DNA of 64,000 nucleotides from an uncultured delta proteobacterium (GTDB lineage: Bacteria; Desulfobacterota; Binatia; Binatales; Binataceae). Below are positions 1-64,000 of this stretch, piece after piece. The notes below the pieces were generated by a model, which made no database searches, had not been told where the DNA came from, and saw only the letters and a list, made by a program, of their open reading frames with translations. The translations under genes and the position numbers were made by a program. Numbering within the stretch: the first letter of the stretch is position 1; the number at the start of each line of letters is the position of its first letter. The DNA lies in contig CAVQAR010000036.1 in assembly GCA_963710425.1 (NCBI GenBank), positions 34,416-98,415 on the forward strand, read 5' to 3'.

Positions 1-871
1 GTGTACGATCGCGCGCACGCGCCGTGGACCTTCCTCCCGTTCCTGCAGCGGGTTCGCAAGGGCCATTTCGACCTGGTCATCGATCTGCAGCGTCATCTCA
101 AAAGCGGATTCACTTCGCGAATCTCGGGCGCGCGCGATCGTTTCGGTTTCGACGCGGCCAACACCAAGGAATTCAATCACTGGTTTTCGAATCACCGGAT
201 CGCGCCGCAGCCGAATATGCGTCTCAAGATCATGCAGTACCAGGCGTTTGGCGACGCGCTCGGCCTTGCGCAATCGCCAATCGAATTTGGCCTTGCCGCG
301 ACCGACGACGAGCGTGCGCGCGCGCTCGCGATGCTTGCCGACGCGCCGCGCCCGCTGCTGGCCGTGATTCTTGGATCGTCGTGGCCGAGCCGCATTTATT
401 TTCCCGAATCGACCGCTGCGGTGATTCGACGGCTCGCGCGTCGCCGACGGCGACAGTCCCGCGCTGTTTCCGGTGTTGCTCGGCGGTCCCGACGAAACCA
501 AGCTCGCCGGCGAGGTCATGCGCCATCTCGACGGCGTCCCCGCACTCAATCTTGCCGGACGCACGTCGCTGCGCGATTTGATCGCGATCTTTCCGGAATG
601 CGCCGTCGCGTTCGGACCCGACTCCGGCCCGATGCATATCGCGGCCGCCGTCGGATGCCCGGTGGTATCGCTGTGGGGCGCCACCGCTGCCGAACGCTCT
701 GCGCCGTGGGGGTTTGCAGACCTGGCGATCAGCGGCGAGATTCCGTGTCATCCCTGCTATCTTCGTAAATGCCCAATCGGGCGCGAATGCATGCGGCGAA
801 TATCCCCCGAAGAAGTCAGCGTCGACCGTAAGGCGCGCACTCGCGATGCGCGGGGCGGAGCCGCGCGATGA
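1..871 (+). CDS. GT9 family LPS heptosyltransferase (5' partial, frameshifted near 440-470)
   Basis: ORF 1..768 has FDLVIDLQ and ARDRFGF; ORF 473..871 has LNLAGRTSL and GPDSGPMHIAAAVGCPVVSLWG, typical of the WaaC/WaaF family. Confidence 0.85.
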
Positions 872-1738
872 GCTTGTGGATGGCGGGCCTGGACGGGGTG
901 CCGTTGAACGCGCGGCGGATGGAGCTTTCTTCATCCCCGGCTACGACGCGCGATTTTCTGAGGAGCTGCGCGAGAGCTGATCGATTCCGCTTTCGCCGCA
1001 ATCGACGGCACAATGGCGACTCGGGTGCGCCGCTCGCGTCACGCCGAGACCTGGTTCAAGCATTTCGATCACGGGGTCTGAAAGCGTACTTCAAAGTGCT
1101 CGACCCGATGCGCGGGCTGAATCGTGCCAGGGGGATATTCAAACGCAAGCGCGCGGCGCATGTCGCGGCGATCTCGGAGCATCTGCGGGCCGACGGCGAT
1201 GGGCGTTCCGGAAATTCTGCTGCTCGGCGCCGAGCGCCGCGGCGGCCGCGAGATAATAGTGACCGCGCGGGTCGACGGATTTAATCTTGTGCGTCATTTG
1301 AAGCGCGCGAAGCTTGCGTCCAGGCGCGTCGTGTTGCGCGCGCTCGGCGCGGAGGTCGCGCGGCTGCATCGCGCCGGATACATCCACGGCGACCTGACGC
1401 CGTACAACATCTTCGTCACCGGGCTCGAGCCGCCGCAATTTGTTTTCATCGATCACGAACGCACGCGGCGCACGATTCTGAGCCGCTTCGAGCGGCCGCG
1501 GATGCGCAACCTGGTTCAGCTGGGGCATCTCGACGTCGCCGGCGTCACCAATACGGATCGGATGCGCGTGTGGACCGGCTACTGCCGCGCAGTTTTCGGC
1601 GCGACGCCGGACGGCTGGAACTGCGCCGCGTCGCCGCGATGCTTGCGGCGCAGAATGACGCTCGAACGCAACAGCGCGGCGGTGGCGGCGCGAGCGTCGT
1701 CGTCGCTCGGGCAGCATCGGGAGGCGAGGGGAGGCTGA
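868..1738 (+). CDS. LPS kinase, Kdo/WaaP/InaA family (frameshifted near 1200)
   Basis: LHRAGYIHGDLTPYNIF...FIDHE kinase motifs in ORF 1124..1738; N-terminus in ORF 868..1284. Confidence 0.75.
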
Positions 1739-2432
1739 TGGCGGAGCGGACGAAAATTTCCGTGGTGATTCCGGTTTACAACGAGGTCGCGACGATCGGC
1801 CGCGTGATCGAGCGCGTGCTCGATTGCGGATTCGACCCCGAGATCATCGTGGTCGACGACGCCTCGACCGACGGCACCGCGAAGTTTCTGCGCGAGTTCA
1901 GCCATCCGCAGGTGCGATGCTTTTTTCACAGCGACAATCGCGGCAAGGGCGCGGCGCTGCGGCTGGGATTTGCGGCGGCGAAAAATCCTTACGTGTTCGT
2001 GCAGGACGCCGACCTCGAATACGATCCGCGCGACTACGCGCGCGATGATTGGCCCGATGCTCGACGGGCGCGCCGACATGGTTTACGGATCGCGCTTTCT
2101 GTCGGGCCCGCATCGCGTCATGTTCTTCTGGCATTACGTGGCGAATCGCGCGGTGACCCTGCTCTCCGACATGATCAGCGATCTTGAATCTGACCGACAT
2201 GGAAACCGGGATGAAGGGATTCGTGCGCGAGAAGCTGATGACGCTCAAGCTCAACGCCAATCGTTTCACCTTCGAGCCCGAGATCACCGCCAAGGCGGCG
2301 CGCGCGCGATGGCGAATTTACGAAGTGCCGGTGTCGTACTCGGGACGGACCTATGAAGAGGGCAAGAAAATCGGCATTCGCGACGCGCTGACGGCGGTGT
2401 GCGCAATCCTGTATTACAGATTTTTCGATTGA
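1738..2432 (+). CDS. GT2 family glycosyltransferase, DPM1-like polyprenol-phosphate sugar synthase (frameshifted)
   Basis: ISVVIPVYNE, IIVVDDASTDGT, NRGKGAAL, QDADLEYDP, VYGSRF, DMETG, FTFEPEITAK spread across three frames. Confidence 0.9.
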
Positions 2433-2449
2433 TGCGACCGAACTGCAAG

Positions 2450-3639
2450 ATGACGCAGACAGTTCAACATGACGACGCAATCCAAGTGACTGCCCGACAG
2501 CGACACGACTGACGCGCCGGCGCTGAGCGTCGTGGGCGTCGATCCCGAGCTGGGCTTCGCCGGCGGCGAGACGCAGGTGCTTGGATTGACGCTGGCGCTG
2601 GCCGCGCGCCGGCCATCGCGCGGAGCTGATTTGCGATCCCGCAGGACGGCTCTGGGAGCGGGCGACTGCCGAGGGGATAAGATGCCATCCGCTCCGCATC
2701 CGCAACGCGATCGACCTGGCTGCCGGGCGTCAAGCTGCGCGCGATTCTCAAGCGCGAACGCTACGACGTCGTTCATTTTCATACTTCGCGAGCGCATTCG
2801 ATGGCGCCGTTTGCGCGCGGCTTCGGCGAGCACGCTGATCGTCACGCGGCGGATGGACTACAGGCCCAATCGCGTGTTCGCGCCGCTTCTGTTCAATCGC
2901 GCGGTCGACGGCGTCGTTGCGATTTCCGAGCGGCGTTGCCGATTCGCTCGCGGCCGCGGGCGTCGATCGCCGGCGCGTCACGGTGATTCATAGCGGCGTC
3001 GATTGCGACCGCTTCCGCCCGCCAACGACCCAGGAACGCGCCGATGCGCGCGCCGCGCTCGGAATTTCAGACGGCGAGTTCCTGATTTCGGCGGTCGGCG
3101 CGCTCGAGCAGCGCAAGGGCCATCGCTATCTGATCGAAGCGATCGGCGCGCTCGCGGCGACCGGCGAAGTTCAAGTGTCTGATCGCGGGTCAGGGTGCGA
3201 TTCATGAAGTGCTGCAAGGCGAGATCGCGGTGATCCGAGATGCCTCGACCGCATCAAGCTGCTCGGCAGAATCGACGACGCCCGCGAACTGCTGTGGGCG
3301 TCGGACATTTTCGCGATGCCGTCGCTGAAGGAAGGGCTCGGCGTGGCCGCTCTGGAAGCCATGGCGAGCGGGCTTCCGGTAATCGCGAGCGATGTCGGCG
3401 GACTGCGCGAAGTGGTGGAAGACGAGCGCACCGGAATCATCGTGCCGCCGGCGAATTCCAGAGCGGATTGCGTCGGCGATTCAGACGGCTGGCGGAATCT
3501 GACCGGGCTGAGAGCGCAGATGGGCGCGGCGGCGCGGGCGCGCGTCGTGGAAAATTATTCGATGGAAAAGATGGCGGCGCGGACACTCGCGCTCTATCGC
3601 GCGTGTGTGCGAAAACGCGAAAGAAAGGGGCGAGAGTGA
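2450..3639 (+). CDS. GT4 family glycosyltransferase (several frameshifts; start approximate)
   Basis: GGETQV, VIHSGVD, VGALEQRKGH, MPSLKEGLGVAALEAMASGLPVIASDVGGLREVV. Confidence 0.85.
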
Positions 3640-3640
3640 C

Positions 3641-4518
3641 ATGAAAAGCATGACCGGATTCGGCAGGGCGATCGCCGAGCATGACGGCACGCGAGTGGTT
3701 GCCGAAGTGCGCGCGCTCAACCAGAGATTTTTCGAACTCAAGCTGGCGGTGCCGCGCGGATGGGGCGAGCATGAGGCGGAGATTCGCAAGACGGTGCAGA
3801 GTGTCGTCGCGCGCGGGCGGGTCGAAATTTTTATCAAGTCGGTCGCGCTGAAGCCGCCGCCGGTGCGGCTCGAGGTGAACGACCGGCTGGCGAACTTGTA
3901 CGTCGCCGAATTGCGCCGGCTGGGCAAGCAGCTTCATCTCGACGGCAATCCGGAAATTGGATCGATTCTGAATCGGCCCGAAATTTTTCACGTGGTCGAG
4001 GAGGAGCACGACTCGCGCACCGCCTTCAAGCTTGGGCAGAAGGCGCTGGTCGCGCGCATTGAAGGCGCTCGATGCGGAGCGCGTGCGCGAGGGCCGCAGC
4101 CTGCACGACGATTTCGCGACGCGGGTTCGCAAGATCGAAGCGGCGGTGCCGAAGATCGAAAAGCTGGCGGAGCAGTCGCGTGCGGAGATCATGGAGAACT
4201 TCCACAAGCGCATCCGCGAACTGCTCGAAGAGTTGCCGGTCAACGAGAAACGGCTCTATGAGGAGGCGTCGTCGGCGTCGCAGCACGGCGATATCAGCGA
4301 AGAGATCACGCGGCTGCGCACGCATCTCGAGGGCCTCAAGGCGATCGCTCAAGCGCAAGGGGCAGGTCGGGAAGTCGATCGAATTTCTGCTGCAGGAAAT
4401 CAACCGCGAAGTGAATACGATGGGATCGAAGTCGCAGAACGCGGCGTTATCTCAAGTAACGGTTGAAGTTAAGGCGGAAGCGGAAAAGATGCGCGAGCAG
4501 GTCCAGAACGTCGAATAG
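3641..4518 (+). CDS. yicC: YicC/YloC family endoribonuclease (frameshifted)
   Basis: MKSMTGFGRA N-terminus; C-terminal FLLQEINREVNTMGSKS...EKMREQVQNVE. Confidence 0.92.
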
Positions 4519-4549
4519 GGTATAGTGGAAGGGCCTTTGCACCTGGTCA

Positions 4550-5195
4550 ATGGCTTCGATACCTTTGAAATCAGATGATTCTTTGCCGCCGAGGCGCGGT
4601 ATAATTTTCATTCTCTCGGCGCCGTCGGGCGCGGGCAAGACGACGATTTATCGCGCGGCGCTCAAGGCGATCGCGGGTCTGGAATTTTCGATTTCGTTGA
4701 CGACGCGCGCGCCGCGAGAAGGCGAGGTCGACGGAATCGACTACAGCTTCGTGAGCGAGGAAGAATTCAAACGCAGGCAATCGTCGGGCGAGCTCGCCGA
4801 ATGGGCGCGCGTGTTCGAGTCATCGTACGGCACGCCGCGCGCGCCGCTCGACGCGGCGATCGCGTCGGGCCGCGACATCCTGCTCGACATCGACATCCAG
4901 GGCGCGCGGCAGATTCGCGACAGCTATCCCGCACGACGCGGTTTCGATTTTTGTTTTGCCGCCGACTTTCGAGGAACTCGCGGAGCGTCTGCGCGGCCGC
5001 GCGACCGAGGAAGAGTCGAAGATCCAGCATCGACTGCACAAAGCGCGCGACGAAGCCGAGGCCTATCCCGAATACGACTACCTGATCGTCAACGCCGAGA
5101 TTCCAAAATCGGTTGCGCGACTCGAAACGATCGTAAACGCGGAGCGGCTGAAGGTCAGCCGTCTGCGCGGCGAATTCGCGCCGTGGAAGAGCTAG
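4550..5195 (+). CDS. gmk: Guanylate kinase (frameshift near 4935)
   Basis: SAPSGAGKTT P-loop, SISLTTRAPREGEVDGIDYSF, LLDIDIQGA; C-terminus in ORF 4956..5195. Confidence 0.95.
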
Positions 5196-7409
5196 CGCAA
5201 AGCGGCACTCCCGACCAACTCGCCGGCCTGATCGGGCGGGTGCAGACCTACAATCCGCAGGCCGACATCGGCCTTATCCGGCGCGCCTACGATTACTCGG
5301 CGCGGATGCATGTCGATCAGAAGCGCGAATCCGGCGAGCCTTACGTCACTCATCCGCTCAACGTCGCGATGATCATCGCGCAGCTCAAGCTCGACGTGCC
5401 TTCGATCGTCACCGGCCTGCTGCACGACGTGGTCGAAGATACGCACGCGTCGCTGGCCGAGGTGCAAGCAGACTTCGGTCCCGAAGTCGCGCAGCTGGTG
5501 GACGGCGTGACCAAGGTTTCGAAGATCACGTTTCAGAGCCGCGAGGAGAAAGCAGGCCGAGAATTTCCGCAAGATGATCATCGCGATGGCGAACGACATT
5601 CGCGTCGTGCTGATCAAGCTCGCCGACCGCCTGCACAACATGCGCACGCTCGACCATCTCTCTGCCGAACGCCAGCAGGAAATCGCGCGCGAGACGATGG
5701 AGATTTACGCGCCGATCGCGCATCGACTCGGTATTTACTGGCTCAAATCGGAGCTCGAGGACCTGTCGTTTCGTTATCTGAATGCCAGTGCGTACCAGAC
5801 GCTGAAGGCGTTCGTCGCGGCGAAACGCAAAGAGCGCGAAGAATATATCGCTAACGTCATCGAAATTTTGTCGCGCCGCATGTCAGACAGCGGAGTGACC
5901 GCCGAGGTCACCGGCCGGCCCAAGCATTTCTTTTCGATTCACTCGAAGATGCAGGAGCTGGGGCTCAGCTTCGAGGAGATTTACGATCTGGTCGCGTTTC
6001 GCATCATCGTTGACACGGTGCGCGAATGTTACGAGGCGCTCGGCGTCGTGCACGCGAATTGGAAGCCGGTGCCAGGGCGCTTCAAGGATTACATCGCGCT
6101 GCCCAAGGCCAACATGTACCAGTCGCTGCATACCACGGTGATCGGGCCGCGCGGGCAGCGGATGGAAGTGCAGATTCGCACGCGCGAGATGCACAAGGTG
6201 GCGGAGGAAGGAATCGCGGCGCACTGGAGCTACAAGGACGGCAGCGCGCGCGACCTCAAGGAAAAGGACACCGAGCGGTTCGCGTGGCTGCGGCGGCTGA
6301 TCGAATGGCAGCAGAATCTCAAGGACCCGCAGGAATTTCTTTCGACGGTCAAGGACGATCTTTTTCCCGAGGAAGTTTTCGTCTTCACGCCCAAGGGCGA
6401 CGTGTTCGATTTTCCGCTCGGCTCGACCGTGATCGACTTCGCGTACCGAATCCATTCGCAGGTCGGGAACCATCTGGCGGGCGCGCGCGTCAACGGGCGC
6501 ATGGTGCCGCTGCGTTATCGGCTTCGATCGGGCGATACGGTCGAGGTGCTCACCTCTGAAAAGCAGGTGCCGGGCAAAGATTGGACGAACTACGCGGCCA
6601 CCGCGCGCGCGAAATCGCGCATCCGCCAATGGCTGCGCAATCAGCAGGCGGAACGCTCGCGCGACCTTGGCATCTCGCTAATCGATCACGAACTCGAACC
6701 GGTCAAGCTCAGCGTCACGCAACTCAGATCGAACAAGCGGCTCGACAACGTTCTCGCGGAATTTTCGCGGCGCGACGTTGACAGCCTGCTCGCGGCGGTC
6801 GGCTACGGAATAATCACGCCGGCGCAGTTGCTCGGAAAACTTCTCACGCCCGACGAGCTGAAAATCTATCGTCCCGAGAAACCGGCGACGCCGCTCGGAC
6901 CCGCGCAACGGGAACGCGCCGCGAAGGAAGCGCGCAAATCCGCAAGCGGCGCGGTCGTGGTCTCGGGCGTCGGCGACATGCTGGTGCGATTCGCGAAATG
7001 CTGCAATCCGCTGCCGGGCGAGGCGATCACCGGCTTCATCACGCGCGGGCGCGGCGTTACGGTGCACGTCGCGGGATGCCCGCATGCGCTCAACACCGAT
7101 CCGCAGCGGCGCGTGCCGGTGGTGTGGAAGGACGGCGAGGAAGCGCCGCGCCCGATTCGGCTCGAAGTGCTGTGCGCCGATCAGCCGGGCCTGCTCGCGG
7201 CGATGACCAAGGCGATCGCGTCGGCGGGCGTGAACATCTCGACTGCCGAAGTGAAAACTCACGGCGCCGACGGACGCGCACTGGCGGTGTTCGAGGTCAG
7301 CGTGACCAGCGCGCGCCAGTTGAACAACCTGATGAACTCGATCGGCTCGATCGACGGCGTGATGCGGGTGTCGCGCCTCGGCCAGCAAAACGGTAATCGC
7401 TATTCATGA
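5183..7409 (+). CDS. rel: Bifunctional (p)ppGpp synthetase/hydrolase RelA/SpoT (frameshift near 5550)
   Basis: RESGEPYVTHP, LLHDVVEDT (intact HD), IKLADRLHNMRTL, RFKDYI, YQSLHTTV, TGS domain, CCNP motif, C-terminal ACT domain. Confidence 0.95.
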
Positions 7410-7789
7410 AAACTTCGATTCACACCAGGAAGGCGCCGGCTGCGATTGGTCCTTACTCGCAAGCGGTCGAGCAAAACGGGCTGATCTTCTGCTCGGGGCA
7501 AATTTCACTCGATCCGGCGTCGGGGACGATCGTCAAAGGCGGGATCGAATTCGAGACTCGGCGCGTGCTGCAAAACCTGGGCGAAGTGCTCGCGGCGGCC
7601 GGTCTGGATTTTGTCGATGTGGTCAAGACGACCATCTTCATGATCGATCTTGCGGAGTTTGAAATCGTGAACCGCATCTATGGAGAGCATTTCGAACCGC
7701 CGTATCCGGCGCGCTCGACGGTGCAAGTGGCGGCGCTGCCGCGCAACGCAAGAATCGAGATCGACGCGATCGCGGTGAAGCGCGACTGA
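7406..7789 (+). CDS. ridA: RidA/YjgF reactive imine deaminase
   Basis: APAAIGPYSQA, CSGQI, PARSTVQVAALP, IEIDAIA. Confidence 0.93.
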   Translation: MKTSIHTRKAPAAIGPYSQAVEQNGLIFCSGQISLDPASGTIVKGGIEFETRRVLQNLGEVLAAAGLDFVDVVKTTIFMIDLAEFEIVNRIYGEHFEPPYPARSTVQVAALPRNARIEIDAIAVKRD

Positions 7790-7798
7790 ATTCCCGGA

Positions 7799-8572
7799 TC
7801 ATTCCAGACTAAGAATCGACAGCGCAGCCGCGTCGAGAAATTTCCCTGACGGATCGAGCTTGCGTGCGGACCGCATCAGGCGCGCCGCGTTGGCGCGGCG
7901 CATCGCAGCCGACAACGGCGCGTCGAAGAGCCGCGACTTGTCGAGGTCGATGACAATCACACTGAAACTGTCGCGCGCTTGCGTCACCAGCAGGTTGTGC
8001 AGATTCAGATCGGCGTGAAAGAGACCCTTGTCGTGCATCGTGTCGATCGCGGCGCGCGCTTGTCCGAGCACGTGAGTGCGAACCGTTGGATCGTCGTCCG
8101 TTTTCAGGAATTCCCATAACGTCATGCCACGCACCGCTCGGGTCAGAAAAAATCCGCGATAAAGAACGGGACTGAGCCATTCGATCATCGCGCCCATCGG
8201 CTCGGCCACCGGAATTCCGCGGCGCATCGCTTCGACCGTCACCGCGAGTTCAGTCAGCGGACGCGGCGTGATGCCGAAGTAAACGTCGCTGAGGATCGAC
8301 GCGATCAGCCCGCCGCGACGTCCGCGACGCACGAATAGCTCGGCTCCGTCGCCGAGGTCTAGCCGATACGCGCTCTGCCGATTGCCCGCGCCCGCTTCCA
8401 CAGCGGAAGTCAGCGCAGTGAGCTGCCGCATGACCTGCGCAGCCTGCAGAGCGATATCGCGATGAATCACCAGCTCGCGGCGCCTGACCTTGAAGGTCGA
8501 GAAGTTCGGATCGGAGCGCCACTTCATTTGCGATGGCGGCCTCACGCCCGGGCTGCCTCGCTCGTTAGCCAC
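7799..8572 (-). CDS. Kdo kinase-like protein (KdkA/WaaP family)
   Basis: VRRGRRGGLI, ELAV, HADLNLHNLL, IDLDKS resemble KdkA motifs; lies at the end of the lipid A/Kdo run. Confidence 0.75.
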   Translation of the reverse strand: MANERGSPGVRPPSQMKWRSDPNFSTFKVRRRELVIHRDIALQAAQVMRQLTALTSAVEAGAGNRQSAYRLDLGDGAELFVRRGRRGGLIASILSDVYFGITPRPLTELAVTVEAMRRGIPVAEPMGAMIEWLSPVLYRGFFLTRAVRGMTLWEFLKTDDDPTVRTHVLGQARAAIDTMHDKGLFHADLNLHNLLVTQARDSFSVIVIDLDKSRLFDAPLSAAMRRANAARLMRSARKLDPSGKFLDAAALSILSLE

Positions 8573-9766
8573 AATGCGAACACAGCGGCCAGTGCGAGCA
8601 ATGACGAAATGAAATGCGCCGAGTAGAAGAGCGCGATGCGGTTCAAATAATTTCCTGTCGCGAGATTGAGCACCACGGAGAGCACGAACAGCGTCCAGAC
8701 TATCTTCGGCGCGCGCTTGTCAGCGCCTCGGTCGGTCACCAACGCCGCAGTCAGTGCCGTGTACGGTACGAGTATCGCCGCGTAGTAACTCTTCCAGGAA
8801 ATCGGCGCGAACGACGGCATCAGGCAGAACAATCCGCACAGCGCGAGGCGACCCGCGAATTTTTCGCGTGCGTCGCTCATCCAGTCCCAGAGCGACACTG
8901 CCGCGACCAGGATAATCTCGAGTCCCATTCCAACAATCGTCGCGGTGGCCGACGTTTCCGCCTGAGTACCGACGCGAAGACTCATCAGGCGCGCGACAGC
9001 GGACACGGCCGACTGGTTTGTGAGCATCGTGCGATATCGATTCGTCATTGAAGCGATCGCCGTGACGTACGCGCTGGTTTGATCGATCAATCCGTGCGGC
9101 CCGAAGATCACGATTGGCACGACCAGCAATGCGATCCCGGCGACGACAGACCATCCGAGCGTCGCGAAGTGCCGGCGAATCGCAAGATGAAGCGCGGCGA
9201 GTATCGCGAACGGCTTGATCAACACTGCCGCCGCGAGCATCAGACCCGCCCACGCATCGTGGGATTCGTCGGCATAGATGATTGTCCACACGATCGAGCG
9301 CGAGCGTCGGGAGATTGATCTGACCGTGATCGAAATTGTTGTCGATGAATCGAAATGAGAGCAGCACAGGGACGACGATCAGCGCGGCCGGAAGTTTTCG
9401 CTCGCGGCCAAACAAAATCACGCCTGCGCCGAGGATCAACTCGATCAACGAGAATGCGTTGATCGCGAAGAAGAAAAATTGCGCGAGATGGCGTGGCAGC
9501 AGCGCGAGCGGTGCGAACGCGATCGCAAAGATCGGTGCGTAGAGGAACCGATCGGAGTCGTCGGCTGGATAGATCGCATGGCCGAGAAGCACGCGATGCC
9601 CGGTGCGATAGTAAACGTTGAAGTCGCCTTGTGCGCGAAATGTCGCCGAGATGCCGAGCCCGACGAGGTAAAAGGCCAACGCGATCCACGCGAACTGGCG
9701 GGCGCGCGTCGCGTCGATCGCTTTCATCGCGGGAAGGAGACTGGCCGCGCGCCGCGGTGAGGTCAC
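8542..9766 (-). CDS. GT87/DUF2029 membrane glycosyltransferase (frameshift near 9300)
   Basis: GDFNVYY, FLYAPIFA, HGQIN, LIKPF, PISWKSYY; many hydrophobic segments. Confidence 0.75.
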
Positions 9767-9933
9767 GCGATCGGTTTGGCTTCCTCGATCAGCATGATTG
9801 GGATGTCATCGCGCACCGGATACACAAGTCTGCACGCGCTGCAGACCAGGCCGTCCTTCTGTTCGTTGAGATGCAGGTCGCCCTTACATTTCGGGCATGC
9901 CAGGATGTCGAGCAATTCCTGACTCAGCGCCAT
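9763..9933 (-). CDS. Trm112-like (YcaR) small protein, 56 aa; not in the ORF track
   Basis: Read by hand: MALSQELLDILACPKCKGDLHLNEQKDGLVCSACRLVYPVRDDIPIMLIEEAKPIA. Confidence 0.93.
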   Translation of the reverse strand: MALSQELLDILACPKCKGDLHLNEQKDGLVCSACRLVYPVRDDIPIMLIEEAKPIA

Positions 9934-9963
9934 CGCCGAAATCCTCCGAGAATTTTATTTTTT

Positions 9964-11082
9964 CTACTTCGCATCAGCCGTCGCCGTCCTCATGTGCCCA
10001 AGTATCAACTCGTCAAGCGCGCGCGCATCGGCCGCATCCATCGTCACTTCGAGCCTGAGAGCGTATAGCGAATCGCGCGGGAACGGAAACCGCTCGAGCT
10101 TGACCAGGTCCTTCTCGGTCGTGACGACGAGGTCGGCGTCGCGCATCGCGTTCACCATAGCCTGCCAGTCGGCGTTGGTGTAGGCGTGATGATCCGGATA
10201 TTCGAAAATGGCGACGAGGTCCGCGTCGAGCTCGCGCAGCATCGCGTAGAATCCGCTCGAATCGGCGAGGCCGCTGACCGCGAGCACGCGGCGTCCTACC
10301 AGCGTAAGCGGAGTTTCACGCCAGACTCCATTCTCGATACAGATGAGCGCCCGCGGCCGCACCGACGCATGAAGTACTTTGCGTGCAGTCAGCTTCTTCA
10401 TCTGCGCGGGCTGAATCGCAGATGTGTCAGCACTCGAGTTCATCACGATGATCGCGTCGGCACGCCCGACCGCTCGAAGCGGCTCGCGCATCGGCCCAGC
10501 CGGAAGCATCCAGCCATTGCCGAAACCGCTCCCAGTGCTGACCAGCAAAAGATCGACGTCGCGATTCAAGCGCACATGCTGAAAGCCGTCATCGAGGATC
10601 ACCGCGTCGAGCGGACCGAGCTTGCCGAGCAGCTCGATCGCGTCGATACGCCGGCGCGCAACCGCTATCGGACCGGTGAACGTCTTCGCCATCATCGCCG
10701 GTTCGTCGCCCGCATCTTCCGGCGCGATTTTCAATTGACCGCCGTCAGCCACGAGTTCGGCGCGCGCTTTCGATCTCGCGCGGCCATAGCCGCGGCTCAC
10801 GATTCCGACGCGCAGGCCGTGGCTCTGCAAGCGGCCGGCAAGAAATAACGTGAACGGCGTCTTGCCGGTTCCGCCGACGGTCAGATTGCCGACGCTAACA
10901 GTCAGCACCCCTGAACGCTGCTTCATGGTTCGCCAATACAAATGACGCGCGCCAACGCCGATTCGATAGAATCCCGCAACCGCCGCCAGGCCGATCCACG
11001 CAGGAAGCAGATGGACTGGAAGATCGCGTTGCCACAATCGCTCGATTCGTGGGCGATTCGGACTCGGCTCGTTTATGGGCAT
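9964..11082 (-). CDS. lpxK: Tetraacyldisaccharide 4'-kinase
   Basis: VSVGNLTVGGTGKTP, VSRGYG, GDEP, ILDDGFQH, GPMREP, YPDHH, TTEKD. Confidence 0.96.
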   Translation of the reverse strand: MPINEPSPNRPRIERLWQRDLPVHLLPAWIGLAAVAGFYRIGVGARHLYWRTMKQRSGVLTVSVGNLTVGGTGKTPFTLFLAGRLQSHGLRVGIVSRGYGRARSKARAELVADGGQLKIAPEDAGDEPAMMAKTFTGPIAVARRRIDAIELLGKLGPLDAVILDDGFQHVRLNRDVDLLLVSTGSGFGNGWMLPAGPMREPLRAVGRADAIIVMNSSADTSAIQPAQMKKLTARKVLHASVRPRALICIENGVWRETPLTLVGRRVLAVSGLADSSGFYAMLRELDADLVAIFEYPDHHAYTNADWQAMVNAMRDADLVVTTEKDLVKLERFPFPRDSLYALRLEVTMDAADARALDELILGHMRTATADAK

Positions 11083-11085
11083 CGG

Positions 11086-12341
11086 TCAGCCGAGATTAAT
11101 CAGCGCTTCGAGTTGCTTCAAGGCGAACTGTGCGCCGCCTGCATCTTTGCTGACGGACGCATGCGCGCTGCGCCCCGCCGCTTGCCGCGCCGCGTCGTCG
11201 CCCAGCCACTTCGAGGCTTCGCGAACTATGTCGCCCGCGTTCTTGACGATTCGCGCGCCGCCCGAACCGACAATCGACGCGACTATCTCCTTTTGGTTTT
11301 CGTGATACGGACCAATCAGCACGGGGACATCAACCAGCGCGGGCTCCGCAGGATTCTGCCCACCGCGTCCGGACGCGAGGCTGCCGCCGATGAACGCGAT
11401 CGCACCGCGACGATAAAAGCTGCGCAGCTCGCCCATCGTGTCGAGGATCAAAACGTCAACGTCGCGCGCCGCGCTCTGTGGAGCGAGTTGCGACGCTTTC
11501 ACGTAGTCGAGCGACGCCGCCCGCAGCGCGTTTTCGACGTCTGGCGTGCGATCGAGATGACGCGGAGCAATCGTCAATGCGAGCTGCGGGAAATCCTTGC
11601 GCAATTCGCGGTATGCATCTGCGATCACCGTCTCTTCGCCCGGCGCCGTCGATCCCGCGATAAGAATTTTGCGCCCCGACGCGAACGCAATCAGCTCCGA
11701 GCGAATCGCACCATCTGCCTGTGTCGTTTCGATTTTGGTGTTGCCGGTGACGATAATCCTTGCCGGGATATCGAATTTCACGTAGCGCCGCGCATCTTCG
11801 CGGCTCTGCGCAAGGATCAGGCTCGCTCGACTGAGCGCATTTTGGAACAGGCCGCGCGCACGCATGTAACGGCGCATCGAACGCTCCGATATGCGTCCAT
11901 TCACAACGGCGATCGTCGCACCCGCGCGCGCGGATTCGAGAAAATAGTTCGGCCAAATCTCGGTCTCTGTGATCAGCACCAGCCTGGGCCGCACGCGATC
12001 AGAAAAGATCGCACCGCGCGCTGATTGTCCAGCGGCGCGAGCATCCAAGCGGCAGCACCCGGGATTCGGCGCTGTGCCGCGTCGCGCCCTGTCGCCGTCA
12101 TCGTAGTGATCACCATGACCGCGCGCGGATAATGTTCGAGCAGCCCGATGGCGACCGGCCGAATCGCTTCGATCTCGCCGACCGACGCAGCATGAATCCA
12201 AATTCGCGGAGCGCCGACAGTATCCGGAAAATCGCCGTGACCCATCCGCTCGCGATAGTCCCGCATGTTCGCCGGATGCGCCGCCATCAGCGCGAACGGC
12301 AGCGCCGGGTACCACAGCAAGTTGTAGATCGCGCTTAACAT
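11086..12341 (-). CDS. waaA: Kdo transferase (frameshift near 11990)
   Basis: WIHAASVGE, TTMTATG, ETEIWPN, VNGRIS, TGNTK, IAPRH, DTMGEL, GGSL, GQNPAEPA. Confidence 0.93.
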
Positions 12342-12393
12342 CGGAGCTTTGTTGATCGGCGCGGCTGACGGTCGAATCTGCGGTCAGCGATGG

Positions 12394-14187
12394 TCAGTTA
12401 ACCAGACCGCCGTTACCGGCGAGATCTTCAGGCGACATAAATTGCAGGTCGTAAAGTTTGCGGTATTCTTTTCCGCGCGCAAACAGTTCGTCGTGCGTGC
12501 CGTCTTCGACGATTCGGCCGTGAACGACCACCACGATTCGGTCGGCGCGGCGCACCGTCGAGAGGCGATGCGCGATCACCAGCGTCGTGCGATTTTCCAT
12601 CAGATGCTCGAGTGCTTCCTGCACCGACCGTTCCGAAGCCGAGTCGAGCGACGAGGTCGCTTCGTCGAGAATCAGAATCGGCGCGTCTTTGAGCAACGCG
12701 CGCGCAATCGCGATTCGCTGCCGCTCGCCGCCTGAGATCCGCACGCCCAGCTCGCCCACCATCGTGTCGTAACCGTTGGGCAGCCGCGAAATGAAGTCGT
12801 GCGCGTTGGCGAGCTTGGCGGCCGCGATCACTCGTTCAAGTTTTTTATCGCTGCTGCCGTACGCGATGTTGGCGCGAATCGTGTCGTCGAACAGGAACGT
12901 ACTCTGCGTCACGAGACCGATTTCCGCGCGCAGCGACTTGACTCGCAGCTTGCGCACGTCGATTCCGTCCACCGTGACGCGTCCCTGTTGCACGTCGTAA
13001 AAGCGCGGGATCAAATCGGCCATCGTCGATTTGCCTCCACCGCTCATCCCTACCAGCGCGACGACTTTGCCGACGCCAATCTCGAGGTTGATATCGTGCA
13101 ACACCCATTCGTCGCCGTACCGAAAGCTGACGTTTTCGAACGCGATGCTGTGCGCGCCGGATTGCAATTCGACTCCGTTCGGATCGTCGGGCACCTCGCT
13201 CGGAAGATCCATCATCTCGAATACGCGCTCCGCCGCCGCGAGTCCTTGCTGAATGCTGTTGTTGGTTTTGCCCAGCGCTTTGAACGGCCGATACACGAGG
13301 ATCATGGTTGTGAAAAATCCGGCGAATTGTCCGAGCGTGCGCGTGCCCGCTTGCAGCGATCCCACCGCCCACCAGACCACTGCGACCACTGCGACCGCGC
13401 CCAGCGCTTCGATCAACGGTCCCGTCAACGCCTTGATTCGCGCCACCCGCATGAAGATTCGGAACAGCCGCTTGAGCTCGCGATTGAAACGCATGCGCTC
13501 GTAATCTTCCATCCCGAACGCCTTGACGACGCGGTTTCCTTGAAAGGTTTCATGCAACAGCGATTGCAGGCCGCTCAGTTGTTTCTGCTGATTCTTGGTT
13601 TCACGGCGAACTTTTTTCGAAAGGCTCGCGATCGGCAGAACGATGATTGGGAACCCGACGAACGCGACGATCGCCAATCCCCAGTCGAGCCAAAAGGCTG
13701 TCACCAGCAACGCGATCAGCGACATGCCGTCACCGAAAATCGAAAACACGCCGTTGCTCAGGCTCGACACCACGAGGCCGGCGTCGCTGATAATTCGTGC
13801 AACCATCACGCCCGTCGGCGTCCGATTGAAAAAACTCAGCGACTGGCGCTGCAGGCTCTCATTAAGGTCGCCGCGAATATCGACCACCATCTTCTGAGTG
13901 ATGTACGAGCTCAGATAATCGTCGCCGAAGTTTGCAACCGCGCGCAGCAAGAATAATCCTGCCAGCAGCAGCGAGTATTCCCGCAGCTTCACGGCGCCGC
14001 CCGCATCGAGCTGATTGCCGACTTTCAGGTTGGTGACGAGATCGACCACCAGCTTTATAATGAACGGGATTCCCGCGCTGGCCGCCGACAGCAACAGCAT
14101 CGCCACCGCAAGCAGCAACACAAACGGAAATAAGTATGGTCGAATGTAGCCGAAGAGCCGCCGCTGCAGCGGGCTGAGCAGCTTCAT
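12394..14187 (-). CDS. msbA: Lipid A flippase ABC transporter
   Basis: N-terminal TM domain; GMSGGGKST, ISGGERQRIAIARA, ILDEATS; lies between lpxB and waaA. Confidence 0.92.
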   Translation of the reverse strand: MKLLSPLQRRLFGYIRPYLFPFVLLLAVAMLLLSAASAGIPFIIKLVVDLVTNLKVGNQLDAGGAVKLREYSLLLAGLFLLRAVANFGDDYLSSYITQKMVVDIRGDLNESLQRQSLSFFNRTPTGVMVARIISDAGLVVSSLSNGVFSIFGDGMSLIALLVTAFWLDWGLAIVAFVGFPIIVLPIASLSKKVRRETKNQQKQLSGLQSLLHETFQGNRVVKAFGMEDYERMRFNRELKRLFRIFMRVARIKALTGPLIEALGAVAVVAVVWWAVGSLQAGTRTLGQFAGFFTTMILVYRPFKALGKTNNSIQQGLAAAERVFEMMDLPSEVPDDPNGVELQSGAHSIAFENVSFRYGDEWVLHDINLEIGVGKVVALVGMSGGGKSTMADLIPRFYDVQQGRVTVDGIDVRKLRVKSLRAEIGLVTQSTFLFDDTIRANIAYGSSDKKLERVIAAAKLANAHDFISRLPNGYDTMVGELGVRISGGERQRIAIARALLKDAPILILDEATSSLDSASERSVQEALEHLMENRTTLVIAHRLSTVRRADRIVVVVHGRIVEDGTHDELFARGKEYRKLYDLQFMSPEDLAGNGGLVN

Positions 14188-15386
14188 GCGGCCATCCTCG
14201 ACGCGATCATCTCGAGCGCGATCGTCGCCACGCGTCCCGCCGCGCCGGGCGATCCGAGCTTCTCGCGCAACGACTTCAGCGCCGCGACCGTCTCCGCGCG
14301 GATCGTATCACTAAGCAGCGGCTCGGCCGCGCGCACCAGCTTCTCAACGGTGACGTCACGCTGTATAAGTTCCGGCACGATTTGCCGGCCCGCCAGGATA
14401 TTCGGCATTCCGATAAAATCGACTCCCTTCACCAGCATCCGGCCTAGGATATAGGTAAGCGGCGACGCTTTGTAGGCAATCACCTCGGGGCATCCGAGCA
14501 GCGCGGTCTCGAGCGTAGCAGTCCCCGACGCGACAATTGCCAGCTCGCTCGCCGCGACGATGTTGTAGGTGTCGTTCTCGACAATCTTGATTCCCGCCAG
14601 ATCTGTTCGTCCCACCTCGGCCAGCTCGGCCTGCGTCAACGTCGGCGCCAGCGCGAGCGCTATTTCGAGATTGTGATCGCGCGCGACAATCCGCGCCGCC
14701 TTGACCATCGGATCGAGCAGGTAGCGAACTTCGGCGCGGCGGCTTCCCGGCAGGATCGAAATGATCCGCGCGCGCGGCGCGAAGCCATGGCGCTTCAGCG
14801 TTTCATCGCGATTTTGCGCCGCGGCGACGAGGTCTAACAACGGATGCCCGACGAATGAAACCCGCTCGCCGGCGCGATGGAACAATTCGGCCTCGAACGG
14901 CAGCACCACCGCCAGCCGACCCGCGCGCTCGACCAGCTTGTCGACCCGACCGCGCCGCCACGCCCACACCTGCGGCGTAATATAGTAGAGCACCGGAACG
15001 CCGTTGCGCCGTGCGGTCCCGGAGAGAATCAGGTTAAACTCCGCATAGTCAATCAGGATCAGTAGGTCCGGCTTCTCGCGCCGGATGATTTGCCGCAGGG
15101 TGCGAAACGCGCCGACAGTCCGCCCAATGGTCGACGCCAGCTCCGAAAGTCCAAGCCCATGGATGTCCTCCATCCGGACGATCGCGCGCACGCCGACCGC
15201 GCGCATTTTCTCGCCTGCAATTCCGAACAGCTCACACGACGGATCGCGCGCGAGAATTTCCCGGGCCAAATCGCCGCCGTGAAGATCCCCCGACGCCTCG
15301 CCGGCAACGATCATGATGCGGCCTCGGCGCGCGGTATCTTTCAAGCGCTCGTCGGGCCGCGGTGGCGCTTCGGCATTCAACGGCAT
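14184..15386 (-). CDS. lpxB: Lipid-A-disaccharide synthase (start approximate)
   Basis: IVAGEASGDLHG, LIDYAEFN, YYITPQVWAWR, LPFE, FVGHPL, LPGSRRAE, SGTATLE. Confidence 0.96.
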   Translation of the reverse strand: MPLNAEAPPRPDERLKDTARRGRIMIVAGEASGDLHGGDLAREILARDPSCELFGIAGEKMRAVGVRAIVRMEDIHGLGLSELASTIGRTVGAFRTLRQIIRREKPDLLILIDYAEFNLILSGTARRNGVPVLYYITPQVWAWRRGRVDKLVERAGRLAVVLPFEAELFHRAGERVSFVGHPLLDLVAAAQNRDETLKRHGFAPRARIISILPGSRRAEVRYLLDPMVKAARIVARDHNLEIALALAPTLTQAELAEVGRTDLAGIKIVENDTYNIVAASELAIVASGTATLETALLGCPEVIAYKASPLTYILGRMLVKGVDFIGMPNILAGRQIVPELIQRDVTVEKLVRAAEPLLSDTIRAETVAALKSLREKLGSPGAAGRVATIALEMIASRMAA

Positions 15387-15441
15387 CGAAGCGATTGTGA
15401 TTGAAAACCCTTGCCTCGCAAATAGCCCCGCCCGTTCGATT

Positions 15442-15906
15442 TCAATTGTCCTGCGCGAAATTCCGACGGATGGCGTCACGTATCTGATCGACCGGCGATC
15501 CCTGCTCCGACATCCGCTTCGCCAGCAGCGCCTCGCCAGTGCAAATTTCGCACGACGCGCCATGCGTGCCGCGATAACAGTCGAGCAGGTTCTGATGCCC
15601 TTCCGCCTTGTCGCAACCGCAATAGCAATGCAGTTGCGCCAACAGCGCCGGGTTCTTCTCCGCGAATTTGTACGCTTCCTTTACCGGACCGACGAACTGG
15701 TTTGGATCGAGCGTCAGCCGCGGCTGCGCGTCTTTCGGCGCAGGAGCGTCCGCAGCCTCTGCCCGGCCCGTACAGCAGCAATGACCGGCGACGCACATTG
15801 CTCCGCGCGCATTGCCATTCACACTCGAACCGCCGAGCACCGGCCACATGTAGGCCAGCGCCAGGATCGCCGCGAACGAGGTGCCGAGAATTATTACGCG
15901 TCTCAT
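15442..15906 (-). CDS. PCYCGC/CYCXC-motif metal-binding protein, copy A
   Basis: LHCYCGC...GHQNLLDC...HGASCEIC; N-terminal hydrophobic anchor; extra MCVAGHCCC segment. Confidence 0.8.
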   Translation of the reverse strand: MRRVIILGTSFAAILALAYMWPVLGGSSVNGNARGAMCVAGHCCCTGRAEAADAPAPKDAQPRLTLDPNQFVGPVKEAYKFAEKNPALLAQLHCYCGCDKAEGHQNLLDCYRGTHGASCEICTGEALLAKRMSEQGSPVDQIRDAIRRNFAQDN

Positions 15907-16502
15907 GCTGCACCGCCCTTGTTCAGAGTTTTTTTGACGTCATCGACGATGTCCTGCGCTTTCACGACTTCGCCATTATATTCGCGGATTAGCCGGCCGT
16001 CCGGCCCAATCAACATCATATCCACCATATGGCCAACTGAACCATCCGGCTCGACTTGCCTGCTCAACTTGAATCCCGCCAGCGCCTGATCGACCTCCGC
16101 GGGCCCACCTGTCAGAAAATACCATCCCTTCTGATCCGCGCCCTGCTGACGCGAGTAGTCGAGCAATTGCTTCGGGCCGTCATGCTCCGGATCGACCGAA
16201 ATCGAAACGATCGTCACCTTCGAACCGATGTCGCTGCCCAGCCGCAGCGCGACGTTTTCCAACTTCGCCGTTTCCATCAGGCACGGCCCCGGGCACGAGG
16301 TGTAGATGAAGTCGACTACCATCGGCTTGCCCTTGAGCGACGTCAGCGCCACGGTGTTGCCGTTCTGATCGACGAGCTTGGCGTCGGTGAGAACGCTCTC
16401 GGCGGCCGCGCTTCCGGAATCACGATGGCATCCAGCGATCGCGAATAGACTAAACATCATTACTACAATGGCGAGAGATCTGAGATTACGGTGATTACTC
16501 AT
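15903..16502 (-). CDS. SCO1/SenC family copper chaperone lipoprotein, copy C
   Basis: Lipobox IAGC; LVDQNG; DFIYTSCPGPC (CxxxC); ISVDPEHD; FLTG; conserved His in VGH. Confidence 0.92.
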   Translation of the reverse strand: MSNHRNLRSLAIVVMMFSLFAIAGCHRDSGSAAAESVLTDAKLVDQNGNTVALTSLKGKPMVVDFIYTSCPGPCLMETAKLENVALRLGSDIGSKVTIVSISVDPEHDGPKQLLDYSRQQGADQKGWYFLTGGPAEVDQALAGFKLSRQVEPDGSVGHMVDMMLIGPDGRLIREYNGEVVKAQDIVDDVKKTLNKGGAA

Positions 16503-16539
16503 CTATATATCCTTCAATAGTTAGTTGGCATTTGATTAC

Positions 16540-17406
16540 TCAATGGGGCGGCGGCGTATTAGCCAGTACCGCCGACCATCCGAGCACCGCTCCCAACAGC
16601 GCGCATTCCACCGCAACATTGCGAATCAGCGACGCGCGCGCCGACGACTCATCTACCGACCCTACCAGTCGATACCGGTTGTAGCCGCCGATCAATATCA
16701 CCGTGGCCGCCGTGCCGACCTTCCAGAGCAGCGTGCGTCCATAGATCGAATTCACCAGCAGATCGAGTTGTACTCCCAGTACCTCCCACGCTCTGATCAC
16801 GCCGGTGACGAGTAAAGCGGCGACTGACCATCCTGCAATCTGAGATACCCGCGAAGTCGCCGACCGCAGCCAATCTGCTCCCGCATGTCCGTACGTCGCG
16901 CCTATCAGCAATGAGACCAGCGCGCCAATCCACATCCCCGCCGCCGCCTGGTGTATAAATTGAATCGTGATCGCGAATGCGCCCTTGTCCACGGCGTGAC
17001 TCGTAATGCTTTGAAACGCGAGCAGAGCCGCCGAGATGACGAACATCAGCGCTGTGGCGAGCCGCCCCGGCGCGGGAATCCACGCCACCAGAGCCAATAG
17101 TAGCACGGTCGCCAGCCTCCACGTCCATACGCGGCCGGCGAAGGTTTCGCGCATTATTTGCGGCATCGACGGCAGCACTTCCCTGAAGGTCGAGTCCGCC
17201 ATCCCAGCGCCGATGGACCACAGCCTGAGCGGCGACATCACCAACACGATCAGCGCGAGCACCCGCCAAAGCACTAGCATGCTTCGCACCGATACGTCGC
17301 CAGCGACGACCGCACGCGGCGCCGCAAACAACGCAAAAGCTGTGGTTCCGAAGATCAGCACCTGCGCCCCAACCAACGGCCACGCGAATATCGGTTGCGG
17401 AATCAC
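16540..17406 (-). CDS. copD: CopD family inner-membrane copper transport protein
   Basis: Multi-TM; SITSHA, HQAAAGMWIG, TGVIRA, YGRTLLWK, IGGYNRY; GTG start overlaps the copC stop. Confidence 0.88.
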   Translation of the reverse strand: MIPQPIFAWPLVGAQVLIFGTTAFALFAAPRAVVAGDVSVRSMLVLWRVLALIVLVMSPLRLWSIGAGMADSTFREVLPSMPQIMRETFAGRVWTWRLATVLLLALVAWIPAPGRLATALMFVISAALLAFQSITSHAVDKGAFAITIQFIHQAAAGMWIGALVSLLIGATYGHAGADWLRSATSRVSQIAGWSVAALLVTGVIRAWEVLGVQLDLLVNSIYGRTLLWKVGTAATVILIGGYNRYRLVGSVDESSARASLIRNVAVECALLGAVLGWSAVLANTPPPH

Positions 17407-17783
17407 GATCCGCCGTTGGCGACCGTAAACGTGTACGAGCCCTGGGTGTGATGCGTATCGATGCAAACGACCGCCCACTTGACCTGGTAGTCGCCGGGTT
17501 TCAGTGGCGGGACCTTGACCGACAAACGGATGCCGTCGTCGCTGACTTGCGCTGGGCCATCGGCTTCGTTGGTGCCGTCGGCACCCACTACTTCCAGCTT
17601 GGCGAACAGCTTCTCGATCGGTGCGTCAAACTTGATCACGACCTCGGGCGGCGACGAGGCAACCTTTTGTCCTGCCGATGGAGTTTCCTGTTCGGGAAAC
17701 GAATGCGCCCGCGCTACCATCGGATTACTCAGTCCAATAGCCAGTAGCGCTGACGCGTATAGCCATATAGCCGATTTCTTCAC
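17403..17783 (-). CDS. copC: CopC periplasmic copper-binding protein
   Basis: Signal peptide then ARA|HSFP (N-terminal His); PGDYQVKWAVVCIDTHHTQGSYTF (DxH ligands). Confidence 0.92.
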   Translation of the reverse strand: MKKSAIWLYASALLAIGLSNPMVARAHSFPEQETPSAGQKVASSPPEVVIKFDAPIEKLFAKLEVVGADGTNEADGPAQVSDDGIRLSVKVPPLKPGDYQVKWAVVCIDTHHTQGSYTFTVANGGS

Positions 17784-18706
17784 TCGCCGGGTCCTCGATT
17801 AATGGTCCAGTTGCCCCACTTCGGGAAAAACGAATCGTAAAATATGTCGAGCAATCCGATTATCGTGGCGTGACTCGCGGGCACCGTCGCATTGTTCAGC
17901 GCGAACTGAGTACCCAGACTCAATTCGTAGTGATAGCTGACGTAGGCGATGCCCGGCGTCGCCAGGATAGTCGGAAAGGTCTGGCCCGACGGCCCTCGGA
18001 CTAGCTGATCGTAGTTGAATTCCGTGAACAGGAAGAGATTTCGGAACGGCCATTTGAGTCCGATGTCCTGAACGTTGTTGCTGAGGTACGGCAGCGAATA
18101 TTCGATCACTACGTCGGCAAACAGATCGTGGCTGGTTTGCCCGCCCAAGGCCGGCAGATAGCCGACATCGCCTTGAAATCCCAACGGCCGCAGATACTTC
18201 AGCACCGGCAAATTGGGAAGATCGCCCAAGGCCTTCTCCCACAAGAACTCCGGACCGAGGCTGGTATGGCTCTGATCCCGGATGTCCTTGTTGCCGACGG
18301 GGAGATCGGCGACCAACGCAATCGATGTGAGAAACTCGTGTTCGAGTGAATAGTAAAAGGCCCATTTCGCCGCCACTTCCGGATTGTCCACGCCTTCGTG
18401 GCTCGGGCCCTGGTACGGTGAAACATGATGCCACGCCGTTCCGGCCGCGAGACTGAATCTCGGCATATAGTTGTCGTCGATCCAAAGGACCTTCTCGCCT
18501 GAGAATCCGATCGAGTAGTCATTGGCGTCGCTGCTCTTGACCCACGACGGTTCGAGAATGTCGAGCTCATTCGCCGGAGTCGGGTCCTCGGCGATAAGCG
18601 GTTCCAGGAACACGTAGTCCCCGACGACTCCATGTGCGTGCGCCGCGCTCGCGCGCATCGCAAACACTATCATCAAAGTTAGAACCAGCTTCCTTCGCAC
18701 AAACAT
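17780..18706 (-). CDS. Secreted, probable outer-membrane beta-barrel protein directly upstream of copC (start approximate)
   Basis: Signal peptide AAHA|HGVVGD; alternating aromatic/hydrophobic beta-strand pattern; stop overlaps the copC start. Confidence 0.55.
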   Translation of the reverse strand: MFVRRKLVLTLMIVFAMRASAAHAHGVVGDYVFLEPLIAEDPTPANELDILEPSWVKSSDANDYSIGFSGEKVLWIDDNYMPRFSLAAGTAWHHVSPYQGPSHEGVDNPEVAAKWAFYYSLEHEFLTSIALVADLPVGNKDIRDQSHTSLGPEFLWEKALGDLPNLPVLKYLRPLGFQGDVGYLPALGGQTSHDLFADVVIEYSLPYLSNNVQDIGLKWPFRNLFLFTEFNYDQLVRGPSGQTFPTILATPGIAYVSYHYELSLGTQFALNNATVPASHATIIGLLDIFYDSFFPKWGNWTINRGPGE

Positions 18707-18754
18707 CCTCCCGAGCCGCGTCAGGCCGATCAATTGACTACTTCCGACGGGCGA

Positions 18755-19201
18755 TTATTCCGCCGGCAGCCCGGCGATCGAGCGTAAATACACGAACAGC
18801 GCGCCCGCGAACAACGCCATGTCCAGCACTAGCTCCAGCCACATCCTTGGTCGCGACGGCGCGCCGGCTCCGAAACAGCCGCAGTCGAGCGTGAGACCTC
18901 GAAACAGCGCGGACGCCAAGGCTGTGAAAAATATTGCAGAGAGTAAAATGATCGCGAGCGCACCGATGCGCCTGGTCCGCGGCCCCAGCAGCAAGAGGCC
19001 GCATGCAATCTCAAATGGCGGCAGCGCGAGAGCCAGCAAGCTTATAAACACCGCCGGCAGGATCCCGAATGCGGCGATGCTGTCCGCGAACTGCAGCGGA
19101 TCGCGGATCTTGTCGATGGCCGCGTAGATGAAAATCCCGGCCATGGCCAGGCTGACCGCCAGCACTGCATAGGCGTGAAGCCGGTTGTCGGATACCGTCA
19201 T
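18755..19201 (-). CDS. MauE/DoxX family membrane redox protein
   Basis: GIFIYAAIDKI, LPPFEIACG, GLTLDCGCFG. Confidence 0.88.
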   Translation of the reverse strand: MTVSDNRLHAYAVLAVSLAMAGIFIYAAIDKIRDPLQFADSIAAFGILPAVFISLLALALPPFEIACGLLLLGPRTRRIGALAIILLSAIFFTALASALFRGLTLDCGCFGAGAPSRPRMWLELVLDMALFAGALFVYLRSIAGLPAE

Positions 19202-19788
19202 CGTTCGCTCCCCGCAGACGCCGGCAGCCCCGCGGCCGACCATGCATCCCATCCTCCGGTGAAGACGCGGACATTGCCGAAGCCAAGACTCAGCAACGCG
19301 TTTGCGACGAGGCGGCTGTCATGACAGTCGCCGCCGGAGCAGTACACGATGATCGGCTTGTCATGGGCGGCCTGCAGCACTCCTGCCAGCCGTCTATAAT
19401 CTTTCGGGAAGTCGTCTCGCGCGAGATTGAGCGCTCCCGGAACGTGTCCCTGCTCGAAGAAGACGGACGGGCGGGCATCAAGGATGAGTGCACTCTTGCT
19501 CTGGACAGCTGAACGGAATTCATCGAGTCCGACCGTCGCCGCCGGTGCGAGCTTGAACGGCGGCGCCGCGACCAGAGTCGTCAGCTCGGCATCGAACCGC
19601 TGCTCCGGCGTTTGATAGACGATAGGAAGTGGAGCGCGTGAAAAATGGTTCATCACGAGTCCAGCCGCCAGGGACGCGATTGCGAGCAGGGAAACGCCGC
19701 CGAGATCGCGCAAAATTCGCAATCGGAGACTCTTTGCTCGAGGCAGCCGGGCTGAATCGGGAGTGCCAATCGATACTGTTGAAGTCAT
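19198..19788 (-). CDS. Membrane-anchored rhodanese-like domain protein
   Basis: N-terminal TM; ILDARP..F.QGHVPGA.N; IIVYCSGGDCHDS; VFTGGWDAW; ATGA overlap with MauE. Confidence 0.9.
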   Translation of the reverse strand: MTSTVSIGTPDSARLPRAKSLRLRILRDLGGVSLLAIASLAAGLVMNHFSRAPLPIVYQTPEQRFDAELTTLVAAPPFKLAPAATVGLDEFRSAVQSKSALILDARPSVFFEQGHVPGALNLARDDFPKDYRRLAGVLQAAHDKPIIVYCSGGDCHDSRLVANALLSLGFGNVRVFTGGWDAWSAAGLPASAGSER

Positions 19789-20221
19789 CTGAGTGAGCGG
19801 GAAGGCCGGTTGCCAATTACTTCGCTTCCATTCAATGCTGCCCGGCGGTCGTAACGAATCGCCATGAACGAGGCGCGATCACGTTCTTGCTCCGCCTGCA
19901 GCTCATATTCATTGCGCTCATGCTCCGCGATATTGGCGTTTTCCTGGTCCGCAGTGACGCGGCATTGCGAAATTTCGCGATCGCGCTCGTGATTTACCCC
20001 TGCATCTGTGATTCAGCGGAAGCGTCAGGAGTTGCTGCTATGCGCGCCATCTCATCATGGCTACGAGATCAGGGCTTCGTCGATGCACCGTTTCTCGCTC
20101 GCATCGAGTGCTCGTCTCTGTTTTTCCAACTGTGCGAGCCTTGGATCCGAGTCGCTTTCCGGATGTTTGAAGAAGCGCATCCAGCCAACAGGATGATTGC
20201 GACTAAGACGAGCTTCTTCAT
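19785..20221 (-). CDS. Hypothetical helical lipoprotein, broken by at least two indels (end uncertain)
   Basis: MKKLVLVAIILLAGC lipobox; coding-like continuation in other frames (DPRLAQLEKQRRALDASEKRCIDEAL; NHERDREISQCRVTADQENANIAEHERNEYELQAEQERDRAS). Confidence 0.5.
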
Positions 20222-20255
20222 AGAAGCGGTTGCACTGGAGAATTGCTCTTGAGCG

Positions 20256-20807
20256 TCAGGGCTTGGCGTTAGGATCCGCCGCAGACTTTTGCGGTAACAG
20301 CGGTAACACCGCGTCCGACAGGCTCTTTTCAGTAACCGTTGTTTGGTCGGGCGTGAGCTTTGCGCGCACCACTCCATTTCCATCCACGACAACCGTCATC
20401 GGAAGAGCGTCAGGGGTCCCGAAATCGTTGACTTTGGCGTCATCGAGCATCGCCGCAGGATAGCTGTATGATTGCATAACCTTGGTTACATCGGATCGGT
20501 CGTGTGGACGGTCGGCGCTCACGCCGATCATCTCGAGACCTTGGCCGTGATACCGCCGGTAGAAAGCGTCGAGAGCCGGCATCTCCTCGCGGCAAGGCGG
20601 ACACCAAGTGGCCCAAAAGTTCACGATTACGACTTTTCCGCGCTGCGCACTTAGATCGAACGTTTGTCCGTCCAGTTCAGGCACGTCCAGCGCGGGAGCA
20701 GGGTTGCCGACGGTTGCGGAGGCGAACGCCAAGACGGCTCCATAAATGATCGCGAGCAACTCCCGCACGCCAGCAAACCACGAGTATGTCGTGCGCATCT
20801 TTGGCAT
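20256..20807 (-). CDS. TlpA/ResA-like thiol-disulfide oxidoreductase (start uncertain)
   Basis: VVIVNFWATWCPPCREEMPAL; LPMTVVVDGNG. Confidence 0.92.
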   Translation of the reverse strand: MPKMRTTYSWFAGVRELLAIIYGAVLAFASATVGNPAPALDVPELDGQTFDLSAQRGKVVIVNFWATWCPPCREEMPALDAFYRRYHGQGLEMIGVSADRPHDRSDVTKVMQSYSYPAAMLDDAKVNDFGTPDALPMTVVVDGNGVVRAKLTPDQTTVTEKSLSDAVLPLLPQKSAADPNAKP

Positions 20808-20810
20808 TGG

Positions 20811-21275
20811 TCAATTTCCCCCGGCGTATTGCCTGCGGATCGCATCGCGTATCTGATCTACCGGCGAACCCTGCCCTGCCAGCTGCTGGGCCATCAACGC
20901 CTCGCCCATGCAGATCTCGCACTTCGAGCCGTGATCGCCTCGATAACAGTCGAGCAGATTCTGATGGCCGTACTCCCGGTCACATCCGCAGTAGCAATGC
21001 AGTTGAGCCAGCAGCGCAGGATTCTTCTCCGCAACCTGGTACGCCTGCTTTGCTGGCCCGACGAACTGATCGGGATCGGGTGTCAAGCGTTCGTTTGCGC
21101 CGATAGCCGCGACAGTCTCTGCATGCCCCCGTCGGGCGCAGCAGCAATGACCCGCGATACACATCATGCCGCGCGAGCTGCTATTTTCCATCGATGAAGC
21201 ACCAAACGTCGGCCACAGATATGCCACTGCCAGAACGGCCGCCGCCGTAGAGCCCAAAATTATCGCTCGCTTCAT
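20811..21275 (-). CDS. PCYCGC/CYCXC-motif metal-binding protein, copy B
   Basis: LHCYCGC...GHQNLLDC...HGSKCEIC; MCIAGHCCC segment; paralog of 15442..15906. Confidence 0.8.
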   Translation of the reverse strand: MKRAIILGSTAAAVLAVAYLWPTFGASSMENSSSRGMMCIAGHCCCARRGHAETVAAIGANERLTPDPDQFVGPAKQAYQVAEKNPALLAQLHCYCGCDREYGHQNLLDCYRGDHGSKCEICMGEALMAQQLAGQGSPVDQIRDAIRRQYAGGN

Positions 21276-21282
21276 GTGGCTC

Positions 21283-21873
21283 TCAACTGTTGTTCAGCGT
21301 TTTCTTGACGTCCTCGACGATATCCTGAGCCTTTACGGCTTCGCCGTTGTATTCGCGCACTATCCGCCCATCTGGCCCGATCAACATCATGGAGATCAGG
21401 TGCCCAACCGAACCGTCCGGCTCGATTTGGCGGCTGAGCTTGAAACCGGCCAGCGCCTTGTCGACGTCCGCCGGTCCTCCCGTCAGGAAATACCATCCCT
21501 TCTCATCTGCGCCCTGCTGATGCGAGTAATTGAGCAACTGTTTGGGTCCGTCATGTTCGGGATCGACCGTGATCGAAACCAGCGTCACTTTCGAACCAAG
21601 ATCGTTGCCCAGCCGCAGCGCTACGTTCGCAAACTTTGCGGTCTCCATCAGGCAGGGACCGGGACATGTCGTGTAGATGAAATCCACCACCATCGGCTTG
21701 CCCTTGAGCGACTCGAGCGAGAGCGTGTTGCCATTCTGATCGACGAGCTTGGTGTCCGTAAGGACACTAGCGCCCTCCGCGGTTGAGTCGCTGTGGCATC
21801 CAGCAGCCGCAAACAAGCTTGAAATTACTATTGCCGTGATTCCGATAGATCTGAGACTTCGATGAATACTCAT
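21283..21873 (-). CDS. SCO1/SenC family copper chaperone lipoprotein, copy B
   Basis: Lipobox AAGC; DFIYTTCPGPC; VGH; close paralog of 15903..16502. Confidence 0.92.
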   Translation of the reverse strand: MSIHRSLRSIGITAIVISSLFAAAGCHSDSTAEGASVLTDTKLVDQNGNTLSLESLKGKPMVVDFIYTTCPGPCLMETAKFANVALRLGNDLGSKVTLVSITVDPEHDGPKQLLNYSHQQGADEKGWYFLTGGPADVDKALAGFKLSRQIEPDGSVGHLISMMLIGPDGRIVREYNGEAVKAQDIVEDVKKTLNNS

Positions 21874-21953
21874 ATCTGCATCTCTTAGTAGTTATAATTC
21901 TCTAGTTGCCGTTAAGCGCCAACACATCAATGTGGTCCACTGTTTTTGTCGCA

Positions 21954-22949
21954 TCAGAAGCTGTAGCTCAGAATCAGCTTGGTCGCGTAGGCCGCAGTCA
22001 GCTGATAGCCCCTGATGTTTTGAAAAACCGGGACCTCTATGTCTGCGTAAGCCCGGATGACCCCGATTTTGATCTCGCCTCCCGGCGCAAGGATCAGACG
22101 GGTGTAGCCGCTGGCCCCTGGATTTGCGTTATTTCCTGTGTCCCGCGTACGGTCTGAGGCGAGAAAGGTGAGCATCGGAGCGAGTTCCTTGAGAAAACCA
22201 ACTTTGCCGAAGTCGTAGTACGCTCCTACTGCACCATCTACTTCCCTGCCCGGTGTGTATTGGTCCTGTGCCCACAGCGGCAAATCGTAGTTGACCTGCA
22301 CGAAGTAGTTGAAGGGGCGCTCCTTGAAAGTCAGCGGCAAACTCCCCAACTTCGTCGGGATCGTTCCTAGGTGGTAGGCGCCCAGCAGTAGATCGGTGCT
22401 TCCGGTGCCAATCTGCGTATCCCGATCGTAGGGTGGATAGGTCCATTGGCCGCTTGGAACCTTGACTCCCGCCATAAGTCCGGTCGACATGTCCTCCGAT
22501 AGACCCGTATACATCCCCTGGATCCGAATATCGCCGATAGAGTTATCCTGGAACCAGTGAATATCGGAGTTGTTACCGTTATAAGCACCCTTGTAATTAC
22601 GCTCCCAATACGGCACCTCGAGCATCACTCCCCAATCTCGATTGAACATGTACTGAACGCCGGCCTCCATGAAGTTCGTCCGGATGTACTTGTCGTTATT
22701 GTAGAACTCGGAGGCAGGCTGGGTCGCCTTAAAGTTTATGTACTGATCCATGTATTCATATTGAAACCACACCTGGCCGCCGGACCCCTGAGGAAACAGT
22801 GATGCGGTTCCTACCTCGAAGATTCCACATCCGCATGCACACGCCCAAACCAGGCCCGGCGTTAGGCCGATCACTAAAATCGTCGCTAGCAACACGCGCC
22901 TGGCCCTCTCACCGAAAGCCTGGCGCTCCGAAATAAGATTCCTCTGCAT
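21954..22949 (-). CDS. Putative outer-membrane beta-barrel protein with N-terminal CACGCG motif
   Basis: Signal peptide LVWA|CACGCG; GDIRIQG and QIGTGSTDLLLG resemble the MetA-pathway/transporter barrel family; C-terminal ILSYSF (terminal Phe). Confidence 0.65.
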   Translation of the reverse strand: MQRNLISERQAFGERARRVLLATILVIGLTPGLVWACACGCGIFEVGTASLFPQGSGGQVWFQYEYMDQYINFKATQPASEFYNNDKYIRTNFMEAGVQYMFNRDWGVMLEVPYWERNYKGAYNGNNSDIHWFQDNSIGDIRIQGMYTGLSEDMSTGLMAGVKVPSGQWTYPPYDRDTQIGTGSTDLLLGAYHLGTIPTKLGSLPLTFKERPFNYFVQVNYDLPLWAQDQYTPGREVDGAVGAYYDFGKVGFLKELAPMLTFLASDRTRDTGNNANPGASGYTRLILAPGGEIKIGVIRAYADIEVPVFQNIRGYQLTAAYATKLILSYSF

Positions 22950-22961
22950 AAACGTCCACCC

Positions 22962-22977
22962 CGGCCACATGTGGCCG
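22962..22977. promoter_or_regulatory. Perfect 16-bp palindrome CGGCCACATGTGGCCG next to the SD-like GGGGTGGA of the CACGCG barrel gene
   Basis: The palindrome is seen directly; a regulatory role is inferred. Confidence 0.35.
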
Positions 22978-23046
22978 CACCGGATGCTCGCGAGGCCATC
23001 CAGCCTGCAAGCAAGCATGTATTGACGAAAATGTGAGAATTCCTTG

Positions 23047-23364
23047 CTAGGAAAGCAGCTTGGGCGGCGGCGGATCGGGAGATTCGGCAAAGTTACATTT
23101 CAGAATGGGAACGAATTGAGCGAAGGTTTCATGCGAAAGAATTCGCGTGCCCATTTCCGGTTGCGCCGGGCGGGCAATCAATATCGCTGGCGCGCTGTCG
23201 AGCGATTGCAGCGGATGACAGATGTCCATCGAGATGCTCGGCCCTGAACGATCGGCAATGACGATCAGACCGATCGACGGCAGACTCGCCATCATTATGA
23301 CCAATGCCATCGCCGCGGCCAGCTGCCGCATCGAAGTTCGATCAATAGTCAATGCAGCAGTCAT
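23047..23364 (-). CDS. Small exported-type protein with proline-rich C-terminus (DUF2946/CutF-like leader candidate)
   Basis: Hydrophobic N-terminus, central DICH, C-terminal SPDPPPPKLLS; ATG immediately follows the SCO stop. Confidence 0.55.
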   Translation of the reverse strand: MTAALTIDRTSMRQLAAAMALVIMMASLPSIGLIVIADRSGPSISMDICHPLQSLDSAPAILIARPAQPEMGTRILSHETFAQFVPILKCNFAESPDPPPPKLLS

Positions 23365-23365
23365 C

Positions 23366-23983
23366 TCAGCTTCTGCCGCGCGCCTGATCGACGTCGGCGG
23401 CCACTGAATCGGGACTGACATCGAGCGCGTTGTACTGCCTCAACTGATGGCCGTCGGGACCAAGCAGAAATGCGGATATCGAGTGAGTAATCGTGCCGTC
23501 ACCCTCGCGCGTCCGGCGCAGCTTGAACTGCGCGAGCACCTGGTCGATTTGCGCCGGCGGTCCGGTCAGGAAAATCCAGCCGGGGCCGTCCGCATCGTGG
23601 CTCTTCGCATACTTCGCGAGCGCTGCCGGACTGTCATGCTCGGGATCGAGCGAGATCGAAACGATGGTAACGTCGGCTCCCAGGGCGGGTCCGAGCTGAT
23701 GCGCGATCGCCGCCATCTTCGCCGTCAACATCGGGCAGGTCGAGGCGCACGACGTGTAAATGAAATCGATCAGCACCGGCTTGCCTTTCAGCGACGCGAG
23801 CGAGACCGCCGCGCCATGCTGATCGACAAGACTCACGTCAGGCAGGCAATTATTCCCGTTAGCGGCCGGATAGTCGCCGCGCGCCTCGCGATCGCCGCAT
23901 GCCGACAGCGTAAGGATTGCCACCAGACTGACTAGTCCCAGGGCGCGGCGATACTGCCTAATGGTGTGGCTATCAAACATCAA
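23366..23983 (-). CDS. SCO1/SenC family copper chaperone lipoprotein, copy A (divergent)
   Basis: Lipobox LSAC; DFIYTSCASTCP; ISLDPEHD; FLTG; ITHS His ligand. Confidence 0.9.
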   Translation of the reverse strand: MMFDSHTIRQYRRALGLVSLVAILTLSACGDREARGDYPAANGNNCLPDVSLVDQHGAAVSLASLKGKPVLIDFIYTSCASTCPMLTAKMAAIAHQLGPALGADVTIVSISLDPEHDSPAALAKYAKSHDADGPGWIFLTGPPAQIDQVLAQFKLRRTREGDGTITHSISAFLLGPDGHQLRQYNALDVSPDSVAADVDQARGRS

Positions 23984-24005
23984 GTTGCTATAGCTACTCG
24001 AATAG

Positions 24006-24443
24006 TCAGAAGAGCGCGTGTCCGGCTTTTAGGTCAGCGCTCTTGATACGCACGATTCCAGAGTCGTCTTGATGCGGCAGGCTCGCTGGCACGCATGAGG
24101 CCTTGCCGTCCGTCATGTGAGCGATTGGATAGTGGTTCCCGCACACCCGGCAGATCAATTCGTTGCCAACTACCCGGTAGCCGCGATGGAACGCGAAGCA
24201 TTGCCGGCACGCGTCGAACACCGAGTGGACTTTACCGTCGTTGCCGCGCGCCAGGATGAAGCGCAGACGCCTGCCCGCGTCATCGGTGTAGCAAAATAGC
24301 TTCGCGCTGCCCGGACGTAGCGAGGACACGTTGACCGCGACGTCGCCCGGGCCGGGCACCATCGTGCAGTCCGAGTTCGCGGTGAACATGAGAAATGCCG
24401 CGCCGGCGGCCAGGATCACACCGCCTAAAATCTTGAGCCTCAT
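24006..24443 (-). CDS. DUF2318-type predicted Fe-S/metal-binding membrane-anchored protein (start approximate)
   Basis: FDACRQC...GY...ICRVCGNHY...SCVP pattern; N-terminal TM. Confidence 0.75.
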   Translation of the reverse strand: MRLKILGGVILAAGAAFLMFTANSDCTMVPGPGDVAVNVSSLRPGSAKLFCYTDDAGRRLRFILARGNDGKVHSVFDACRQCFAFHRGYRVVGNELICRVCGNHYPIAHMTDGKASCVPASLPHQDDSGIVRIKSADLKAGHALF

Positions 24444-24486
24444 CGTACGCATTGCGCTCCAATGCTGTCGCAGCACACTGCGGACG

Positions 24487-25449
24487 TCAAGGCGCGACCG
24501 CGTCGGTCAACATTACTTCCTTGATCCGTTCGGTCAGTTCCATCACGCGCAGTCCGTCCTCGGCGCTGACCGCGGGCGTCGATCGGCTGCGCACCGAATC
24601 GACGAACGCTTTGACCTCGTCCGCCAGCGGATCGCCTTCGCCGAAATCGATCTGCTCGGCCGAAATTGTCGGGAACTGCGCGCCGCGCACCGGCGGAGTT
24701 TTGCGATACATCTGGATGCTGCGCGCCTCGTAATCCACCGAGATGTACGCATCGGGCTGAAAAAAGCGAATTTTGCGCTCGCGCCGCGCCGACACGCGGC
24801 TGGACACGAGATTTGCGATCAACCCGCTCTGGAAGCGGACGCGCGCGTTGGCGAGATCGATCCGGTCGGTGAGAATTGCGACCCCGACCGCCTCCAACGA
24901 CGCGACTTCCGACGGCGCCACCGACAGGATCACGTCGAGGTCGTGCACCATCAAGTCGAGCACCACATCCACGTCGGTGCCGCGCTCGGTGAACGGCGCG
25001 AGCCGATGGCATTCCACGAAGCGCGGATTTTTCACAATCGAATGCAGATGGACGACCGCTGGATTGAATCGCTCGAGGTGGCCGATCTGTAGAATGCGCC
25101 CGCTGGCCGACGCGAGCGCCGCCAGTTCGTGAGCCTGCATCAGCGTCTCGGCCATCGGCTTTTCCAACAGCACGTCGATGCCCGCTTTCAGCATCGCAGC
25201 CGCAATCTCGTGATGCGTCACACCCGGCGACGCAATCGTTACGAGATCCACTTTTCCGATTAGCATCCGATAGTCCGCGAGCGGCGTCGCGTCAACTTCC
25301 TTCGCCAGCGCCCCCGCACGCTCAGTATCGATATCCACGATGTGCGCGAGCTTGATGCCTGCGAGCGCGGCGTACTTGCGCGCGTGGAGAGTCCCGAGCC
25401 GTCCCGCGCCAACTACAGCGGCCCGCAGCTCAGCCAACGGTTTCGGCAT
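24487..25449 (-). CDS. Gfo/Idh/MocA oxidoreductase, probable GnnA-like UDP-GlcNAc 3-dehydrogenase
   Basis: VVGAGRLG, LLEKPMA, QIGHLERFNP, DVVLDLMVHDLD; follows lpxA-lpxI, the usual gnnA position. Confidence 0.75.
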   Translation of the reverse strand: MPKPLAELRAAVVGAGRLGTLHARKYAALAGIKLAHIVDIDTERAGALAKEVDATPLADYRMLIGKVDLVTIASPGVTHHEIAAAMLKAGIDVLLEKPMAETLMQAHELAALASASGRILQIGHLERFNPAVVHLHSIVKNPRFVECHRLAPFTERGTDVDVVLDLMVHDLDVILSVAPSEVASLEAVGVAILTDRIDLANARVRFQSGLIANLVSSRVSARRERKIRFFQPDAYISVDYEARSIQMYRKTPPVRGAQFPTISAEQIDFGEGDPLADEVKAFVDSVRSRSTPAVSAEDGLRVMELTERIKEVMLTDAVAP

Positions 25450-26257
25450 AGCCGTATATCGTCACGTTCTTCGCGCGCGCGAGTTCGAGCGTGCGATCGC
25501 TTTCGAGTATCAGCGCAACGCCGGCTTCAAGGCCAATCATCGACGCGCCGATCTCCGCGAGTAGTTCCACCGTCGCCGGGCCGATCGCGGGGCGGTCGAA
25601 GCGCATGTCCTGTCCCGGTTTCGCGGTCTTGGCCACCACCAGTCCCGCGCCGACCAGCGCGGCCGCGCGACGAAGCGCGGCGTCGGTTCCTTCAAGCGCC
25701 TCGACTGCCGCCACCATTCCGTCACGAACCGCGACCGTCTGCCCGATATCGTAGCTGCCGAGCCGGCGCGCAATCTCGAATGCGAGATCGAGATCGCGGC
25801 GTTGCGATGCAGTCGGTTCGGGACCGGCGCCGACGCCAGCGCGCGCGAGCCAATGCGCAATCATCGGCACCGGATCGATCATCTTGATGTTTTCGGCTTC
25901 GACTTCGCGCGCGACGCCGCGCAGCACGGCGTCATCGCTGAAGCGCCCGATCCCCGCGAGCATCTTGAGCGCGCGCGCGTCGGGTGCGAACGAGTCTTTC
26001 AGGCGCGCGCGTGAGATGCCGCCGGCCATCGCGGCTTCCGCGACGCCCGCGTTTTTGAATACGTCGACAATTTTTTGCAGCTCGCCAACTTTGATCCAGG
26101 TGACTTCGTCGATTACTGAGTCGAGCGCGCGATCGCTTTCATTGAGGTGCGCGACCGCGACGATTTTTATTCCGCGTTCGCGGGCGGCGCGCGCAACTTC
26201 GAGCGGGAAGACGCCGTTGCCTGCGATTAGGCCGAGCTTATTCACGCTCGCGGCCAA
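25430..26257 (-). CDS. lpxI: UDP-2,3-diacylglucosamine diphosphatase LpxI
   Basis: LGLIAGNGVFP, DIGQTVAV, AVEALEGTDA, KPGQDMRFDRPAIG. Confidence 0.93.
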   Translation of the reverse strand: MAASVNKLGLIAGNGVFPLEVARAARERGIKIVAVAHLNESDRALDSVIDEVTWIKVGELQKIVDVFKNAGVAEAAMAGGISRARLKDSFAPDARALKMLAGIGRFSDDAVLRGVAREVEAENIKMIDPVPMIAHWLARAGVGAGPEPTASQRRDLDLAFEIARRLGSYDIGQTVAVRDGMVAAVEALEGTDAALRRAAALVGAGLVVAKTAKPGQDMRFDRPAIGPATVELLAEIGASMIGLEAGVALILESDRTLELARAKNVTIYGYAETVG

Positions 26258-27033
26258 CGACTCCGCGCTTGGAGTTGTTTATGAAATCAACCAGCCGCCG
26301 CACCTCGGCGAAGCTCGCCGTATTCTTCGAGCGTCTTCGCGATCGCTTCTTCGCGCAGCAGCTTCGAGAAGAACAGCGTGCGTATCGCCGACTTCAGCGC
26401 CGCGATCGTTTCAGGTTTGAAGCCGCGCCGCTGCAGCCCGATATCATTGACGCCCGCCAGCCGTGCGCGCTCGCTGCCCGCCACCATCGAGTACGGCGGC
26501 ACGTCCTGCGCGACCTTCGCGCCCGCCGCCACGATCGCGTGAGTGCCGATACGAGTGAACTGATGCACCCCGACCTGGCCCTCGCAAATCGCGTACTCCT
26601 CGATCACGCAGTGCCCGGCAAGGCCGGTGGACGCCGCGAGAATCACATAGTCGCCGATAATGCAGTCGTGCGCGACGTGCGCGTAGGTCATCACCAGCGT
26701 GTGACTCCCGATCTTCGTGATCATGCCGCCGCCTTCGGTGCCGCGATGCACGGTGGCGAACTCGCGAATCATATTGTCGTCGCCGATTTCGACCACCGAC
26801 GGTTCGCCCTTGAATTTCAGGTCCTGCGGTTCCGCGCCAATCGCCGCGAACTGCCAGATGCGATTGCGCGCGCCAATCGTGGTGTTGCGCTCGATCATCG
26901 CGCACGGACCGATCACCGTGCCCGCGCCAATTTTCACCGCCGGTCCGATCACCGCGCCCGCGCCGACTTCGACGCTCGTGTCGAGTTCGGCGCGCTTGTC
27001 GATTACCGCAGAAGGATGGATTCGCCCCGCTAT
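26238..27033 (-). CDS. lpxA: Acyl-ACP--UDP-GlcNAc O-acyltransferase (no clear start codon; frameshift near 26305)
   Basis: IHPSAVI hexapeptide repeats, QDLKF, HRGT, AHVAHDC, LAGH, VHQF; corrected C-terminus ELAEVRRLVDFINNSKRG. Confidence 0.95.
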
Positions 27034-27488
27034 CGAACTTGCTCCTCGACTTCCATCGCGGACAATTCCGCCTCGGCCGCCAACTCGTCGCCGACTTTCG
27101 CCACCGCCTGCATCCGCCACAGCGGCCGATGAAATTTCAGAATTTTTACTTCCATCCGAAGCTGATCGCCGGGAATCACGCGGCGCCGAAATCGCACCTT
27201 ATCCAATCCCGTCAGCACGAACAGACGCGTCGGGTCTCCACCCACTTCGTTGAGCGCGAGAATCGCGCCCGACTGCGCCAGCGCTTCGACGATCAGCACT
27301 CCCGGCATCACCGGATGCCCCGGGAAGTGTCCGGCGAAGTACGGCTCGTTGAAGGTGACGTTCTTGATCGTTACGACCCGGCCCTTGACCAGCTCGACGA
27401 TCCGATCGACCAGCAGAAACGGATAGCGATGGGGCAACAGCCCCAGCACGCGCTCGAGCTCCGAGACTTTCGTTTCGTCGTCAGGCAC
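27030..27488 (-). CDS. fabZ: 3-hydroxyacyl-ACP dehydratase
   Basis: LPHRYPFLLVDR, KNVTFNEPYFAGHFP..PVMPGVLIVEALAQ. Confidence 0.97.
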   Translation of the reverse strand: MPDDETKVSELERVLGLLPHRYPFLLVDRIVELVKGRVVTIKNVTFNEPYFAGHFPGHPVMPGVLIVEALAQSGAILALNEVGGDPTRLFVLTGLDKVRFRRRVIPGDQLRMEVKILKFHRPLWRMQAVAKVGDELAAEAELSAMEVEEQVR

Positions 27489-27518
27489 CGGGAATTACTT
27501 CACGTCTTGTCGAGCGGC

Positions 27519-28169
27519 CTACTTCGAGATCGTGGACTTCTTGGCCGCCTGCGATCCGAAATCCGACGGCTCCGACGCGCCCGGCTGCTCGCTCTGAACG
27601 CTGGCCGGCCTTACTGCGCCACCCGCGCCTTCGCCCACCGAGCCGATCGGTACGTGCATCGTGTTGTAGCTGCGGATCACCTGGTCGGTGATATCGATAT
27701 TCGGCGCGCCCCAGAGGATCGATCCCTTCTCGAACACCATCGTATAGTTGTCGCGCTCTCCCAGCGTGCGAATGACTTGCGCGAGGTCGTGCACGATCTT
27801 CGCCGTGACCTCCTGGTCCTTGGCCTGCAGCTCGTCCTTCGAATCCTTGTAGTCGCGCTCGAAGTTCTTGAGCTTCTCCATGTACTGATCCTGCAGGGAC
27901 TGGCGCTGATCGGGATTCATCAGCATGCCCTTTTTTTCCATCTCATCTTTGAGCGACTGGACTTCGTTCTGCTGCCGCTGCAGGCGTCCCTCGAGCGAGG
28001 TGACGCGCCCCTGGAAGTCAGCCTTGGCGCGCTTTCCTGCATCGCACTCATTGAGCGCCCGTTGCACGTCAACATAGGCGAACTTGAACTCGGCATGAGC
28101 GGGAACTGCCGCCAATGTCACCGCAAGGAACGCACCGAACATCGCACCGATGAACAAACGTTGCCTCAT
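27519..28169 (-). CDS. skp: Skp/OmpH periplasmic chaperone
   Basis: Signal peptide, KFAYVDVQRAL, coiled-coil body, DITDQVI; lies between bamA and fabZ. Confidence 0.9.
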   Translation of the reverse strand: MRQRLFIGAMFGAFLAVTLAAVPAHAEFKFAYVDVQRALNECDAGKRAKADFQGRVTSLEGRLQRQQNEVQSLKDEMEKKGMLMNPDQRQSLQDQYMEKLKNFERDYKDSKDELQAKDQEVTAKIVHDLAQVIRTLGERDNYTMVFEKGSILWGAPNIDITDQVIRSYNTMHVPIGSVGEGAGGAVRPASVQSEQPGASEPSDFGSQAAKKSTISK

Positions 28170-28345
28170 ACAGCCCGGAAAGCCTCCTGTTGACTACCTA
28201 TCTGGACGCGCGAGACACATTCGCGACGCGCCATTCGTTGCCACGTGAAATATACACAATAGTACCCCATCGAGCATTAAATCCAGTTGCACGCGCCCAA
28301 ATCGCCGTTAACTTGTCGAGAAATCATCAGGCCTGATTCGAGCAG

Positions 28346-30774
28346 CTATAGCGGCGATCCCGCGCCGACTTCGAAAACCGTGCTCTGGTCCGCCGGCCTC
28401 GGGTTGATCGGAAAAGCGATATCCACCGCCAGCGGCCCGAATGGCGATTTCCAGCGCACGCCAATGCCCGGCCGCCGCTTGGAGGTCGGAGATGTTGAGC
28501 GAATCCTTCAGCCGGAACGCTTGCCCCGCGTCGGCGAATATCACGCCGCGAATACCCAAGCCCGACAATATCGGGAATGTGATCTCGTTGCTCAGCAGCA
28601 ATTCCTTGCTGCCGCCGATGTCCTGCACGCTCTGCGGCGTGCCGTTCTGGCTGAATATCGGTACCTGCGGGCCCAACGAATAAAGCTGGTAGCCGCGCAC
28701 GTCGCCCGGACCGCCGACGCCGCCCGGGAAGAATCGTTCGTAGAGCGGCAACTCGCCGCCGGTCCCGTTCTCCAGGTTGGTCCCGATCCCGAATGTGATT
28801 CCCTGCGACACCACGAAGGTCCCCAGCGTCTGGCTCTTGAGGAACGGGTAGAAGTATCTGAAATGCGCGACGCCCTTGATGAACGAGTTGGTGCCGCCGA
28901 GCCCGCCGAACTGCATACTGAGAGCTCTCGACCGTGCCGGTGCGCGGGTCAGTTGGATTGTCCACCGTGAAGCGCCGAATCGTCGGCGTGATTTCGGAGG
29001 TCTGCGTATAGCCCTTGTAGCGCAAAATCTGGAACGTCGTGAACTGGTTCAGCCCGGTAATTCCGATGCTCTGAAACGAGTAGCCCAGTCCCGCGGTTAC
29101 GTCCTTCAGCGAAAACGGCCCGATCTTTTTGAAACCCAGCTCGGTCAGCGGATAGGTGGTCGTCAGGGTGAAGCCCGCCGACGACTGGTTGAAGCTGAGG
29201 AGGTATTGTTTGTTGTCGAACAACTGCAGGCCGACGCCCAGCGGAATATCCAGGAACCACGGCTCGGTGTACGAGATACTGTAGTTCTGGAACAGGAATC
29301 CGACCTGCGCGTTCGCGACCAGCGACTCGCCGCCGCCGAACAGGTTGGTGTTGCCCAGCGTGAAATTGCCGAACACCGATTGATAGCTGTCGAAACCGCC
29401 TGCGACCTGGAACGACGCAGTATTCGCCTCGGCCACGTTCACATCGAGGTTGATTTTGTCCGGCTGCGTGGCCGGCTCGGTCGTGATGCGCGTGTCGCTG
29501 AAGAATCCCAGCCGCTGCAAGCGGGTCTGCGAATCGCGGATCAATTCGGCGCTGTACGGCTCCTGCTCCTGCACCTGCATCTCGCGCCGGATTACCTTGT
29601 CCGAGGTTTTGGTGTTGCCGGTGATATTGATGCGGTTGATCAGCACTTCGTGGCCCGGATTGATCACGAACACCACGTTGACCCGCTTGTTCGCGTGGAC
29701 CAGCTGCGTGTGCGGATCGACGTTGACGTACGCGTAGCCGCGGTTCGAGTAGAAATCCGACAGCGCCAGCACCTGCCGCTGCAGTGCCGATCCGCGAAAC
29801 AGCTGCCCGCTCTTCATTGTCAGCCGCTTGCGCAAATCGCGCCGCGGAAACTTCAGGTTGCCTTCGATCTCGATTCGGCCGACCCGGTACGGCGTGCCTT
29901 CATCGATAGTTATCACGATCGTGATTTTCTCGCCGCTGCGAACCACCTGCGGCGGTGCAATCTGGACGTTGAGGTAGCCGTTGTCGTAGTAAAACGCCGT
30001 CAGCCGATCGACGTCTTCCTGGAGTTTCTTCTCGTCCAGCGCGCCCCATCCGGTGACCCAACTCAGCAACCTGCTATAGGTCTTCGTCGCCATGTTCGCC
30101 TCCAGGAGCGTAGACGAAAAGGCGTGATTGCCGACGAATTCGATCTTCGTGATCTGGACCTTCGGCCCTTCCACCACGTCGAATTCGCCGAACGCCGTGT
30201 TGTCGGGCTGCGGGATCGGCTTGAAGCTTACTTTGGCGTCGGTGTAGCCCGCGTCCGCATAAACCTTCGTGATGTTGTTGATCGTCTCCTTGACTGCGAT
30301 CGGGTCGAGAATCACCCCGGGATGCACCTTCATCGCCGCGACGATCTTGTCGTCGTTCGATCGGATCGCCTTCATCCCGTAAAGCTTAACGTCGGTAATC
30401 TGCGGGCGCTCCTTGACGTAGTACACCAGCACGTTCTGGCCGCCCTGCTGCACGAGGTGCGCACTCACGTCCGAGAAGAAGCCCAGGCTGTAGATCGACT
30501 TGATGTCGGCCGACTCCGCATTCGGATCGAGCGGCTGACCGACCTGCTGCGTGATATGGATGCGAATCGCGTCCTCTTCGACGCGTTGATTACCGACGAT
30601 TTGGATCTTGTTGACTACCGGACCCTGCGCGCGCGCCACCGACGCCGCGAGTATCAAAACGATCATCATCGCCAGCAGCGGGAAGCTCGCGCGCAATAGT
30701 CCCCGATATGGACGGCGAAGCCCGCAATATAACGGCGCGCGCGGCGGGCGCGCGTTGAATTTTTCCGATGTCAC
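28346..30774 (-). CDS. bamA: Outer-membrane protein assembly factor BamA (frameshifts near 28915 and 28465)
   Basis: POTRA repeats (IQIVGNQRV; INITGNTKTSDKVIRREM), FFPGG...VRGY loop, corrected end GVRWKSPFGPL...FEVGAGSPL. Confidence 0.95.
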
Positions 30775-30904
30775 TCAGACCCACCAAAAACCGCGCCCAA
30801 ACTAGCCAATCGTCTCCCCCATGTAAACCAAACCCCCGCTCGCGGCCAGATGTTTACGAACATGACTCCACTAAACCCCGCGCAGTTCTTCGCAGCCCTC
30901 TTAA

Positions 30905-31079
30905 ATCCTAACCTCTCCTTGTCCGAGGAGAGGTCGGCGTAAGCCGTGTCACGCGGTGTCGCCGGGAGAGGTTCAACGCCAGACACTGCAACCACTAAAT
31001 CAGCGTTGCGAGTCTCAATGTATTGCGGCTGCGAGCGTCGCACCTCTCCCTAACCCTCTCCTCGGACAAGGAGAGGGTA
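30905..31079. repeat. Pair of REP-like hairpins: CCTCTCCTTGTCCGAGGAGAGG (30912-30933) and its exact reverse complement (31055-31076)
   Basis: Seen directly; both have a 5' CTAA(C) flank. Confidence 0.75.
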
Positions 31080-31099
31080 TTGGAATCAGAATCGGACGC

Positions 31100-31831
31100 T
31101 CACCGCCGCTCATCCACCAACTTCCCTTCATGCAGACGCAGTGCGCGTCCGACGCTGCGCGTCAACTGGTCGTTATGCGTTGCTATCACCAGCGTGATCC
31201 CAAGCTCTCGATTGAGCTTGTGAAACAGGTCGTGCACTTCGGCCGCTGTATGCGGATCGAGATTGCCGGTCGGCTCGTCCGCCAGTAGCAGCTTGGGCCG
31301 CAGCACCACCGCGCGCGCCACCGCGACGCGTTGCTGCTCGCCGCCTGACAATTCCGCCGGCCGCCGCTTGAGCTTGTCGCCCAAGCCGACGATCTCGAGC
31401 ATCTCGGTCGCGCGCCGCTGCGCCTCGGCGTCGTCGAGACGGTCGATCAGCGCCGGCATCATCACATTTTCCAGCGCGGTGAAATCCGCCAGCAGGTAAT
31501 GGAACTGGAACACAAATCCCAACTTCAGGTTGCGGAACTCCGCCAGCGCTTTCTCGTCGAGCGCAAACAAATCCTCGCCTTCGAAAAAAACTTTGCCCGC
31601 AGTAGGCTCCTCGAGACTCCCAATAATATGCAGCAGCGTGGACTTGCCGGTGCCCGATTGCCCGACCACCGCAATTTCCTCGCCCGCCTCAACGTTCAGA
31701 TCCAGATTGCGCAGCACCCGAATCTCGCGATCGGCGTCGTAGAATGTCTTGTCGAGGCCGCGCACCTCGATAAGACGCCCCTTGGCCGCTTTCGGTTTCG
31801 CTTTCGCCGCCGGAGCGCGCGCTTCACTCAT
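31100..31831 (-). CDS. lolD: Lipoprotein-releasing ABC transporter ATP-binding protein
   Basis: GQSGTGKST, GFVFQFHYLLADFTALENV, LSGGEQQRVAVARA, LADEPTGNLD. Confidence 0.93.
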   Translation of the reverse strand: MSEARAPAAKAKPKAAKGRLIEVRGLDKTFYDADREIRVLRNLDLNVEAGEEIAVVGQSGTGKSTLLHIIGSLEEPTAGKVFFEGEDLFALDEKALAEFRNLKLGFVFQFHYLLADFTALENVMMPALIDRLDDAEAQRRATEMLEIVGLGDKLKRRPAELSGGEQQRVAVARAVVLRPKLLLADEPTGNLDPHTAAEVHDLFHKLNRELGITLVIATHNDQLTRSVGRALRLHEGKLVDERR

Positions 31832-31856
31832 AGCGCAACACCCATTGCGCGATTGT

Positions 31857-31891
31857 CCCCCTTCCCTCGAGGGAAGGGGTTAGGGGTTAGG
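31857..31891. repeat. REP-like hairpin with G-rich tail CCCCCTTCCC-TCGA-GGGAAGGGGTTAGGGGTTAGG
   Basis: Same module at 48811-48845 (inverted), 59955-59990 and 61765-61798. Confidence 0.8.
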
Positions 31892-31918
31892 TTCCCGCGC
31901 ATCCTTCGCGATGCTCGC

Positions 31919-33199
31919 TCACTCATAACGGATCACCTCGACCGGCCGCAGCCGTGCTGCTTGCAACGCCGGATAGATCGACGCCAGCATGCACAGTACG
32001 ATCGTCGCCACCGCCACCAGCACGAAGTTCCACGGATTCAGCTCGACCGGCACATTGCTCACCATGAACATGTCCGCCGGCAGATGAATCAAATGATATG
32101 TGCCGATCAGATAACACGTCAGTAACCCCATTCCCGTGCCTAAAATCGTGCCGACCATGCCCACCGCCGCGCCTTGCCACAGAAACACCAGCGCGATCGA
32201 CGCCGCCATCGCGCCCATCGTACGCAGGATTGCGATCTCCTTGCGACGCTCCATTACCTGCATCACCAGGGTCGCGATAATGTTGAACGCCGCGACCAGC
32301 ACGATCAGCAGCAGCACCATGAAGTACGTGAACTTCTCCAGCTTGAGCGCGGCGAACAGTGGAGCGTTGGCCGTGGTCCAGTCCTTCACCTCGAAATCAG
32401 GCCCCGCCATCGCCGCGATCTTGTCGCGAATCGCTGGCGCGTCGAACATGTTCGCCAGCCGCAATTCGAGTCCGCTTTCGAGCGACGCGTCGTCGGCCAG
32501 CAGCGCGCGTCCGTCCTTGAGCGCAACAAACGCCAAGGTCGAGTCGAAGTCGTACATTCCCGAATGAAAAAATCCGGTCACCACGAATCGCTTGAGCCGC
32601 GGCGGCCCGATTCCCGCGCCCAGGCTCGCCGGCGAAATCAGTATCACCGCGTCGCCCGGCTTCACCGCGAGCGAGAACGCCAGCGACTTGCCCAGGATTA
32701 CGCCGGGCAACTGGACGACCCGCTTCACACCCTTATCAACGATCGTCACCGGATGCGTCGTTTCGAGATCCGCCAGCGTTCCGTTCTCGAGCGTGTCTTT
32801 TAATTCCTTCAGCACCGCATTGTCATGCGGCTGAACCCCGCGAAGAATTCCACCCGACACCAGCCCCGGCGCGCCCGAGTCGGTGCTCGAAACCGCCATC
32901 ACCTGCGAGGTGACGTACGGCGCTGCCGCCACCACTCCCGGCATCGCCGCGATCTTTTTTTCGAGGTCCGCGGGATTCCATACGCCGCCGTCGGCGCGTT
33001 CGATCGTTACCTGCGGCGTGAACGCGAGCAGCCGCCCGCGCAGATCGATCTCGAATCCGCTCATCACCGACAGCGCGACCGACAAGGTGAAGGTTCCGAT
33101 CGCAATCCCCGCCAACGAGATGATCGCTATCACCGATACGAAGCGCTCGCGGCGCCGCGCCAGCAAATATCGGAGCCCAATCAGGAATTCGTAGCGCAA
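31919..33199 (-). CDS. lolE: Lipoprotein-releasing ABC transporter permease LolC/E
   Basis: FLIGLRYL, SVMSGF, DW...N..LF.ALKLEK, LIVLVAAFNII, KEIAILRTMGA. Confidence 0.92.
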   Translation of the reverse strand: MRYEFLIGLRYLLARRRERFVSVIAIISLAGIAIGTFTLSVALSVMSGFEIDLRGRLLAFTPQVTIERADGGVWNPADLEKKIAAMPGVVAAAPYVTSQVMAVSSTDSGAPGLVSGGILRGVQPHDNAVLKELKDTLENGTLADLETTHPVTIVDKGVKRVVQLPGVILGKSLAFSLAVKPGDAVILISPASLGAGIGPPRLKRFVVTGFFHSGMYDFDSTLAFVALKDGRALLADDASLESGLELRLANMFDAPAIRDKIAAMAGPDFEVKDWTTANAPLFAALKLEKFTYFMVLLLIVLVAAFNIIATLVMQVMERRKEIAILRTMGAMAASIALVFLWQGAAVGMVGTILGTGMGLLTCYLIGTYHLIHLPADMFMVSNVPVELNPWNFVLVAVATIVLCMLASIYPALQAARLRPVEVIRYE

Positions 33200-33217
33200 C
33201 CCATCACCTCGCTGCTC

Positions 33218-33322
33218 TTACCTCGCCCGTTATTTTTACGGGAGAGGCGGCCGGCCGCAACGCGGCCGGCAGGTGAGGGTTCTGCGGCCCCAGCAACCGT
33301 TGAGGCAGGGGTGCAGCCCCCG
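33218..33322. repeat. Palindromic repeat module CTTACCTCGCCCG..CGGGAGAGGCGGCCGGCCGCAACGCGGCCGGC.GGTGAGGGTTCTGC
   Basis: Near-identical copy at 40601-40667. Confidence 0.8.
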
Positions 33323-33474
33323 AATGTACTTCTTTTATCCTTCGATTGAATCAAATCGGGCCGGTGATCGTCATAGTCGCCGAGCACTGTGACATTTGCA
33401 AGTTTTCGGGTTGCGCTGCGCGGCGATCGTGAAATATGCTCACGTCGCTTTGACACGAGACGGAGGGAGCTCGT

Positions 33475-36097
33475 ATGAGCCGTTTTTTGCTTGGGGCGAT
33501 TACCGCAGCACTGCTGTTCTCAACTTCACCTATCCGATCCTTCGCCGCCGAATCGGCAGGGCTGCCTCCTCAGAATACAATCACGATGAACTTTCAGAAC
33601 GTGGACATCCCCGTTCTGGCCAAGTTCATCTCGGAGATCACCGGTCGCAATTTCATCATCGACGAGTCCGTGCGCGGCAAGGTTACGATCATATCGCCGA
33701 GCAAGGTCACTCCCGAACAGGCTTACTCGATCTTCCAGTCGGTGCTCCAGGTGAAAGGCTTCACCACCGTTCAGGCCGGCAAGATCATCAAGATTGAGCC
33801 GGCGCGCAACGTGCGCTCGAACGCGGCGCTGACCAATTCACAGACCCCGGCCGAGACCAGCGGCGATGAATACGTCACCCGGATGGTGCGGCTCAAGAAT
33901 ATCGACGCCGCTTCCATCATCGGCGTCATCCAGCCGATGATTTCGCACGACGGCCTGGTCGCTGCATTTCCCGGCGACAACACCGTTATCGTCACCGACG
34001 ATGCTTATAACGTCCAACGCCTGGTCCAGATAATCGGCGAGCTCGACGTGCGCGGCGAGCAGGCTTCGATTGTGGTAATTCCGCTCAAGCTGGCGTTTGC
34101 CGGCGAGCTGGCGCCCGAAATCGATCAACTGATGTCAGCCAAGATGGGCGCCGCCAGCGCCAGCAATCCCCAGATGATGCGGCCTCAGATGGGCGTCGCG
34201 ACTTCCGCCTCCGGCCCTTCGCTGGGTTACAAAGTAATTCCCGACGAGCGCACCAATTGCCTGATCGTGATGGCGCCGCCGCTCCAGATGCGCGAGATCC
34301 AGGACATCGTCCTCAAACTCGACGTCGTTCCACCGCTCGCCACCTCGCGCATCCACGTCTATCGGCTCAAGAATGCGCAGGCGCTCGAGATGGTCCAGGT
34401 GCTGAACAACCTGCTTAACGGCGGCAGCGGGCCAACCACGCTCTCGCCCACCACCGGCAAAGGATCGCTCGGCCGCTCGAGCTTCAACGACGCCGCCAGC
34501 GGCTTCGGCAGCGGAGGCTTCGGCGGAAGCGGCGGTGGATTCGGCGGCGGGATGGCCAGTAGCGCCAGCTTCGGCGGCGCCAGTGGCGGCGGCGGTCTCG
34601 GTGGATCGAGCGGCGGCGGTGGATTCGGCGGTAGCGGTGGCGGCGGCGGCGGATTGCGCAGTCGCGGCTCGATGAGCGGTGCTGCGTGGTTCGTCGTCGG
34701 CCAGCTCAGCCGGCAAGAACATCGATTTTTCTTATCCGGTAAATATCACTGCCGACCCGGCCACCAACGCGATGGTTATCAGCGCGTCGCCGCAGGATTG
34801 GCAGACCCTCAAGCAGATCATCGACGACCTTGACACGCCGCGCGTCCAGATTTTCGTGCAGGCGGTGATCGTCGAGGTCTCGGCCGAACGCCAGCGCGAC
34901 ATGGGCGTCAGTTTCTACAGCGCCGGCATCGGTGGCGGACAAGCAATTGGTGTCGGCGGAATCAACTACGGACAGCTTCAGAACGCGCTGGGCGACCCGC
35001 TCGGCTTGACCGGACTGGGCCTCGGTCTCGCGTCGAACTCCTTGTGTAAAGTTCCGGTCGCAGCCGCAGCCGCGGTCGCGGCGGCTACCGGCACCGGGAC
35101 CGGCGCTACCTCCACCACCATGAAGGTCCCATGCGATTTCGCACTCATGACCGCGCTTGAAACCGACACCCACGCCAACGTGCTCTCCGCGCCGACGCTG
35201 CTCACGGCGGACAATGAAGAAGCGATGATCGTGGTCGGACAGAATCTGCCGTTCGTCGGATCGGCGTCGGCCAACGCGGGATTGCCCGGACAAATCTTCA
35301 ACTCGGTTGACCGCCAGAACGTCGGCATCACGCTCGACATCGTGCCGCAGGTTTCCGAAGGCGACTACGTCAAACTCGATCTGTATGAAGAAGTTTCCAA
35401 CGTCGTCAACGGCACTCAGAACGCGACGCTGGGTCCAACGACGACTATCCGATCCGCCTCGACCACCGTGCTCATCCAGAACCATCGCACCGCGGTAATC
35501 GGCGGCCTGCTCGCCAGCCAGGATCAGATCAACAACCAGGGCGTGCCGTTCATCTCGAGCATCCCGGTGCTCGGCAACCTGTTCAGCGACAAGTCGAGCG
35601 ACAAGCAGAAGGACAATCTGATCGTGTTCCTGACGCCGCACATCGTGCGCAACAAGAGCGAGCTGCGCGAGCTGGCGCTGGACGAGCGCCAACGGTTCGT
35701 CAACTCACTCGGCCGCAAGGAAATCCACGACATGCCGGCCTCGCAGATTCACGAGGTTTACAAGCCGAGCTTCTCGATTCCGGTTTCGCCCGCGGCTGAC
35801 CTGAACGCACCTTACAACGGTCCGGCCGCGCCTCCGGGACCTGAAAATCCGGGCGCCGCATACGAATCCGCGCCGTCAAGCAGCGCCGATACTCCCTTCA
35901 ACACTACCGAGATAGGCCCAACCTCGATGAACTCCACGCCGCCATCCGCGACGCATGCCGCCAGCTTACTCGACGACAACGACCAGTTCGGTCAGCGCTC
36001 CGTTGCCGGCGCCCACCGGACGATACGCTGCGACTTTCAGCGGCTCGACGGTGACGCCGCTCGATCCTGGCGCGGGAAAAGTGCGGCGATGGATTAG
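33475..36097 (+). CDS. gspD: Type II secretion secretin GspD (frameshift near 34685)
   Basis: MNFQNVDI, NFIIDESVRGKVTIISP, PDERTN, VYRLKNA, QIFVQAVIVEV, NVLSAPTLLTADNEEA, NVGITL, GVPFISSIPVLGNLF. Confidence 0.92.
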
Positions 36098-36171
36098 CGG
36101 ACTCGTCCAGCGCACTCAGCGCGGCGAAGGTCGGCGTGACTCCGTCGATCTCACCGTAGTAACTGCGGCCT

Positions 36172-37105
36172 TCACCAACCAGTGAAGGCCGCGATCAGGA
36201 ACGCGGCAATCATCAACAAGCCGAACTCCATGTGAAGCTGAATCGATCGGAACAATCCGAGATTCAGCTTCTTCGGATCGCTCTCGCGCGTCATGATTCG
36301 AATCTGATCGAGCGCGCGCGGAATCGTGATAAACACGGCCAGCGCAATCCACGGAATCGCGTGCAGCGATAATCGCGACGATCGTCGTCACATATGCCGC
36401 GACATCCAGCGTGATCAGCTCATAGTTCGCGCCCGCGCGGCCTAGCATCGTCGCGAGCGTCCGCTTGCCGTGGCGCGTGTCGCTCTCGATGTCGCGAATA
36501 TTGTTGGCGTGCAGAATTCCCGCGACCAGGAATCCAAGCGGTATCGACGCCCAAATCGCCGACGCCGAAAAGTGCATCGCCATCACGAAGTACGCGCCGA
36601 CCACGATCGCCGGTCCCATGAAAATGAAAACCGTCAACTCGCCGAGCGCCACGTATGCCAGCGACACCGGGCTCGCGGTGTAGAAGTATCCGGCCGCGAC
36701 GCTCGGGATTCCGATCGCGAGAATCGGCCACCCGCACAGGTAAACCAGCACCAGGCCGATCAGCGCGCCAATCGCGAACGCGACGATTCCGCCGCGCCAG
36801 ACTTGATCGGCGCTCAGCAGCCCGCGCTGAATCACCATGCTCGGCCCGAGCGACTGCTCGCTGTCGGCGCCGCTGCGGAAATCGTAGTAGTCGTTGATCA
36901 GATTGGTGCCGGCCTGAATCGCCATCGCGCCGACCAGCGCAAGAATCATGCGCCCGAACGAAAAAAATCCCTCGCGCGCCGCCACCGCAACTCCCAGCAG
37001 CACCGGAATCGCCGCCGCACTGAGCGAAGGCGCCCGAATCGCCTGAATCCAAACCGCTACAGCGCCAGGCCGAGCCCCACCGCCATGCGCAATAACATCA
37101 TCCAT
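36172..37105 (-). CDS. menA: 1,4-dihydroxy-2-naphthoate polyprenyltransferase (frameshift near 36360)
   Basis: IQAIRAPSL, QAGTNLINDYYD, GELTVFIFMG, ILHANNIRDIESD..GKRTLA. Confidence 0.9.
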
Positions 37106-37126
37106 TCCGTTCTCACTAACCCTTTT

Positions 37127-37185
37127 CGCGAAAGCCCGCTGCGGGATTTCGCGTCCTAACGCTGGGTGCAGGGGTCACCCCTGCC
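37127..37185. repeat. REP-like modules CGCGAAAGCCCGCTGCGGGATTTCGCG and GGGTGCAGGGGTCACCCCTGCC
   Basis: The second module recurs at 40498-40518, 48906-48926 and 61683-61704. Confidence 0.7.
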
Positions 37186-37211
37186 GCCCACCGCGCAGGT
37201 GATTGTCTTCT

Positions 37212-39673
37212 CTAGATCAGCACCTTCGCTTCTTTGAGCCGCGCGATTTCCGCCGCGCTATATCCGCAACTCGCGCATCACTTCATCTGTATGCTCGCCG
37301 ATCATCGGCGCGCCACGATATTCGAGATCGATACCGCTGAACCGCACCGGCAGTCCCGGCACGACTCGCTCGCCCACTTCGCCATGCTTCAATTCACGAG
37401 CATCCCCGACTCCGCGAAGACCGGATCGTCAATCACCTCGGGAGTGTTGTACACCGGACCCGCGGCCAGACCGCGCTCGCGAAGTTTAGTCACCAGTTCA
37501 TCGCGCTGATGGGCGCGTGCGCGCCGCGATTTCGCGCTCGAGTTCCTCGACATTCGCGAGCCGGCCGTACAGTCGCGCAAACTTCGGATCCGACGCCAGC
37601 GACGGCACCTAAGCACTTCGCACAACGTCGCGAACTCAGTGTCGCTGGCGATCGCAATCGCGATCCATTGATCGTCGCCCGCCACCGGAAACACTCCATG
37701 CGGCGCCATCGATTCGTCGCGATTTCCAATCGCCGCCTGGTCGCGCCCGTTCATCAGAAAATCCATCATCGCTTCCGGCATCATCGTCGTAACCATCTCG
37801 GCCATCGACAAATCGAGATACTGGCCCTGCCCGGTGCGATCGCGATAGTGCAGCGCCGCGAGCAGAAAAAACACCATCCCAGTCCCGACCGCGAAGTCCG
37901 GCCACGTTCCGCCAATTCCGCAGGGAACGAATCGGGATAGCCAGTGATATGGCACATCCCGGCAAACGCCTGCGTCGTCGGCCCGAAGCCCACGGTGTGC
38001 GCGAACGGGCCGTCCTGCCCGAGCGGCGTGCCGCTCAGCATGATGATGTCGGGTTTGATTTTGACCAGGTCGTCGTAGGCGAGATTGTATTTCGCCATGT
38101 TGCCGACGGTGTAGTTCTCGGTCACGAAATCGCTCTGCCGGATAATCTTGCGCGCGATGTCCTGCGCCTCGGGCATCGCAAGGTTCAGCGTAAGGCTGCG
38201 GCGCGACGAATTGATCGCGTTGAAACACGCCGCTTCGATTAGCGCCGATCGATCCGTCGGTGCCGGTCAGAAATCGCACCAGGTCAGGCGCCCCGTCGTC
38301 TCGATTCTGATGACGTCGGCTCCCAGAGCGCCCAGCCACGCCGTCGCATGCGGGACGGCAAAGATCCAGCCGAAATCGGCGACGCGGATTCCTTCCAGCG
38401 GCTTTTTCAGTTTTTTCAGGAGATTCCCGCCGGCGATTCGGTCGCTGTCGGCGACGGAACGATTCCGGAGTATTTTTTCGTTGTGCTCGCCTAGCCGCGG
38501 CGCGCCGCGCACGATTCGCCACGGAGTGCGCGAGAATTTGCACGGCGCACCCGGCATCCGCACTTCGCGCGCCGCGGGATGATCGACTTCGACAAAAAAT
38601 TTGCGCGCTTTGTACTGCTCGTTGTCCGCGACTTCGGCCGGCGAATGCACCGGGAAGCACGGCACGTGCTCGGCCTGGTTCCTCTTGAATGCCTCAGTTC
38701 GCGTAATCGTAGATAGCCAGTCGATTACTCCGGCCTCGATCGCATCGATATTCGAAGCGCGCCCCAATACCGTGTCGAACAACTCGATATCCATCCACTC
38801 GGGACGACCCAGCGCCTTCTTCGCTCCGCGCCAGAAACGATCGGTCCCGGCGTTGAAGCTCACCCATCCGTCCTTGCACGGATAAACCCACTGCGCGGCC
38901 CTTTTCTGACGCGAGTAGAGCCGCTGGAACGAGTCGGAATTTTTGTCTTCGTGCGAGTAAAATCCGAGGTTCGGACGGACCATGCTGATCATCGAAAACC
39001 ATTGCGCGACATCGACATGCTGCCCCGCGCCATTACTCTTTCGACTATACAGTGCACACATCGCAGCGGCCGCCGCTGTATAGCCAGTCAAATAGTCAGA
39101 TTGCCGTCCGCCAAGCTTCAGCGGCGGCTGACTATTTGGATCGGTCACCTGATGCCACGGCGTTTCGTATCCGACGCCGCTCATGTGCGTGGCGACCAGG
39201 TCACCGCCGCGCAAGTTTCGGTACGCGGACTCGGCGCCGAAAAACGTTATCGACACGACGATCAGTTTTGGAAATCGCGCGGTCAATGTGCGCCAGTCCA
39301 GGCCGAGCTTCTCGTTCACCTCGGGACGATTCGGATTGAAGACAATGTCCGCGTAATCAAGCAGATCGAGCACTTGGTCGCGACCGCGCGGATTCTCCAG
39401 GTCGATCGTCACGCCGAGCTTGTTGGTATTGAGAAAGAGATGTAGCCCACCGGTTTCGGGGTCGGGCATCTCGTCGCGAAACGGTCCGAGCGCGCGCTCC
39501 TGCGATCCGGTTCGCGGCGGCTCGACCTTGACCACTTCCGCGCCGAAATCCGCGAACGACTTCGCCGCCATCGAGGCCGCCATGAACGGCATCGTGTCGA
39601 GGCACGGAAGCTCGACGACCTTCAGGCCCTCGAGCGCGCGCGGCGGCTCCTCGTAGTCCTCGAATCGCGCCAT
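37212..39673 (-). CDS. Fused two-domain CoA-transferase family III (CaiB/BaiF); several frameshifts
   Basis: Two repeats of LEG.(K/R)V...ADFGAEV/GALGADV; NTNKLGV/NSSRRSL; catalytic-type Asp in QSDYLTG and WPDFAVG. Confidence 0.85.
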
Positions 39674-39675
39674 CG

Positions 39676-40368
39676 CTACTCGACCGCTTCAGTCTTCATG
39701 TTGTCGATCAGGTCGATCAGTTCCGCCATCGAATGAATCACGTAGTCGGGTTTGAACACCTGATGCGTCTGCAGATATTTGAACGACGCCGCACCGGTTG
39801 CGACCGCGACGGAAGCGCCGAAACCCGCTCCCAGAGCCGCCATGATGTCGCGAGGCTCGTCGCCGACGTACATGCAAGCGGGCGGAAGCACCGCCGCTTT
39901 GAGCGCGGTCTGCTTGAGACTTTCGGTCTTGTCGAGCGCGCGCAGCGAGGTCGTGGTCTGCGTGACGACCTGGTCGAGATACGACGCGAGCCCGACCATC
40001 GCGAGCTTCTCGACCAGCCGTTGCGAGTCGCCCGGCCGGCTCGTGATGACTCCGGTCGCGTAACCGCGCCGCTTCAGTTCGGCGAGAGTGTCCTGCACGT
40101 GCGGTAACACTTCGAGCCGTTCGGTCTTGTCGATCTCCGCCAGAAAGTACGCATATGCAAGCTTCGCGTACTCGGGCCGCAAATGCTCCGGCACTCCGAG
40201 CCACACGTCATCGGCGGAAAGCGCCTCGCGAAAGCGCGCGGGCGTGAGTGCCGGTTTATGGCCGAGCTCGTCGAGCGCGTTTTTCGCCGCGATATACAAC
40301 GGCCCGTGAATATCGACCAGCGTGCCGTCGAGATCGAAAAAGATCGCTTTGAATTCGCGCGAGGCCAA
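39676..40368 (-). CDS. HAD-superfamily hydrolase (start approximate)
   Basis: FFDLDGTLVD, GVITS, YVGDEPRDI. Confidence 0.88.
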   Translation of the reverse strand: MASREFKAIFFDLDGTLVDIHGPLYIAAKNALDELGHKPALTPARFREALSADDVWLGVPEHLRPEYAKLAYAYFLAEIDKTERLEVLPHVQDTLAELKRRGYATGVITSRPGDSQRLVEKLAMVGLASYLDQVVTQTTTSLRALDKTESLKQTALKAAVLPPACMYVGDEPRDIMAALGAGFGASVAVATGAASFKYLQTHQVFKPDYVIHSMAELIDLIDNMKTEAVE

Positions 40369-40462
40369 ATAAATTTCTCCGAACTTCCAACCGAAGTGTG
40401 TAGAGATGCCGCTCGAACTGTCAAGCGCGCGCCAGGGGAAGGGTAAATCACTTGATTGAATG

Positions 40463-40731
40463 CGGAACCCACCGTGGGTTCCGCGGGACTCCCTTGGGCA
40501 GGGGTGACCCCTGCACCCAGTGAAAAGTGAAAAGTACAAATCGCAAAATGGCGAGGACACCATTTTGCTCTCAGGTTCCTTAGGACAATCGCGGCCCGAT
40601 CTTACCTCGCCCGTTACTTTACGGGAGAGGCGGCTGGCCGCAACGCGGCCAGCGGTGAGGGTTCTGCGATTCCACCCCAAAACCGCGCCCGCACCACTCT
40701 TTGTGTCATTCAGAGCGAAGCGAAGAATCCC
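40463..40731. repeat. Mosaic of at least five palindromic repeat modules (BIME-like)
   Basis: GCGGAACCC..GGGTTCCGC; GGCAGGGGTGACCCCTGC; CAAAATGGCGAGGACACCATTTTG; CTTACCTCGCCCG module; TGTCATTCAGAGCGAAGCGAAGAATCCC. Each recurs or has a close relative elsewhere in the window. Confidence 0.8.
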
Positions 40732-40739
40732 GATCCTTC

Positions 40740-42863
40740 CTAGTTGCTATGATACAGCAGCAAGTACTCGCGCCGGCCGCCGATTACTTTCTTGACGTAG
40801 TCGCGCGTCTCTTTGTACGCGATATTTTCGACCCACTCGTCATCGGGGCCGGGAGACTTCGCGAGCCACTTAATGACCGCGTTCTCGCCGCCGTTGTATG
40901 CGGCGACCGCGTGGAACTCATCGCCATGGAACATCTCGAACAGATTTTTCAGATACGCCGTCCCCAACTGTACGTTCACCGACGGGTCGTAAAGCCGGAT
41001 TTGATCAGTATCCATCCCCTGCTGCGTCGCCATCTTGCGCGCCGTTGACGGAATCAACTGCATCAGGCCGCGCGCGTTCGAACTCGACGTGGCCCGCGGG
41101 TTGAAAAGACTCTCCTGCCGCGAAAGCGCGAGCACCAGGTAAGGATCGAGCGCGAGCCGGGTGGACGCCGATGAAAAAAGATCCCAATACGCGCGCGGAT
41201 AGCGCACTCGCTCCGCGACGTCGTGGCCAATCTGCCCGCTCTTTTCCATGTGCGTGGCCGTGACGATCGCATCGTACCACGCATCGGCGCTGGCATATCC
41301 AGCGAGCACGAATCGGCGCATCTCAACCGAACTCGACTCTTCAGCCAGCGCCTTCAACTCATCGGGCTGAAGCTCCTTGATTCCAAGCGCGCGCAACGCT
41401 TGCAGCCGCGCCATGTGGAACTCGGCGACGCCGCTGACAGACGGGGTCACATCGGATCGAGGATCAGGCGCGGATGCCGCCGGCAGATCCGGTTTGCCGG
41501 TCGCGACGCGACGGCTGGCGAGTTCTGGATAGTAGTTGCTGTCGGTGCTGTCGGCGAGCTTTTCGTAAATCGCGCGAGCGCCACCGCTGTCGCCCGCCTT
41601 CTCGAGCGCGCGCGCACGCCAGTACTCGTTCATATCGCGATCGATTGGATCTTTCGCCCGCGCGGCCGCACTCTGGAAGCCATCGGCAGCGATTCGGTAA
41701 CTGCGGGCCGCGTACAAGGTCCACGGTATTCGAAACCGCGCATCTTCGGCGGCGTCGCTGCCCGGATAGCGCGCGGCCAGCCGTCGATACTGCGCGCGCG
41801 CCGAGTCGAGCTGATGCAGTTCTTCGAAAATCTTGCCGATCCGGAGCATCGCGCCCGGCGCCAGCTCGCTGGCCGGAAAATTCGCGACCAGACGATCGAA
41901 CGTCGCGCGCGAGAGATCGTCTTGATCGTCGTGCCAGTAAATCAGCGCCAGCGCTTCGAGCGCCGCCGCAGCGTCATGACCGCGCGGCGCAATCTGCAGA
42001 TACTCGGCGATCGCGCGCTTTGCCCGTTCGGGCTCCGGTTTGAGCGCGCGCACCGTCACCCAAACCAGTTCCGCCCGAAGCTGTGGCTCGGGATTCATCG
42101 CGAGTCCCGCGTTCGCCTGCTCGTCCGCTTCGGACAGCGCGCCTTCGCGCAGCAGCAACTCGGATTCGTCGCGATGGTACGAGAGCGAATTCGTATCGGC
42201 GACCTCGGGATGCGCCGCGAGGATCTGATGAACGAGCACGCGCGCTTCGGCATCGGCGTCGGAATGCGGATACTTGTCGCGAAGTTCCATCAACTGCGCA
42301 TAAGCCGACTTTGGATTTCCAAGCGCGATGAGAGACTTCGCTTCTACGATTCGTGCAGTCTGCTCGATCGACGCTTCCGGACCCCGCGCGATCAGCCGCG
42401 ACGCGCGCTCGGACGCCTCGGCGTTCCTGCCAAGCTTCAACAGATTGTCCGCTAGTAGCATCTCGCCGGGATCGATCGCGACGCTGCTCGGGTACATCTT
42501 AACGAGACGATCGAGAGTTTCGGCCGAAGCGTTCAGATCGCCCTGGTCATGCTGCGCGAGCGCAAGATAGTAGAGCGCGTGGTCGCCGAGCGTGGGAAAG
42601 CGGTCGGCCGCAAACTTCAGGTTTTCAATCGCGCGCGGGTAATCGCGGCTCTGATAGGCGCGATAGCCGTTTAGAAACGCGGTCTGCCCGTCGGTGGGTG
42701 GAGTGACCGGCGCGGCTGCACTCGCGACCGCCGGAGCCGATGCCGTTGCTTGCGCTGGAGCAGCAACTGCCGCCGAATCCGCCCGCGCCGGTGCCGACGC
42801 GCATCCGGCGAGCACGGCACACAACACCAACAGCGCGCCGCCGCGCCACCGTCTCGTTTTCAT
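40740..42863 (-). CDS. slt: Soluble lytic transglycosylase lipoprotein with TPR repeats (Slt70-like)
   Basis: Lipobox LAGC; RQESLFNP, ARGLMQLIP, AYNGG, YKETRDYVKKV. Confidence 0.92.
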   Translation of the reverse strand: MKTRRWRGGALLVLCAVLAGCASAPARADSAAVAAPAQATASAPAVASAAAPVTPPTDGQTAFLNGYRAYQSRDYPRAIENLKFAADRFPTLGDHALYYLALAQHDQGDLNASAETLDRLVKMYPSSVAIDPGEMLLADNLLKLGRNAEASERASRLIARGPEASIEQTARIVEAKSLIALGNPKSAYAQLMELRDKYPHSDADAEARVLVHQILAAHPEVADTNSLSYHRDESELLLREGALSEADEQANAGLAMNPEPQLRAELVWVTVRALKPEPERAKRAIAEYLQIAPRGHDAAAALEALALIYWHDDQDDLSRATFDRLVANFPASELAPGAMLRIGKIFEELHQLDSARAQYRRLAARYPGSDAAEDARFRIPWTLYAARSYRIAADGFQSAAARAKDPIDRDMNEYWRARALEKAGDSGGARAIYEKLADSTDSNYYPELASRRVATGKPDLPAASAPDPRSDVTPSVSGVAEFHMARLQALRALGIKELQPDELKALAEESSSVEMRRFVLAGYASADAWYDAIVTATHMEKSGQIGHDVAERVRYPRAYWDLFSSASTRLALDPYLVLALSRQESLFNPRATSSSNARGLMQLIPSTARKMATQQGMDTDQIRLYDPSVNVQLGTAYLKNLFEMFHGDEFHAVAAYNGGENAVIKWLAKSPGPDDEWVENIAYKETRDYVKKVIGGRREYLLLYHSN

Positions 42864-42961
42864 CCGATCTTGGTTAGCGCATGGTCGGCGCGTCTTCAAT
42901 TACCCTCCTCATAAGATGAGGCTTGCGACCGGCGGCGGCGTCTGGCAACAGTCGGAACCGG

Positions 42962-43543
42962 ATGAGCGATTCAATCAAAGTGATTCTTGCGTCGGCGTCT
43001 CCTCGACGCCGTCAACTGTTGGATGCGGCCGGAATCGCATTTGAAGTGATCGAGAGCCGCGTGCCCGAACAGCACACGCCGGGCGAATCGCCGCGCGACT
43101 ACGCACTCCGGATGGCGCGCGACAAGGCCCGCGCAGTTTCGTCACGCTTCCCCGACGCCATCGTGATCGGCGCCGACACAATCGTCGTGTGCGATACTCA
43201 CATCCTGGAGAAACCCGCCGATGCCGCCGACGCGCGCCGGATGCTCTCGATGCTATCTTCGCGCACCCACACGGTCGTGACCGCCTTTGCGATAGCGCGC
43301 GCCGCACGCATTCTCGAGAGCTCACCGGTCGAGAGCCAGGTCACTTTTCGCAAACTCAGCGACGCCGAAATCGAAGCCTACATCGCCACCGACGAGCCGT
43401 TCGACAAGGCCGGCGCCTACGGAATCCAGGGCGTCGGCGGCGGCTTCATCTCGCACGTCGAAGGATCGCGCGACAACGTGATGGGCCTGCCGACCGAGCG
43501 CGTCGTCGCAGCGCTCGCGCGACACGGCGTGAAGTGCGGTTAG
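42962..43543 (+). CDS. maf: Maf/YhdE nucleoside triphosphate pyrophosphatase
   Basis: ILASASPRRRQLL, VIGADTIV, EKPAD, DKAGAYGIQG, NVMGLP. Confidence 0.95.
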   Translation: MSDSIKVILASASPRRRQLLDAAGIAFEVIESRVPEQHTPGESPRDYALRMARDKARAVSSRFPDAIVIGADTIVVCDTHILEKPADAADARRMLSMLSSRTHTVVTAFAIARAARILESSPVESQVTFRKLSDAEIEAYIATDEPFDKAGAYGIQGVGGGFISHVEGSRDNVMGLPTERVVAALARHGVKCG

Positions 43544-43548
43544 AAAAA

Positions 43549-44251
43549 ATGGCGATTGATCATGCACTGAAAGAGAGTCTAACGATCGTGCAAGCGCGCA
43601 TCGGCGCAGCTGCCTATAATGCCGGTCGCGACGCGTCGTCGATTCGGCTCGTGCTGGCGAGCAAGACCCAGCCGAGTGAGGCGATTCGCGCCGCATATCA
43701 AGCGGGCGCGCGCGATTTCGGCGAGAACTATGTGCAGGAGGCCATCGCCAAGCGCGCTGAGCTGGCTGACTTGACTGAAATTCGATGGCATCTGATCGGT
43801 CATCTGCAAACCAACAAGGCAAAAACTGCCGCGAGCGCTTTCGCTCTCATCCACAGCGTCGATTCGGTCCGCCTCGCCGAGGCGCTCGCACGAGCGCAAC
43901 CTTCGCCGCGTGTGCATGCGCTGATCGAAGTAAATCTCGGCGGCGAGTCGAGCAAGACCGGCGTCGCCCCCGACGGAGTCGCCGCCATTTTGGATGCTGC
44001 CTATGAAAAAATTGAAATCGACGGTCTGATGACGATTCCGCCGCCCGCGCCGACCGCCGAGGCCGCACGCCCCTACTTCGCACAGCTTGCGTGAGCTCCG
44101 CGACCGTCTTGCGACACAATCCGGCTATGCGCTAAGCGAACTCTCCATGGGCATGACTGACGACTTCGAAGTCGCGATCGAAGAAGGCGCGACCATCGTG
44201 CGGATCGGTCGCGCAGTCTTCGGCGAACGTCGCGTGAAACGCGACCAGTGA
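43549..44251 (+). CDS. yggS: PLP homeostasis protein YggS (frameshift near 44090)
   Basis: [62 protein letters not shown]. Confidence 0.95.
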
Positions 44252-44278
44252 AAAAAGCGAAAGTGCAACGTTGAAAAA

Positions 44279-45103
44279 GTGAAGAAACTTGGATTCATCG
44301 GCGGCGGCAACATGGCCGAAGCCCTCGCCCACGGCCTGATCCAGCACAAGCTTTTCAAGCCTGCCGACATAATCGTGTCCGACGTCGCGCCCGATCGCCG
44401 GCGCAAGCTCGCGCGCACCCTCAAAGTCGCGGCCACCGCCGACAACCTCGAGGTTCTGCGCGAGTCCCCCGCAGTGCTGCTCGCCGTCAAGCCGCAGACT
44501 ATCGACGACGTCATGTCGGAGCTCGCCGGTGTCTTGGCGAATAGCACCAAGGGCAAGCTCTTCATCTCGATCGCCGCCGGTATCACGATCGATCGCCTGA
44601 CCCGCGGACTCGGCAAGCGCGCGCGAGTGATCCGCGTGATGCCGAATGCGCCCGCGATGGTCGGTCACGGGATGGCGGCGATGGTGCGTGCGCGAACTGC
44701 CACGCCCGCCGACGAGCGTTTCGCGCTGAAAATTTTCAACGCGGTCGGCGACGCCGTCGCGCTCAAGGACGAGAAGCTGCTCGACGTCGTAACTGCGCTT
44801 TCAGGCAGCGGCCCCGCTTACGTTTACCTGTTCGCCAAGGCGATGGCCGACGCGGCGGTAAGCGAGGGTATTCCGCGCGATCTCGCGATCCGCATGGCGC
44901 TGAAGACGATTCGCGGCGCCGAACATCTGATGCGCGAGTCCAAGCGTGACGCCGCCGACTTGATTCGCGCCGTCGCTTCCCCCGGCGGCACCACCGAGGC
45001 CGCACTGCGCCGATTCGCCGAGCATGGCTTTTCTGATATCGTTGCTGCCGCATTGCACGCCGCCAGCGATCGCTCGCGCGAACTTGGCCGCGGAATCAAC
45101 TAG
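44279..45103 (+). CDS. proC: Pyrroline-5-carboxylate reductase
   Basis: FIGGGNMA, LAVKPQ, RVMPNAP, TALSGSGPAY, VASPGGTT. Confidence 0.96.
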   Translation: MKKLGFIGGGNMAEALAHGLIQHKLFKPADIIVSDVAPDRRRKLARTLKVAATADNLEVLRESPAVLLAVKPQTIDDVMSELAGVLANSTKGKLFISIAAGITIDRLTRGLGKRARVIRVMPNAPAMVGHGMAAMVRARTATPADERFALKIFNAVGDAVALKDEKLLDVVTALSGSGPAYVYLFAKAMADAAVSEGIPRDLAIRMALKTIRGAEHLMRESKRDAADLIRAVASPGGTTEAALRRFAEHGFSDIVAAALHAASDRSRELGRGIN

Positions 45104-45117
45104 CGAGAGCGCATCGC

Positions 45118-45420
45118 GTGTACGCCTGGACCAACCTGATTATTTTCATCGCGCAGACTCTCGACGGTCTGCTGACGCTCTACTTATACGTGGTGATCAT
45201 TGCGGCGCTGATGACCTGGATCGAGCCGAATCCCTACAACCCGATAGTCCGCTTCCTCTACTCGGTGACCGAACCGGTCTTCGATTGGTTCCGCAATCAT
45301 ATCCCGGTGGTGATGGGCGGCATCGATTTTTCGCCGCTGATTGTCATCATCGGCATTCAGCTAATCCAGCGCGTCGTCATCCCGAGCGCGGTGCACATGC
45401 TGATCCCCGCCTACGCGTGA
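45118..45420 (+). CDS. yggT: YggT family membrane protein
   Basis: WIEPNPYNPIVRFLYSVTEPV, GGIDFSPLI. Confidence 0.93.
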   Translation: MYAWTNLIIFIAQTLDGLLTLYLYVVIIAALMTWIEPNPYNPIVRFLYSVTEPVFDWFRNHIPVVMGGIDFSPLIVIIGIQLIQRVVIPSAVHMLIPAYA

Positions 45421-45477
45421 GAGTGGGCACAACCGGAAATCCGTCCACGCCCGAATCGCCCTGGATGCGAGTATCTA

Positions 45478-45759
45478 TTGACGAAGTCGATAATCGAAGT
45501 GACTGCGCGGCCGGGCGCATCGCGTCGCGGCGTCATCGGCGTGACCGGCGAACGCCTCGTAATCGGCGTTAACTCAAGGCCGGAAAAAGGCAAAGCCAAC
45601 GACGAGCTGATCGAATATCTCGCCCGCGAATTGCGCTTACCACGCTCCGCCCTGCTGATAGTCCGCGGCGAAACCTCGCGCCGCAAAACGATTCGGATCG
45701 TCACCCACGAACCGACCAGGGTGTCATCGCGGTTACACCAAATCGTCAAGCGACACTAG
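45478..45759 (+). CDS. yggU: DUF167/YggU family protein
   Basis: VTARPGASR, PEKGKANDEL..YLA, GETSRRK; follows yggT. Confidence 0.9.
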   Translation: MTKSIIEVTARPGASRRGVIGVTGERLVIGVNSRPEKGKANDELIEYLARELRLPRSALLIVRGETSRRKTIRIVTHEPTRVSSRLHQIVKRH

Positions 45760-45887
45760 AGCTTCTCTGCGTCGCCGTTTTATTCCGCGGACTGTTTCCA
45801 GTCCCGACTCGCAGTTACTTTTCTTGTCTCAAATCCCTTCCGTTATAAAATTTACACTGCGAGTTCGTAGCGCATCGGAGGGACCAC

Positions 45888-47434
45888 TTGATGCACCGCT
45901 TTTCTTTCTCATTGATTGCAGCCCTTTGCATTTTCGCACTTCCGCATTCCGCGGTCGCTGAGCCCTTCGCAATTCGGCCGAATGAGGCGCCCTCTGCTCA
46001 CATGGAAAAGGGGCACGACCCGGCTGATTTCGTGCGCCAGTGTCCGCCGGGATTTAACGATACGCCCGCGATGCCGGCGCATTTCGGTCAGGCGACGATC
46101 CTCGGGATGCCGCTGAACAAGGTGTTCGCGCTCGGCCAACAAACCTTCGTGACCAATTTCAACGCCTGCGACGGCGCCGGACGTCCCGCCACTACCGGCA
46201 CCGGCGCTGCGCGCACCGCCGATCCAGTTCTCGGGCCCCGCTTCACCCGGGCCTCCGCGCCCGAGACCAGCTCTTGCGCCGGATGCCATTCGCAGCCGCA
46301 GCCGGGCGGCGCCGGTGACTTCGCCGCAAACGTATTTGTGCTCGCGCAAGCCGCCGATCCGGTTTCGCGCATTATCCTGAACGACGACTTCAGCAACACC
46401 TGGCTCGAGCGCAACACGCTCGGGATGTTCGGCTCGGGCGCAATCGAGATGCTCGGGCGCGAGATGACCACTGATTTGCAGGCCGAGCAGAAAGGCGCGA
46501 TCAGCCAGGCCGAGTCATCCGGACATAACGTCACCGTTAACCTGATCACCAAAGGCGTTTCGTTCGGCGCGTTGACCGCGCATCCCGACGGCAGCGTGGA
46601 TACCAGCGCCGTCGCCGGCGTCGATCCCGATCTGGTGATCAAGCCGTTTTCGCGCAAAGGCGTATTCCGCTCGCTGCGCGAGTTCACCGTCACCGCGATG
46701 AATCAACATCACGGCATGCAGGCGGTCGAGCGTTTCGGCCTTGGGCGATCCTGATCAGGACGGCGTGACCAACGAACTCCTCATCGGCGACATCACCGCT
46801 GTGACGATATTCCAGGCCGCACTGCCGGCGCCGATCGTCTCGACCCAGGGCCTCGATTCGCGCGTAGCAGCGCATGGCGCCGATTTATTCGCCAAGATCG
46901 GATGCGCCGGATGCCATCTGCCGTCGCTCCCGCTCACCAGCACCAAATTCTGCGATCCCGATCCGCAAAATCCTGCCGGCACTTTCAACGATACCTCGCA
47001 GTCGTATTGCTTTGACCTGTCGCAGGCCGGAATCCACGGCAACTCAGTCGCGGCGTTTACCGATTTGAAGCGCCACGTGATCTGCGACAACAACAAGCCG
47101 CACTACTGCAACGAGCCTGCCTCTCCGCTGCAGGCCTCCGATAGCTAATTTCGCGATCCCGCACGACCAGTTCCTCACCGCCAAGCTGTGGGATACCGGC
47201 AATTCGGGACCATGGGGTCATCGCGGCGACCTCGACACGATCTACGCCGCGATCACCGCGCACGGTGGTGAGGCGACCAGCTCGGAGGCCCAGTACGAGT
47301 CGTTGTCGGATTCCGATCAGCTGGCAGTCGTGACTTTTCTGAAGACCCTGCAGATGCCGATACTGCCGCCGAACCAGGATCCGAACGTCGGTATGCCGAA
47401 CCCAGTTCACGGACCGGGACCGCATGGTCACTAA
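45888..47434 (+). CDS. Secreted di-heme c protein, DHOR (di-heme oxidoreductase-like) family; two frameshifts
   Basis: Signal peptide; two CAGCH motifs; KPFSRKG..SLREF; DPDQDGVTNEL; FTDLKRH; LWDTG..GPWGHRG; AHGGEA. Confidence 0.8.
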
Positions 47435-47443
47435 CCTCGGCGC

Positions 47444-48067
47444 TCAGTGACCGCTGTCAGAGTGCGTCGAGCTGGGATCGAAAAAAAGCGGCGCGCCTAC
47501 TGGCAGCTCGGCGCACGCTGATTGGCCTAACTGGCCCGACTGGCTAACGAACGCGTCACTGGTCTTCTCCAACGGACAAGTGCAATCGGCGATCTCAAAG
47601 CCATTGACGGTACCCGCACGCGTGCACTGCCAGTTCCAGCATTGAGAAAAGGAATCGTGCGAAGGACAGACCTGCGGTATCGGCGCCGCGTCCTGCCAAG
47701 TGCCGTCGATCAGCTGCGGGAAAGAATCCGAGAACTCGAAGGTCGAGTACACAAAATCCGGATTCGACGACGTGCAACTGCCTTGCATGTTACCGCCGTT
47801 GAGATCGGCGACATTGTCGCCCGTAACGATCGGACACTCGCATGTCACCGCCGGATACCTCTTGCCCTGGTTGTTCCTGACGAAGCCGCCAGTCGCGACG
47901 CAGGTGGACGCCGCGCACAACGCAAACTCAGTATCCTGACAAATCGTGAGCTGCCGCTTCGACGATCGCTCCGGCTTTGCGTCCGCCGATCCCGCCGCAA
48001 AGAACATCATCGCGCACACCAGCGCCATCATCGTGAACGGAAATATTCGCGCATCAATTCGCTTCAT
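47444..48067 (-). CDS. Hypothetical secreted Cys-rich protein (12 Cys in the mature part)
   Basis: Signal peptide ending ADA|K; internal repeat CxxxxC...CxCP occurs twice. Confidence 0.7.
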   Translation of the reverse strand: MKRIDARIFPFTMMALVCAMMFFAAGSADAKPERSSKRQLTICQDTEFALCAASTCVATGGFVRNNQGKRYPAVTCECPIVTGDNVADLNGGNMQGSCTSSNPDFVYSTFEFSDSFPQLIDGTWQDAAPIPQVCPSHDSFSQCWNWQCTRAGTVNGFEIADCTCPLEKTSDAFVSQSGQLGQSACAELPVGAPLFFDPSSTHSDSGH

Positions 48068-48399
48068 CGAGTCCTCCCGGAAATTTTTGATTTGAACCGA
48101 GCGCGTTCGTATCAGCAGATGCCGTGCCAGTTTCGCTCGCGCGTTTACGTTGCCAACGTTGCTCAGACTTGCGATCGAATCACGCTCGCGACCCCGCATG
48201 TAGTCCGATGGAACATTCGGTGACACCTTTCCCGCCCCGATAGCGATCACCGGGAATTGGCAATCCAAAGCACCGTCTGCTGGCGAATTTGAGGCGAATC
48301 GAAAGCGAAAAATCCGCGTTTCGGTTGACTACGTTGCATTTGGTGGTTACCTAGAGTGTAGGGAGAGCCGCTTTTTCGATTAGCAACCTCGGTTTTGCG

Positions 48400-48780
48400 A
48401 TGCCAATCTACGAATACAAGTGCAACAAATGCGGCGTTTTCGAAGCGATGCAGGGAATCAAGGAACCCGCGCTCAAAAAATGCCCCACCTGCAAAAGCAA
48501 GGTCGAGCGCCAGATGTCGCGCGGCTCTTTCATCCTGAAGGGCAGCGGATGGTACGCGACCGACTACGCCAAAAAAAGCACCCCCAGCACCGACTCGGAT
48601 TCAACCTCGACCAGTGAAAAACCCGCCACCAACGGCAGCACAACGTCAAGCGATTCGTCGTCGAAGCCTGCGGCAGAATCCAAGCCGGCGGCGGAATCCA
48701 AGTCGTCGTCAGCTGAACCCAAGCCATCAAAATCCAAGTCATTGTCAGAAAAATCCGTCTCAGCAAAATCCGCCGACTGA
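48400..48780 (+). CDS. FmdB family zinc-ribbon protein with Ser-rich tail
   Basis: MPIYEYKCNKCG, CPTC, FILKGSGWYATDY. Confidence 0.93.
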   Translation: MPIYEYKCNKCGVFEAMQGIKEPALKKCPTCKSKVERQMSRGSFILKGSGWYATDYAKKSTPSTDSDSTSTSEKPATNGSTTSSDSSSKPAAESKPAAESKSSSAEPKPSKSKSLSEKSVSAKSAD

Positions 48781-48809
48781 TGCGGTGCGATTGTCTGTAG
48801 CGCCGCAAG

Positions 48810-48957
48810 AACCTAACCCCTAACCCCTTCCCGAGCGGGAAGGGGAACCGGATTTATGTGATTGAGAGCAAAATGGCGTCCTCGCCATTTTGCGATTAGT
48901 ACTTAGGTGCAGGGGTTACCCCTGCCGCGGAAGCGTGAAACCCGCGCAGGGTTTCAC
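48810..48957. repeat. About 150-bp composite palindromic repeat; inverted copy at 61651-61800
   Basis: By-eye alignment shows the same four hairpin modules in the same order with only a handful of differences. Confidence 0.88.
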
Positions 48958-48974
48958 TACAATTCCGCGCACGT

Positions 48975-49925
48975 ATGCGCGCGCTAGTCTTCGATCGCAA
49001 TCTCCAATTCCGCACCGACTACCCCACTCCCCTCGCGTCACCCGGCGAGAGCATCGTGCGCGTCTCGCTCGCCGGCATCTGCGGCACCGACCTCGAACTC
49101 GCGCGCGGCTACATGCAATATCGCGGCGTCCCCGGCCACGAATTCTGTGGCCGCGTAGTCGAATCGCAAAACCCCGCGCTCCGCGGCAAACGCGTGGTCG
49201 GCGAGATCAACGCCGGATGCAGTCGATGCGCCGCGTGCCTCAATGGCCTCGCGCGCCATTGCCCCAATCGCACCGTGCTTGGAATCCTCGGCCGCGACGG
49301 CGCGTTCGCGGAATTTCTGTCGCTGCCCGACGTCAACTTGATTCCGATTCCCGATTCGATCACCGACGATGCCGCAGTGTTCGTCGAGCCTCTCGCCGCG
49401 GCCTACGAGATTTTCGATCAGGTCCATCTCGCGCGGAATCAGACCATCGCAGTGCTCGGCGACGGCCGTCTCGGCGCAATGGTTGCGATTGCGCTGAAGG
49501 GCGAGAAGTATCTTCCTATCGTTGCCGGCCATCATCCCGAAAAACTCGCGCGACTCGCTGCACTCGGACTCGAGACCGCTGAAGTGTCCTCGTTGCGCGA
49601 CAAATTCGATGTCGTCATCGAATGCAGCGGCAGCCAATCCGGCTTTCGCCGCGCGGTCGAACTCGTCCGCCCGCGCGGAACCATCATATTGAAGAGCACC
49701 GCTGCCGCGTCGGCTGAACTCAACCTCGCACCAATCGTCGTCAACGAAATCACGGTGATCGGCTCGCGATGCGGCCGGTTTCAGCCCGCCCTCGACGCAC
49801 TGGCCACTGGAAAGATCGATCCGCGCCCGCTGACCGATGGCACCTTCGCACTCGACGACGGCATCGCCGCTTTCGAAGCCGCGAGCAACCCGCTCAATTT
49901 CAAAATATTGTTGAGCGCGTCATGA
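48975..49925 (+). CDS. Zn-dependent MDR family alcohol dehydrogenase
   Basis: GICGTD, GHEF, CSRCAAC..G...HC structural Zn site, EPLAAA, LGDGRLG, GSRCG. Confidence 0.92.
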   Translation: MRALVFDRNLQFRTDYPTPLASPGESIVRVSLAGICGTDLELARGYMQYRGVPGHEFCGRVVESQNPALRGKRVVGEINAGCSRCAACLNGLARHCPNRTVLGILGRDGAFAEFLSLPDVNLIPIPDSITDDAAVFVEPLAAAYEIFDQVHLARNQTIAVLGDGRLGAMVAIALKGEKYLPIVAGHHPEKLARLAALGLETAEVSSLRDKFDVVIECSGSQSGFRRAVELVRPRGTIILKSTAAASAELNLAPIVVNEITVIGSRCGRFQPALDALATGKIDPRPLTDGTFALDDGIAAFEAASNPLNFKILLSAS

Positions 49926-51927
49926 AAGGCCGCGAACGCGGCTCGATAATGGTCGGCATCGACACCGGCGGCACCTTCACCGATCTGGTCGCGATCATCG
50001 GCAATGAAATCCGCGTGCACAAAGTGCTCTCGACCCCCGCCGATCCTGCGAACGCCGTCATCCGCGGCCTGCGCGAGATGCTCCACGATGCGCCGCCAAC
50101 GAATGTCACTTACAGTTCCACCGTCGCCACCAACGCGCTGCTCGAAAAAAAAGGCGCGCGCATCGCGCTCTTCACCAACGCCGGCTTCGAAGACCTGATC
50201 GAAATCGGCCGCCAGAATCGCGACGATCTCTACGCGCTCGCGCCGTCGCGTCCCGAACCGCTCGTCAGCCGCGCGATGCGCTTCGGCGTCGCCGAACGCA
50301 CGCTCTTCGACGGCAGCATCATCAAGATCGCTGAGCCGCAATGAGCTCGCGCGAATTCGCCGGCTCGCATCGCGCAGCGGCGCCGAAGCATTCGCCGTCT
50401 GCCTGCTCCACTCGTACGCCAATCCGAAGGGCGAAGAGTCGATCGCGCGCACGCTGGCCCCGCTCGGCCGTCCGCTCTCGGTCTCGCATCGAATCCTCGC
50501 CGAGTATCGCGAATACGAACGCTTCTCGACCGCCGTCGTCAACGCATACGTCGCGCCGCGGATGTCGTCGCATCTGAAAAACCTCGAGACTCGCCTCAAA
50601 CCCGCGCGCCTCCGCGTCATGCAATCCAATGGCAGCGCGATCGGCGCCGATATGGCGCGCGCGGAGCCGGTGCGCACGATTCTGTCAGGTCCCGCCGCCG
50701 GCGTGATTGGCGCCGCGAGCCTGGTGGCACAGGCTTCAGCCTGTGATCTCGCAAGTCCATTCGGCACCGACCGTTTCATCACCTTTGACATGGGCGGGAC
50801 TTCGACCGACGTGTCGATGTTCGACCACCGCGCGCGAATCCGCACCCTGAGTCATCCCGACGGATACGCGGTGCGCACGCCCGTGATCGACATTCACACC
50901 GTCGGTGCCGGTGGTGGTTCGATCGCGCGGATCGACGCCGGCGGCTCGCTCCAGGTCGGGCCCGACAGCGCGGGCGCCGATCCCGGTCCCGCATGCTACG
51001 GCCGCGGCGATCTGTGTACCGTGACCGACGCCGACCTGGTCGCGGGCCGTCTGGTCGCTGCGAATTTCCTCGGCGGCCGGATGAAGCTCTATCCGGATCG
51101 CGCCGCGCACGCCGTGTCGCGGCTCGCGCGCGAGATGAAAACCAATCCGGCTGCGGCGGCGCGCGGCGTAATTCGCGTCGTCAACGCCAACATGGAGCGC
51201 GCGATTCGCGTGATCACGGTCGAGCGCGGCTACGATCCGCGCGACTTCGCGCTGCTCGCGTTCGGCGGCGCGGGCCCGATGCATGCCTGCGAGCTCGCGC
51301 TCGATCTGGGCATCCGTCGGATCGTGATGCCGCGAAATCCCGGCCTGCTATGCGCGTGGGGCGCGTCGAGCGCTCCCTTGGGCCGCGAGTATTCGCTCAC
51401 CGTGCGCGCGACCAATCCCGAGCTATCGAGACTTGGCGGCGCGCGCCTCAAAACTGATCCGCCGCGCTCACGCCGAACTTCGCGCCGAAGGCGCGCGCGC
51501 GATCCGCCACGAACTGTGGCTCGACATGCGCTATCGCGGTCAATCCTACGAACTCGAGATTGCACTCACGCCGCGATTCGTCGCCGACTTCCATTCCACC
51601 CACCTCAAAACTTTCGGGCATTCCTCCGCGCGCGCCGCCGTCGAAGTCGTGAACATTCGCATCCGCGCAGTCGCCGGCGAATCTACTGCCAAGCCAAAGC
51701 GAATCGCGCGCCACCCCGGCAAGCCTGCGCCAATATCCAATGGGCGCGTGCTCGTCGGCGGCCATGAACGCACCGTGCCGATTTACGATCGCGACTCGCT
51801 CGGCGCGGGCGCGCGTATCCGCGGCCCGATTGTCGTCGTCGAGCTGAGTTCCACCACCTACGTCGCGCCGGAATTCACCTTGCGCGTGGACGACTTCGGC
51901 AATCTGCAACTGGAGGCCACCCGATGA
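49922..51927 (+). CDS. Hydantoinase/oxoprolinase A subunit (frameshifts near 50335 and 51440)
   Basis: GIDTGGTFTD, TNALLE, EYREYER.STAVVNAY, MQSNG, SGPAAG, DMGGTSTDV, GAGGGSIA, GPDSAGADPGPACYG, AFGGAGPMHA. Confidence 0.92.
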
Positions 51928-53492
51928 AGCTCGACGCGATCACGTTGGCCGTCATGAACAATCGCCTCGCCGCGATTGCCGACGAGATGGGCGTAGTGCT
52001 CGGGCAGACCGCGTTCTCGCCCAACATAAAGGAGCGCCACGATTTCTCCTGCGCGATTTTCGACGCGCGCGGCGAGCTGGTCGCGCAGGCCGCGCACATT
52101 CCGGTGCATCTCGGCTCGACCCCGCTATCGGTGCGCGCCGCGATCGCGAACCTCGACCTCGAGCGTGGCGACGTCGCCGCGCTGAACGATCCGTTCGCCG
52201 GCGGCACCCATCTGCCCGACCTGACGCTGGTCGCGCCCGTCTTCATCGGCAACGAACGCCGCCCGTTCGCGTACGCCGCCAACCGCGCGCATCACGCCGA
52301 CATCGGCGGCATCGCGCCGGGCTCGATGGCGCTGGCAACCGAAATTTACCAGGAAGGTTTCCGACTGCCGCCGGTGAAAATTGTCGCGGACGGCGAAATT
52401 GCGCGCGACGTAATGACCCTGTTTCTCGCCAACACCCGCGTCCGCGAGGAGCGCGAAGGTGATTTGCGCGCGCAGATCGCCGCATTGTCGGTCGGCGCGG
52501 AGCGCCTGCTGGCGATTGTGAAAAACTCGGGACGCAAAACCGTCGAAGCCGCGATGGACGGGCTCAAGGATTACGCCGAGCGCCTGATGATCGCGGCGCT
52601 CGCGCGAACTTCCCGTCGGGGACTTATCGCGCGGAGGATTTTCTCGACGACGACGGCTTCGGCACCGGCCCGATTCCAATTCGCGTCGCGATCAAAATCG
52701 GTGGCGGCAAAGCGGTCGTCGATTTCACCGGCTCCGCGCCGCAGGTGCGCGGCTCGGTCAACGCAAATTTCGCAATCACGCTGTCCGCGACTTTCTACGT
52801 CATGAAATGCCTCGCGGCCGAGGCCGTTCCCGCCAATGAAGGCCTGATGCGCCCGATCAAGCTGGTCGCGCCGCCCGGTTCGATCGTCAACGCGCTGGCT
52901 CCTGCAGCGGTCGCGGGCGGTAACGTCGAGACCTCGCAACGAATTGTTGACGTACTGTTCCGCGCGCTCGCCAAAGCCGCGCCCGATCGCATTCCCGCAG
53001 CGAGTTCAGGCTCGATGTCGAATCTCACGGTCGGCGGCTTCGATCGTTTTCGCGACCGCCACTTTTCCTACTACGAAACGATTGCCGGCGGCGCGGGCGC
53101 GGCGAAAGATCGGCCCGGCGCGTCCGGCATCCACACGCACATGACCAACACCCTCAACACCCCGATCGAAGCGCTCGAGGCCTACTATCCGATGCGAATC
53201 ACTGAATACAGAATCCGCCGCGGCTCAGGCGGAACTGGCCGCGCGCGTGGCGGCGACGGATTGATTCGCGAGCTGGAATGCCTGGTTGATTCGAACGTGA
53301 GCGTGCTCACCGAGCGTCGAACAATCGCGCCCTACGGACTCGCCGGCGGCGGTCCTGGCGCGACTGGCAAAAATATTCTCATTCGCGGAACGCGCCGAAC
53401 CAGTTTACCCGGCAAAGCGAACATCGATCTCAAGGCCGGCGATCGCATTCGAATCGAAACGCCCGGCGGCGGCGGATGGGGCCGTCGCTTAG
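51924..53492 (+). CDS. Hydantoinase B/oxoprolinase subunit (frameshift near 52615; true stop probably near 53490)
   Basis: TAFSPNIKERHDFSCA, AAHIPVHLGS, NDPFAGGTHLPD, AHHADIGG, GGNVETS, YETIAGGAGA, NTPIEALE, ETPGGGGWG. Confidence 0.9.
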
Positions 53493-54727
53493 ACAACGCC
53501 GCTCTCGCGCAAGCGCTTGCGCGCGTCCTCATCGATTCCAAGTTCCGCGAGGACGTCTTCCGTATCCGCTCCCAGAGCCGGCGCGCCGCTTCTTACCCGG
53601 GTCGGTGTGCGCGAGAACTTCGCCGCCGGACCGGTGATCGGCGCGAGCTTGCCGTCTTCCTGCGCCACCTCCTGCAGCATGTCGCGCTCGAGCGTGTGCG
53701 GGCATCGCGCCGCCTCCGCGTACGTCCTAACCTTCGCGCACGGGATGTTGTTCTTCGCGCACTCACTGACGGCTTCCTCGACCGTGCGCGTCTCGCACCA
53801 CTTTGCGAACATCGCGTTACACTCTTCGCGATGGTTCATCCGGCCCGGAATCGTCGCGAAGCTATCATCGACGGCGAGATCGTCGCGCCCCGCCATCCGC
53901 GCCATCACCTTCCAATGCGTATCGAGCAGCACCCCTGCCATCACCAGTCCGTCACGGCATTTATATACGTTGGTCGGAACCGAAAACGGAATTTCGTTGC
54001 CCCATCGCTTCATCTCGACGCCCATCGCGCCGAGCGTCAGGTTGCCGTTGGACTGAAACAGCATCGCATCCAGCATCGCAACATCGACATGCTGCCCTTC
54101 GCCGGTGCGATCGCGATGACGCAGCGCCGCCAGCGCACCGATCGCGCCGTGCAATCCGCCGAGATCGTCGCATAGCCAGGTCGGCGCCTTCATCGGCGGC
54201 CCGTCGGGAGCCCCGTTGAGCGAGATAAACCCGCTCATCGCTTGCGCGAGCGGATCGTACGCAACGCGATCGTGAATCGGACCGAACTGCCCGTAGCCGC
54301 TGATCGAAACATAGATGATGTCCGGCTTCACTGCGCGAACGTGATCGTAACCGACGCCCCATTTGTCGAAAGTCCCCGGCCGGAAGTTTTGCACGATGAC
54401 ATCGGAGCGCGACGCGAGTTTCAGAAAAATATCGCGCCCCTCGTCGCGCCGCAGATCGAGCGTGAGACTCCGCTTGTTGCGATTAACCGTCGCCTGCGCA
54501 AATCCGATCTGCCGCTCGTGTCCGGGCAGCGCCGGCGGAATCCGCCGCGCGACCTCACCTTCGCGCGCTTCAACTTTGATCACATCGGCGCCAAGATCGG
54601 CCAGGATGCACGCGCACATCGGTCCGGCCCAACTCGTCGTGGCATCAATCACGCGAACACCGTCGAGCGGCCCGGTCAAATCGCGTCGCGCATCGCGATA
54701 GAACTCAGATTTTTCCATAGCAACCAA
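53489..54727 (-). CDS. CoA-transferase family III (CaiB/BaiF)
   Basis: LDGVRVIDAT, GPMCACILADLGADVIKVE, NRNKRSLTLDL, NFRPG, SISGYGQFGP, CDDLGG. Confidence 0.92.
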   Translation of the reverse strand: MVAMEKSEFYRDARRDLTGPLDGVRVIDATTSWAGPMCACILADLGADVIKVEAREGEVARRIPPALPGHERQIGFAQATVNRNKRSLTLDLRRDEGRDIFLKLASRSDVIVQNFRPGTFDKWGVGYDHVRAVKPDIIYVSISGYGQFGPIHDRVAYDPLAQAMSGFISLNGAPDGPPMKAPTWLCDDLGGLHGAIGALAALRHRDRTGEGQHVDVAMLDAMLFQSNGNLTLGAMGVEMKRWGNEIPFSVPTNVYKCRDGLVMAGVLLDTHWKVMARMAGRDDLAVDDSFATIPGRMNHREECNAMFAKWCETRTVEEAVSECAKNNIPCAKVRTYAEAARCPHTLERDMLQEVAQEDGKLAPITGPAAKFSRTPTRVRSGAPALGADTEDVLAELGIDEDARKRLRESGVV

Positions 54728-54813
54728 CCTCCAGGCGGAAAGAATCGTACTGCGCGCGAGTCGGTTCCGACAAACGCGGAAGTGGCGCGTCGGCGATTCG
54801 CCCGCTAGCTTGA

Positions 54814-55230
<417 letters not shown>

Positions 55231-55237
55231 CCGTGCG

Positions 55238-56139
55238 CTAACGTGCGATCAAACGGCCGCGCCAGTAGCCGAAAAAGTTGGCGCATTCGAGTTCGTGATA
55301 AATCGCGCGCTCGGGATCGCCGCGCATCGCCGCGGTAGCCATCCTGACTCCGTTGCGGACCAGCTTGTCGAACTGATTGTGGTTTTGCAGACCGGCGAAC
55401 GCGGTGCCCATGCCGAACGCGAAACTTTTGCGGCGCAAATACGCGCGCGTCATCCGCTCCGCGGTATCAGATGATGCACGATCGCGCGCGGCGTAAAGCC
55501 CATTGCACCGCCATGCTCCAATATGCGCGCGAACAGTTCGGTATCCTCCCCTGAAATCGGATTGCCGCCGACCACGCCGAGGTCCTCGCGAAATTTTCCG
55601 AAGCGCGCAAACGCTGAGCGCTTGAATCCGACATTGGCGCTGAAATAGTTGTCGAGCCGCTCGGCCGATGCGGTTGGCGCCGACTCGATCGCGCGCCGGT
55701 CGTGAACCGCGAGCTTGACCCACAGGCTCGGCCCCAGCCACTGCGGCGGTGGCGACGACCATCGCGGCACAACCATCCCGCAGGCGGCGTCGAGGTCGCG
55801 CCGCCGCATGTCATCAAGCAGTTCGGCAGCCCAATCGCGCTCGGCCACGGCGTCGTCGTCGATGAAGAAAATAAAGTCCGACGCGCTTTCATCAACTGCA
55901 CGATTTCGCGCGAAGCTCGAACCCGGGTGCGGCTCGAACACACGGCGCATCGGAAGCGCCGCCCCGCGGGCGAAGTCGTCAACTATAGCCGCAGTATCGT
56001 CAGTGGATGCGTTGTCGATGACGACGCAGTCGGCATCGACGTCCGCTGGAATCGCGAGCGCGGAGACGCTCGCGAGCGTCTCGCGCACAAGCGCTGCGCG
56101 ATTGTGCGTGGGGATCGCGATAGTGAGCTTGAGGGTCAC
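55238..56139 (-). CDS. GT2 family glycosyltransferase (frameshift near 55465)
   Basis: IAIPTHNR, VIDNASTD, SFARN, FIDDDA, GEDTE. Confidence 0.88.
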
Positions 56140-56252
56140 GTTGTGATGCGCGCGGCGACGCCGCGCGCATCAGCATAATAGCCGAATTGCGCCGCGCACC
56201 GGAGTATCCGGTGCCGCGGCGCAATTCGGCACTGACGCGGCGACACGCCGCG

Positions 56253-57419
56253 TCAGTGCGGCGCGGGAGCCGCAGCCGCGGGAGCGGCTGCGGCGGAGCC
56301 GGCCGCCGCGGGCGAAGCCCCCGGCGTCGGCGTCGGCGCCACCGCCTTCGGCAGCGGCGCGCCCGATTGCGTGAACACGATCGACGTGACCGTTAGATCG
56401 GGCGTCGCCTTCTGCTGCACTTCCGGCGCTGCCGTCAGGCGGAAGCCGAAGTCGCGCGTCTCGCCCGGCACGAACGGCCGCACCGGCCGCCCGAAGTTGG
56501 TGAACTCGAGCGGCGTCGCGATCGGCGTGTGCACCTCGGTGAAAACGGCGCTCTTCTTTTTCCCTTTGCCCTCGTAATAGGTGACCGTGAATTGAACTTC
56601 GTCGATCGCCTTGTCGCCGCTGTTGGTCATCTTGCCGAAAATTCCCGGCACTCGCGACGCTGACATCTTCATGTCCACATCGCTCAGCACGATTTTCGGA
56701 ATGTACGCCTGCGCATCAGGCTGCTGCTTCTGCGCATTCTGAATGTCAGCCATTTCGCGCCCGTACTGGAATTTGAGGCCCGCGTTGCCGGTCGCCTGCT
56801 CTTTGTCGAGTTCGTCGAGAATTTTCTGATACGCGGCGATCGCCTTGTCGTAGTCGTGTTTGTGGTAGAGATCGACGGCGTCCTTGTGTTCCTTGATGAT
56901 ATTTTCCTTGAATGGAAAATCGACGAACAAGCGCCACTCGCCGCCCTGCTGCATCATCACCATGTTGTCGTCGTAAGTGACTTTTGGGTAAGTATTTTCC
57001 TGTAGATTTTTTTGCGCGATCGAGTCAGGAGTTTGGTCGCCGCTGAGGCCGGCGTCCACCGTCCGCTCCCAGAGCGCGAGATCCGGCTGCGTTACAGTGA
57101 CAGTGACGATCGCCTTGTCGCCGTCGATCTTCGCGTCGCCAACCTTATAGTCATAGGTGCGCAGTATTCCTTTGAACCAATCCTTGCTCACATCGGGCGC
57201 CATCGGGATTTCGGTCAGGAACTGATCCATCGTGCGATCGACCTGGTCCTGATGGGTCAGCGCCTGGTATGCGGCCGGGTAGTTGTAGAGCTTTAGATTG
57301 TCCAGATAGTTATTTGCCGCGCTCTGCGGCGAATGCCCCTGGCATCCCGCCACGAGAAATGCGCAAACGGCCACGGCCGCGAGCATCGCGCCCCTGGCTT
57401 GAATCCTGATTTTTGTCAT
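56253..57419 (-). CDS. Hypothetical lipoprotein (NTF2-like N-terminus, TPR-like middle, Ig-like C-terminus, Pro/Ala tail)
   Basis: Lipobox VAGC; uninterrupted 388-aa ORF; domain labels are my guess from sequence pattern. Confidence 0.65.
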   Translation of the reverse strand: MTKIRIQARGAMLAAVAVCAFLVAGCQGHSPQSAANNYLDNLKLYNYPAAYQALTHQDQVDRTMDQFLTEIPMAPDVSKDWFKGILRTYDYKVGDAKIDGDKAIVTVTVTQPDLALWERTVDAGLSGDQTPDSIAQKNLQENTYPKVTYDDNMVMMQQGGEWRLFVDFPFKENIIKEHKDAVDLYHKHDYDKAIAAYQKILDELDKEQATGNAGLKFQYGREMADIQNAQKQQPDAQAYIPKIVLSDVDMKMSASRVPGIFGKMTNSGDKAIDEVQFTVTYYEGKGKKKSAVFTEVHTPIATPLEFTNFGRPVRPFVPGETRDFGFRLTAAPEVQQKATPDLTVTSIVFTQSGAPLPKAVAPTPTPGASPAAAGSAAAAPAAAAPAPH

Positions 57420-57590
57420 CGTCGAAATTCCTTTTTCATGCTTCACGCTGTTCGCAAACGGATAGATTTTAGTGTCGCTTCCGTCAAAAACAAGTCGCCC
57501 AAACGCCATCCGCTGAACACCAATGCGGGGAGTGACAGTCCTGCTTATCAGAAAAAAGGCGTCCTATGCGACCGGCGCGACGCCTGACAG

Positions 57591-57989
57591 TTACGACGCG
57601 GTTGGCATCTGCTTGAGTTCGACGACGTTGCCCTCGGGATCGCGGATGTAGATCGAAAGACCCTGGCCATGCGCCCCGTAACGCATCGCCGGCTCGCCGA
57701 TCACTTCTACCGATTGCGCGCGCAGGTAGCGCACGACCTCGTTCAAATCGCGAGCCTCGATCCCGAGGCATACGTGATCCACGTTGAGTGCGGTCTCGAC
57801 CCGCGGGCCAGTGGCCGGAACCAAATCGATCATGCTGCGGCCTGCGCGCAACTGGATAAGCCCGATCTGCGCGATCCGCCGCTCTTCGGCAAGGCCCAGC
57901 ACGCGCGTGTAGAAGTCGAGCGTGCGATCCTGATCGCGGCATCGCAACACGACGTGATCGATTTCCGCAACCTTGAGTGGAATTTCCAT
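57591..57989 (-). CDS. VOC/glyoxalase family protein
   Basis: IDHVVLRC, FYTRVLG, DHVCL, YIRDPEGNVVEL. Confidence 0.9.
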   Translation of the reverse strand: MEIPLKVAEIDHVVLRCRDQDRTLDFYTRVLGLAEERRIAQIGLIQLRAGRSMIDLVPATGPRVETALNVDHVCLGIEARDLNEVVRYLRAQSVEVIGEPAMRYGAHGQGLSIYIRDPEGNVVELKQMPTAS

Positions 57990-57997
57990 ATCGATGC

Positions 57998-59210
57998 TCT
58001 AGGCCTGGGTTTCTGACGCTCTGGTTCGCAGCCACTTTCGTCGCTCGCGGCGGAAACCAGAATCGCTCGACTTCGGTGGCGCGCACCGCGTCGTCGATCA
58101 TCCGCGGGATGTCGAAGCGCGATTCCGCCGCCTCGACTTCCTCGATTCGCGCGCGCGTCTCCGGATGCGCCGGCACGAACAGCGTGCAGCAGTCCTCGTC
58201 GGGGATTATCGACGTCTCGAACGTGCGCAACTTGCGCGCCTGATCGATGATCTCATTCTTGTCCATGCCGACCAGCGGCCGCATGACCGGGAACGACGCC
58301 GCCTTCTCGATCACCGCCATGTTCTCGAGCGTCTGCGACGCGACCTGGCCAAGACTCTCGCCCGTCACCAGCACGGTGGCTTGCGATCGTTCCGCCAGCG
58401 CGCTCGCGATTCGCAGCATGAAGCGCCGATAGAGCACGACCCGCAGCGGGCGCAGAGTGTTCGCGACGATCTCGCGCTGCAAATTTCCAAACGGTACCAG
58501 CATCAGCGTCGATCGCAACTGCCATCGCGTCAGATGCGCCGCGAGCTCGGCCGCCTTTTCCTTGCTCGCCTTCGATACCAGCGGATGCGCGTGGAAATGC
58601 ACGAAATCCAGGCGCAGCCCGCGACGCATCATGCGATAGGCCGCGACCGGCGAGTCGATCCCGCCCGACAGCAGCGCCATCCCGCGTCCCGTGACGCCAA
58701 CCGGCAGTCCGCCCGCGCCCGGCATTTTGCCGGCGGACACGTACGCGGCGTCGTTCATTATCTCGATCGAAATCGTCAGCTCGGGCGCGCTCAGATCGAC
58801 TTCGAAGCCGAGCGCTTCCTGCACTTCGCCGCCAACCGCGCTATCGATTTCGACCGAAGTTCATCGCGAAACCGCTTGTCCTCGCGCTTGGTCCTGACTG
58901 CAAACGTCCGCGCCTTGCTTCCCGTCGCGCGCTTGATCGCCTCACGCGAGATCGACTCGATATCGCGCGGGGTCGAGTAGCTGAGCGAGAAATTCTGCAA
59001 GCCGAAAATCAGCGCCGCGCGCTCGGCGGCGATCTCGTCGCTAAGTTCATCGGGCAGAGGCACCAGCAGTCGCGGTCCGACGCTGCGCATGTTGCCGAGC
59101 CGGTAGTCGGCGAAAATGTCGCGCAGGTTTTGTTTGACCTGGTCAACGAATCGCCACTGATTGCGCCCCTTGAGCGCGATCTCGTGGTACCTGCCAATCA
59201 AATATCGCAT
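57998..59210 (-). CDS. thiI: tRNA 4-thiouridine synthase ThiI without C-terminal rhodanese (frameshift near 58840; end approximate)
   Basis: YHEIALKGRN, THUMP domain, GAGGLPVG, LLSGGIDSPVA, GESLGQVASQT, RPLVGMDK, DCC. Confidence 0.92.
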
Positions 59211-59322
59211 GTGATGAATTCGTTTTTTCAGCAACCGGAATGAGGTTAGCTTACGCGTCCGTCACATTGAAATCCGGCCGTGAGCTTGCGCCCCGGTGCA
59301 CCGCGCGCGATTATCTGTAGCG

Positions 59323-59931
59323 ATGACTGACAACGCGACGTTCAATCTCCAGGTCGAAACTATCCGGCGCAAGCTTTCGACTGTGACTCCGCCGCCGCGC
59401 GAGGCGCTGGCGAACAAATCCAACGCCGCCGCCGTCCTGATACCTGTCTTCGAGCGCGGCGGCGAACTTCACCTCGTCTATATTCGCCGATCCGATCACG
59501 TCGCCAGTCATCGCGGGCAAGTCGCGTTTCCCGGCGGACGCGTCGATCCAATCGACGCAACTCTGCTCGACGCCGCCCTGCGCGAGGCGCACGAAGAAGT
59601 CGGCATCCATCCTTCGACGGTCGAGGTAATCGGCGCGCTCGCCACGATGCAAACGACGACCAGCGGAATCGTGGTCGCGCCATTCGTCGGCGTCATCCCG
59701 CAAGACGCGCCGCTGAAACCGCAACTCTCTGAGGTCGCGCAAATTTTCGACGTGCCCCTGACCGCGCTGCGCGATCCGAAATTCCGCGGCGACTACGAAT
59801 GGACCAGCGAGGGCCCTGCCACTCGCTCGTCGAAGTTCCCGGCAATTCTGTATGGCGGCCAGACGATCTGGGGCCTCACGCTGCGTATCACGCTGAACCT
59901 GCTCGAACTGCTGGATCCGACCAAGGCTTGA
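59323..59931 (+). CDS. CoA pyrophosphatase, Nudix NudL/Pcd1 family
   Basis: AAVLIP, RRS...HRGQVAFPGGRVD, ALREAHEEVG, IWGLT. Confidence 0.9.
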   Translation: MTDNATFNLQVETIRRKLSTVTPPPREALANKSNAAAVLIPVFERGGELHLVYIRRSDHVASHRGQVAFPGGRVDPIDATLLDAALREAHEEVGIHPSTVEVIGALATMQTTTSGIVVAPFVGVIPQDAPLKPQLSEVAQIFDVPLTALRDPKFRGDYEWTSEGPATRSSKFPAILYGGQTIWGLTLRITLNLLELLDPTKA

Positions 59932-60041
59932 GAGGCGCTCGTTCCCAATCCGGTCCCCCTTCCCACTATGGGAAGGGGTTAGGGGTTAGGTTGCTGATGA
60001 TCATAGACTGCGCACTTGAATAGATTCGAACGGAGCCGAAG

Positions 60042-61623
60042 ATGGGACGCAATATTCTCTTCATCACGACCGATCAGCAGCGCTACGATGCGCTCGGATG
60101 CAACGGCGGCACGATCGCGCAAACGCCGGTCGCCGACCGCCTCGCCGCGACTGGAATCAACTATCGCCGCGCGCACAATCAGAATGTCGTCTGCATGCCT
60201 GCGCGCTCGACGATGATCACCGGCCAGTACGTCCGCACGCACGGCGTCGTCGCCAATGGCGTCGCGCTCCCGCCCGATTCGCCGAGTGTCGCTGCGTATC
60301 TCCATGAAAAGGCCGGCTACCGCACCGCTCTGCTGGGCAAGGCCCACTTCGAGCCCGCATTCGATATGCAGGGGCGATGGTTCGAGAACTCGATGGCGCG
60401 CAAGGAATCCACCGGTCCGTATCGCGGTTTCGATCGCATGGAACTCGCGATGCACGTGCCCATCGGCGGATGGCACTACTCGATCTGGATGATGAAAAAC
60501 CATCCCGACGAGATCAGCGGCTTCGCGCCGCTGCTCAGCTGCCGCTCCCGGCGGTGACACCGGCGCGCCCGAAGTGAAATACAATCCCGTTCCGCGCGAG
60601 CATTACCACACAGACTGGGTTGCGGCTCGCACAATCGCCTATCTCGACTCGCTCGATCCCGACGATAACTGGTTCGTGTGGATGAGCTTTCCCGACCCGC
60701 ATCATCCGTGGGATCCGCCGCAGGACGAGGCCCGTCGCATCAACTGGCGCGACCTCGATTTGCCCGCCGGCTATCCCGGCTCCCGCGAAAAGATCGAGAA
60801 AATCCTTGCACAGAAGCCGCGCCATTGGCTCGATTGGTACCAAGGGCGCTTCGGCAACTTCGAAGGGGGTCCCTCCAGTTTCGTCCCGTGCCAGATGACC
60901 GAAAATCAGGTTCGCGAAGTCAACGCGATGACCCACGTCGAGAACGAACTGATCGACCAGGCGTGCGGCCGCGTCCTCTCGCGCATCGCCGAGCGCGGAT
61001 GGGAGTCGCGCACTGACGTAATTTTCACGACCGATCACGGCGAGCTGCAAGGCGACTTCGGCCTGCTCTACAAGGGCCCGTATCACGTTGACGCGTTGAT
61101 GCGACTGCCGATGATCTGGCGTCCGGCGCCCTCGGCCAACGTCGCGCACAACGAAATTGCGGAGCCGGTCGGGCAACTCGATCTCGCGCCGACATTCTGT
61201 CAAATCGCGGGCGTCCCGGTACCCGACTGGATGCAGGGAAAGCCGCTGCCCGTCGCGCCGGGCTCGGGCCGCGAGCGCGTCATCACCGAATGGGACAGCC
61301 AGTTCGCCGCCATCGGGATGCACCTCCGAAGCATCTACCGCGACGGCTACACGATGACGGTGTACGAGAAATCGACGCGCGATTATGGCTTCGATATCGC
61401 CAACGTGCCGCCGATGGTGGCGCCGCCGCGCCGCCCAATCGAGGATATCCGCTACGACGGCACCGAGGGCGAGCTCTACAATCTGCGCGAGGACCCGATG
61501 CAATGGCGCAATCTGTGGAACGATCCCGCGTACGCAAAACTGAAGTCTGATTTGCGCGCGGACCTCTACGACAATCTTCCGCCCGAGCGGAATCCCAAAC
61601 TGCCGGTCGAGGCGCCGGCGTGA
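60042..61623 (+). CDS. Sulfatase-like hydrolase (frameshift near 60545)
   Basis: ILFITTDQQR, CMPAR formylglycine motif, GKAH, SFPDPHHP, FTTDHG, ELYNLREDP. Confidence 0.92.
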
Positions 61624-61650
61624 GGGGAAGGGGAGATCACTTTATTAAAT

Positions 61651-61981
61651 GTGAAACCCGCGGCGGGTTTCACGCTTCCTCCGGCAGGGGTGACCCCTGC
61701 ACCCAGTAAGAAGAAATCGCAAAATGGCGAGGACGCCCTTTTGCTCTCACACATAAATCCGGTTCCCCTTCCCGCTCGGGAAGGGGTTAGGGGTTAGGTT
61801 GCTGGCGTCGACCAACACTTCATCGTCTCGCCTTCTTCTTGTGTCATCCCGAGCGAAGCCGAGGGACCCGGATCTTTCTCGACGCCAGCCGACGCTCCCC
61901 CAACCACGGATCAAGAGAGGTGTGTAAAGCTCGAGCTTCATTCCGTCCTTGTGTCATTCTAGACCGAAGCGAAGAATCCCG
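61651..61981. repeat. Inverted copy of the 150-bp composite repeat plus two GTCAT(C/T)C..AGCGAAGC-type modules
   Basis: Matches 48810-48957; 61950-61981 matches 40703-40731. Confidence 0.85.
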
Positions 61982-61992
61982 GTCCTTTTGAG

Positions 61993-63029
61993 ATGACCCC
62001 ATTAAAACTAGTCGGCGGCTTCGGCTCTCCCTACTCGCGCAAAATGCGCGCCGTACTGCGCTTTCGGCGCATCCCCTTCACCTGGATCATGCGCGGATCG
62101 ACCGACGACGTCGGCATCCCCGAAGTCCCCGTTGCGCTTATTCCGGTGCTCGTCTTCCCCAGTGAGAATGGACGCGCCGATGAAGCGATGATCGACTCGA
62201 CGTTTCAAATCCGCAGGCTCGAGAAGATGTTCCCGGCGCGCTCGATCATCCCGCCTGATCCGGCGATCGCATTTCTCGACGCGCTGCTCGAGGACTACGC
62301 CGACGAATGGCTCACCAAGCCGATGTTCCACTATCGATGGAAGTACGCGGCTGACATTCACAAGGCGTCGCACGTGCTCGCGCTCGACCGCAATCCGCTG
62401 ATGAGTCGCGAGACGCTGGCCCGAAGACGGCGCGCTTCTTTGCGGAGCGTCAGATCCAGCGGCTGCGGGTGGTCGGATCGAACGACGTGACGACAGTCGT
62501 CATCGAGGCGAGCTACCGACGCTTGCTGAGCCTGCTCGACGCGCATCTCGTCGCCGGCCATCGGTTCCTCATGGGCGCGCGGCCGGGCGCCAGCGACTTC
62601 GGTTTCTTTGGCCAGTTGAGCCAGCTTGCGCATTTCGATCCCACTCCCGCCGCGATCGCAGCCGCCGACGCGCCGCGCGTCGTCTCATGGGTCTCCCATC
62701 TCGACGATCTATCGTCGCTGGACGTCGAGAACGCCGCGTGGCCTTCGCGCGACGATGCCGCATCCGCGCTGCGCCCGTTCCTGGTCGAGGTCGGCCGCGT
62801 CTATGCCCCCTTCCTGATCGCAAACGCTCGCGCGCTCGCGAGTCGCGCGAATGAAGTGCGATGCGAAATCGACAGCCTCCCGTGGGTACAGCAGCCATTT
62901 CCGTACCAGGGCAAATGCCTCAAATGGCTGCGCGAGGCTCGCGAGACCCTCAGCCCCGCCGATCGCAAATTCGTGGACAGTGCCCTCGAATCCTCTGGCG
63001 CCGACGCAATCTTCAGCGCTTCCATCTAA
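61993..63029 (+). CDS. Glutathione S-transferase family protein (frameshift near 62430)
   Basis: SPYSRKMRAVLRF, IPVL, DST, LEDYADEWL..PMFHYRW, FLMGARPGASDFG. Confidence 0.85.
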
Positions 63030-63100
63030 GCCTCCAGCCAGCGTCCGTTTCAGCACCTCGCCGCGCTGTAAATGCCTATTTGTATGATTATATACACTAC

Positions 63101-63129
63101 TTGACAGATTCAGGTGATATGTAGATACT
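63101..63129 (+). promoter_or_regulatory. Putative sigma70 promoter TTGACA-N17-GATACT in an AT-rich patch
   Basis: Consensus -35, 17-bp spacer counted by hand, 4/6 match at -10; upstream of ORF 63211. Confidence 0.5.
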
Positions 63130-63210
63130 AGATAACATTAATCTGATTGAAATTTCACACTTGGAAGCGTCCAAACGGATGAAAGTGATCGTAAGCTTTC
63201 AGGCTTTTTA

Positions 63211-63702
63211 GTGGGAGGATCGCAGATGTCGGCGTTCAAAGATCTTAAGAAATCGGAGACTTCGGATCAGCTAACGGACGATCGATCGGACTCGAACGGA
63301 ATCTTCGCCGAGTTTTGTGCCGACCGTGAGACCAACGCAGCCCTCGGTGTGACCGCCGAGGAGTTTCAGGAATTGTCGCGCGCCTCGCTGCTCGGAACTT
63401 TGACCAGCAAGGACGACCTGCTCTTCATGCTGCGCCAGATTCGCGCCGCGATGAACCCCGCGACGCCATCAAACGAGCCAACGCTACCGGACATAAATTA
63501 CTTAGCCGAGACCATGCGCCTCAAGGCGCTGGCGAAACTCGACGAACTCGATTTGAAGGCCGAGCTGCGCAGAAAGTCGGCCGTGGGACGCGTCGAGGCG
63601 GCGTTGGAGCGCGTTTCGCTTAAGCTGAGCCTCGCGCGAATATTGATAGTGCAAATGTCGCAAAAACTGGCCCGCCGCTCTGTCAGTTCGCGACCAGTGT
63701 AA
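63211..63702 (+). CDS. Hypothetical protein
   Basis: 163-aa ORF with plausible codon usage; ATG at 63226 preceded by GGAGG; no motif recognised. Confidence 0.55.
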   Translation: MGGSQMSAFKDLKKSETSDQLTDDRSDSNGIFAEFCADRETNAALGVTAEEFQELSRASLLGTLTSKDDLLFMLRQIRAAMNPATPSNEPTLPDINYLAETMRLKALAKLDELDLKAELRRKSAVGRVEAALERVSLKLSLARILIVQMSQKLARRSVSSRPV

Positions 63703-63713
63703 GTACTCCAAGC

Positions 63714-64000
63714 CTAAGGCTTCGCGAGCATCTCGAAGTACGAAACGTCGATCAAGTCGGCCTTCCCGACGTTGAGCGCTGCGAGGATTTCGTTCACGGC
63801 ATCGCGGCTGCGCTCGGGATCGTCGCCGTCTGCAATCACCGCCTCGATCTCGCCGAAGTCGCCCAGCTTGCGTAACCTGGTCAAGATGCAGTCGGACGTT
63901 GTCGCGCATCATCAGGATTCGGACCTTTTCAACTATCGCAATCGGTCCGAGCGCGGCGGCGAGAATTCTTAACGTCCGCGGCGGATCGGCGACCTTCACA
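63714..64000 (-). CDS. CYTH domain / class IV adenylate cyclase C-terminus (5' truncated, frameshifted)
   Basis: VEKVRIL...VRLHLDQV then LGDFGEIEAV...LI..SYFEML, matching the CyaB pattern. Confidence 0.8.

What the first reader, a model, noticed from the sequence alone, without database searches (positions are those of the whole stretch)
15442..24443. 15-gene Cys-rich copper/redox cluster embedded inside the lipid A operon
Seen: fifteen co-directional, tightly packed genes lie between the gnnA-like gene and lpxB, many with ATGA/GTGA overlaps. Order: DUF2318, SCO-A, Pro-tailed leader-like ORF, CACGCG barrel, SCO-B, HCYCGC-B, TlpA, lipoprotein, rhodanese, MauE/DoxX, HG barrel, CopC, CopD, SCO-C, HCYCGC-A. 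No CopA/Cus efflux, multicopper oxidase, oxidase subunit, PCuAC or transcription factor is present. Established: CopC/CopD mediate Cu uptake, SCO proteins load Cu into cuproenzymes, TlpA reduces SCO, and lpxI/gnnA and lpxB are normally near-adjacent. Inference: this is a complete envelope-spanning pathway for copper acquisition, thiol-based relay and loading. I do not recognise this combination as a described system. If the host is Binatia, copper membrane monooxygenases reported in that group are candidate clients. Placement in the lipid A run could couple envelope biogenesis and copper status.
Basis: partly seen in the sequence, partly recalled or inferred. Interest (0 to 1): 0.8.

Follow-up and report, generated by a model that had tools for sequence, protein, structure and literature searches.

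The report
Copper-handling gene island inside lipid A operon
An uncultured soil bacterium (Candidatus Binatus) carries a conserved, modular block of about 15 envelope genes, most likely for taking up copper and loading it into respiratory oxidases, wedged into its lipid A operon; three of its gene families (two outer-membrane channels and a proline-tailed leader peptide) are unannotated.

Summary
One of them, the small lipoprotein gene, is broken by frameshifts. bamA and kdtA in the same window are also frameshifted, so this is probably assembly error.

In ten genomes of ten other Binatia families, lpxI-GFO-lpxB-msbA are directly adjacent. In 19 of 24 Binatus genomes an island was seen at the GFO-lpxB junction, with modular content; the rest were not checked there or their contigs end. 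The block is therefore a real, lineage-specific insertion.

The copper reading is supported by context. Relatives of the Cys-tipped barrel in other phyla sit behind DUF2946 (CruR/CutF-type) leaders and beside TlpA, PCuAC, SCO or a multicopper oxidase. All three SCO genes found in this genome lie in the island. The genome has at least three heme-copper oxidase operons with a recognisable subunit I (plus one more CuA-type subunit II), no PCuAC and no multicopper oxidase.

The copper monooxygenase (CuMMO) client idea is not supported: none was found here, and only 5 of 24 congeners have one.

Both barrels model as 12-stranded channels of the COG4313/FapF type. The "Pro-tailed ORF" resembles a CruR/CutF-like arrest leader but fails DUF2946 membership.

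Verdict: a new variant of known copper operons. Function is inferred, not shown.

The parts
24487..26257 (-). Upstream flank: lpxI (25430-26257) and a GFO/IDH/MocA oxidoreductase (24487-25449). These are the last lipid A operon genes before the island.
   Evidence: Pfam LpxI_N/LpxI_C and GFO_IDH_MocA. In ten outgroup Binatia genomes this GFO gene is followed directly by lpxB.
24006..24476 (-). FtrD-like/DUF2318 membrane-anchored protein with two CxxC pairs
   Evidence: PF10080, E 1.7e-17. First island gene in most related loci. The same domain occurs in Campylobacter FetA, alongside YHS and thioredoxins (PMC10783030).
23366..23983 (-). SCO-A, an SCO1/SenC lipoprotein (CASTC motif)
   Evidence: PF02630, E 2.7e-29; lipobox LSAC read in the sequence.
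23047..23364 (-). 'ProTail' leader-like ORF (105 aa): N-terminal hydrophobic segment, invariant I-C-H-P-L-Q, C-terminal PDPPPPKLLS-stop
   Evidence: No Pfam hit. The family alignment shows the invariant Cys and the PPP tail ending 4 residues before the stop. It always lies directly upstream of an outer-membrane barrel gene.
22950..23046 (-). 97-nt spacer between ProTail and the barrel, with two local hairpins ahead of the GGGGTGGA ribosome-binding site
   Evidence: Fold (not better than shuffles, z = -0.19). The hairpin positions are conserved across ten same-type loci. Second-type loci carry a GC hairpin followed by a U-run.
21954..22949 (-). CAC barrel: 12-stranded outer-membrane beta-barrel whose predicted mature N-terminus is Cys-Ala-Cys-Gly-Cys-Gly
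   Evidence: AF2 mean pLDDT 82. Best PDB matches are the COG4313 channel 4rl8 and FapF. The C-A-C-G-C motif is invariant across phyla. More than 3000 homologues exist, none annotated.
20811..21873 (-). SCO-B (21283-21873) plus CYCXC-B (20811-21275) pair
   Evidence: PF02630, PF13798 and NF041379. Paralogous to the SCO-C/CYCXC-A pair at 79% and 65% identity.
20256..20807 (-). TlpA/ResA-like membrane-anchored thioredoxin (WCPPC)
   Evidence: AhpC-TSA, Redoxin and Thioredoxin_8; below the NCBIfam TlpA/ResA cut-offs. It follows the CAC barrel in 26 loci, including loci in other phyla.
19857..20218 (-). Coiled-coil lipoprotein gene, frameshifted in this assembly
   Evidence: tblastn of the intact 134-aa orthologue hits two frames; three-frame read. 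Intact orthologues are present in 15 loci.
18755..19788 (-). Membrane-anchored rhodanese (19198-19788) plus MauE (18755-19201, CGCF motif), overlapping by 4 nt
   Evidence: PF00581 and PF07291. The pair is conserved in 14-15 loci. MauE CXC-Phe thiol oxidase: bioRxiv 10.64898/2026.03.05.709764.
16540..18706 (-). HG barrel (17780-18706; predicted mature N-terminus His-Gly), CopC (17403-17783; mature N-terminus His), CopD (16540-17406)
   Evidence: AF2 model with pLDDT 69, a barrel of the FapF/COG4313 class. A22/A24/H25/G26 are conserved. PF04234 and PF05425. The trio is conserved in 8 loci fetched with the CAC barrel, plus the five island loci and G006. In barrel-less congeners it is headed by its own ProTail.
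15442..16502 (-). SCO-C (15903-16502) plus CYCXC-A (15442-15906) pair, overlapping by 4 nt
   Evidence: PF02630 and PF13798. It lies immediately upstream of lpxB in most congeners.
12394..15386 (-). Downstream flank: lpxB (14184-15386) and msbA (12394-14187)
   Evidence: Pfam LpxB, ABC_membrane/ABC_tran; start codon chosen by comparison with congeners.

Best explanation
The island is a modular envelope system for copper acquisition and cuproprotein maturation. It was inserted into the lipid A operon in the Binatus/Binataceae lineage.

Proposed working (inferred unless marked shown):
- Two TonB-independent 12-stranded outer-membrane channels admit copper. One has a mature Cys-Ala-Cys-Gly-Cys tip, suited to Cu(I). 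The other has a mature N-terminal His, suited to Cu(II), as in CopC.
- CopC passes Cu(II) to the inner-membrane protein CopD.
- Three SCO lipoproteins, two of them translationally coupled to CYCXC/PCYCGC cysteine-rich proteins, receive copper and load CuA/CuB centres of the genome's heme-copper oxidases. The CYCXC proteins possibly stand in for the absent PCuAC.
- TlpA keeps the SCO and client cysteines reduced.
- MauE, a DsbB-like quinone-linked CXC thiol oxidase, together with its periplasmic rhodanese and the DUF2318 CxxC protein, sets the thiol/disulfide (or Cu(II)/Cu(I)) balance.
- Channel expression is probably gated after transcription by the Pro-tailed leader. Its PPP motif four codons before the stop, its exported Cys-His motif and the structured spacer resemble the copper-sensing arrest peptides CruR and CutF.

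Shown here: gene content, synteny, the insertion, barrel folds, motif conservation, cross-phylum neighbourhoods, and the genome inventory of clients.
For: - Seven recognised copper or thiol-redox families are packed co-directionally with 4-nt overlaps.
- The island is conserved at the same junction in Binatus MAGs and is built from recurring modules. Second copies of the core lie elsewhere in some genomes.
- Outgroup families have GFO directly next to lpxB.
- The CAC barrel's neighbours in other phyla are DUF2946-barrel-TlpA-PCuAC (Ferrovum JA12), DUF2946-barrel-TlpA::PCuAC fusion, a Pro-tailed leader-barrel-2xSCO (L055) and a multicopper oxidase. In Binataceae they also include a YHS protein and an orphan COX2-like cupredoxin.
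- All three SCO genes detected in this genome are in the island.
- The genome has five COX2-domain hits. Three operons pair a subunit II with a subunit I motif, two of those with a canonical CuA motif; a fourth CuA-motif subunit II stands beside a large unflagged ORF.
- PCuAC is absent from all 41 Binatia genomes searched, while PCYCGC is in 25 of 25 Binatus genomes and 3 of 16 others.
- Both barrels model as 12-stranded channels, with weak PF13557 membership in their families.
- The ProTail family keeps an invariant Cys and a 'PDxPPPK + 3 residues' end, and always precedes a barrel. G006 has one ProTail before each barrel.
- Published DUF2946/CruR operons contain Sco, PCuAC, CopC and AhpC_TSA genes (PMC9426467). 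The CutF mechanism is described.
Against:
- ProTail has a single conserved Cys rather than CXXC/CxxxC, and gives no DUF2946 hit.
- The spacer fold is no better than shuffled sequence.
- Some CAC-barrel homologues sit beside NikR plus a TonB receptor, a CDF exporter, a MarR regulator, or SoxA/TsdA-type cytochromes. The barrel may therefore not be copper-specific.
- CYCXC is a family with selenoprotein members, which points to redox chemistry rather than metal carriage.
- PCuAC is also absent from Binatia that lack CYCXC, so substitution is not demonstrated.
- The genome is incomplete (65% estimated) and error-prone. Statements such as 'all SCO genes' and 'no CuMMO' are therefore provisional.
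Confidence: 0.6

Rival explanations
1. Copper (or silver) tolerance island. The proteins would sequester and buffer periplasmic copper under excess, and the leader would switch the genes on at high copper, as CutF does for the CutO oxidase.
For: - CopC and CopD were first named as resistance proteins.
- The CutF-type leader is an inducer under copper excess.
- Cys-rich periplasmic proteins could act as sinks.
- One homologous barrel lies next to a multicopper oxidase and another next to a CDF exporter.
Against: - The island contains no CopA/Cus exporter and no multicopper oxidase, and the genome assembly shows no multicopper oxidase.
- An outer-membrane channel lets metal in, which does not fit a tolerance role.
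- SCO and TlpA are assembly factors (PMC6669012).
- CopC here is the His1/DxH Cu(II) type that is paired with the importer-like CopD (PMC11923076, PMC13344008).
Confidence: 0.15
2. A thiol/disulfide or sulfur-relay maturation system for envelope proteins that is not specific to copper. It would be a MauE-centred oxidative folding pathway with TlpA/SCO/CYCXC as thioredoxin-fold partners, or it would handle another thiophilic metal such as Zn, Ni or Hg.
For: - MauE replaces DsbB in E. coli.
- SCO, TlpA, rhodanese and CYCXC belong to families with redox-active Cys or Sec.
- One ProTail-barrel pair lies beside MauG-like and SoxA/TsdA-like cytochromes.
- A ZIP transporter precedes ProTail in five loci, and NikR lies next to one barrel.
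- The DUF2318 plus thioredoxin combination occurs in an iron-uptake cluster.
Against: - CopC and CopD are copper-specific families.
- PCuAC, a COX2-like cupredoxin, a multicopper oxidase and DUF2946 recur next to the barrel.
- The rhodanese-MauE module is optional within the island.
Confidence: 0.17
3. Chance juxtaposition or assembly artefact: unrelated genes joined into the lipid A operon by misassembly.
For: The assembly has frameshifts in bamA, kdtA and the island lipoprotein gene. The estimated completeness is 65%.
Against: The same junctions and gene order are found in many independent MAGs, including single-contig and megabase-contig assemblies.
Confidence: 0.02

Closest known systems
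CruR (Bp2923, DUF2946)-headed copper operons of Bordetella and other Proteobacteria, and CutF of the Rhodobacter capsulatus cutFOG operon (PMC9426467; bioRxiv 10.1101/2022.11.11.516240 and 10.1101/2025.02.05.636593)
   Same: - A small exported ORF stands first in line, with a Cys motif and a C-terminal proline arrest motif close to the stop.
- A long structured spacer separates it from an envelope copper gene.
- The downstream genes include Sco, CopC and AhpC_TSA/TlpA types.
- In Ferrovum and another proteobacterial MAG, the gene in front of the homologous barrel is a DUF2946 protein.
   Different: - There is no PF11162 match.
- One invariant Cys (ICHP) replaces CXXC/CxxxC.
- The tail is PDxPPPK rather than RAPP.
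- The gated gene is a small 12-stranded barrel, not a TonB-dependent transporter or a multicopper oxidase.
- The direction of regulation is unknown.
TlpA-ScoI-PcuC pathway of CuA assembly in Bradyrhizobium diazoefficiens (PMC6669012)
   Same: A membrane-anchored TlpA-like thioredoxin and SCO proteins are encoded together. CuA-type oxidase subunits are present in the genome as clients.
   Different: - No PcuC/PCuAC is found anywhere in 41 Binatia genomes.
- Each of two SCO genes is instead coupled to a CYCXC/PCYCGC protein.
- There are three SCO paralogues.
- The genes are not next to any oxidase operon.
copBCD part of the Pseudomonas cop/pco operons, and the CopC-CopD importers YobA-YebZ (E. 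coli AZY) and YcnJ (B. subtilis) (PMC11923076, PMC8689200, PMC13344008)
   Same: The order is outer-membrane barrel, then CopC, then CopD, with overlapping genes. CopC has an N-terminal His and a DxH motif.
   Different: - The barrel gives no CopB (PF05275) hit. Its family belongs weakly to the PF13557/COG4313 class.
- No CopA multicopper oxidase accompanies it.
- In some congeners it is headed by a ProTail leader.
COG4313 outer-membrane channel (PDB 4rl8; Pfam PF13557) and FapF
   Same: Both are 12-stranded barrels with an N-terminal segment ahead of the first strand. TM-scores are 0.62/0.75 for the CAC barrel. A few family members score on PF13557.
   Different: - The window's proteins do not reach PF13557.
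- They carry invariant metal-ligand tips (CACGC; His-Gly) that are unknown in COG4313 channels.
- Their neighbourhood is metal-related rather than aromatic catabolism.
MauE/MauD of methylamine dehydrogenase maturation, and MauE as a general DsbB substitute (bioRxiv 10.64898/2026.03.05.709764)
   Same: A four-helix MauE with a C-G-C-F active-site motif is encoded in the same block as a TlpA/MauD-like thioredoxin.
   Different: Here MauE is translationally coupled to a membrane-anchored periplasmic rhodanese. No methylamine dehydrogenase genes are present.
Campylobacter fetMP-fetABCDEF metal-uptake cluster (PMC10783030)
   Same: A DUF2318 domain with two CxxC pairs, a YHS domain (present in related Binataceae loci) and membrane-associated thioredoxins are encoded together in an uptake cluster.
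   Different: There is no Ftr1/P19 and no ABC transporter. DUF2318 is a stand-alone single-anchor protein. The surrounding genes are for copper rather than iron.

Membership tests
CruR/CutF (DUF2946, PF11162) copper-sensing leader peptides | Sequence match to PF11162 | tested here: not met
   No hit for the window protein at E<=1. Of 24 aligned members, only the proteobacterial one (L056) hits, at 9e-5.
CruR/CutF (DUF2946, PF11162) copper-sensing leader peptides | CXXC or CxxxC copper-binding motif in the exported part | tested here: not met
   The Binataceae members keep one invariant Cys (I-C-H/Q-P). Among 146 profile hits shorter than 200 aa, 137 have cysteine but no CxxC/CxxxC pair and 7 have such a pair. 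Verrucomicrobial relatives do have HPCxLC.
CruR/CutF (DUF2946, PF11162) copper-sensing leader peptides | C-terminal proline-rich arrest motif close to the stop | tested here: met
   P-D/E-x-P-P-P-K/E/R followed by three residues and the stop is conserved across the family.
CruR/CutF (DUF2946, PF11162) copper-sensing leader peptides | First position ahead of an envelope copper gene, separated by a long, structured spacer | tested here: inconclusive
   ProTail always lies directly upstream of a barrel. The spacer is 97 nt with positionally conserved hairpins, but the fold energy is not better than shuffles. In this window it is the third gene of the island, not the first.
CruR/CutF (DUF2946, PF11162) copper-sensing leader peptides | Copper-dependent ribosome arrest controlling the downstream gene | not testable with these tools
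   This needs reporter or pulse-labelling experiments.
SCO1/SenC copper chaperones | PF02630 above its cut-off, with CxxxC and a distal His | tested here: met
   Scores of 102, 88 and 88 bits against a cut-off of 22.8. CASTC / CPGPC and the conserved His were read.
TlpA (NF047696) / ResA thiol-disulfide oxidoreductase | Equivalog-level score and a CxxC motif | tested here: inconclusive
   WCPPC is present. TlpA scores 84 bits against a cut-off of 230, and ResA scores 93 against 170. It is a member of the broad AhpC/TSA-Redoxin family only.
CopC / CopD | PF04234 and PF05425 above their cut-offs | tested here: met
   74.9 bits against 23.3, and 57.1 against 32.1. CopD is below the NCBIfam equivalog cut-off (121 against 195).
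CYCXC family (seleno)protein (NF041379) / PCYCGC (PF13798) | Model score above the cut-off, and the CYCGC motif | tested here: met
   NF041379 scores 112 bits against 90 for CYCXC-B. PF13798 scores 44.9 and 41.7 against 25. HCYCGC was read.
MauE (PF07291), DsbB-like thiol oxidase | Pfam match, and a CXC motif followed by Phe in the periplasmic loop | tested here: met
   95 bits against 27. LDCGCFG was read. Oxidase activity was not tested.
COG4313 / PF13557 outer-membrane channels | 12-stranded barrel fold, and a PF13557 sequence match | tested here: inconclusive
   The fold criterion is met: 4rl8 gives E 4.6e-9 and TM 0.62/0.75, and 5.5e-5 for the HG barrel. The window proteins give no PF13557 hit. 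Only 3 of 41 and 5 of 29 family members do.
CopB/PcoB outer-membrane copper protein (PF05275) | Pfam match | tested here: not met
   No hit for either barrel at E<=0.01, or at E<=1 in the family scans.
Lipid A (Raetz pathway) operon | lpxA, lpxI, lpxB and msbA in one co-directional run; GFO-lpxB adjacent in relatives | tested here: met
   Pfam hits. Adjacency in ten outgroup genomes.

The most novel reading that the evidence does not exclude
Two unannotated families of small 12-stranded outer-membrane barrels form a previously undescribed TonB-independent route for copper across the outer membrane. One family is tipped by a processed Cys-Ala-Cys-Gly-Cys N-terminus and has more than 3000 homologues in at least five phyla. 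The other is tipped by an N-terminal His. Each is gated by a proline-tailed, single-cysteine arrest peptide that is a new branch or analogue of CruR/CutF. In Binatus, which lacks PCuAC, the CYCXC/PCYCGC proteins would be the missing partner of SCO in building CuA centres.
Probability: 0.4. Interest if true: 0.75.

Novelty: new variant of a known kind. Interest (0 to 1): 0.6.

Why it matters
How copper crosses the outer membrane is known for only a few TonB-dependent receptors (OprC/NosA, BfrG) and general porins.

- A widespread, leader-gated, cysteine-tipped small channel would add a new entry route.
- It would also give a function to three unannotated protein families, and perhaps to the PCYCGC/CYCXC family.
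- Binataceae are abundant, uncultured soil bacteria with several terminal oxidases. Knowing how they obtain copper bears on their ecology.
- The fixed position inside the lipid A operon is an unusual and easily traced genomic marker. It raises the testable possibility that outer-membrane assembly genes and copper-channel genes are read through together.

Tried and rejected
- CuMMO as client. A PF02461 search found none in this genome and only 5 of 24 congeners with a hit, so there is no correlation with the island.
- Multicopper oxidase as client. None was found in the genome.
- Homology between the two barrels by BLASTP. None was detectable. They are linked only through fold and weak PF13557 hits in their families.
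- Profile searches of both barrel families against PDB sequences found nothing.
- ProTail as a true DUF2946 member is not supported by Pfam. A profile search of 1.84 billion representatives returned a small, self-contained family of about 158 clusters rather than merging with DUF2946.
- Spacer RNA structure: the minimum-free-energy fold is not better than shuffles.
- The promoter/terminator scan found nothing above chance and no intergenic terminator.
- The exact-sequence look-up of the window's own barrel is not on record.
- PCuAC-versus-PCYCGC complementarity. PCuAC is absent from all Binatia searched, including those without PCYCGC, so the test cannot show substitution.
- Mobile-element scars at the junctions. 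The junction gaps are only 10 and 55 nt, which leaves no room for them.

Full report
**1. What is in the sequence**

The window is G000:C36:34416-98415 of a 4.3-Mb, 40-contig MAG. Record titles of the closest loci name Candidatus Binatus / Binataceae, class Binatia.

All genes of interest are on the minus strand. The run reads skp, fabZ, lpxA, lpxI, a GFO/IDH/MocA oxidoreductase, then fifteen ORFs, then lpxB, msbA, kdtA.

- FtrD-like/DUF2318
- three SCO1/SenC proteins
- two PCYCGC proteins, which reach the NCBIfam 'CYCXC family (seleno)protein' cut-off
- a TlpA/ResA-like thioredoxin
- rhodanese, MauE, CopC and CopD

Three ORFs match no family: a 105-aa ORF ending PDPPPPKLLS, and two ~310-330-aa proteins that look like barrels.

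Gene spacing is tight. There are four-base overlaps at five junctions, and the other gaps are 1-97 nt. No intergenic terminator stands out. No exporter, multicopper oxidase, oxidase subunit, PCuAC or regulator family is present.

Two corrections are needed:
- The 49-aa 'lipoprotein' is the head of a ~130-aa coiled-coil lipoprotein that is intact in 15 related loci. Here it is split across frames.
- bamA (two shifts) and kdtA (one shift) in the same window are also broken. This, together with the 65% completeness estimate, points to assembly indels rather than gene decay.

**2. The insertion is real and specific to the lineage**

Ten genomes from ten other Binatia families have lpxI-GFO-lpxB-msbA directly adjacent, with 20-90 nt between GFO and lpxB. 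An island fills that junction in 19 of the 24 Binatus genomes sampled. In three genomes the junction was not fetched, and in two the contig ends at lpxB.

The content is modular:
- [FtrD-like, SCO-A]
- [ProTail -> CAC barrel, TlpA, lipoprotein, sometimes a fourth SCO type plus an orphan COX2-like cupredoxin, sometimes a YHS protein]
- [rhodanese, MauE]
- [HG barrel, CopC, CopD]
- zero to two [SCO, CYCXC] pairs

The full 15-gene set of this window recurs in at least three other MAGs (L028, L032, L047). A minimal version (FtrD-like, ProTail, CAC barrel, TlpA) occurs in L043.

Congeners without the CAC barrel have ProTail directly in front of the HG barrel-CopC-CopD trio. One genome, G006, has two ProTail genes, one before each barrel. 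Second copies of the core lie elsewhere in some genomes, away from lpx genes.

G+C in the core of the island is 0.55-0.58, against 0.62-0.65 in the flanks. The junction gaps of 10 and 55 nt leave no room for mobile-element scars.

Misassembly and chance juxtaposition can be dismissed.

**3. The three unknown families**

*CAC barrel.*
- AlphaFold2 on a 41-sequence alignment gives mean pLDDT 82 and a 12-stranded barrel.
- The best solved matches are the COG4313 channel 4rl8 (E 4.6e-9, TM 0.62/0.75) and FapF.
- The family has more than 3000 members, none annotated. A few distant members score on PF13557.
- Its hallmark is an invariant A/G | C-A-C-G-C right at the predicted signal-peptidase site (small residues at -3 and -1). 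It is kept in Binatia, Verrucomicrobia, Proteobacteria (Sideroxydans, Ferrovum, Acidithiobacillus), Abditibacteria and Bacteroidota.

*HG barrel.*
- The model is weaker (pLDDT 69) but is again a barrel of the FapF/COG4313 class.
- The family has 446 homologues, none annotated; 5 of 29 score weakly on PF13557.
- A22-x-A24 | H25-G26 is conserved, so the mature protein probably starts with His. The adjacent CopC does the same (VARA|HS).
- The two barrels show no BLASTP similarity to each other, and no relatives with solved structures at the sequence level.

*ProTail.*
- It is about 104 aa, with an N-terminal hydrophobic segment, an invariant I-C-(H/Q)-P-(L/I)-Q, and a conserved P-(D/E)-x-P-P-P-(K/E/R) followed by exactly three residues and the stop.
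- A profile search of 1.84 billion representatives finds only about 158 clusters, all of this size and pattern.

**4. Why copper**

Besides the recognised families, the neighbourhoods of the CAC barrel outside Binatia are informative:
- Ferrovum sp. JA12: DUF2946, barrel, TlpA-like, PCuAC in a row.
- Two proteobacterial MAGs: DUF2946 (23.6 bits, at the cut-off), barrel, and a TlpA fused to PCuAC.
- A verrucomicrobial MAG: a Pro-tailed HPCxLC leader, barrel and two SCO genes.
- An abditibacterial genome: a leader-like ORF, a Met-rich DUF7282 protein, barrel and TlpA.
- One locus has a multicopper oxidase next door.

Exceptions exist: NikR plus a TonB receptor, a CDF exporter, a MarR regulator, TonB receptors with ExbBD, and, in one Binataceae genome, MauG-like and SoxA/TsdA-like cytochromes. 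The barrel may therefore serve more than one thiophilic cargo.

Within this genome:
- All three SCO genes found lie in the island.
- There are five COX2-domain hits. Three operons pair a subunit II with a subunit I motif, two of those with a canonical CuA motif; a fourth CuA-motif subunit II stands beside a large unflagged ORF.
- No multicopper oxidase was found, and no AMO/PmoA.
- PCuAC is absent from all 41 Binatia genomes searched. PCYCGC is present in 25 of 25 Binatus genomes and in 3 of 16 others. This is compatible with CYCXC acting as the partner of SCO, but does not prove it.

**5. How it most likely works**

Shown: content, order, conservation, folds, motifs and the client inventory.

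Inferred:
- Copper enters through the two barrels, whose processed tips offer thiolate ligands (Cu(I)) or His-amine ligands (Cu(II)).
- CopC hands Cu(II) to CopD. These are importer-type proteins (PMC11923076, PMC13344008, PMC8689200).
- The SCO lipoproteins, kept reduced by TlpA, metallate CuA/CuB sites as in Bradyrhizobium (PMC6669012). CYCXC proteins would act as copper donor or reductant.
- MauE was recently shown to replace DsbB through a CXC-Phe motif (bioRxiv 10.64898/2026.03.05.709764). The motif is present here as CGCF. MauE would work with its translationally coupled periplasmic rhodanese and the DUF2318 CxxC protein to set the thiol/disulfide balance.
- The trio DUF2318 + YHS + thioredoxins echoes FetA/FetE/FetF of the Campylobacter metal-uptake cluster (PMC10783030).

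Regulation: the island has no transcription factor, but ProTail has the architecture of the copper-sensing arrest peptides CruR and CutF.
- The features it shares are export signal, Cys motif, a proline arrest motif next to the stop, and a structured spacer.
- In proteobacterial homologues the gene in that position is a DUF2946 protein.
- In same-type loci the spacer keeps two hairpins just ahead of the ribosome-binding site. In second-type loci it has a GC hairpin followed by a U-run, like an attenuator.
- The direction of the response (on or off with copper) cannot be read from sequence. The single-sequence fold is not significant.

**6. Comparison with what is known, and novelty**

Roy et al. 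(PMC9426467) already list Sco, PCuAC, CopC, YcnI and AhpC_TSA genes in DUF2946-headed operons. The logic of the island is therefore a variant of a known kind.

What is not described, as far as the searchable literature shows:
- the CxCxC-tipped and His-tipped small barrels as the outer-membrane component, instead of a TonB-dependent receptor or CopB
- the single-Cys PPP leader family, which fails DUF2946 membership
- the coupled SCO-CYCXC pairs
- the rhodanese-MauE pair in a copper context
- the fixed insertion inside the lipid A operon

Other agents of this scan reached similar readings on related loci. Those are leads, not evidence. The points I re-tested are noted in the field for earlier findings.

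**7. Verdict**

- Observation: confirmed.
- Interpretation: partly supported.
- Best explanation: copper acquisition and cuproenzyme maturation under leader-peptide control, confidence about 0.6.
- Rivals: copper tolerance (0.15), metal-independent or other-metal thiol system (0.17), artefact (0.02).
- Interest: 0.6. This is a solid, conserved and partly unannotated system with clear experiments to do, but it is built mostly from known modules and has no functional data.

Noticed in passing
window 28327-30774 (bamA) and 11086-12368 (kdtA/waaA): Both essential genes are split across reading frames when compared with intact orthologues. bamA runs through frames -2, -3 and -1, with breaks near 28950 and 28460. 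kdtA has a break near 11990-12006. These are probably assembly indels and would explain the 65% completeness estimate.
   Followed up: partly
window 19857-20218: The island's coiled-coil lipoprotein gene is split over several frames. Orthologues of 122-146 aa are intact in 15 loci.
   Followed up: yes
L036:12250-12852 and equivalents in L038-L040, L044, L046-L048, L051, L086 (G016): An orphan 200-aa COX2-like cupredoxin (PF00116, E 3.8e-11) follows a fourth SCO type in many Binataceae islands. Its CuA loop is rewritten to C-D-S-S-C-G-C-A-T-V-C-M. It is absent from this window.
   Followed up: partly
G017:C75:56475-56732, G039:C70:11787-12092, G031:C1:409027-409317, G010:C8:12622-12879, G026:C10:18415-18645: PCYCGC hits in relatives contain in-frame TGA codons. 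These may be selenocysteine forms of the CYCXC (seleno)protein family, or frameshifts or sequencing errors.
   Followed up: no
L062:6157-11020: In one Binataceae genome the ProTail-CAC barrel pair follows a MauG-like di-heme peroxidase, a metallophosphoesterase and a SoxA/TsdA-type cytochrome c, with no TlpA or SCO. This hints at a sulfur or other redox link for some barrels.
   Followed up: no
L036-L040, about 1 kb upstream of the barrel: A ZIP-family transporter gene sits directly upstream of ProTail, preceded by a B12-type radical SAM gene. A class II ribonucleotide reductase lies downstream.
   Followed up: no
G000:C20:53422-54491: A third PCYCGC gene of this genome lacks the GHCCC motif. 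It lies next to a DedA-family membrane protein and a sensor kinase / sigma-54-type response regulator pair.
   Followed up: partly
L060:10010-11800 (Abditibacteriaceae chromosome): The TlpA next to the barrel is 62% identical to the Binatus TlpA, while the barrel itself is 42% identical. This suggests transfer of the module between phyla.
   Followed up: no
L033, L036-L040, L048, L061: spacer after ProTail: In second-type loci the spacer holds a strong GC hairpin followed by a U-rich run, like an intrinsic terminator or attenuator, between the leader and the barrel.
   Followed up: partly

What the first reader, a model, noticed from the sequence alone, without database searches (positions are those of the whole stretch)
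22950..23364. Candidate copper-sensing ribosome-stalling leader ahead of the CACGCG barrel
Seen: a 105-aa ORF with an export-type hydrophobic N-terminus, a DICH site, a second Cys, and C-terminal SPDPPPPKLLS. A 97-nt spacer follows, containing a perfect 16-bp palindrome, a GGATG..CATCC stem, and an alternative CATCCGG/CCGGGGTG pairing that would cover the SD-like GGGGTGGA of the barrel gene. Established: DUF2946-type upstream ORFs (Bordetella CruR, Rhodobacter CutF) combine a signal peptide, a Cys metal motif and a Pro-rich arrest tail to control the downstream copper gene post-transcriptionally. Inference: this is a divergent member with CH instead of CxxC, which would explain why the cluster has no transcription factor.
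Basis: partly seen in the sequence, partly recalled or inferred. Interest (0 to 1): 0.7.

Follow-up and report, generated by a model that had tools for sequence, protein, structure and literature searches.

The report
Proline-tailed copper-sensor leader peptide candidate
A small exported protein with one invariant cysteine and an invariant triple-proline four residues before its stop codon sits before an outer-membrane channel gene in nearly all Binataceae; it looks like a new, sequence-unrelated version of the CutF/CruR copper-sensing ribosome-stalling leaders.

Summary
The ORF is real and lies on the minus strand (23364..23047, 105 aa). It belongs to an unnamed family found in 135 of 151 Binataceae genomes and in none of 297 other genomes of the phylum.

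The family has four parts:
- an N-terminal export or transmembrane segment;
- a [DN]-I-C-H-P motif, in which only the Cys is invariant;
- a linker that is almost random in sequence (16% identity) but fixed in length (Cys to PPP is 49-52 residues in 97% of members);
- an invariant PPP followed by K/R/E and three residues before the stop.

A structured spacer of about 100 nt follows. After it comes an outer-membrane gene: the CACGCG barrel, a "HGVVGDY" protein with CopCD, or a TonB-dependent receptor.

True DUF2946 genes sit before homologues of the same barrel in Ralstonia and in one Binataceae genome. The family itself shows no detectable homology to DUF2946 (HMMER none; hhalign 2.3%).

There is no expression data. 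I class it as a new variant of a known kind.

The parts
23047..23364 (-). 105-aa small ORF, the candidate sensor or arrest peptide. ATG is at 23364 and the TAG stop at 23049..23047. The start lies 1 nt after the TGA of the upstream SCO1 gene.
   Evidence: The family is conserved, with dN/dS 0.21-0.35. Most homologues are 106 aa and share the same start.
23254..23325 (-). N-terminal hydrophobic export or transmembrane segment (residues 14-37), preceded by R9 and R13. The predicted orientation is N-in, C-out.
   Evidence: Read from the sequence. AlphaFold2 places a helix at residues 9-26. A hydrophobic run is present in all representatives.
23215..23226 (-). D47-I48-C49-H50, part of the family motif [DN]-[ILV]-C-[HQ]-P. 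C49 is invariant. H50 is common but is replaced by Q, N, R, S or T in some subgroups.
23080..23214 (-). Linker (residues 51-95). Its sequence is almost random across the family (16% pairwise identity; rich in A, P, L and S), but its length is fixed. No regular secondary structure is predicted after residue 56.
23059..23079 (-). P96-D-P-P-P-P-K102, the candidate arrest motif. The family consensus is P-[DE]-x-P-P-P-[KRE], followed by 3 residues and the stop.
   Evidence: P99-P101 are invariant. Exactly 4 residues follow the PPP in 74 of 89 representatives. Synonymous divergence is lower in the tail (pS 0.22) than in the linker (0.48).
22950..23046 (-). 97-nt intercistronic spacer. The first ~40 nt are pyrimidine- and AU-rich and poorly paired. 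Two hairpins follow, then the SD.
   Evidence: The spacer is 93-125 nt in most loci and more structured than shuffles (mean z -1.32). Its sequence is conserved whether a barrel or a HGVVGDY-type gene follows. A covariance model finds it only in close relatives.
22986..23012 (-). Hairpin SL1: GCUUGCAGGC-UGGAUG-GCCUCGCGAGC.
   Evidence: Present in the minimum-free-energy and centroid folds and in the RNAalifold consensus. Few compensatory changes are seen.
22962..22977 (-). Only the CGGCC/GGCCG arms are conserved. It abuts the SD.
22947..22962 (-). SD-like GGGGUGGA followed by the ATG of the barrel gene.
21954..22949 (-). Downstream gene: a 331-aa outer-membrane barrel with a CACGCG motif after the signal peptide and a terminal Phe. 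It is homologous to a Ralstonia PF13557 (Phenol_MetA_deg) barrel that follows a true DUF2946 gene.
23366..24476 (-). Upstream genes: FtrD-like PF10080 protein (24476..24006) and SCO1 (23983..23366). An FtrD-like gene lies upstream of the small ORF in 58 of 75 loci.

Best explanation
The 105-aa ORF most likely encodes an exported nascent-chain sensor of the CutF/CruR type: a regulatory ORF whose own translation controls the gene behind it. All steps below are inferred; none has been observed.

Proposed sequence of events:
1. The peptide is inserted co-translationally through Sec, N-in and C-out.
2. When the ribosome reaches the EF-P-dependent P-D-P-P-P-P-K tract, four codons before the stop, the Cys49-His50 motif about 50 residues upstream has just emerged on the periplasmic side.
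3. The copper or thiol state at that Cys then sets how long the ribosome dwells at the end of the ORF. This may involve a partner such as the co-encoded FtrD-like Cys4 protein, SCO or TlpA.
4. The dwell time is transmitted through the conserved, structured ~100-nt spacer to the outer-membrane barrel gene and probably the genes behind it. One route is keeping the C-rich Pro-codon tract from pairing with the G-rich SD, as in SecM and CutF. The other is hindering Rho loading on the unstructured stretch after the stop, as in CruR.
5. Because the regulated genes look like copper acquisition and cuproenzyme-assembly genes, repression by copper is the more likely sign.
For: 1. The ORF is a real coding gene under purifying selection. 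It is near-universal in Binataceae: 135 of 151 genomes and 28 of 30 genera. It is absent from 297 other genomes of the phylum.
2. The conservation pattern fits a motif-and-ruler device rather than a fold. Only C49 and P99-101 are invariant in 75 diverse members. The linker has 16% identity, yet Cys to PPP is 49-52 residues in 86 of 89 members, and PPP is followed by exactly 4 residues in 74 of 89. CruR shows the same logic: its CxxC-RAPP spacing is conserved within 1-2 residues, RAPP lies 3 residues from the end, and changing the spacing by five residues strongly reduces regulation by copper (PMC9426467).
3. AlphaFold2 on 75 sequences gives a TM helix, a beta-hairpin and then coil, with pTM 0.38.
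4. The only long intercistronic gap next to the ORF follows it: 97 nt here and 93-125 nt in most loci. The upstream junction is 1 nt. Spacers are structured (mean z -1.32, n=63). The spacer sequence travels with the ORF whatever follows it.
5. The downstream gene in 78 unique loci is the barrel (40), a HGVVGDY protein with CopCD (30), a TonB-dependent receptor (2) or SCO (3). These are the same classes that follow DUF2946 genes (PMC9426467).
6. Bona fide DUF2946 genes sit 90-95 nt upstream of homologues of this barrel. One is in Ralstonia (L102). The other is in Binataceae genome G387, where TlpA follows the barrel (L103).
7. In 17 of 75 loci no FtrD-like gene lies upstream. In L030 the ORF appears to head a TonB-receptor unit.
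8. EF-P is present in this genome, and Rho is present in complete genomes of the same genus.
9. There is no transcription factor in the cluster, which lies inside a lipid A operon.
10. PPP is described as a particularly strong staller that needs EF-P (bioRxiv 10.1101/2025.02.05.636593).
Against: The family shows no detectable homology to DUF2946.

It has a single Cys, so it lacks an obvious intramolecular copper site or disulfide of the kind CutF has.

In this window the ORF is internal to an operon and is probably translationally coupled to SCO1.

An RNA switch is not demonstrated:
- The hairpins show almost no compensatory changes.
- The pairing between the tail and the SD is predicted, but it is no better than with shuffled or permuted partners.
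- Masking or shuffling the tail does not change the predicted SD accessibility.
- A ribosome stalled at PPP would not reach SL1 or SL2.

The whole peptide is under purifying selection, including the linker within the genus (dN/dS 0.34). This is also compatible with an ordinary functional protein.

The FtrD-like gene is equally lineage-restricted and is adjacent in 77% of loci.
Confidence: 0.6

Rival explanations
1. It is an ordinary small membrane-anchored periplasmic protein. It could be a copper chaperone, an adaptor or an assembly factor working with the FtrD-like Cys4 protein and/or the outer-membrane channel. On this view the PPP tail is a structural or interaction motif, and the spacer is just an intercistronic region with mRNA-stabilising hairpins.
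For: Purifying selection acts along the whole peptide. The TM segment and the DRSGPSISMDICHPLQSLD region are well conserved within the genus. AlphaFold2 mean pLDDT is 77.6, with a hairpin next to the Cys. The FtrD-like gene is adjacent in 58 of 75 loci, is also restricted to Binataceae, and its copy number co-varies with that of the small ORF. The RNA switch is unproven.
Against: This view does not explain several observations:
- a linker of near-random sequence keeps its length to +/-1 residue;
- PPP lies exactly 4 residues from the stop;
- the one long, conserved, structured gap always follows this gene;
- DUF2946 leaders occupy the same slot before the same barrel.

In addition, the FtrD-like gene is missing in 23% of loci, whereas an outer-membrane gene follows in about 90%. 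pTM is only 0.38.
Confidence: 0.25
2. The regulatory element is the spacer itself. It could be an operator (the CGGCC-N6/7-GGCCG inverted repeat) for a regulator encoded elsewhere, or an RNA element or sRNA target. On this view the small ORF is unrelated to regulation.
For: The inverted-repeat arms are conserved while the centre is free. A conserved AU-rich block lies after the stop. Spacers are structured.
Against: The spacer sequence is conserved only within the genus, whereas the ORF features are family-wide. No promoter-like site was found. This view does not explain the Cys-PPP ruler. No Rfam search was run.
Confidence: 0.08
3. This is a mechanistic sub-rival within the leader model. Control acts through Rho-dependent termination in the spacer, as for CruR, rather than through SD occlusion, as for CutF and SecM.
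For: The first 45 nt after the stop have more C than G in 71% of loci and are the least paired part of the spacer. Rho is present in the genus. A ribosome stalled four codons before the stop cannot melt SL1 or SL2. The test for pairing between the tail and the SD was not specific.
Against: The C over G bias is weak (30% against 25%). Essential lpxB, msbA, kdtA and lpxK lie downstream in the same orientation, so termination here would be polar unless internal promoters exist.
Confidence: 0.25

Closest known systems
CruR (Bp2923) of Bordetella pertussis, DUF2946/PF11162 (PMC9426467)
   Same: - It is a small protein with an N-terminal export signal, a Cys metal motif and a Pro-containing arrest motif 3-4 residues from the C-terminus.
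[quoted passage not shown]
- A long intergenic region precedes an outer-membrane transporter.
- The operon content is shared: TonB receptors, Sco, CopC and AhpC/TSA-type proteins.
   Different: - There is no detectable sequence homology.
- This family has one Cys (C-H-P) rather than CxxC, and PPP[KRE] rather than RAPP.
- The ORF is usually not the first gene; it follows an FtrD-like gene.
- The spacer is about 100 nt rather than 162.
- The family is restricted to Binataceae.
CutF of Rhodobacter capsulatus, cutFOG operon (PMC9973294; bioRxiv 10.1101/2025.02.05.636593)
   Same: - It has a Sec-type signal, a periplasm-exposed Cys motif, and a C-terminal PPP whose EF-P-dependent stalling is proposed to free the downstream RBS.
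[quoted passage not shown]
   Different: - CutF has CxxxC plus two further Cys and controls a multicopper oxidase (detoxification, switched on by copper).
- Here there is a single Cys and the controlled genes are outer-membrane uptake-type genes.
- A stem-loop that shields the SD is not demonstrated here.
SecM of Escherichia coli (classical secretion-monitoring arrest peptide; from general knowledge and as cited in the two papers above)
   Same: It is an exported leader whose arrest point lies a few codons (about four) before the stop. The stalled ribosome changes the mRNA structure around the next gene's RBS.
   Different: The arrest motif differs (…RAGP). SecM senses secretion activity, not a metal, and it is the first gene of its operon.

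Membership tests
DUF2946 / CruR family (PF11162) | Match to the Pfam model, or profile-profile similarity | tested here: not met
   No Pfam hit for the window protein. No PF11162 hit in any of 75 family members at E<=10. hhalign against an 8-sequence DUF2946 alignment gives probability 2.3%, with only 8 columns aligned around D-x-C.
DUF2946 / CruR family (PF11162) | N-terminal signal peptide or an N-in/C-out TM segment | tested here: met
   There is a hydrophobic run at residues 14-37 after R9 and R13. AlphaFold2 places a helix at 9-26. A hydrophobic run is present in all representatives. No dedicated signal-peptide predictor was available.
DUF2946 / CruR family (PF11162) | Invariant CxxC (CxxxC in CutF) copper motif | tested here: not met
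   There is a single invariant Cys within [DN]-I-C-[HQ]-P. Of 89 representatives, 32 have only one Cys in the whole protein.
DUF2946 / CruR family (PF11162) | [quoted passage not shown] | tested here: not met
   The motif is P-[DE]-x-PPP-[KRE] with four residues after the PPP. It is analogous to RAPP but not the same motif.
DUF2946 / CruR family (PF11162) | Spacing between the metal motif and the arrest motif conserved to within 1-2 residues | tested here: met
   Cys to PPP is 50-51 residues in 75 of 89 members and 49-52 in 86 of 89, despite 16% linker identity. The value differs from the 45 intervening residues of CruR.
DUF2946 / CruR family (PF11162) | First gene of the operon | tested here: not met
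   In the window the ATG lies 1 nt after the SCO1 stop, and FtrD-like and SCO1 genes are upstream. An FtrD-like gene is upstream in 58 of 75 loci. The feature appears to be met in a minority of loci, for example L030.
DUF2946 / CruR family (PF11162) | Long intergenic region followed by a TonB receptor or copper-homeostasis genes | tested here: met
   The spacer is 97 nt here and 93-125 nt in most loci. What follows is a barrel (40), HGVVGDY with CopCD (30), a TonB receptor (2) or SCO (3).
DUF2946 / CruR family (PF11162) | Copper-dependent ribosome stalling that controls the downstream gene | not testable with these tools
   This needs reporters, toeprinting or profiling.
CutF-like proteins, rule-based definition of PMC9973294 | [quoted passage not shown] | tested here: met
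   The protein is 105 aa. PPPP lies at residues 98-101 of 105. There is a hydrophobic N-terminus. The barrel gene starts 97 nt downstream on the same strand.
CutF-like proteins, rule-based definition of PMC9973294 | Reachable by iterative sequence search from CutF (one of the 29 SSN clusters) | not tested
   No CutF sequence or SSN data were at hand. The HMMER and hhalign tests against DUF2946 were negative.
CutF-like proteins, rule-based definition of PMC9973294 | Stem-loop that shields the SD of the downstream gene and is opened by the stalled ribosome | tested here: inconclusive
   The SD is predicted to be about 70-75% paired, and its main predicted partner is the Pro-codon tail. Consensus folds place a long-range tail-RBS helix. 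However, there is no covariation and no specificity over shuffled, permuted or masked controls.

The most novel reading that the evidence does not exclude
This family may be an independent, non-homologous reinvention of the exported copper-sensing arrest peptide that works with a single cysteine. On this reading, sensing needs a partner in trans. The nascent chain's lone Cys-His, just emerged from SecYEG, would form a copper-bridged or mixed-disulfide link with the co-translated FtrD-like Cys4 protein (or with SCO or TlpA). That tether would set the pulling force on a ribosome paused at PPP. It would be a two-component nascent-chain sensor embedded in mid-operon, inside a housekeeping lipid A operon.
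Probability: 0.2. Interest if true: 0.8.

Novelty: new variant of a known kind. Interest (0 to 1): 0.58.

Why it matters
Copper-sensing arrest peptides (CruR in 2022; CutF in 2023-2025) are a very recent class and are so far tied to DUF2946. This finding would add a second family that cannot be linked to DUF2946 by sequence but has the same architecture, in an uncultured soil and peat lineage. That would show that the design is general or convergent: an export signal, a metal ligand, a fixed ruler, and a poly-Pro near the stop.

The family's extreme simplicity would help define the minimal requirements for transmembrane stalling. It has one invariant Cys, an invariant PPP and a linker of free sequence but fixed length.

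It would also explain how a copper-uptake cluster inserted into a constitutive lipid A operon can be regulated without a transcription factor.

Finally, it gives a name and a testable role to a protein that current databases list only as hypothetical, with no Pfam or NCBIfam model, and that is found in about 90% of Binataceae genomes.

Tried and rejected
- Pfam and NCBIfam scans of the ORF gave nothing. A Pfam scan of 75 members at E<=10 gave only scattered chance hits. A PDB profile search gave nothing.
- hhalign against DUF2946 was not significant. To build that alignment I fetched true DUF2946 genes from the Cupriavidus and Ralstonia megaplasmids. pMOL30 gave only a sub-threshold hit, and pSymB gave none.
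- I tested a clamp between the Pro-codon tail and the SD. It is predicted, but masking or shuffling the tail does not change SD accessibility. Duplex energies are no better than with shuffled RBS (z +0.23) and only marginally better than with permuted RBS (p 0.055). I therefore do not claim it.
- Synonymous-site conservation per codon in the tail is not clearly different from other invariant codons. Region-wise pS is lower in the tail, but that rests on only 10 codons.
- The covariance model of the spacer finds only close relatives, so it gives no deep covariation test. A MAFFT/alifold run on the PDTPPPK subgroup gave no usable consensus.
- Look-ups of three distant members returned contigs of only about 1 kb.
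- The promoter and terminator scan found no promoter-like site, and two terminator-like sites (fewer than the shuffles gave) that both lie upstream in or beyond the FtrD-like gene, none in the spacer.
- I considered a chance ORF and rejected it on conservation and dN/dS.
- I considered a C-terminal sorting signal and rejected it because only 4 residues follow the PPP.

Full report
**What is there.** The feature lies on the minus strand. A 105-aa ORF runs from ATG 23364 to TAG 23049..23047. It starts 1 nt after the TGA of an SCO1 gene (23983..23366), which is itself preceded by an FtrD-like PF10080 gene (24476..24006).

The ORF product reads as follows:
- R9 and R13, then a 24-residue hydrophobic segment (residues 14-37).
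- D47-I-C49-H50-P51.
- A Pro/Ala-rich stretch.
- P96-D-P-P-P-P-K102-L-L-S, then the stop.

A 97-nt spacer follows (23046..22950). It holds the 16-nt palindrome CGGCCACATGTGGCCG (22977..22962) and GGGGTGGA, 5 nt before ATG 22949 of a 331-aa protein. That protein has a VWA|CACGCG N-terminus and a terminal Phe.

**It is a real gene family.**
- A word-indexed search found 287 proteins, mostly 106 aa and 70-94% identical. They are unnamed or 'hypothetical', and several come from Candidatus Binatus.
- An exhaustive profile search of 1.8 billion cluster representatives found 97 clusters.
- In whole genomes, a profile of 75 diverse members hits 135 of 151 genomes of the window's family (90 of 95 high-quality genomes; 28 of 30 genera; 1-5 copies each).
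- The same profile hits none of the 297 genomes sampled from the rest of the phylum. Record titles name the family Binataceae.
- dN/dS among 28 close homologues is 0.24 (TM segment), 0.21 (Cys region), 0.34 (linker) and 0.35 (tail). The peptide is therefore translated and constrained.
- There is no Pfam, NCBIfam or PDB relative.

**Conservation pattern.**
- In 75 members at 21-70% identity, the only invariant columns are C49 and P99-P101. P51 and P96 are nearly invariant.
- The Cys motif is [DN]-[ILV]-C-[HQ...]-P.
- The linker between the motifs has 16% mean pairwise identity, which is close to random. Even so, the distance from the Cys to the PPP that precedes K/R/E is 50-51 residues in 75 of 89 representatives and 49-52 in 86 of 89.
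- Exactly four residues follow the PPP in 74 of 89.
- The second Cys (C90) is not conserved.
- AlphaFold2 on the alignment gives a helix (9-26), a beta-hairpin (33-46), a short helix (53-56) and then coil to the end. Mean pLDDT is 77.6 but pTM is only 0.38.
- This is the pattern of two motifs held at a fixed distance, not of a folded domain.

**Context.** I analysed 78 unique loci. They came from a genome-collection scan, which was biased because one search pattern was the tail itself, and from an unbiased profile search of Binataceae genomes.

The gene after the ORF is:

| Downstream gene | Loci |
|---|---|
| CACGCG barrel | 40 |
| Unrelated ~310-aa exported protein with mature N-terminus HGVVGDY, followed by CopC-CopD | 30 |
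| SCO | 3 |
| TonB-dependent receptor (Plug plus barrel) | 2 |
| Other | 3 |

The spacer is 93-125 nt in most loci, whereas the junction upstream of the ORF is 1 nt here.

An FtrD-like gene lies upstream in 58 of 75 loci. This short FtrD-like protein is itself restricted to Binataceae within the class. In the other 17 loci the upstream gene is something else, such as a ZIP transporter or an SDR, and in L030 the ORF seems to head a TonB-receptor unit. The link to the outer-membrane gene behind it is therefore more constant than the link to the gene before it.

The window's cluster (15442..24476) lies between lpxI plus a GFO/IDH/MocA gene and lpxB-msbA-kdtA-lpxK. All are in one orientation, and there is no transcription factor.

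**Comparison with DUF2946.** According to PMC9426467, the family is defined by:
- an export signal;
- CxxC;
- RAPP three residues from the end;
- a 45-residue spacing conserved to within 1-2 residues;
- first position in the operon;
- a long intergenic region;
- downstream TonB receptors and Sco, PcuAC, CopC or AhpC-TSA genes.

CutF adds a PPP tail, dependence on EF-P, and a stem-loop that shields the next SD.

I fetched true DUF2946 genes from the Cupriavidus and Ralstonia megaplasmids and built an 8-sequence alignment. hhalign against the new family gives probability 2.3%. The family is therefore not a detectable member of DUF2946.

Two true DUF2946 genes nevertheless occupy the same slot:
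- In Ralstonia (L102), a DUF2946 gene ending ...ARAPPLA lies 90 nt upstream of a 347-aa PF13557 barrel with an N-terminal FACATCGC motif. That barrel is homologous to the window's barrel (BLASTP E 1e-16 over the full length).
- In Binataceae genome G387 (L103), a DUF2946 gene ending ...PRGPPSLA lies 95 nt upstream of a CACGCG barrel followed by TlpA. A second DUF2946 gene on the other strand precedes a probable TonB-receptor gene, judged by eye and cut by the locus end.

DUF2946 is rare in Binataceae (5 of 151 genomes) and absent from this assembly. The same regulated genes are therefore headed by DUF2946 in some genomes and by the new family in most Binataceae. This is the strongest argument for functional equivalence.

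**The spacer.**
- Within the genus the spacer is conserved in sequence whether the barrel or the HGVVGDY gene follows. It is also kept in L019, where SCO follows.
- It has an AU- and pyrimidine-rich, poorly paired first ~40 nt (C exceeds G in 71% of loci). Then comes hairpin SL1 (22986..23012), then hairpin SL2 (CGGCC-loop-GGCCG) abutting the SD.
The loop is free in relatives.
- Across 63 loci, spacers fold more stably than dinucleotide shuffles (mean z -1.32; 63% below -1). The loci are related, so the p-value overstates independence.
- Compensatory changes are nearly absent.
- A covariance model finds only close relatives.

**How the tail might talk to the RBS.** The minimum-free-energy and centroid folds of the window pair the CCGCCGCCGCCC Pro codons with GGGGUGGACG. 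RNAalifold puts a long-range helix between the last ~25 nt of the ORF and the RBS or start codon in both subfamilies, in different registers. In 63 loci, about half of the predicted pairing of the SD is with the ORF tail.

The controls fail, however:
- Masking or shuffling the tail leaves SD accessibility unchanged (0.315 against 0.313 and 0.317).
- Duplex energies are no better than with shuffled RBS, and barely better than with RBS taken from distant loci.

C-rich Pro codons pair with G-rich SDs by composition alone, so I do not claim this helix.

A Rho route as in CruR is equally open. Rho is present in the genus and an unstructured stretch follows the stop. Against it, essential lpx genes lie downstream. 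EF-P is present.

**Verdict.**
- The functional reading, an exported Cys-bearing and Pro-tailed leader that controls the outer-membrane gene behind it, is well supported by comparative anatomy. I give it about 0.6.
- The main rival is an ordinary small periplasmic copper protein that partners the FtrD-like protein or the channel (about 0.25).
- Membership in DUF2946 is not supported.
- Nothing here shows stalling or a response to copper. Those need the experiments listed under next steps.
- An earlier agent of this scan reached the same reading for homologues in another genome. That is not independent evidence.

Noticed in passing
L102 (Ralstonia pseudosolanacearum GMI1000 megaplasmid NC_003296), 358-1884, minus strand: A bona fide DUF2946 gene (CLFC ... 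ARAPPLA) lies 90 nt upstream of a PF13557 (Phenol_MetA_deg) barrel. The mature N-terminus of that barrel carries C-A-T-C-G-C, like the CACGCG of the window's barrel. The Cys-tipped barrel family therefore extends to Proteobacteria, where it sits under a CruR-type leader.
   Followed up: partly
L103 (Binataceae genome G387, contig C90), 3-3354: Two divergently oriented DUF2946 genes. One (692-1006, minus strand; CALC ... SRGPPSLS) precedes a probable TonB-dependent receptor gene, judged by eye and cut by the locus end. The other (1468-1866, plus strand) has a His-rich HQHHHHHPGHDH block, a single C in TCPY, and ...PRGPPSLA. It precedes a CACGCG barrel and TlpA.
   Followed up: partly
window 22925-22949 (-), and A3 columns 155-175: In most relatives the barrel ORF has a second in-frame ATG five codons in, preceded by a strong GGAGGA (ATGCGGAGGAATCATATG). 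In the window that codon is ATT. The true start of the barrel gene may therefore differ between relatives, and the conserved GCGGAGGA may be an SD rather than codons.
   Followed up: partly
window 9964-26257 (-): The copper and thiol cluster (15442..24476) is inserted between lpxI plus a GFO/IDH/MocA gene and lpxB-msbA-kdtA-lpxK. All are co-oriented, with skp and bamA further upstream.
   Followed up: partly
window 17780-18733 (-): The window's own HGVVGDY-type gene, coupled to CopC-CopD, is not preceded by a small PPP-tailed ORF; MauE ends 21 nt before it. In many other Binataceae this gene type is the one directly behind the small ORF and its spacer.
   Followed up: no
L019:4319-4419: In this locus the barrel is absent and SCO follows the small ORF, yet the spacer motif is still present (46 bits with the covariance model). 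The spacer travels with the ORF.
   Followed up: no
window 21874-21953 (-): An 80-nt gap between the barrel and the next SCO gene is the second-longest intercistronic gap that I measured among the junctions from the FtrD-like gene to TlpA. I did not examine it.
   Followed up: no
genomes G335, G312, G447 and G353: Some Binataceae carry 4-5 copies of the small-ORF family. In L008 and L026 two copies lie within 4 kb of each other.
   Followed up: no
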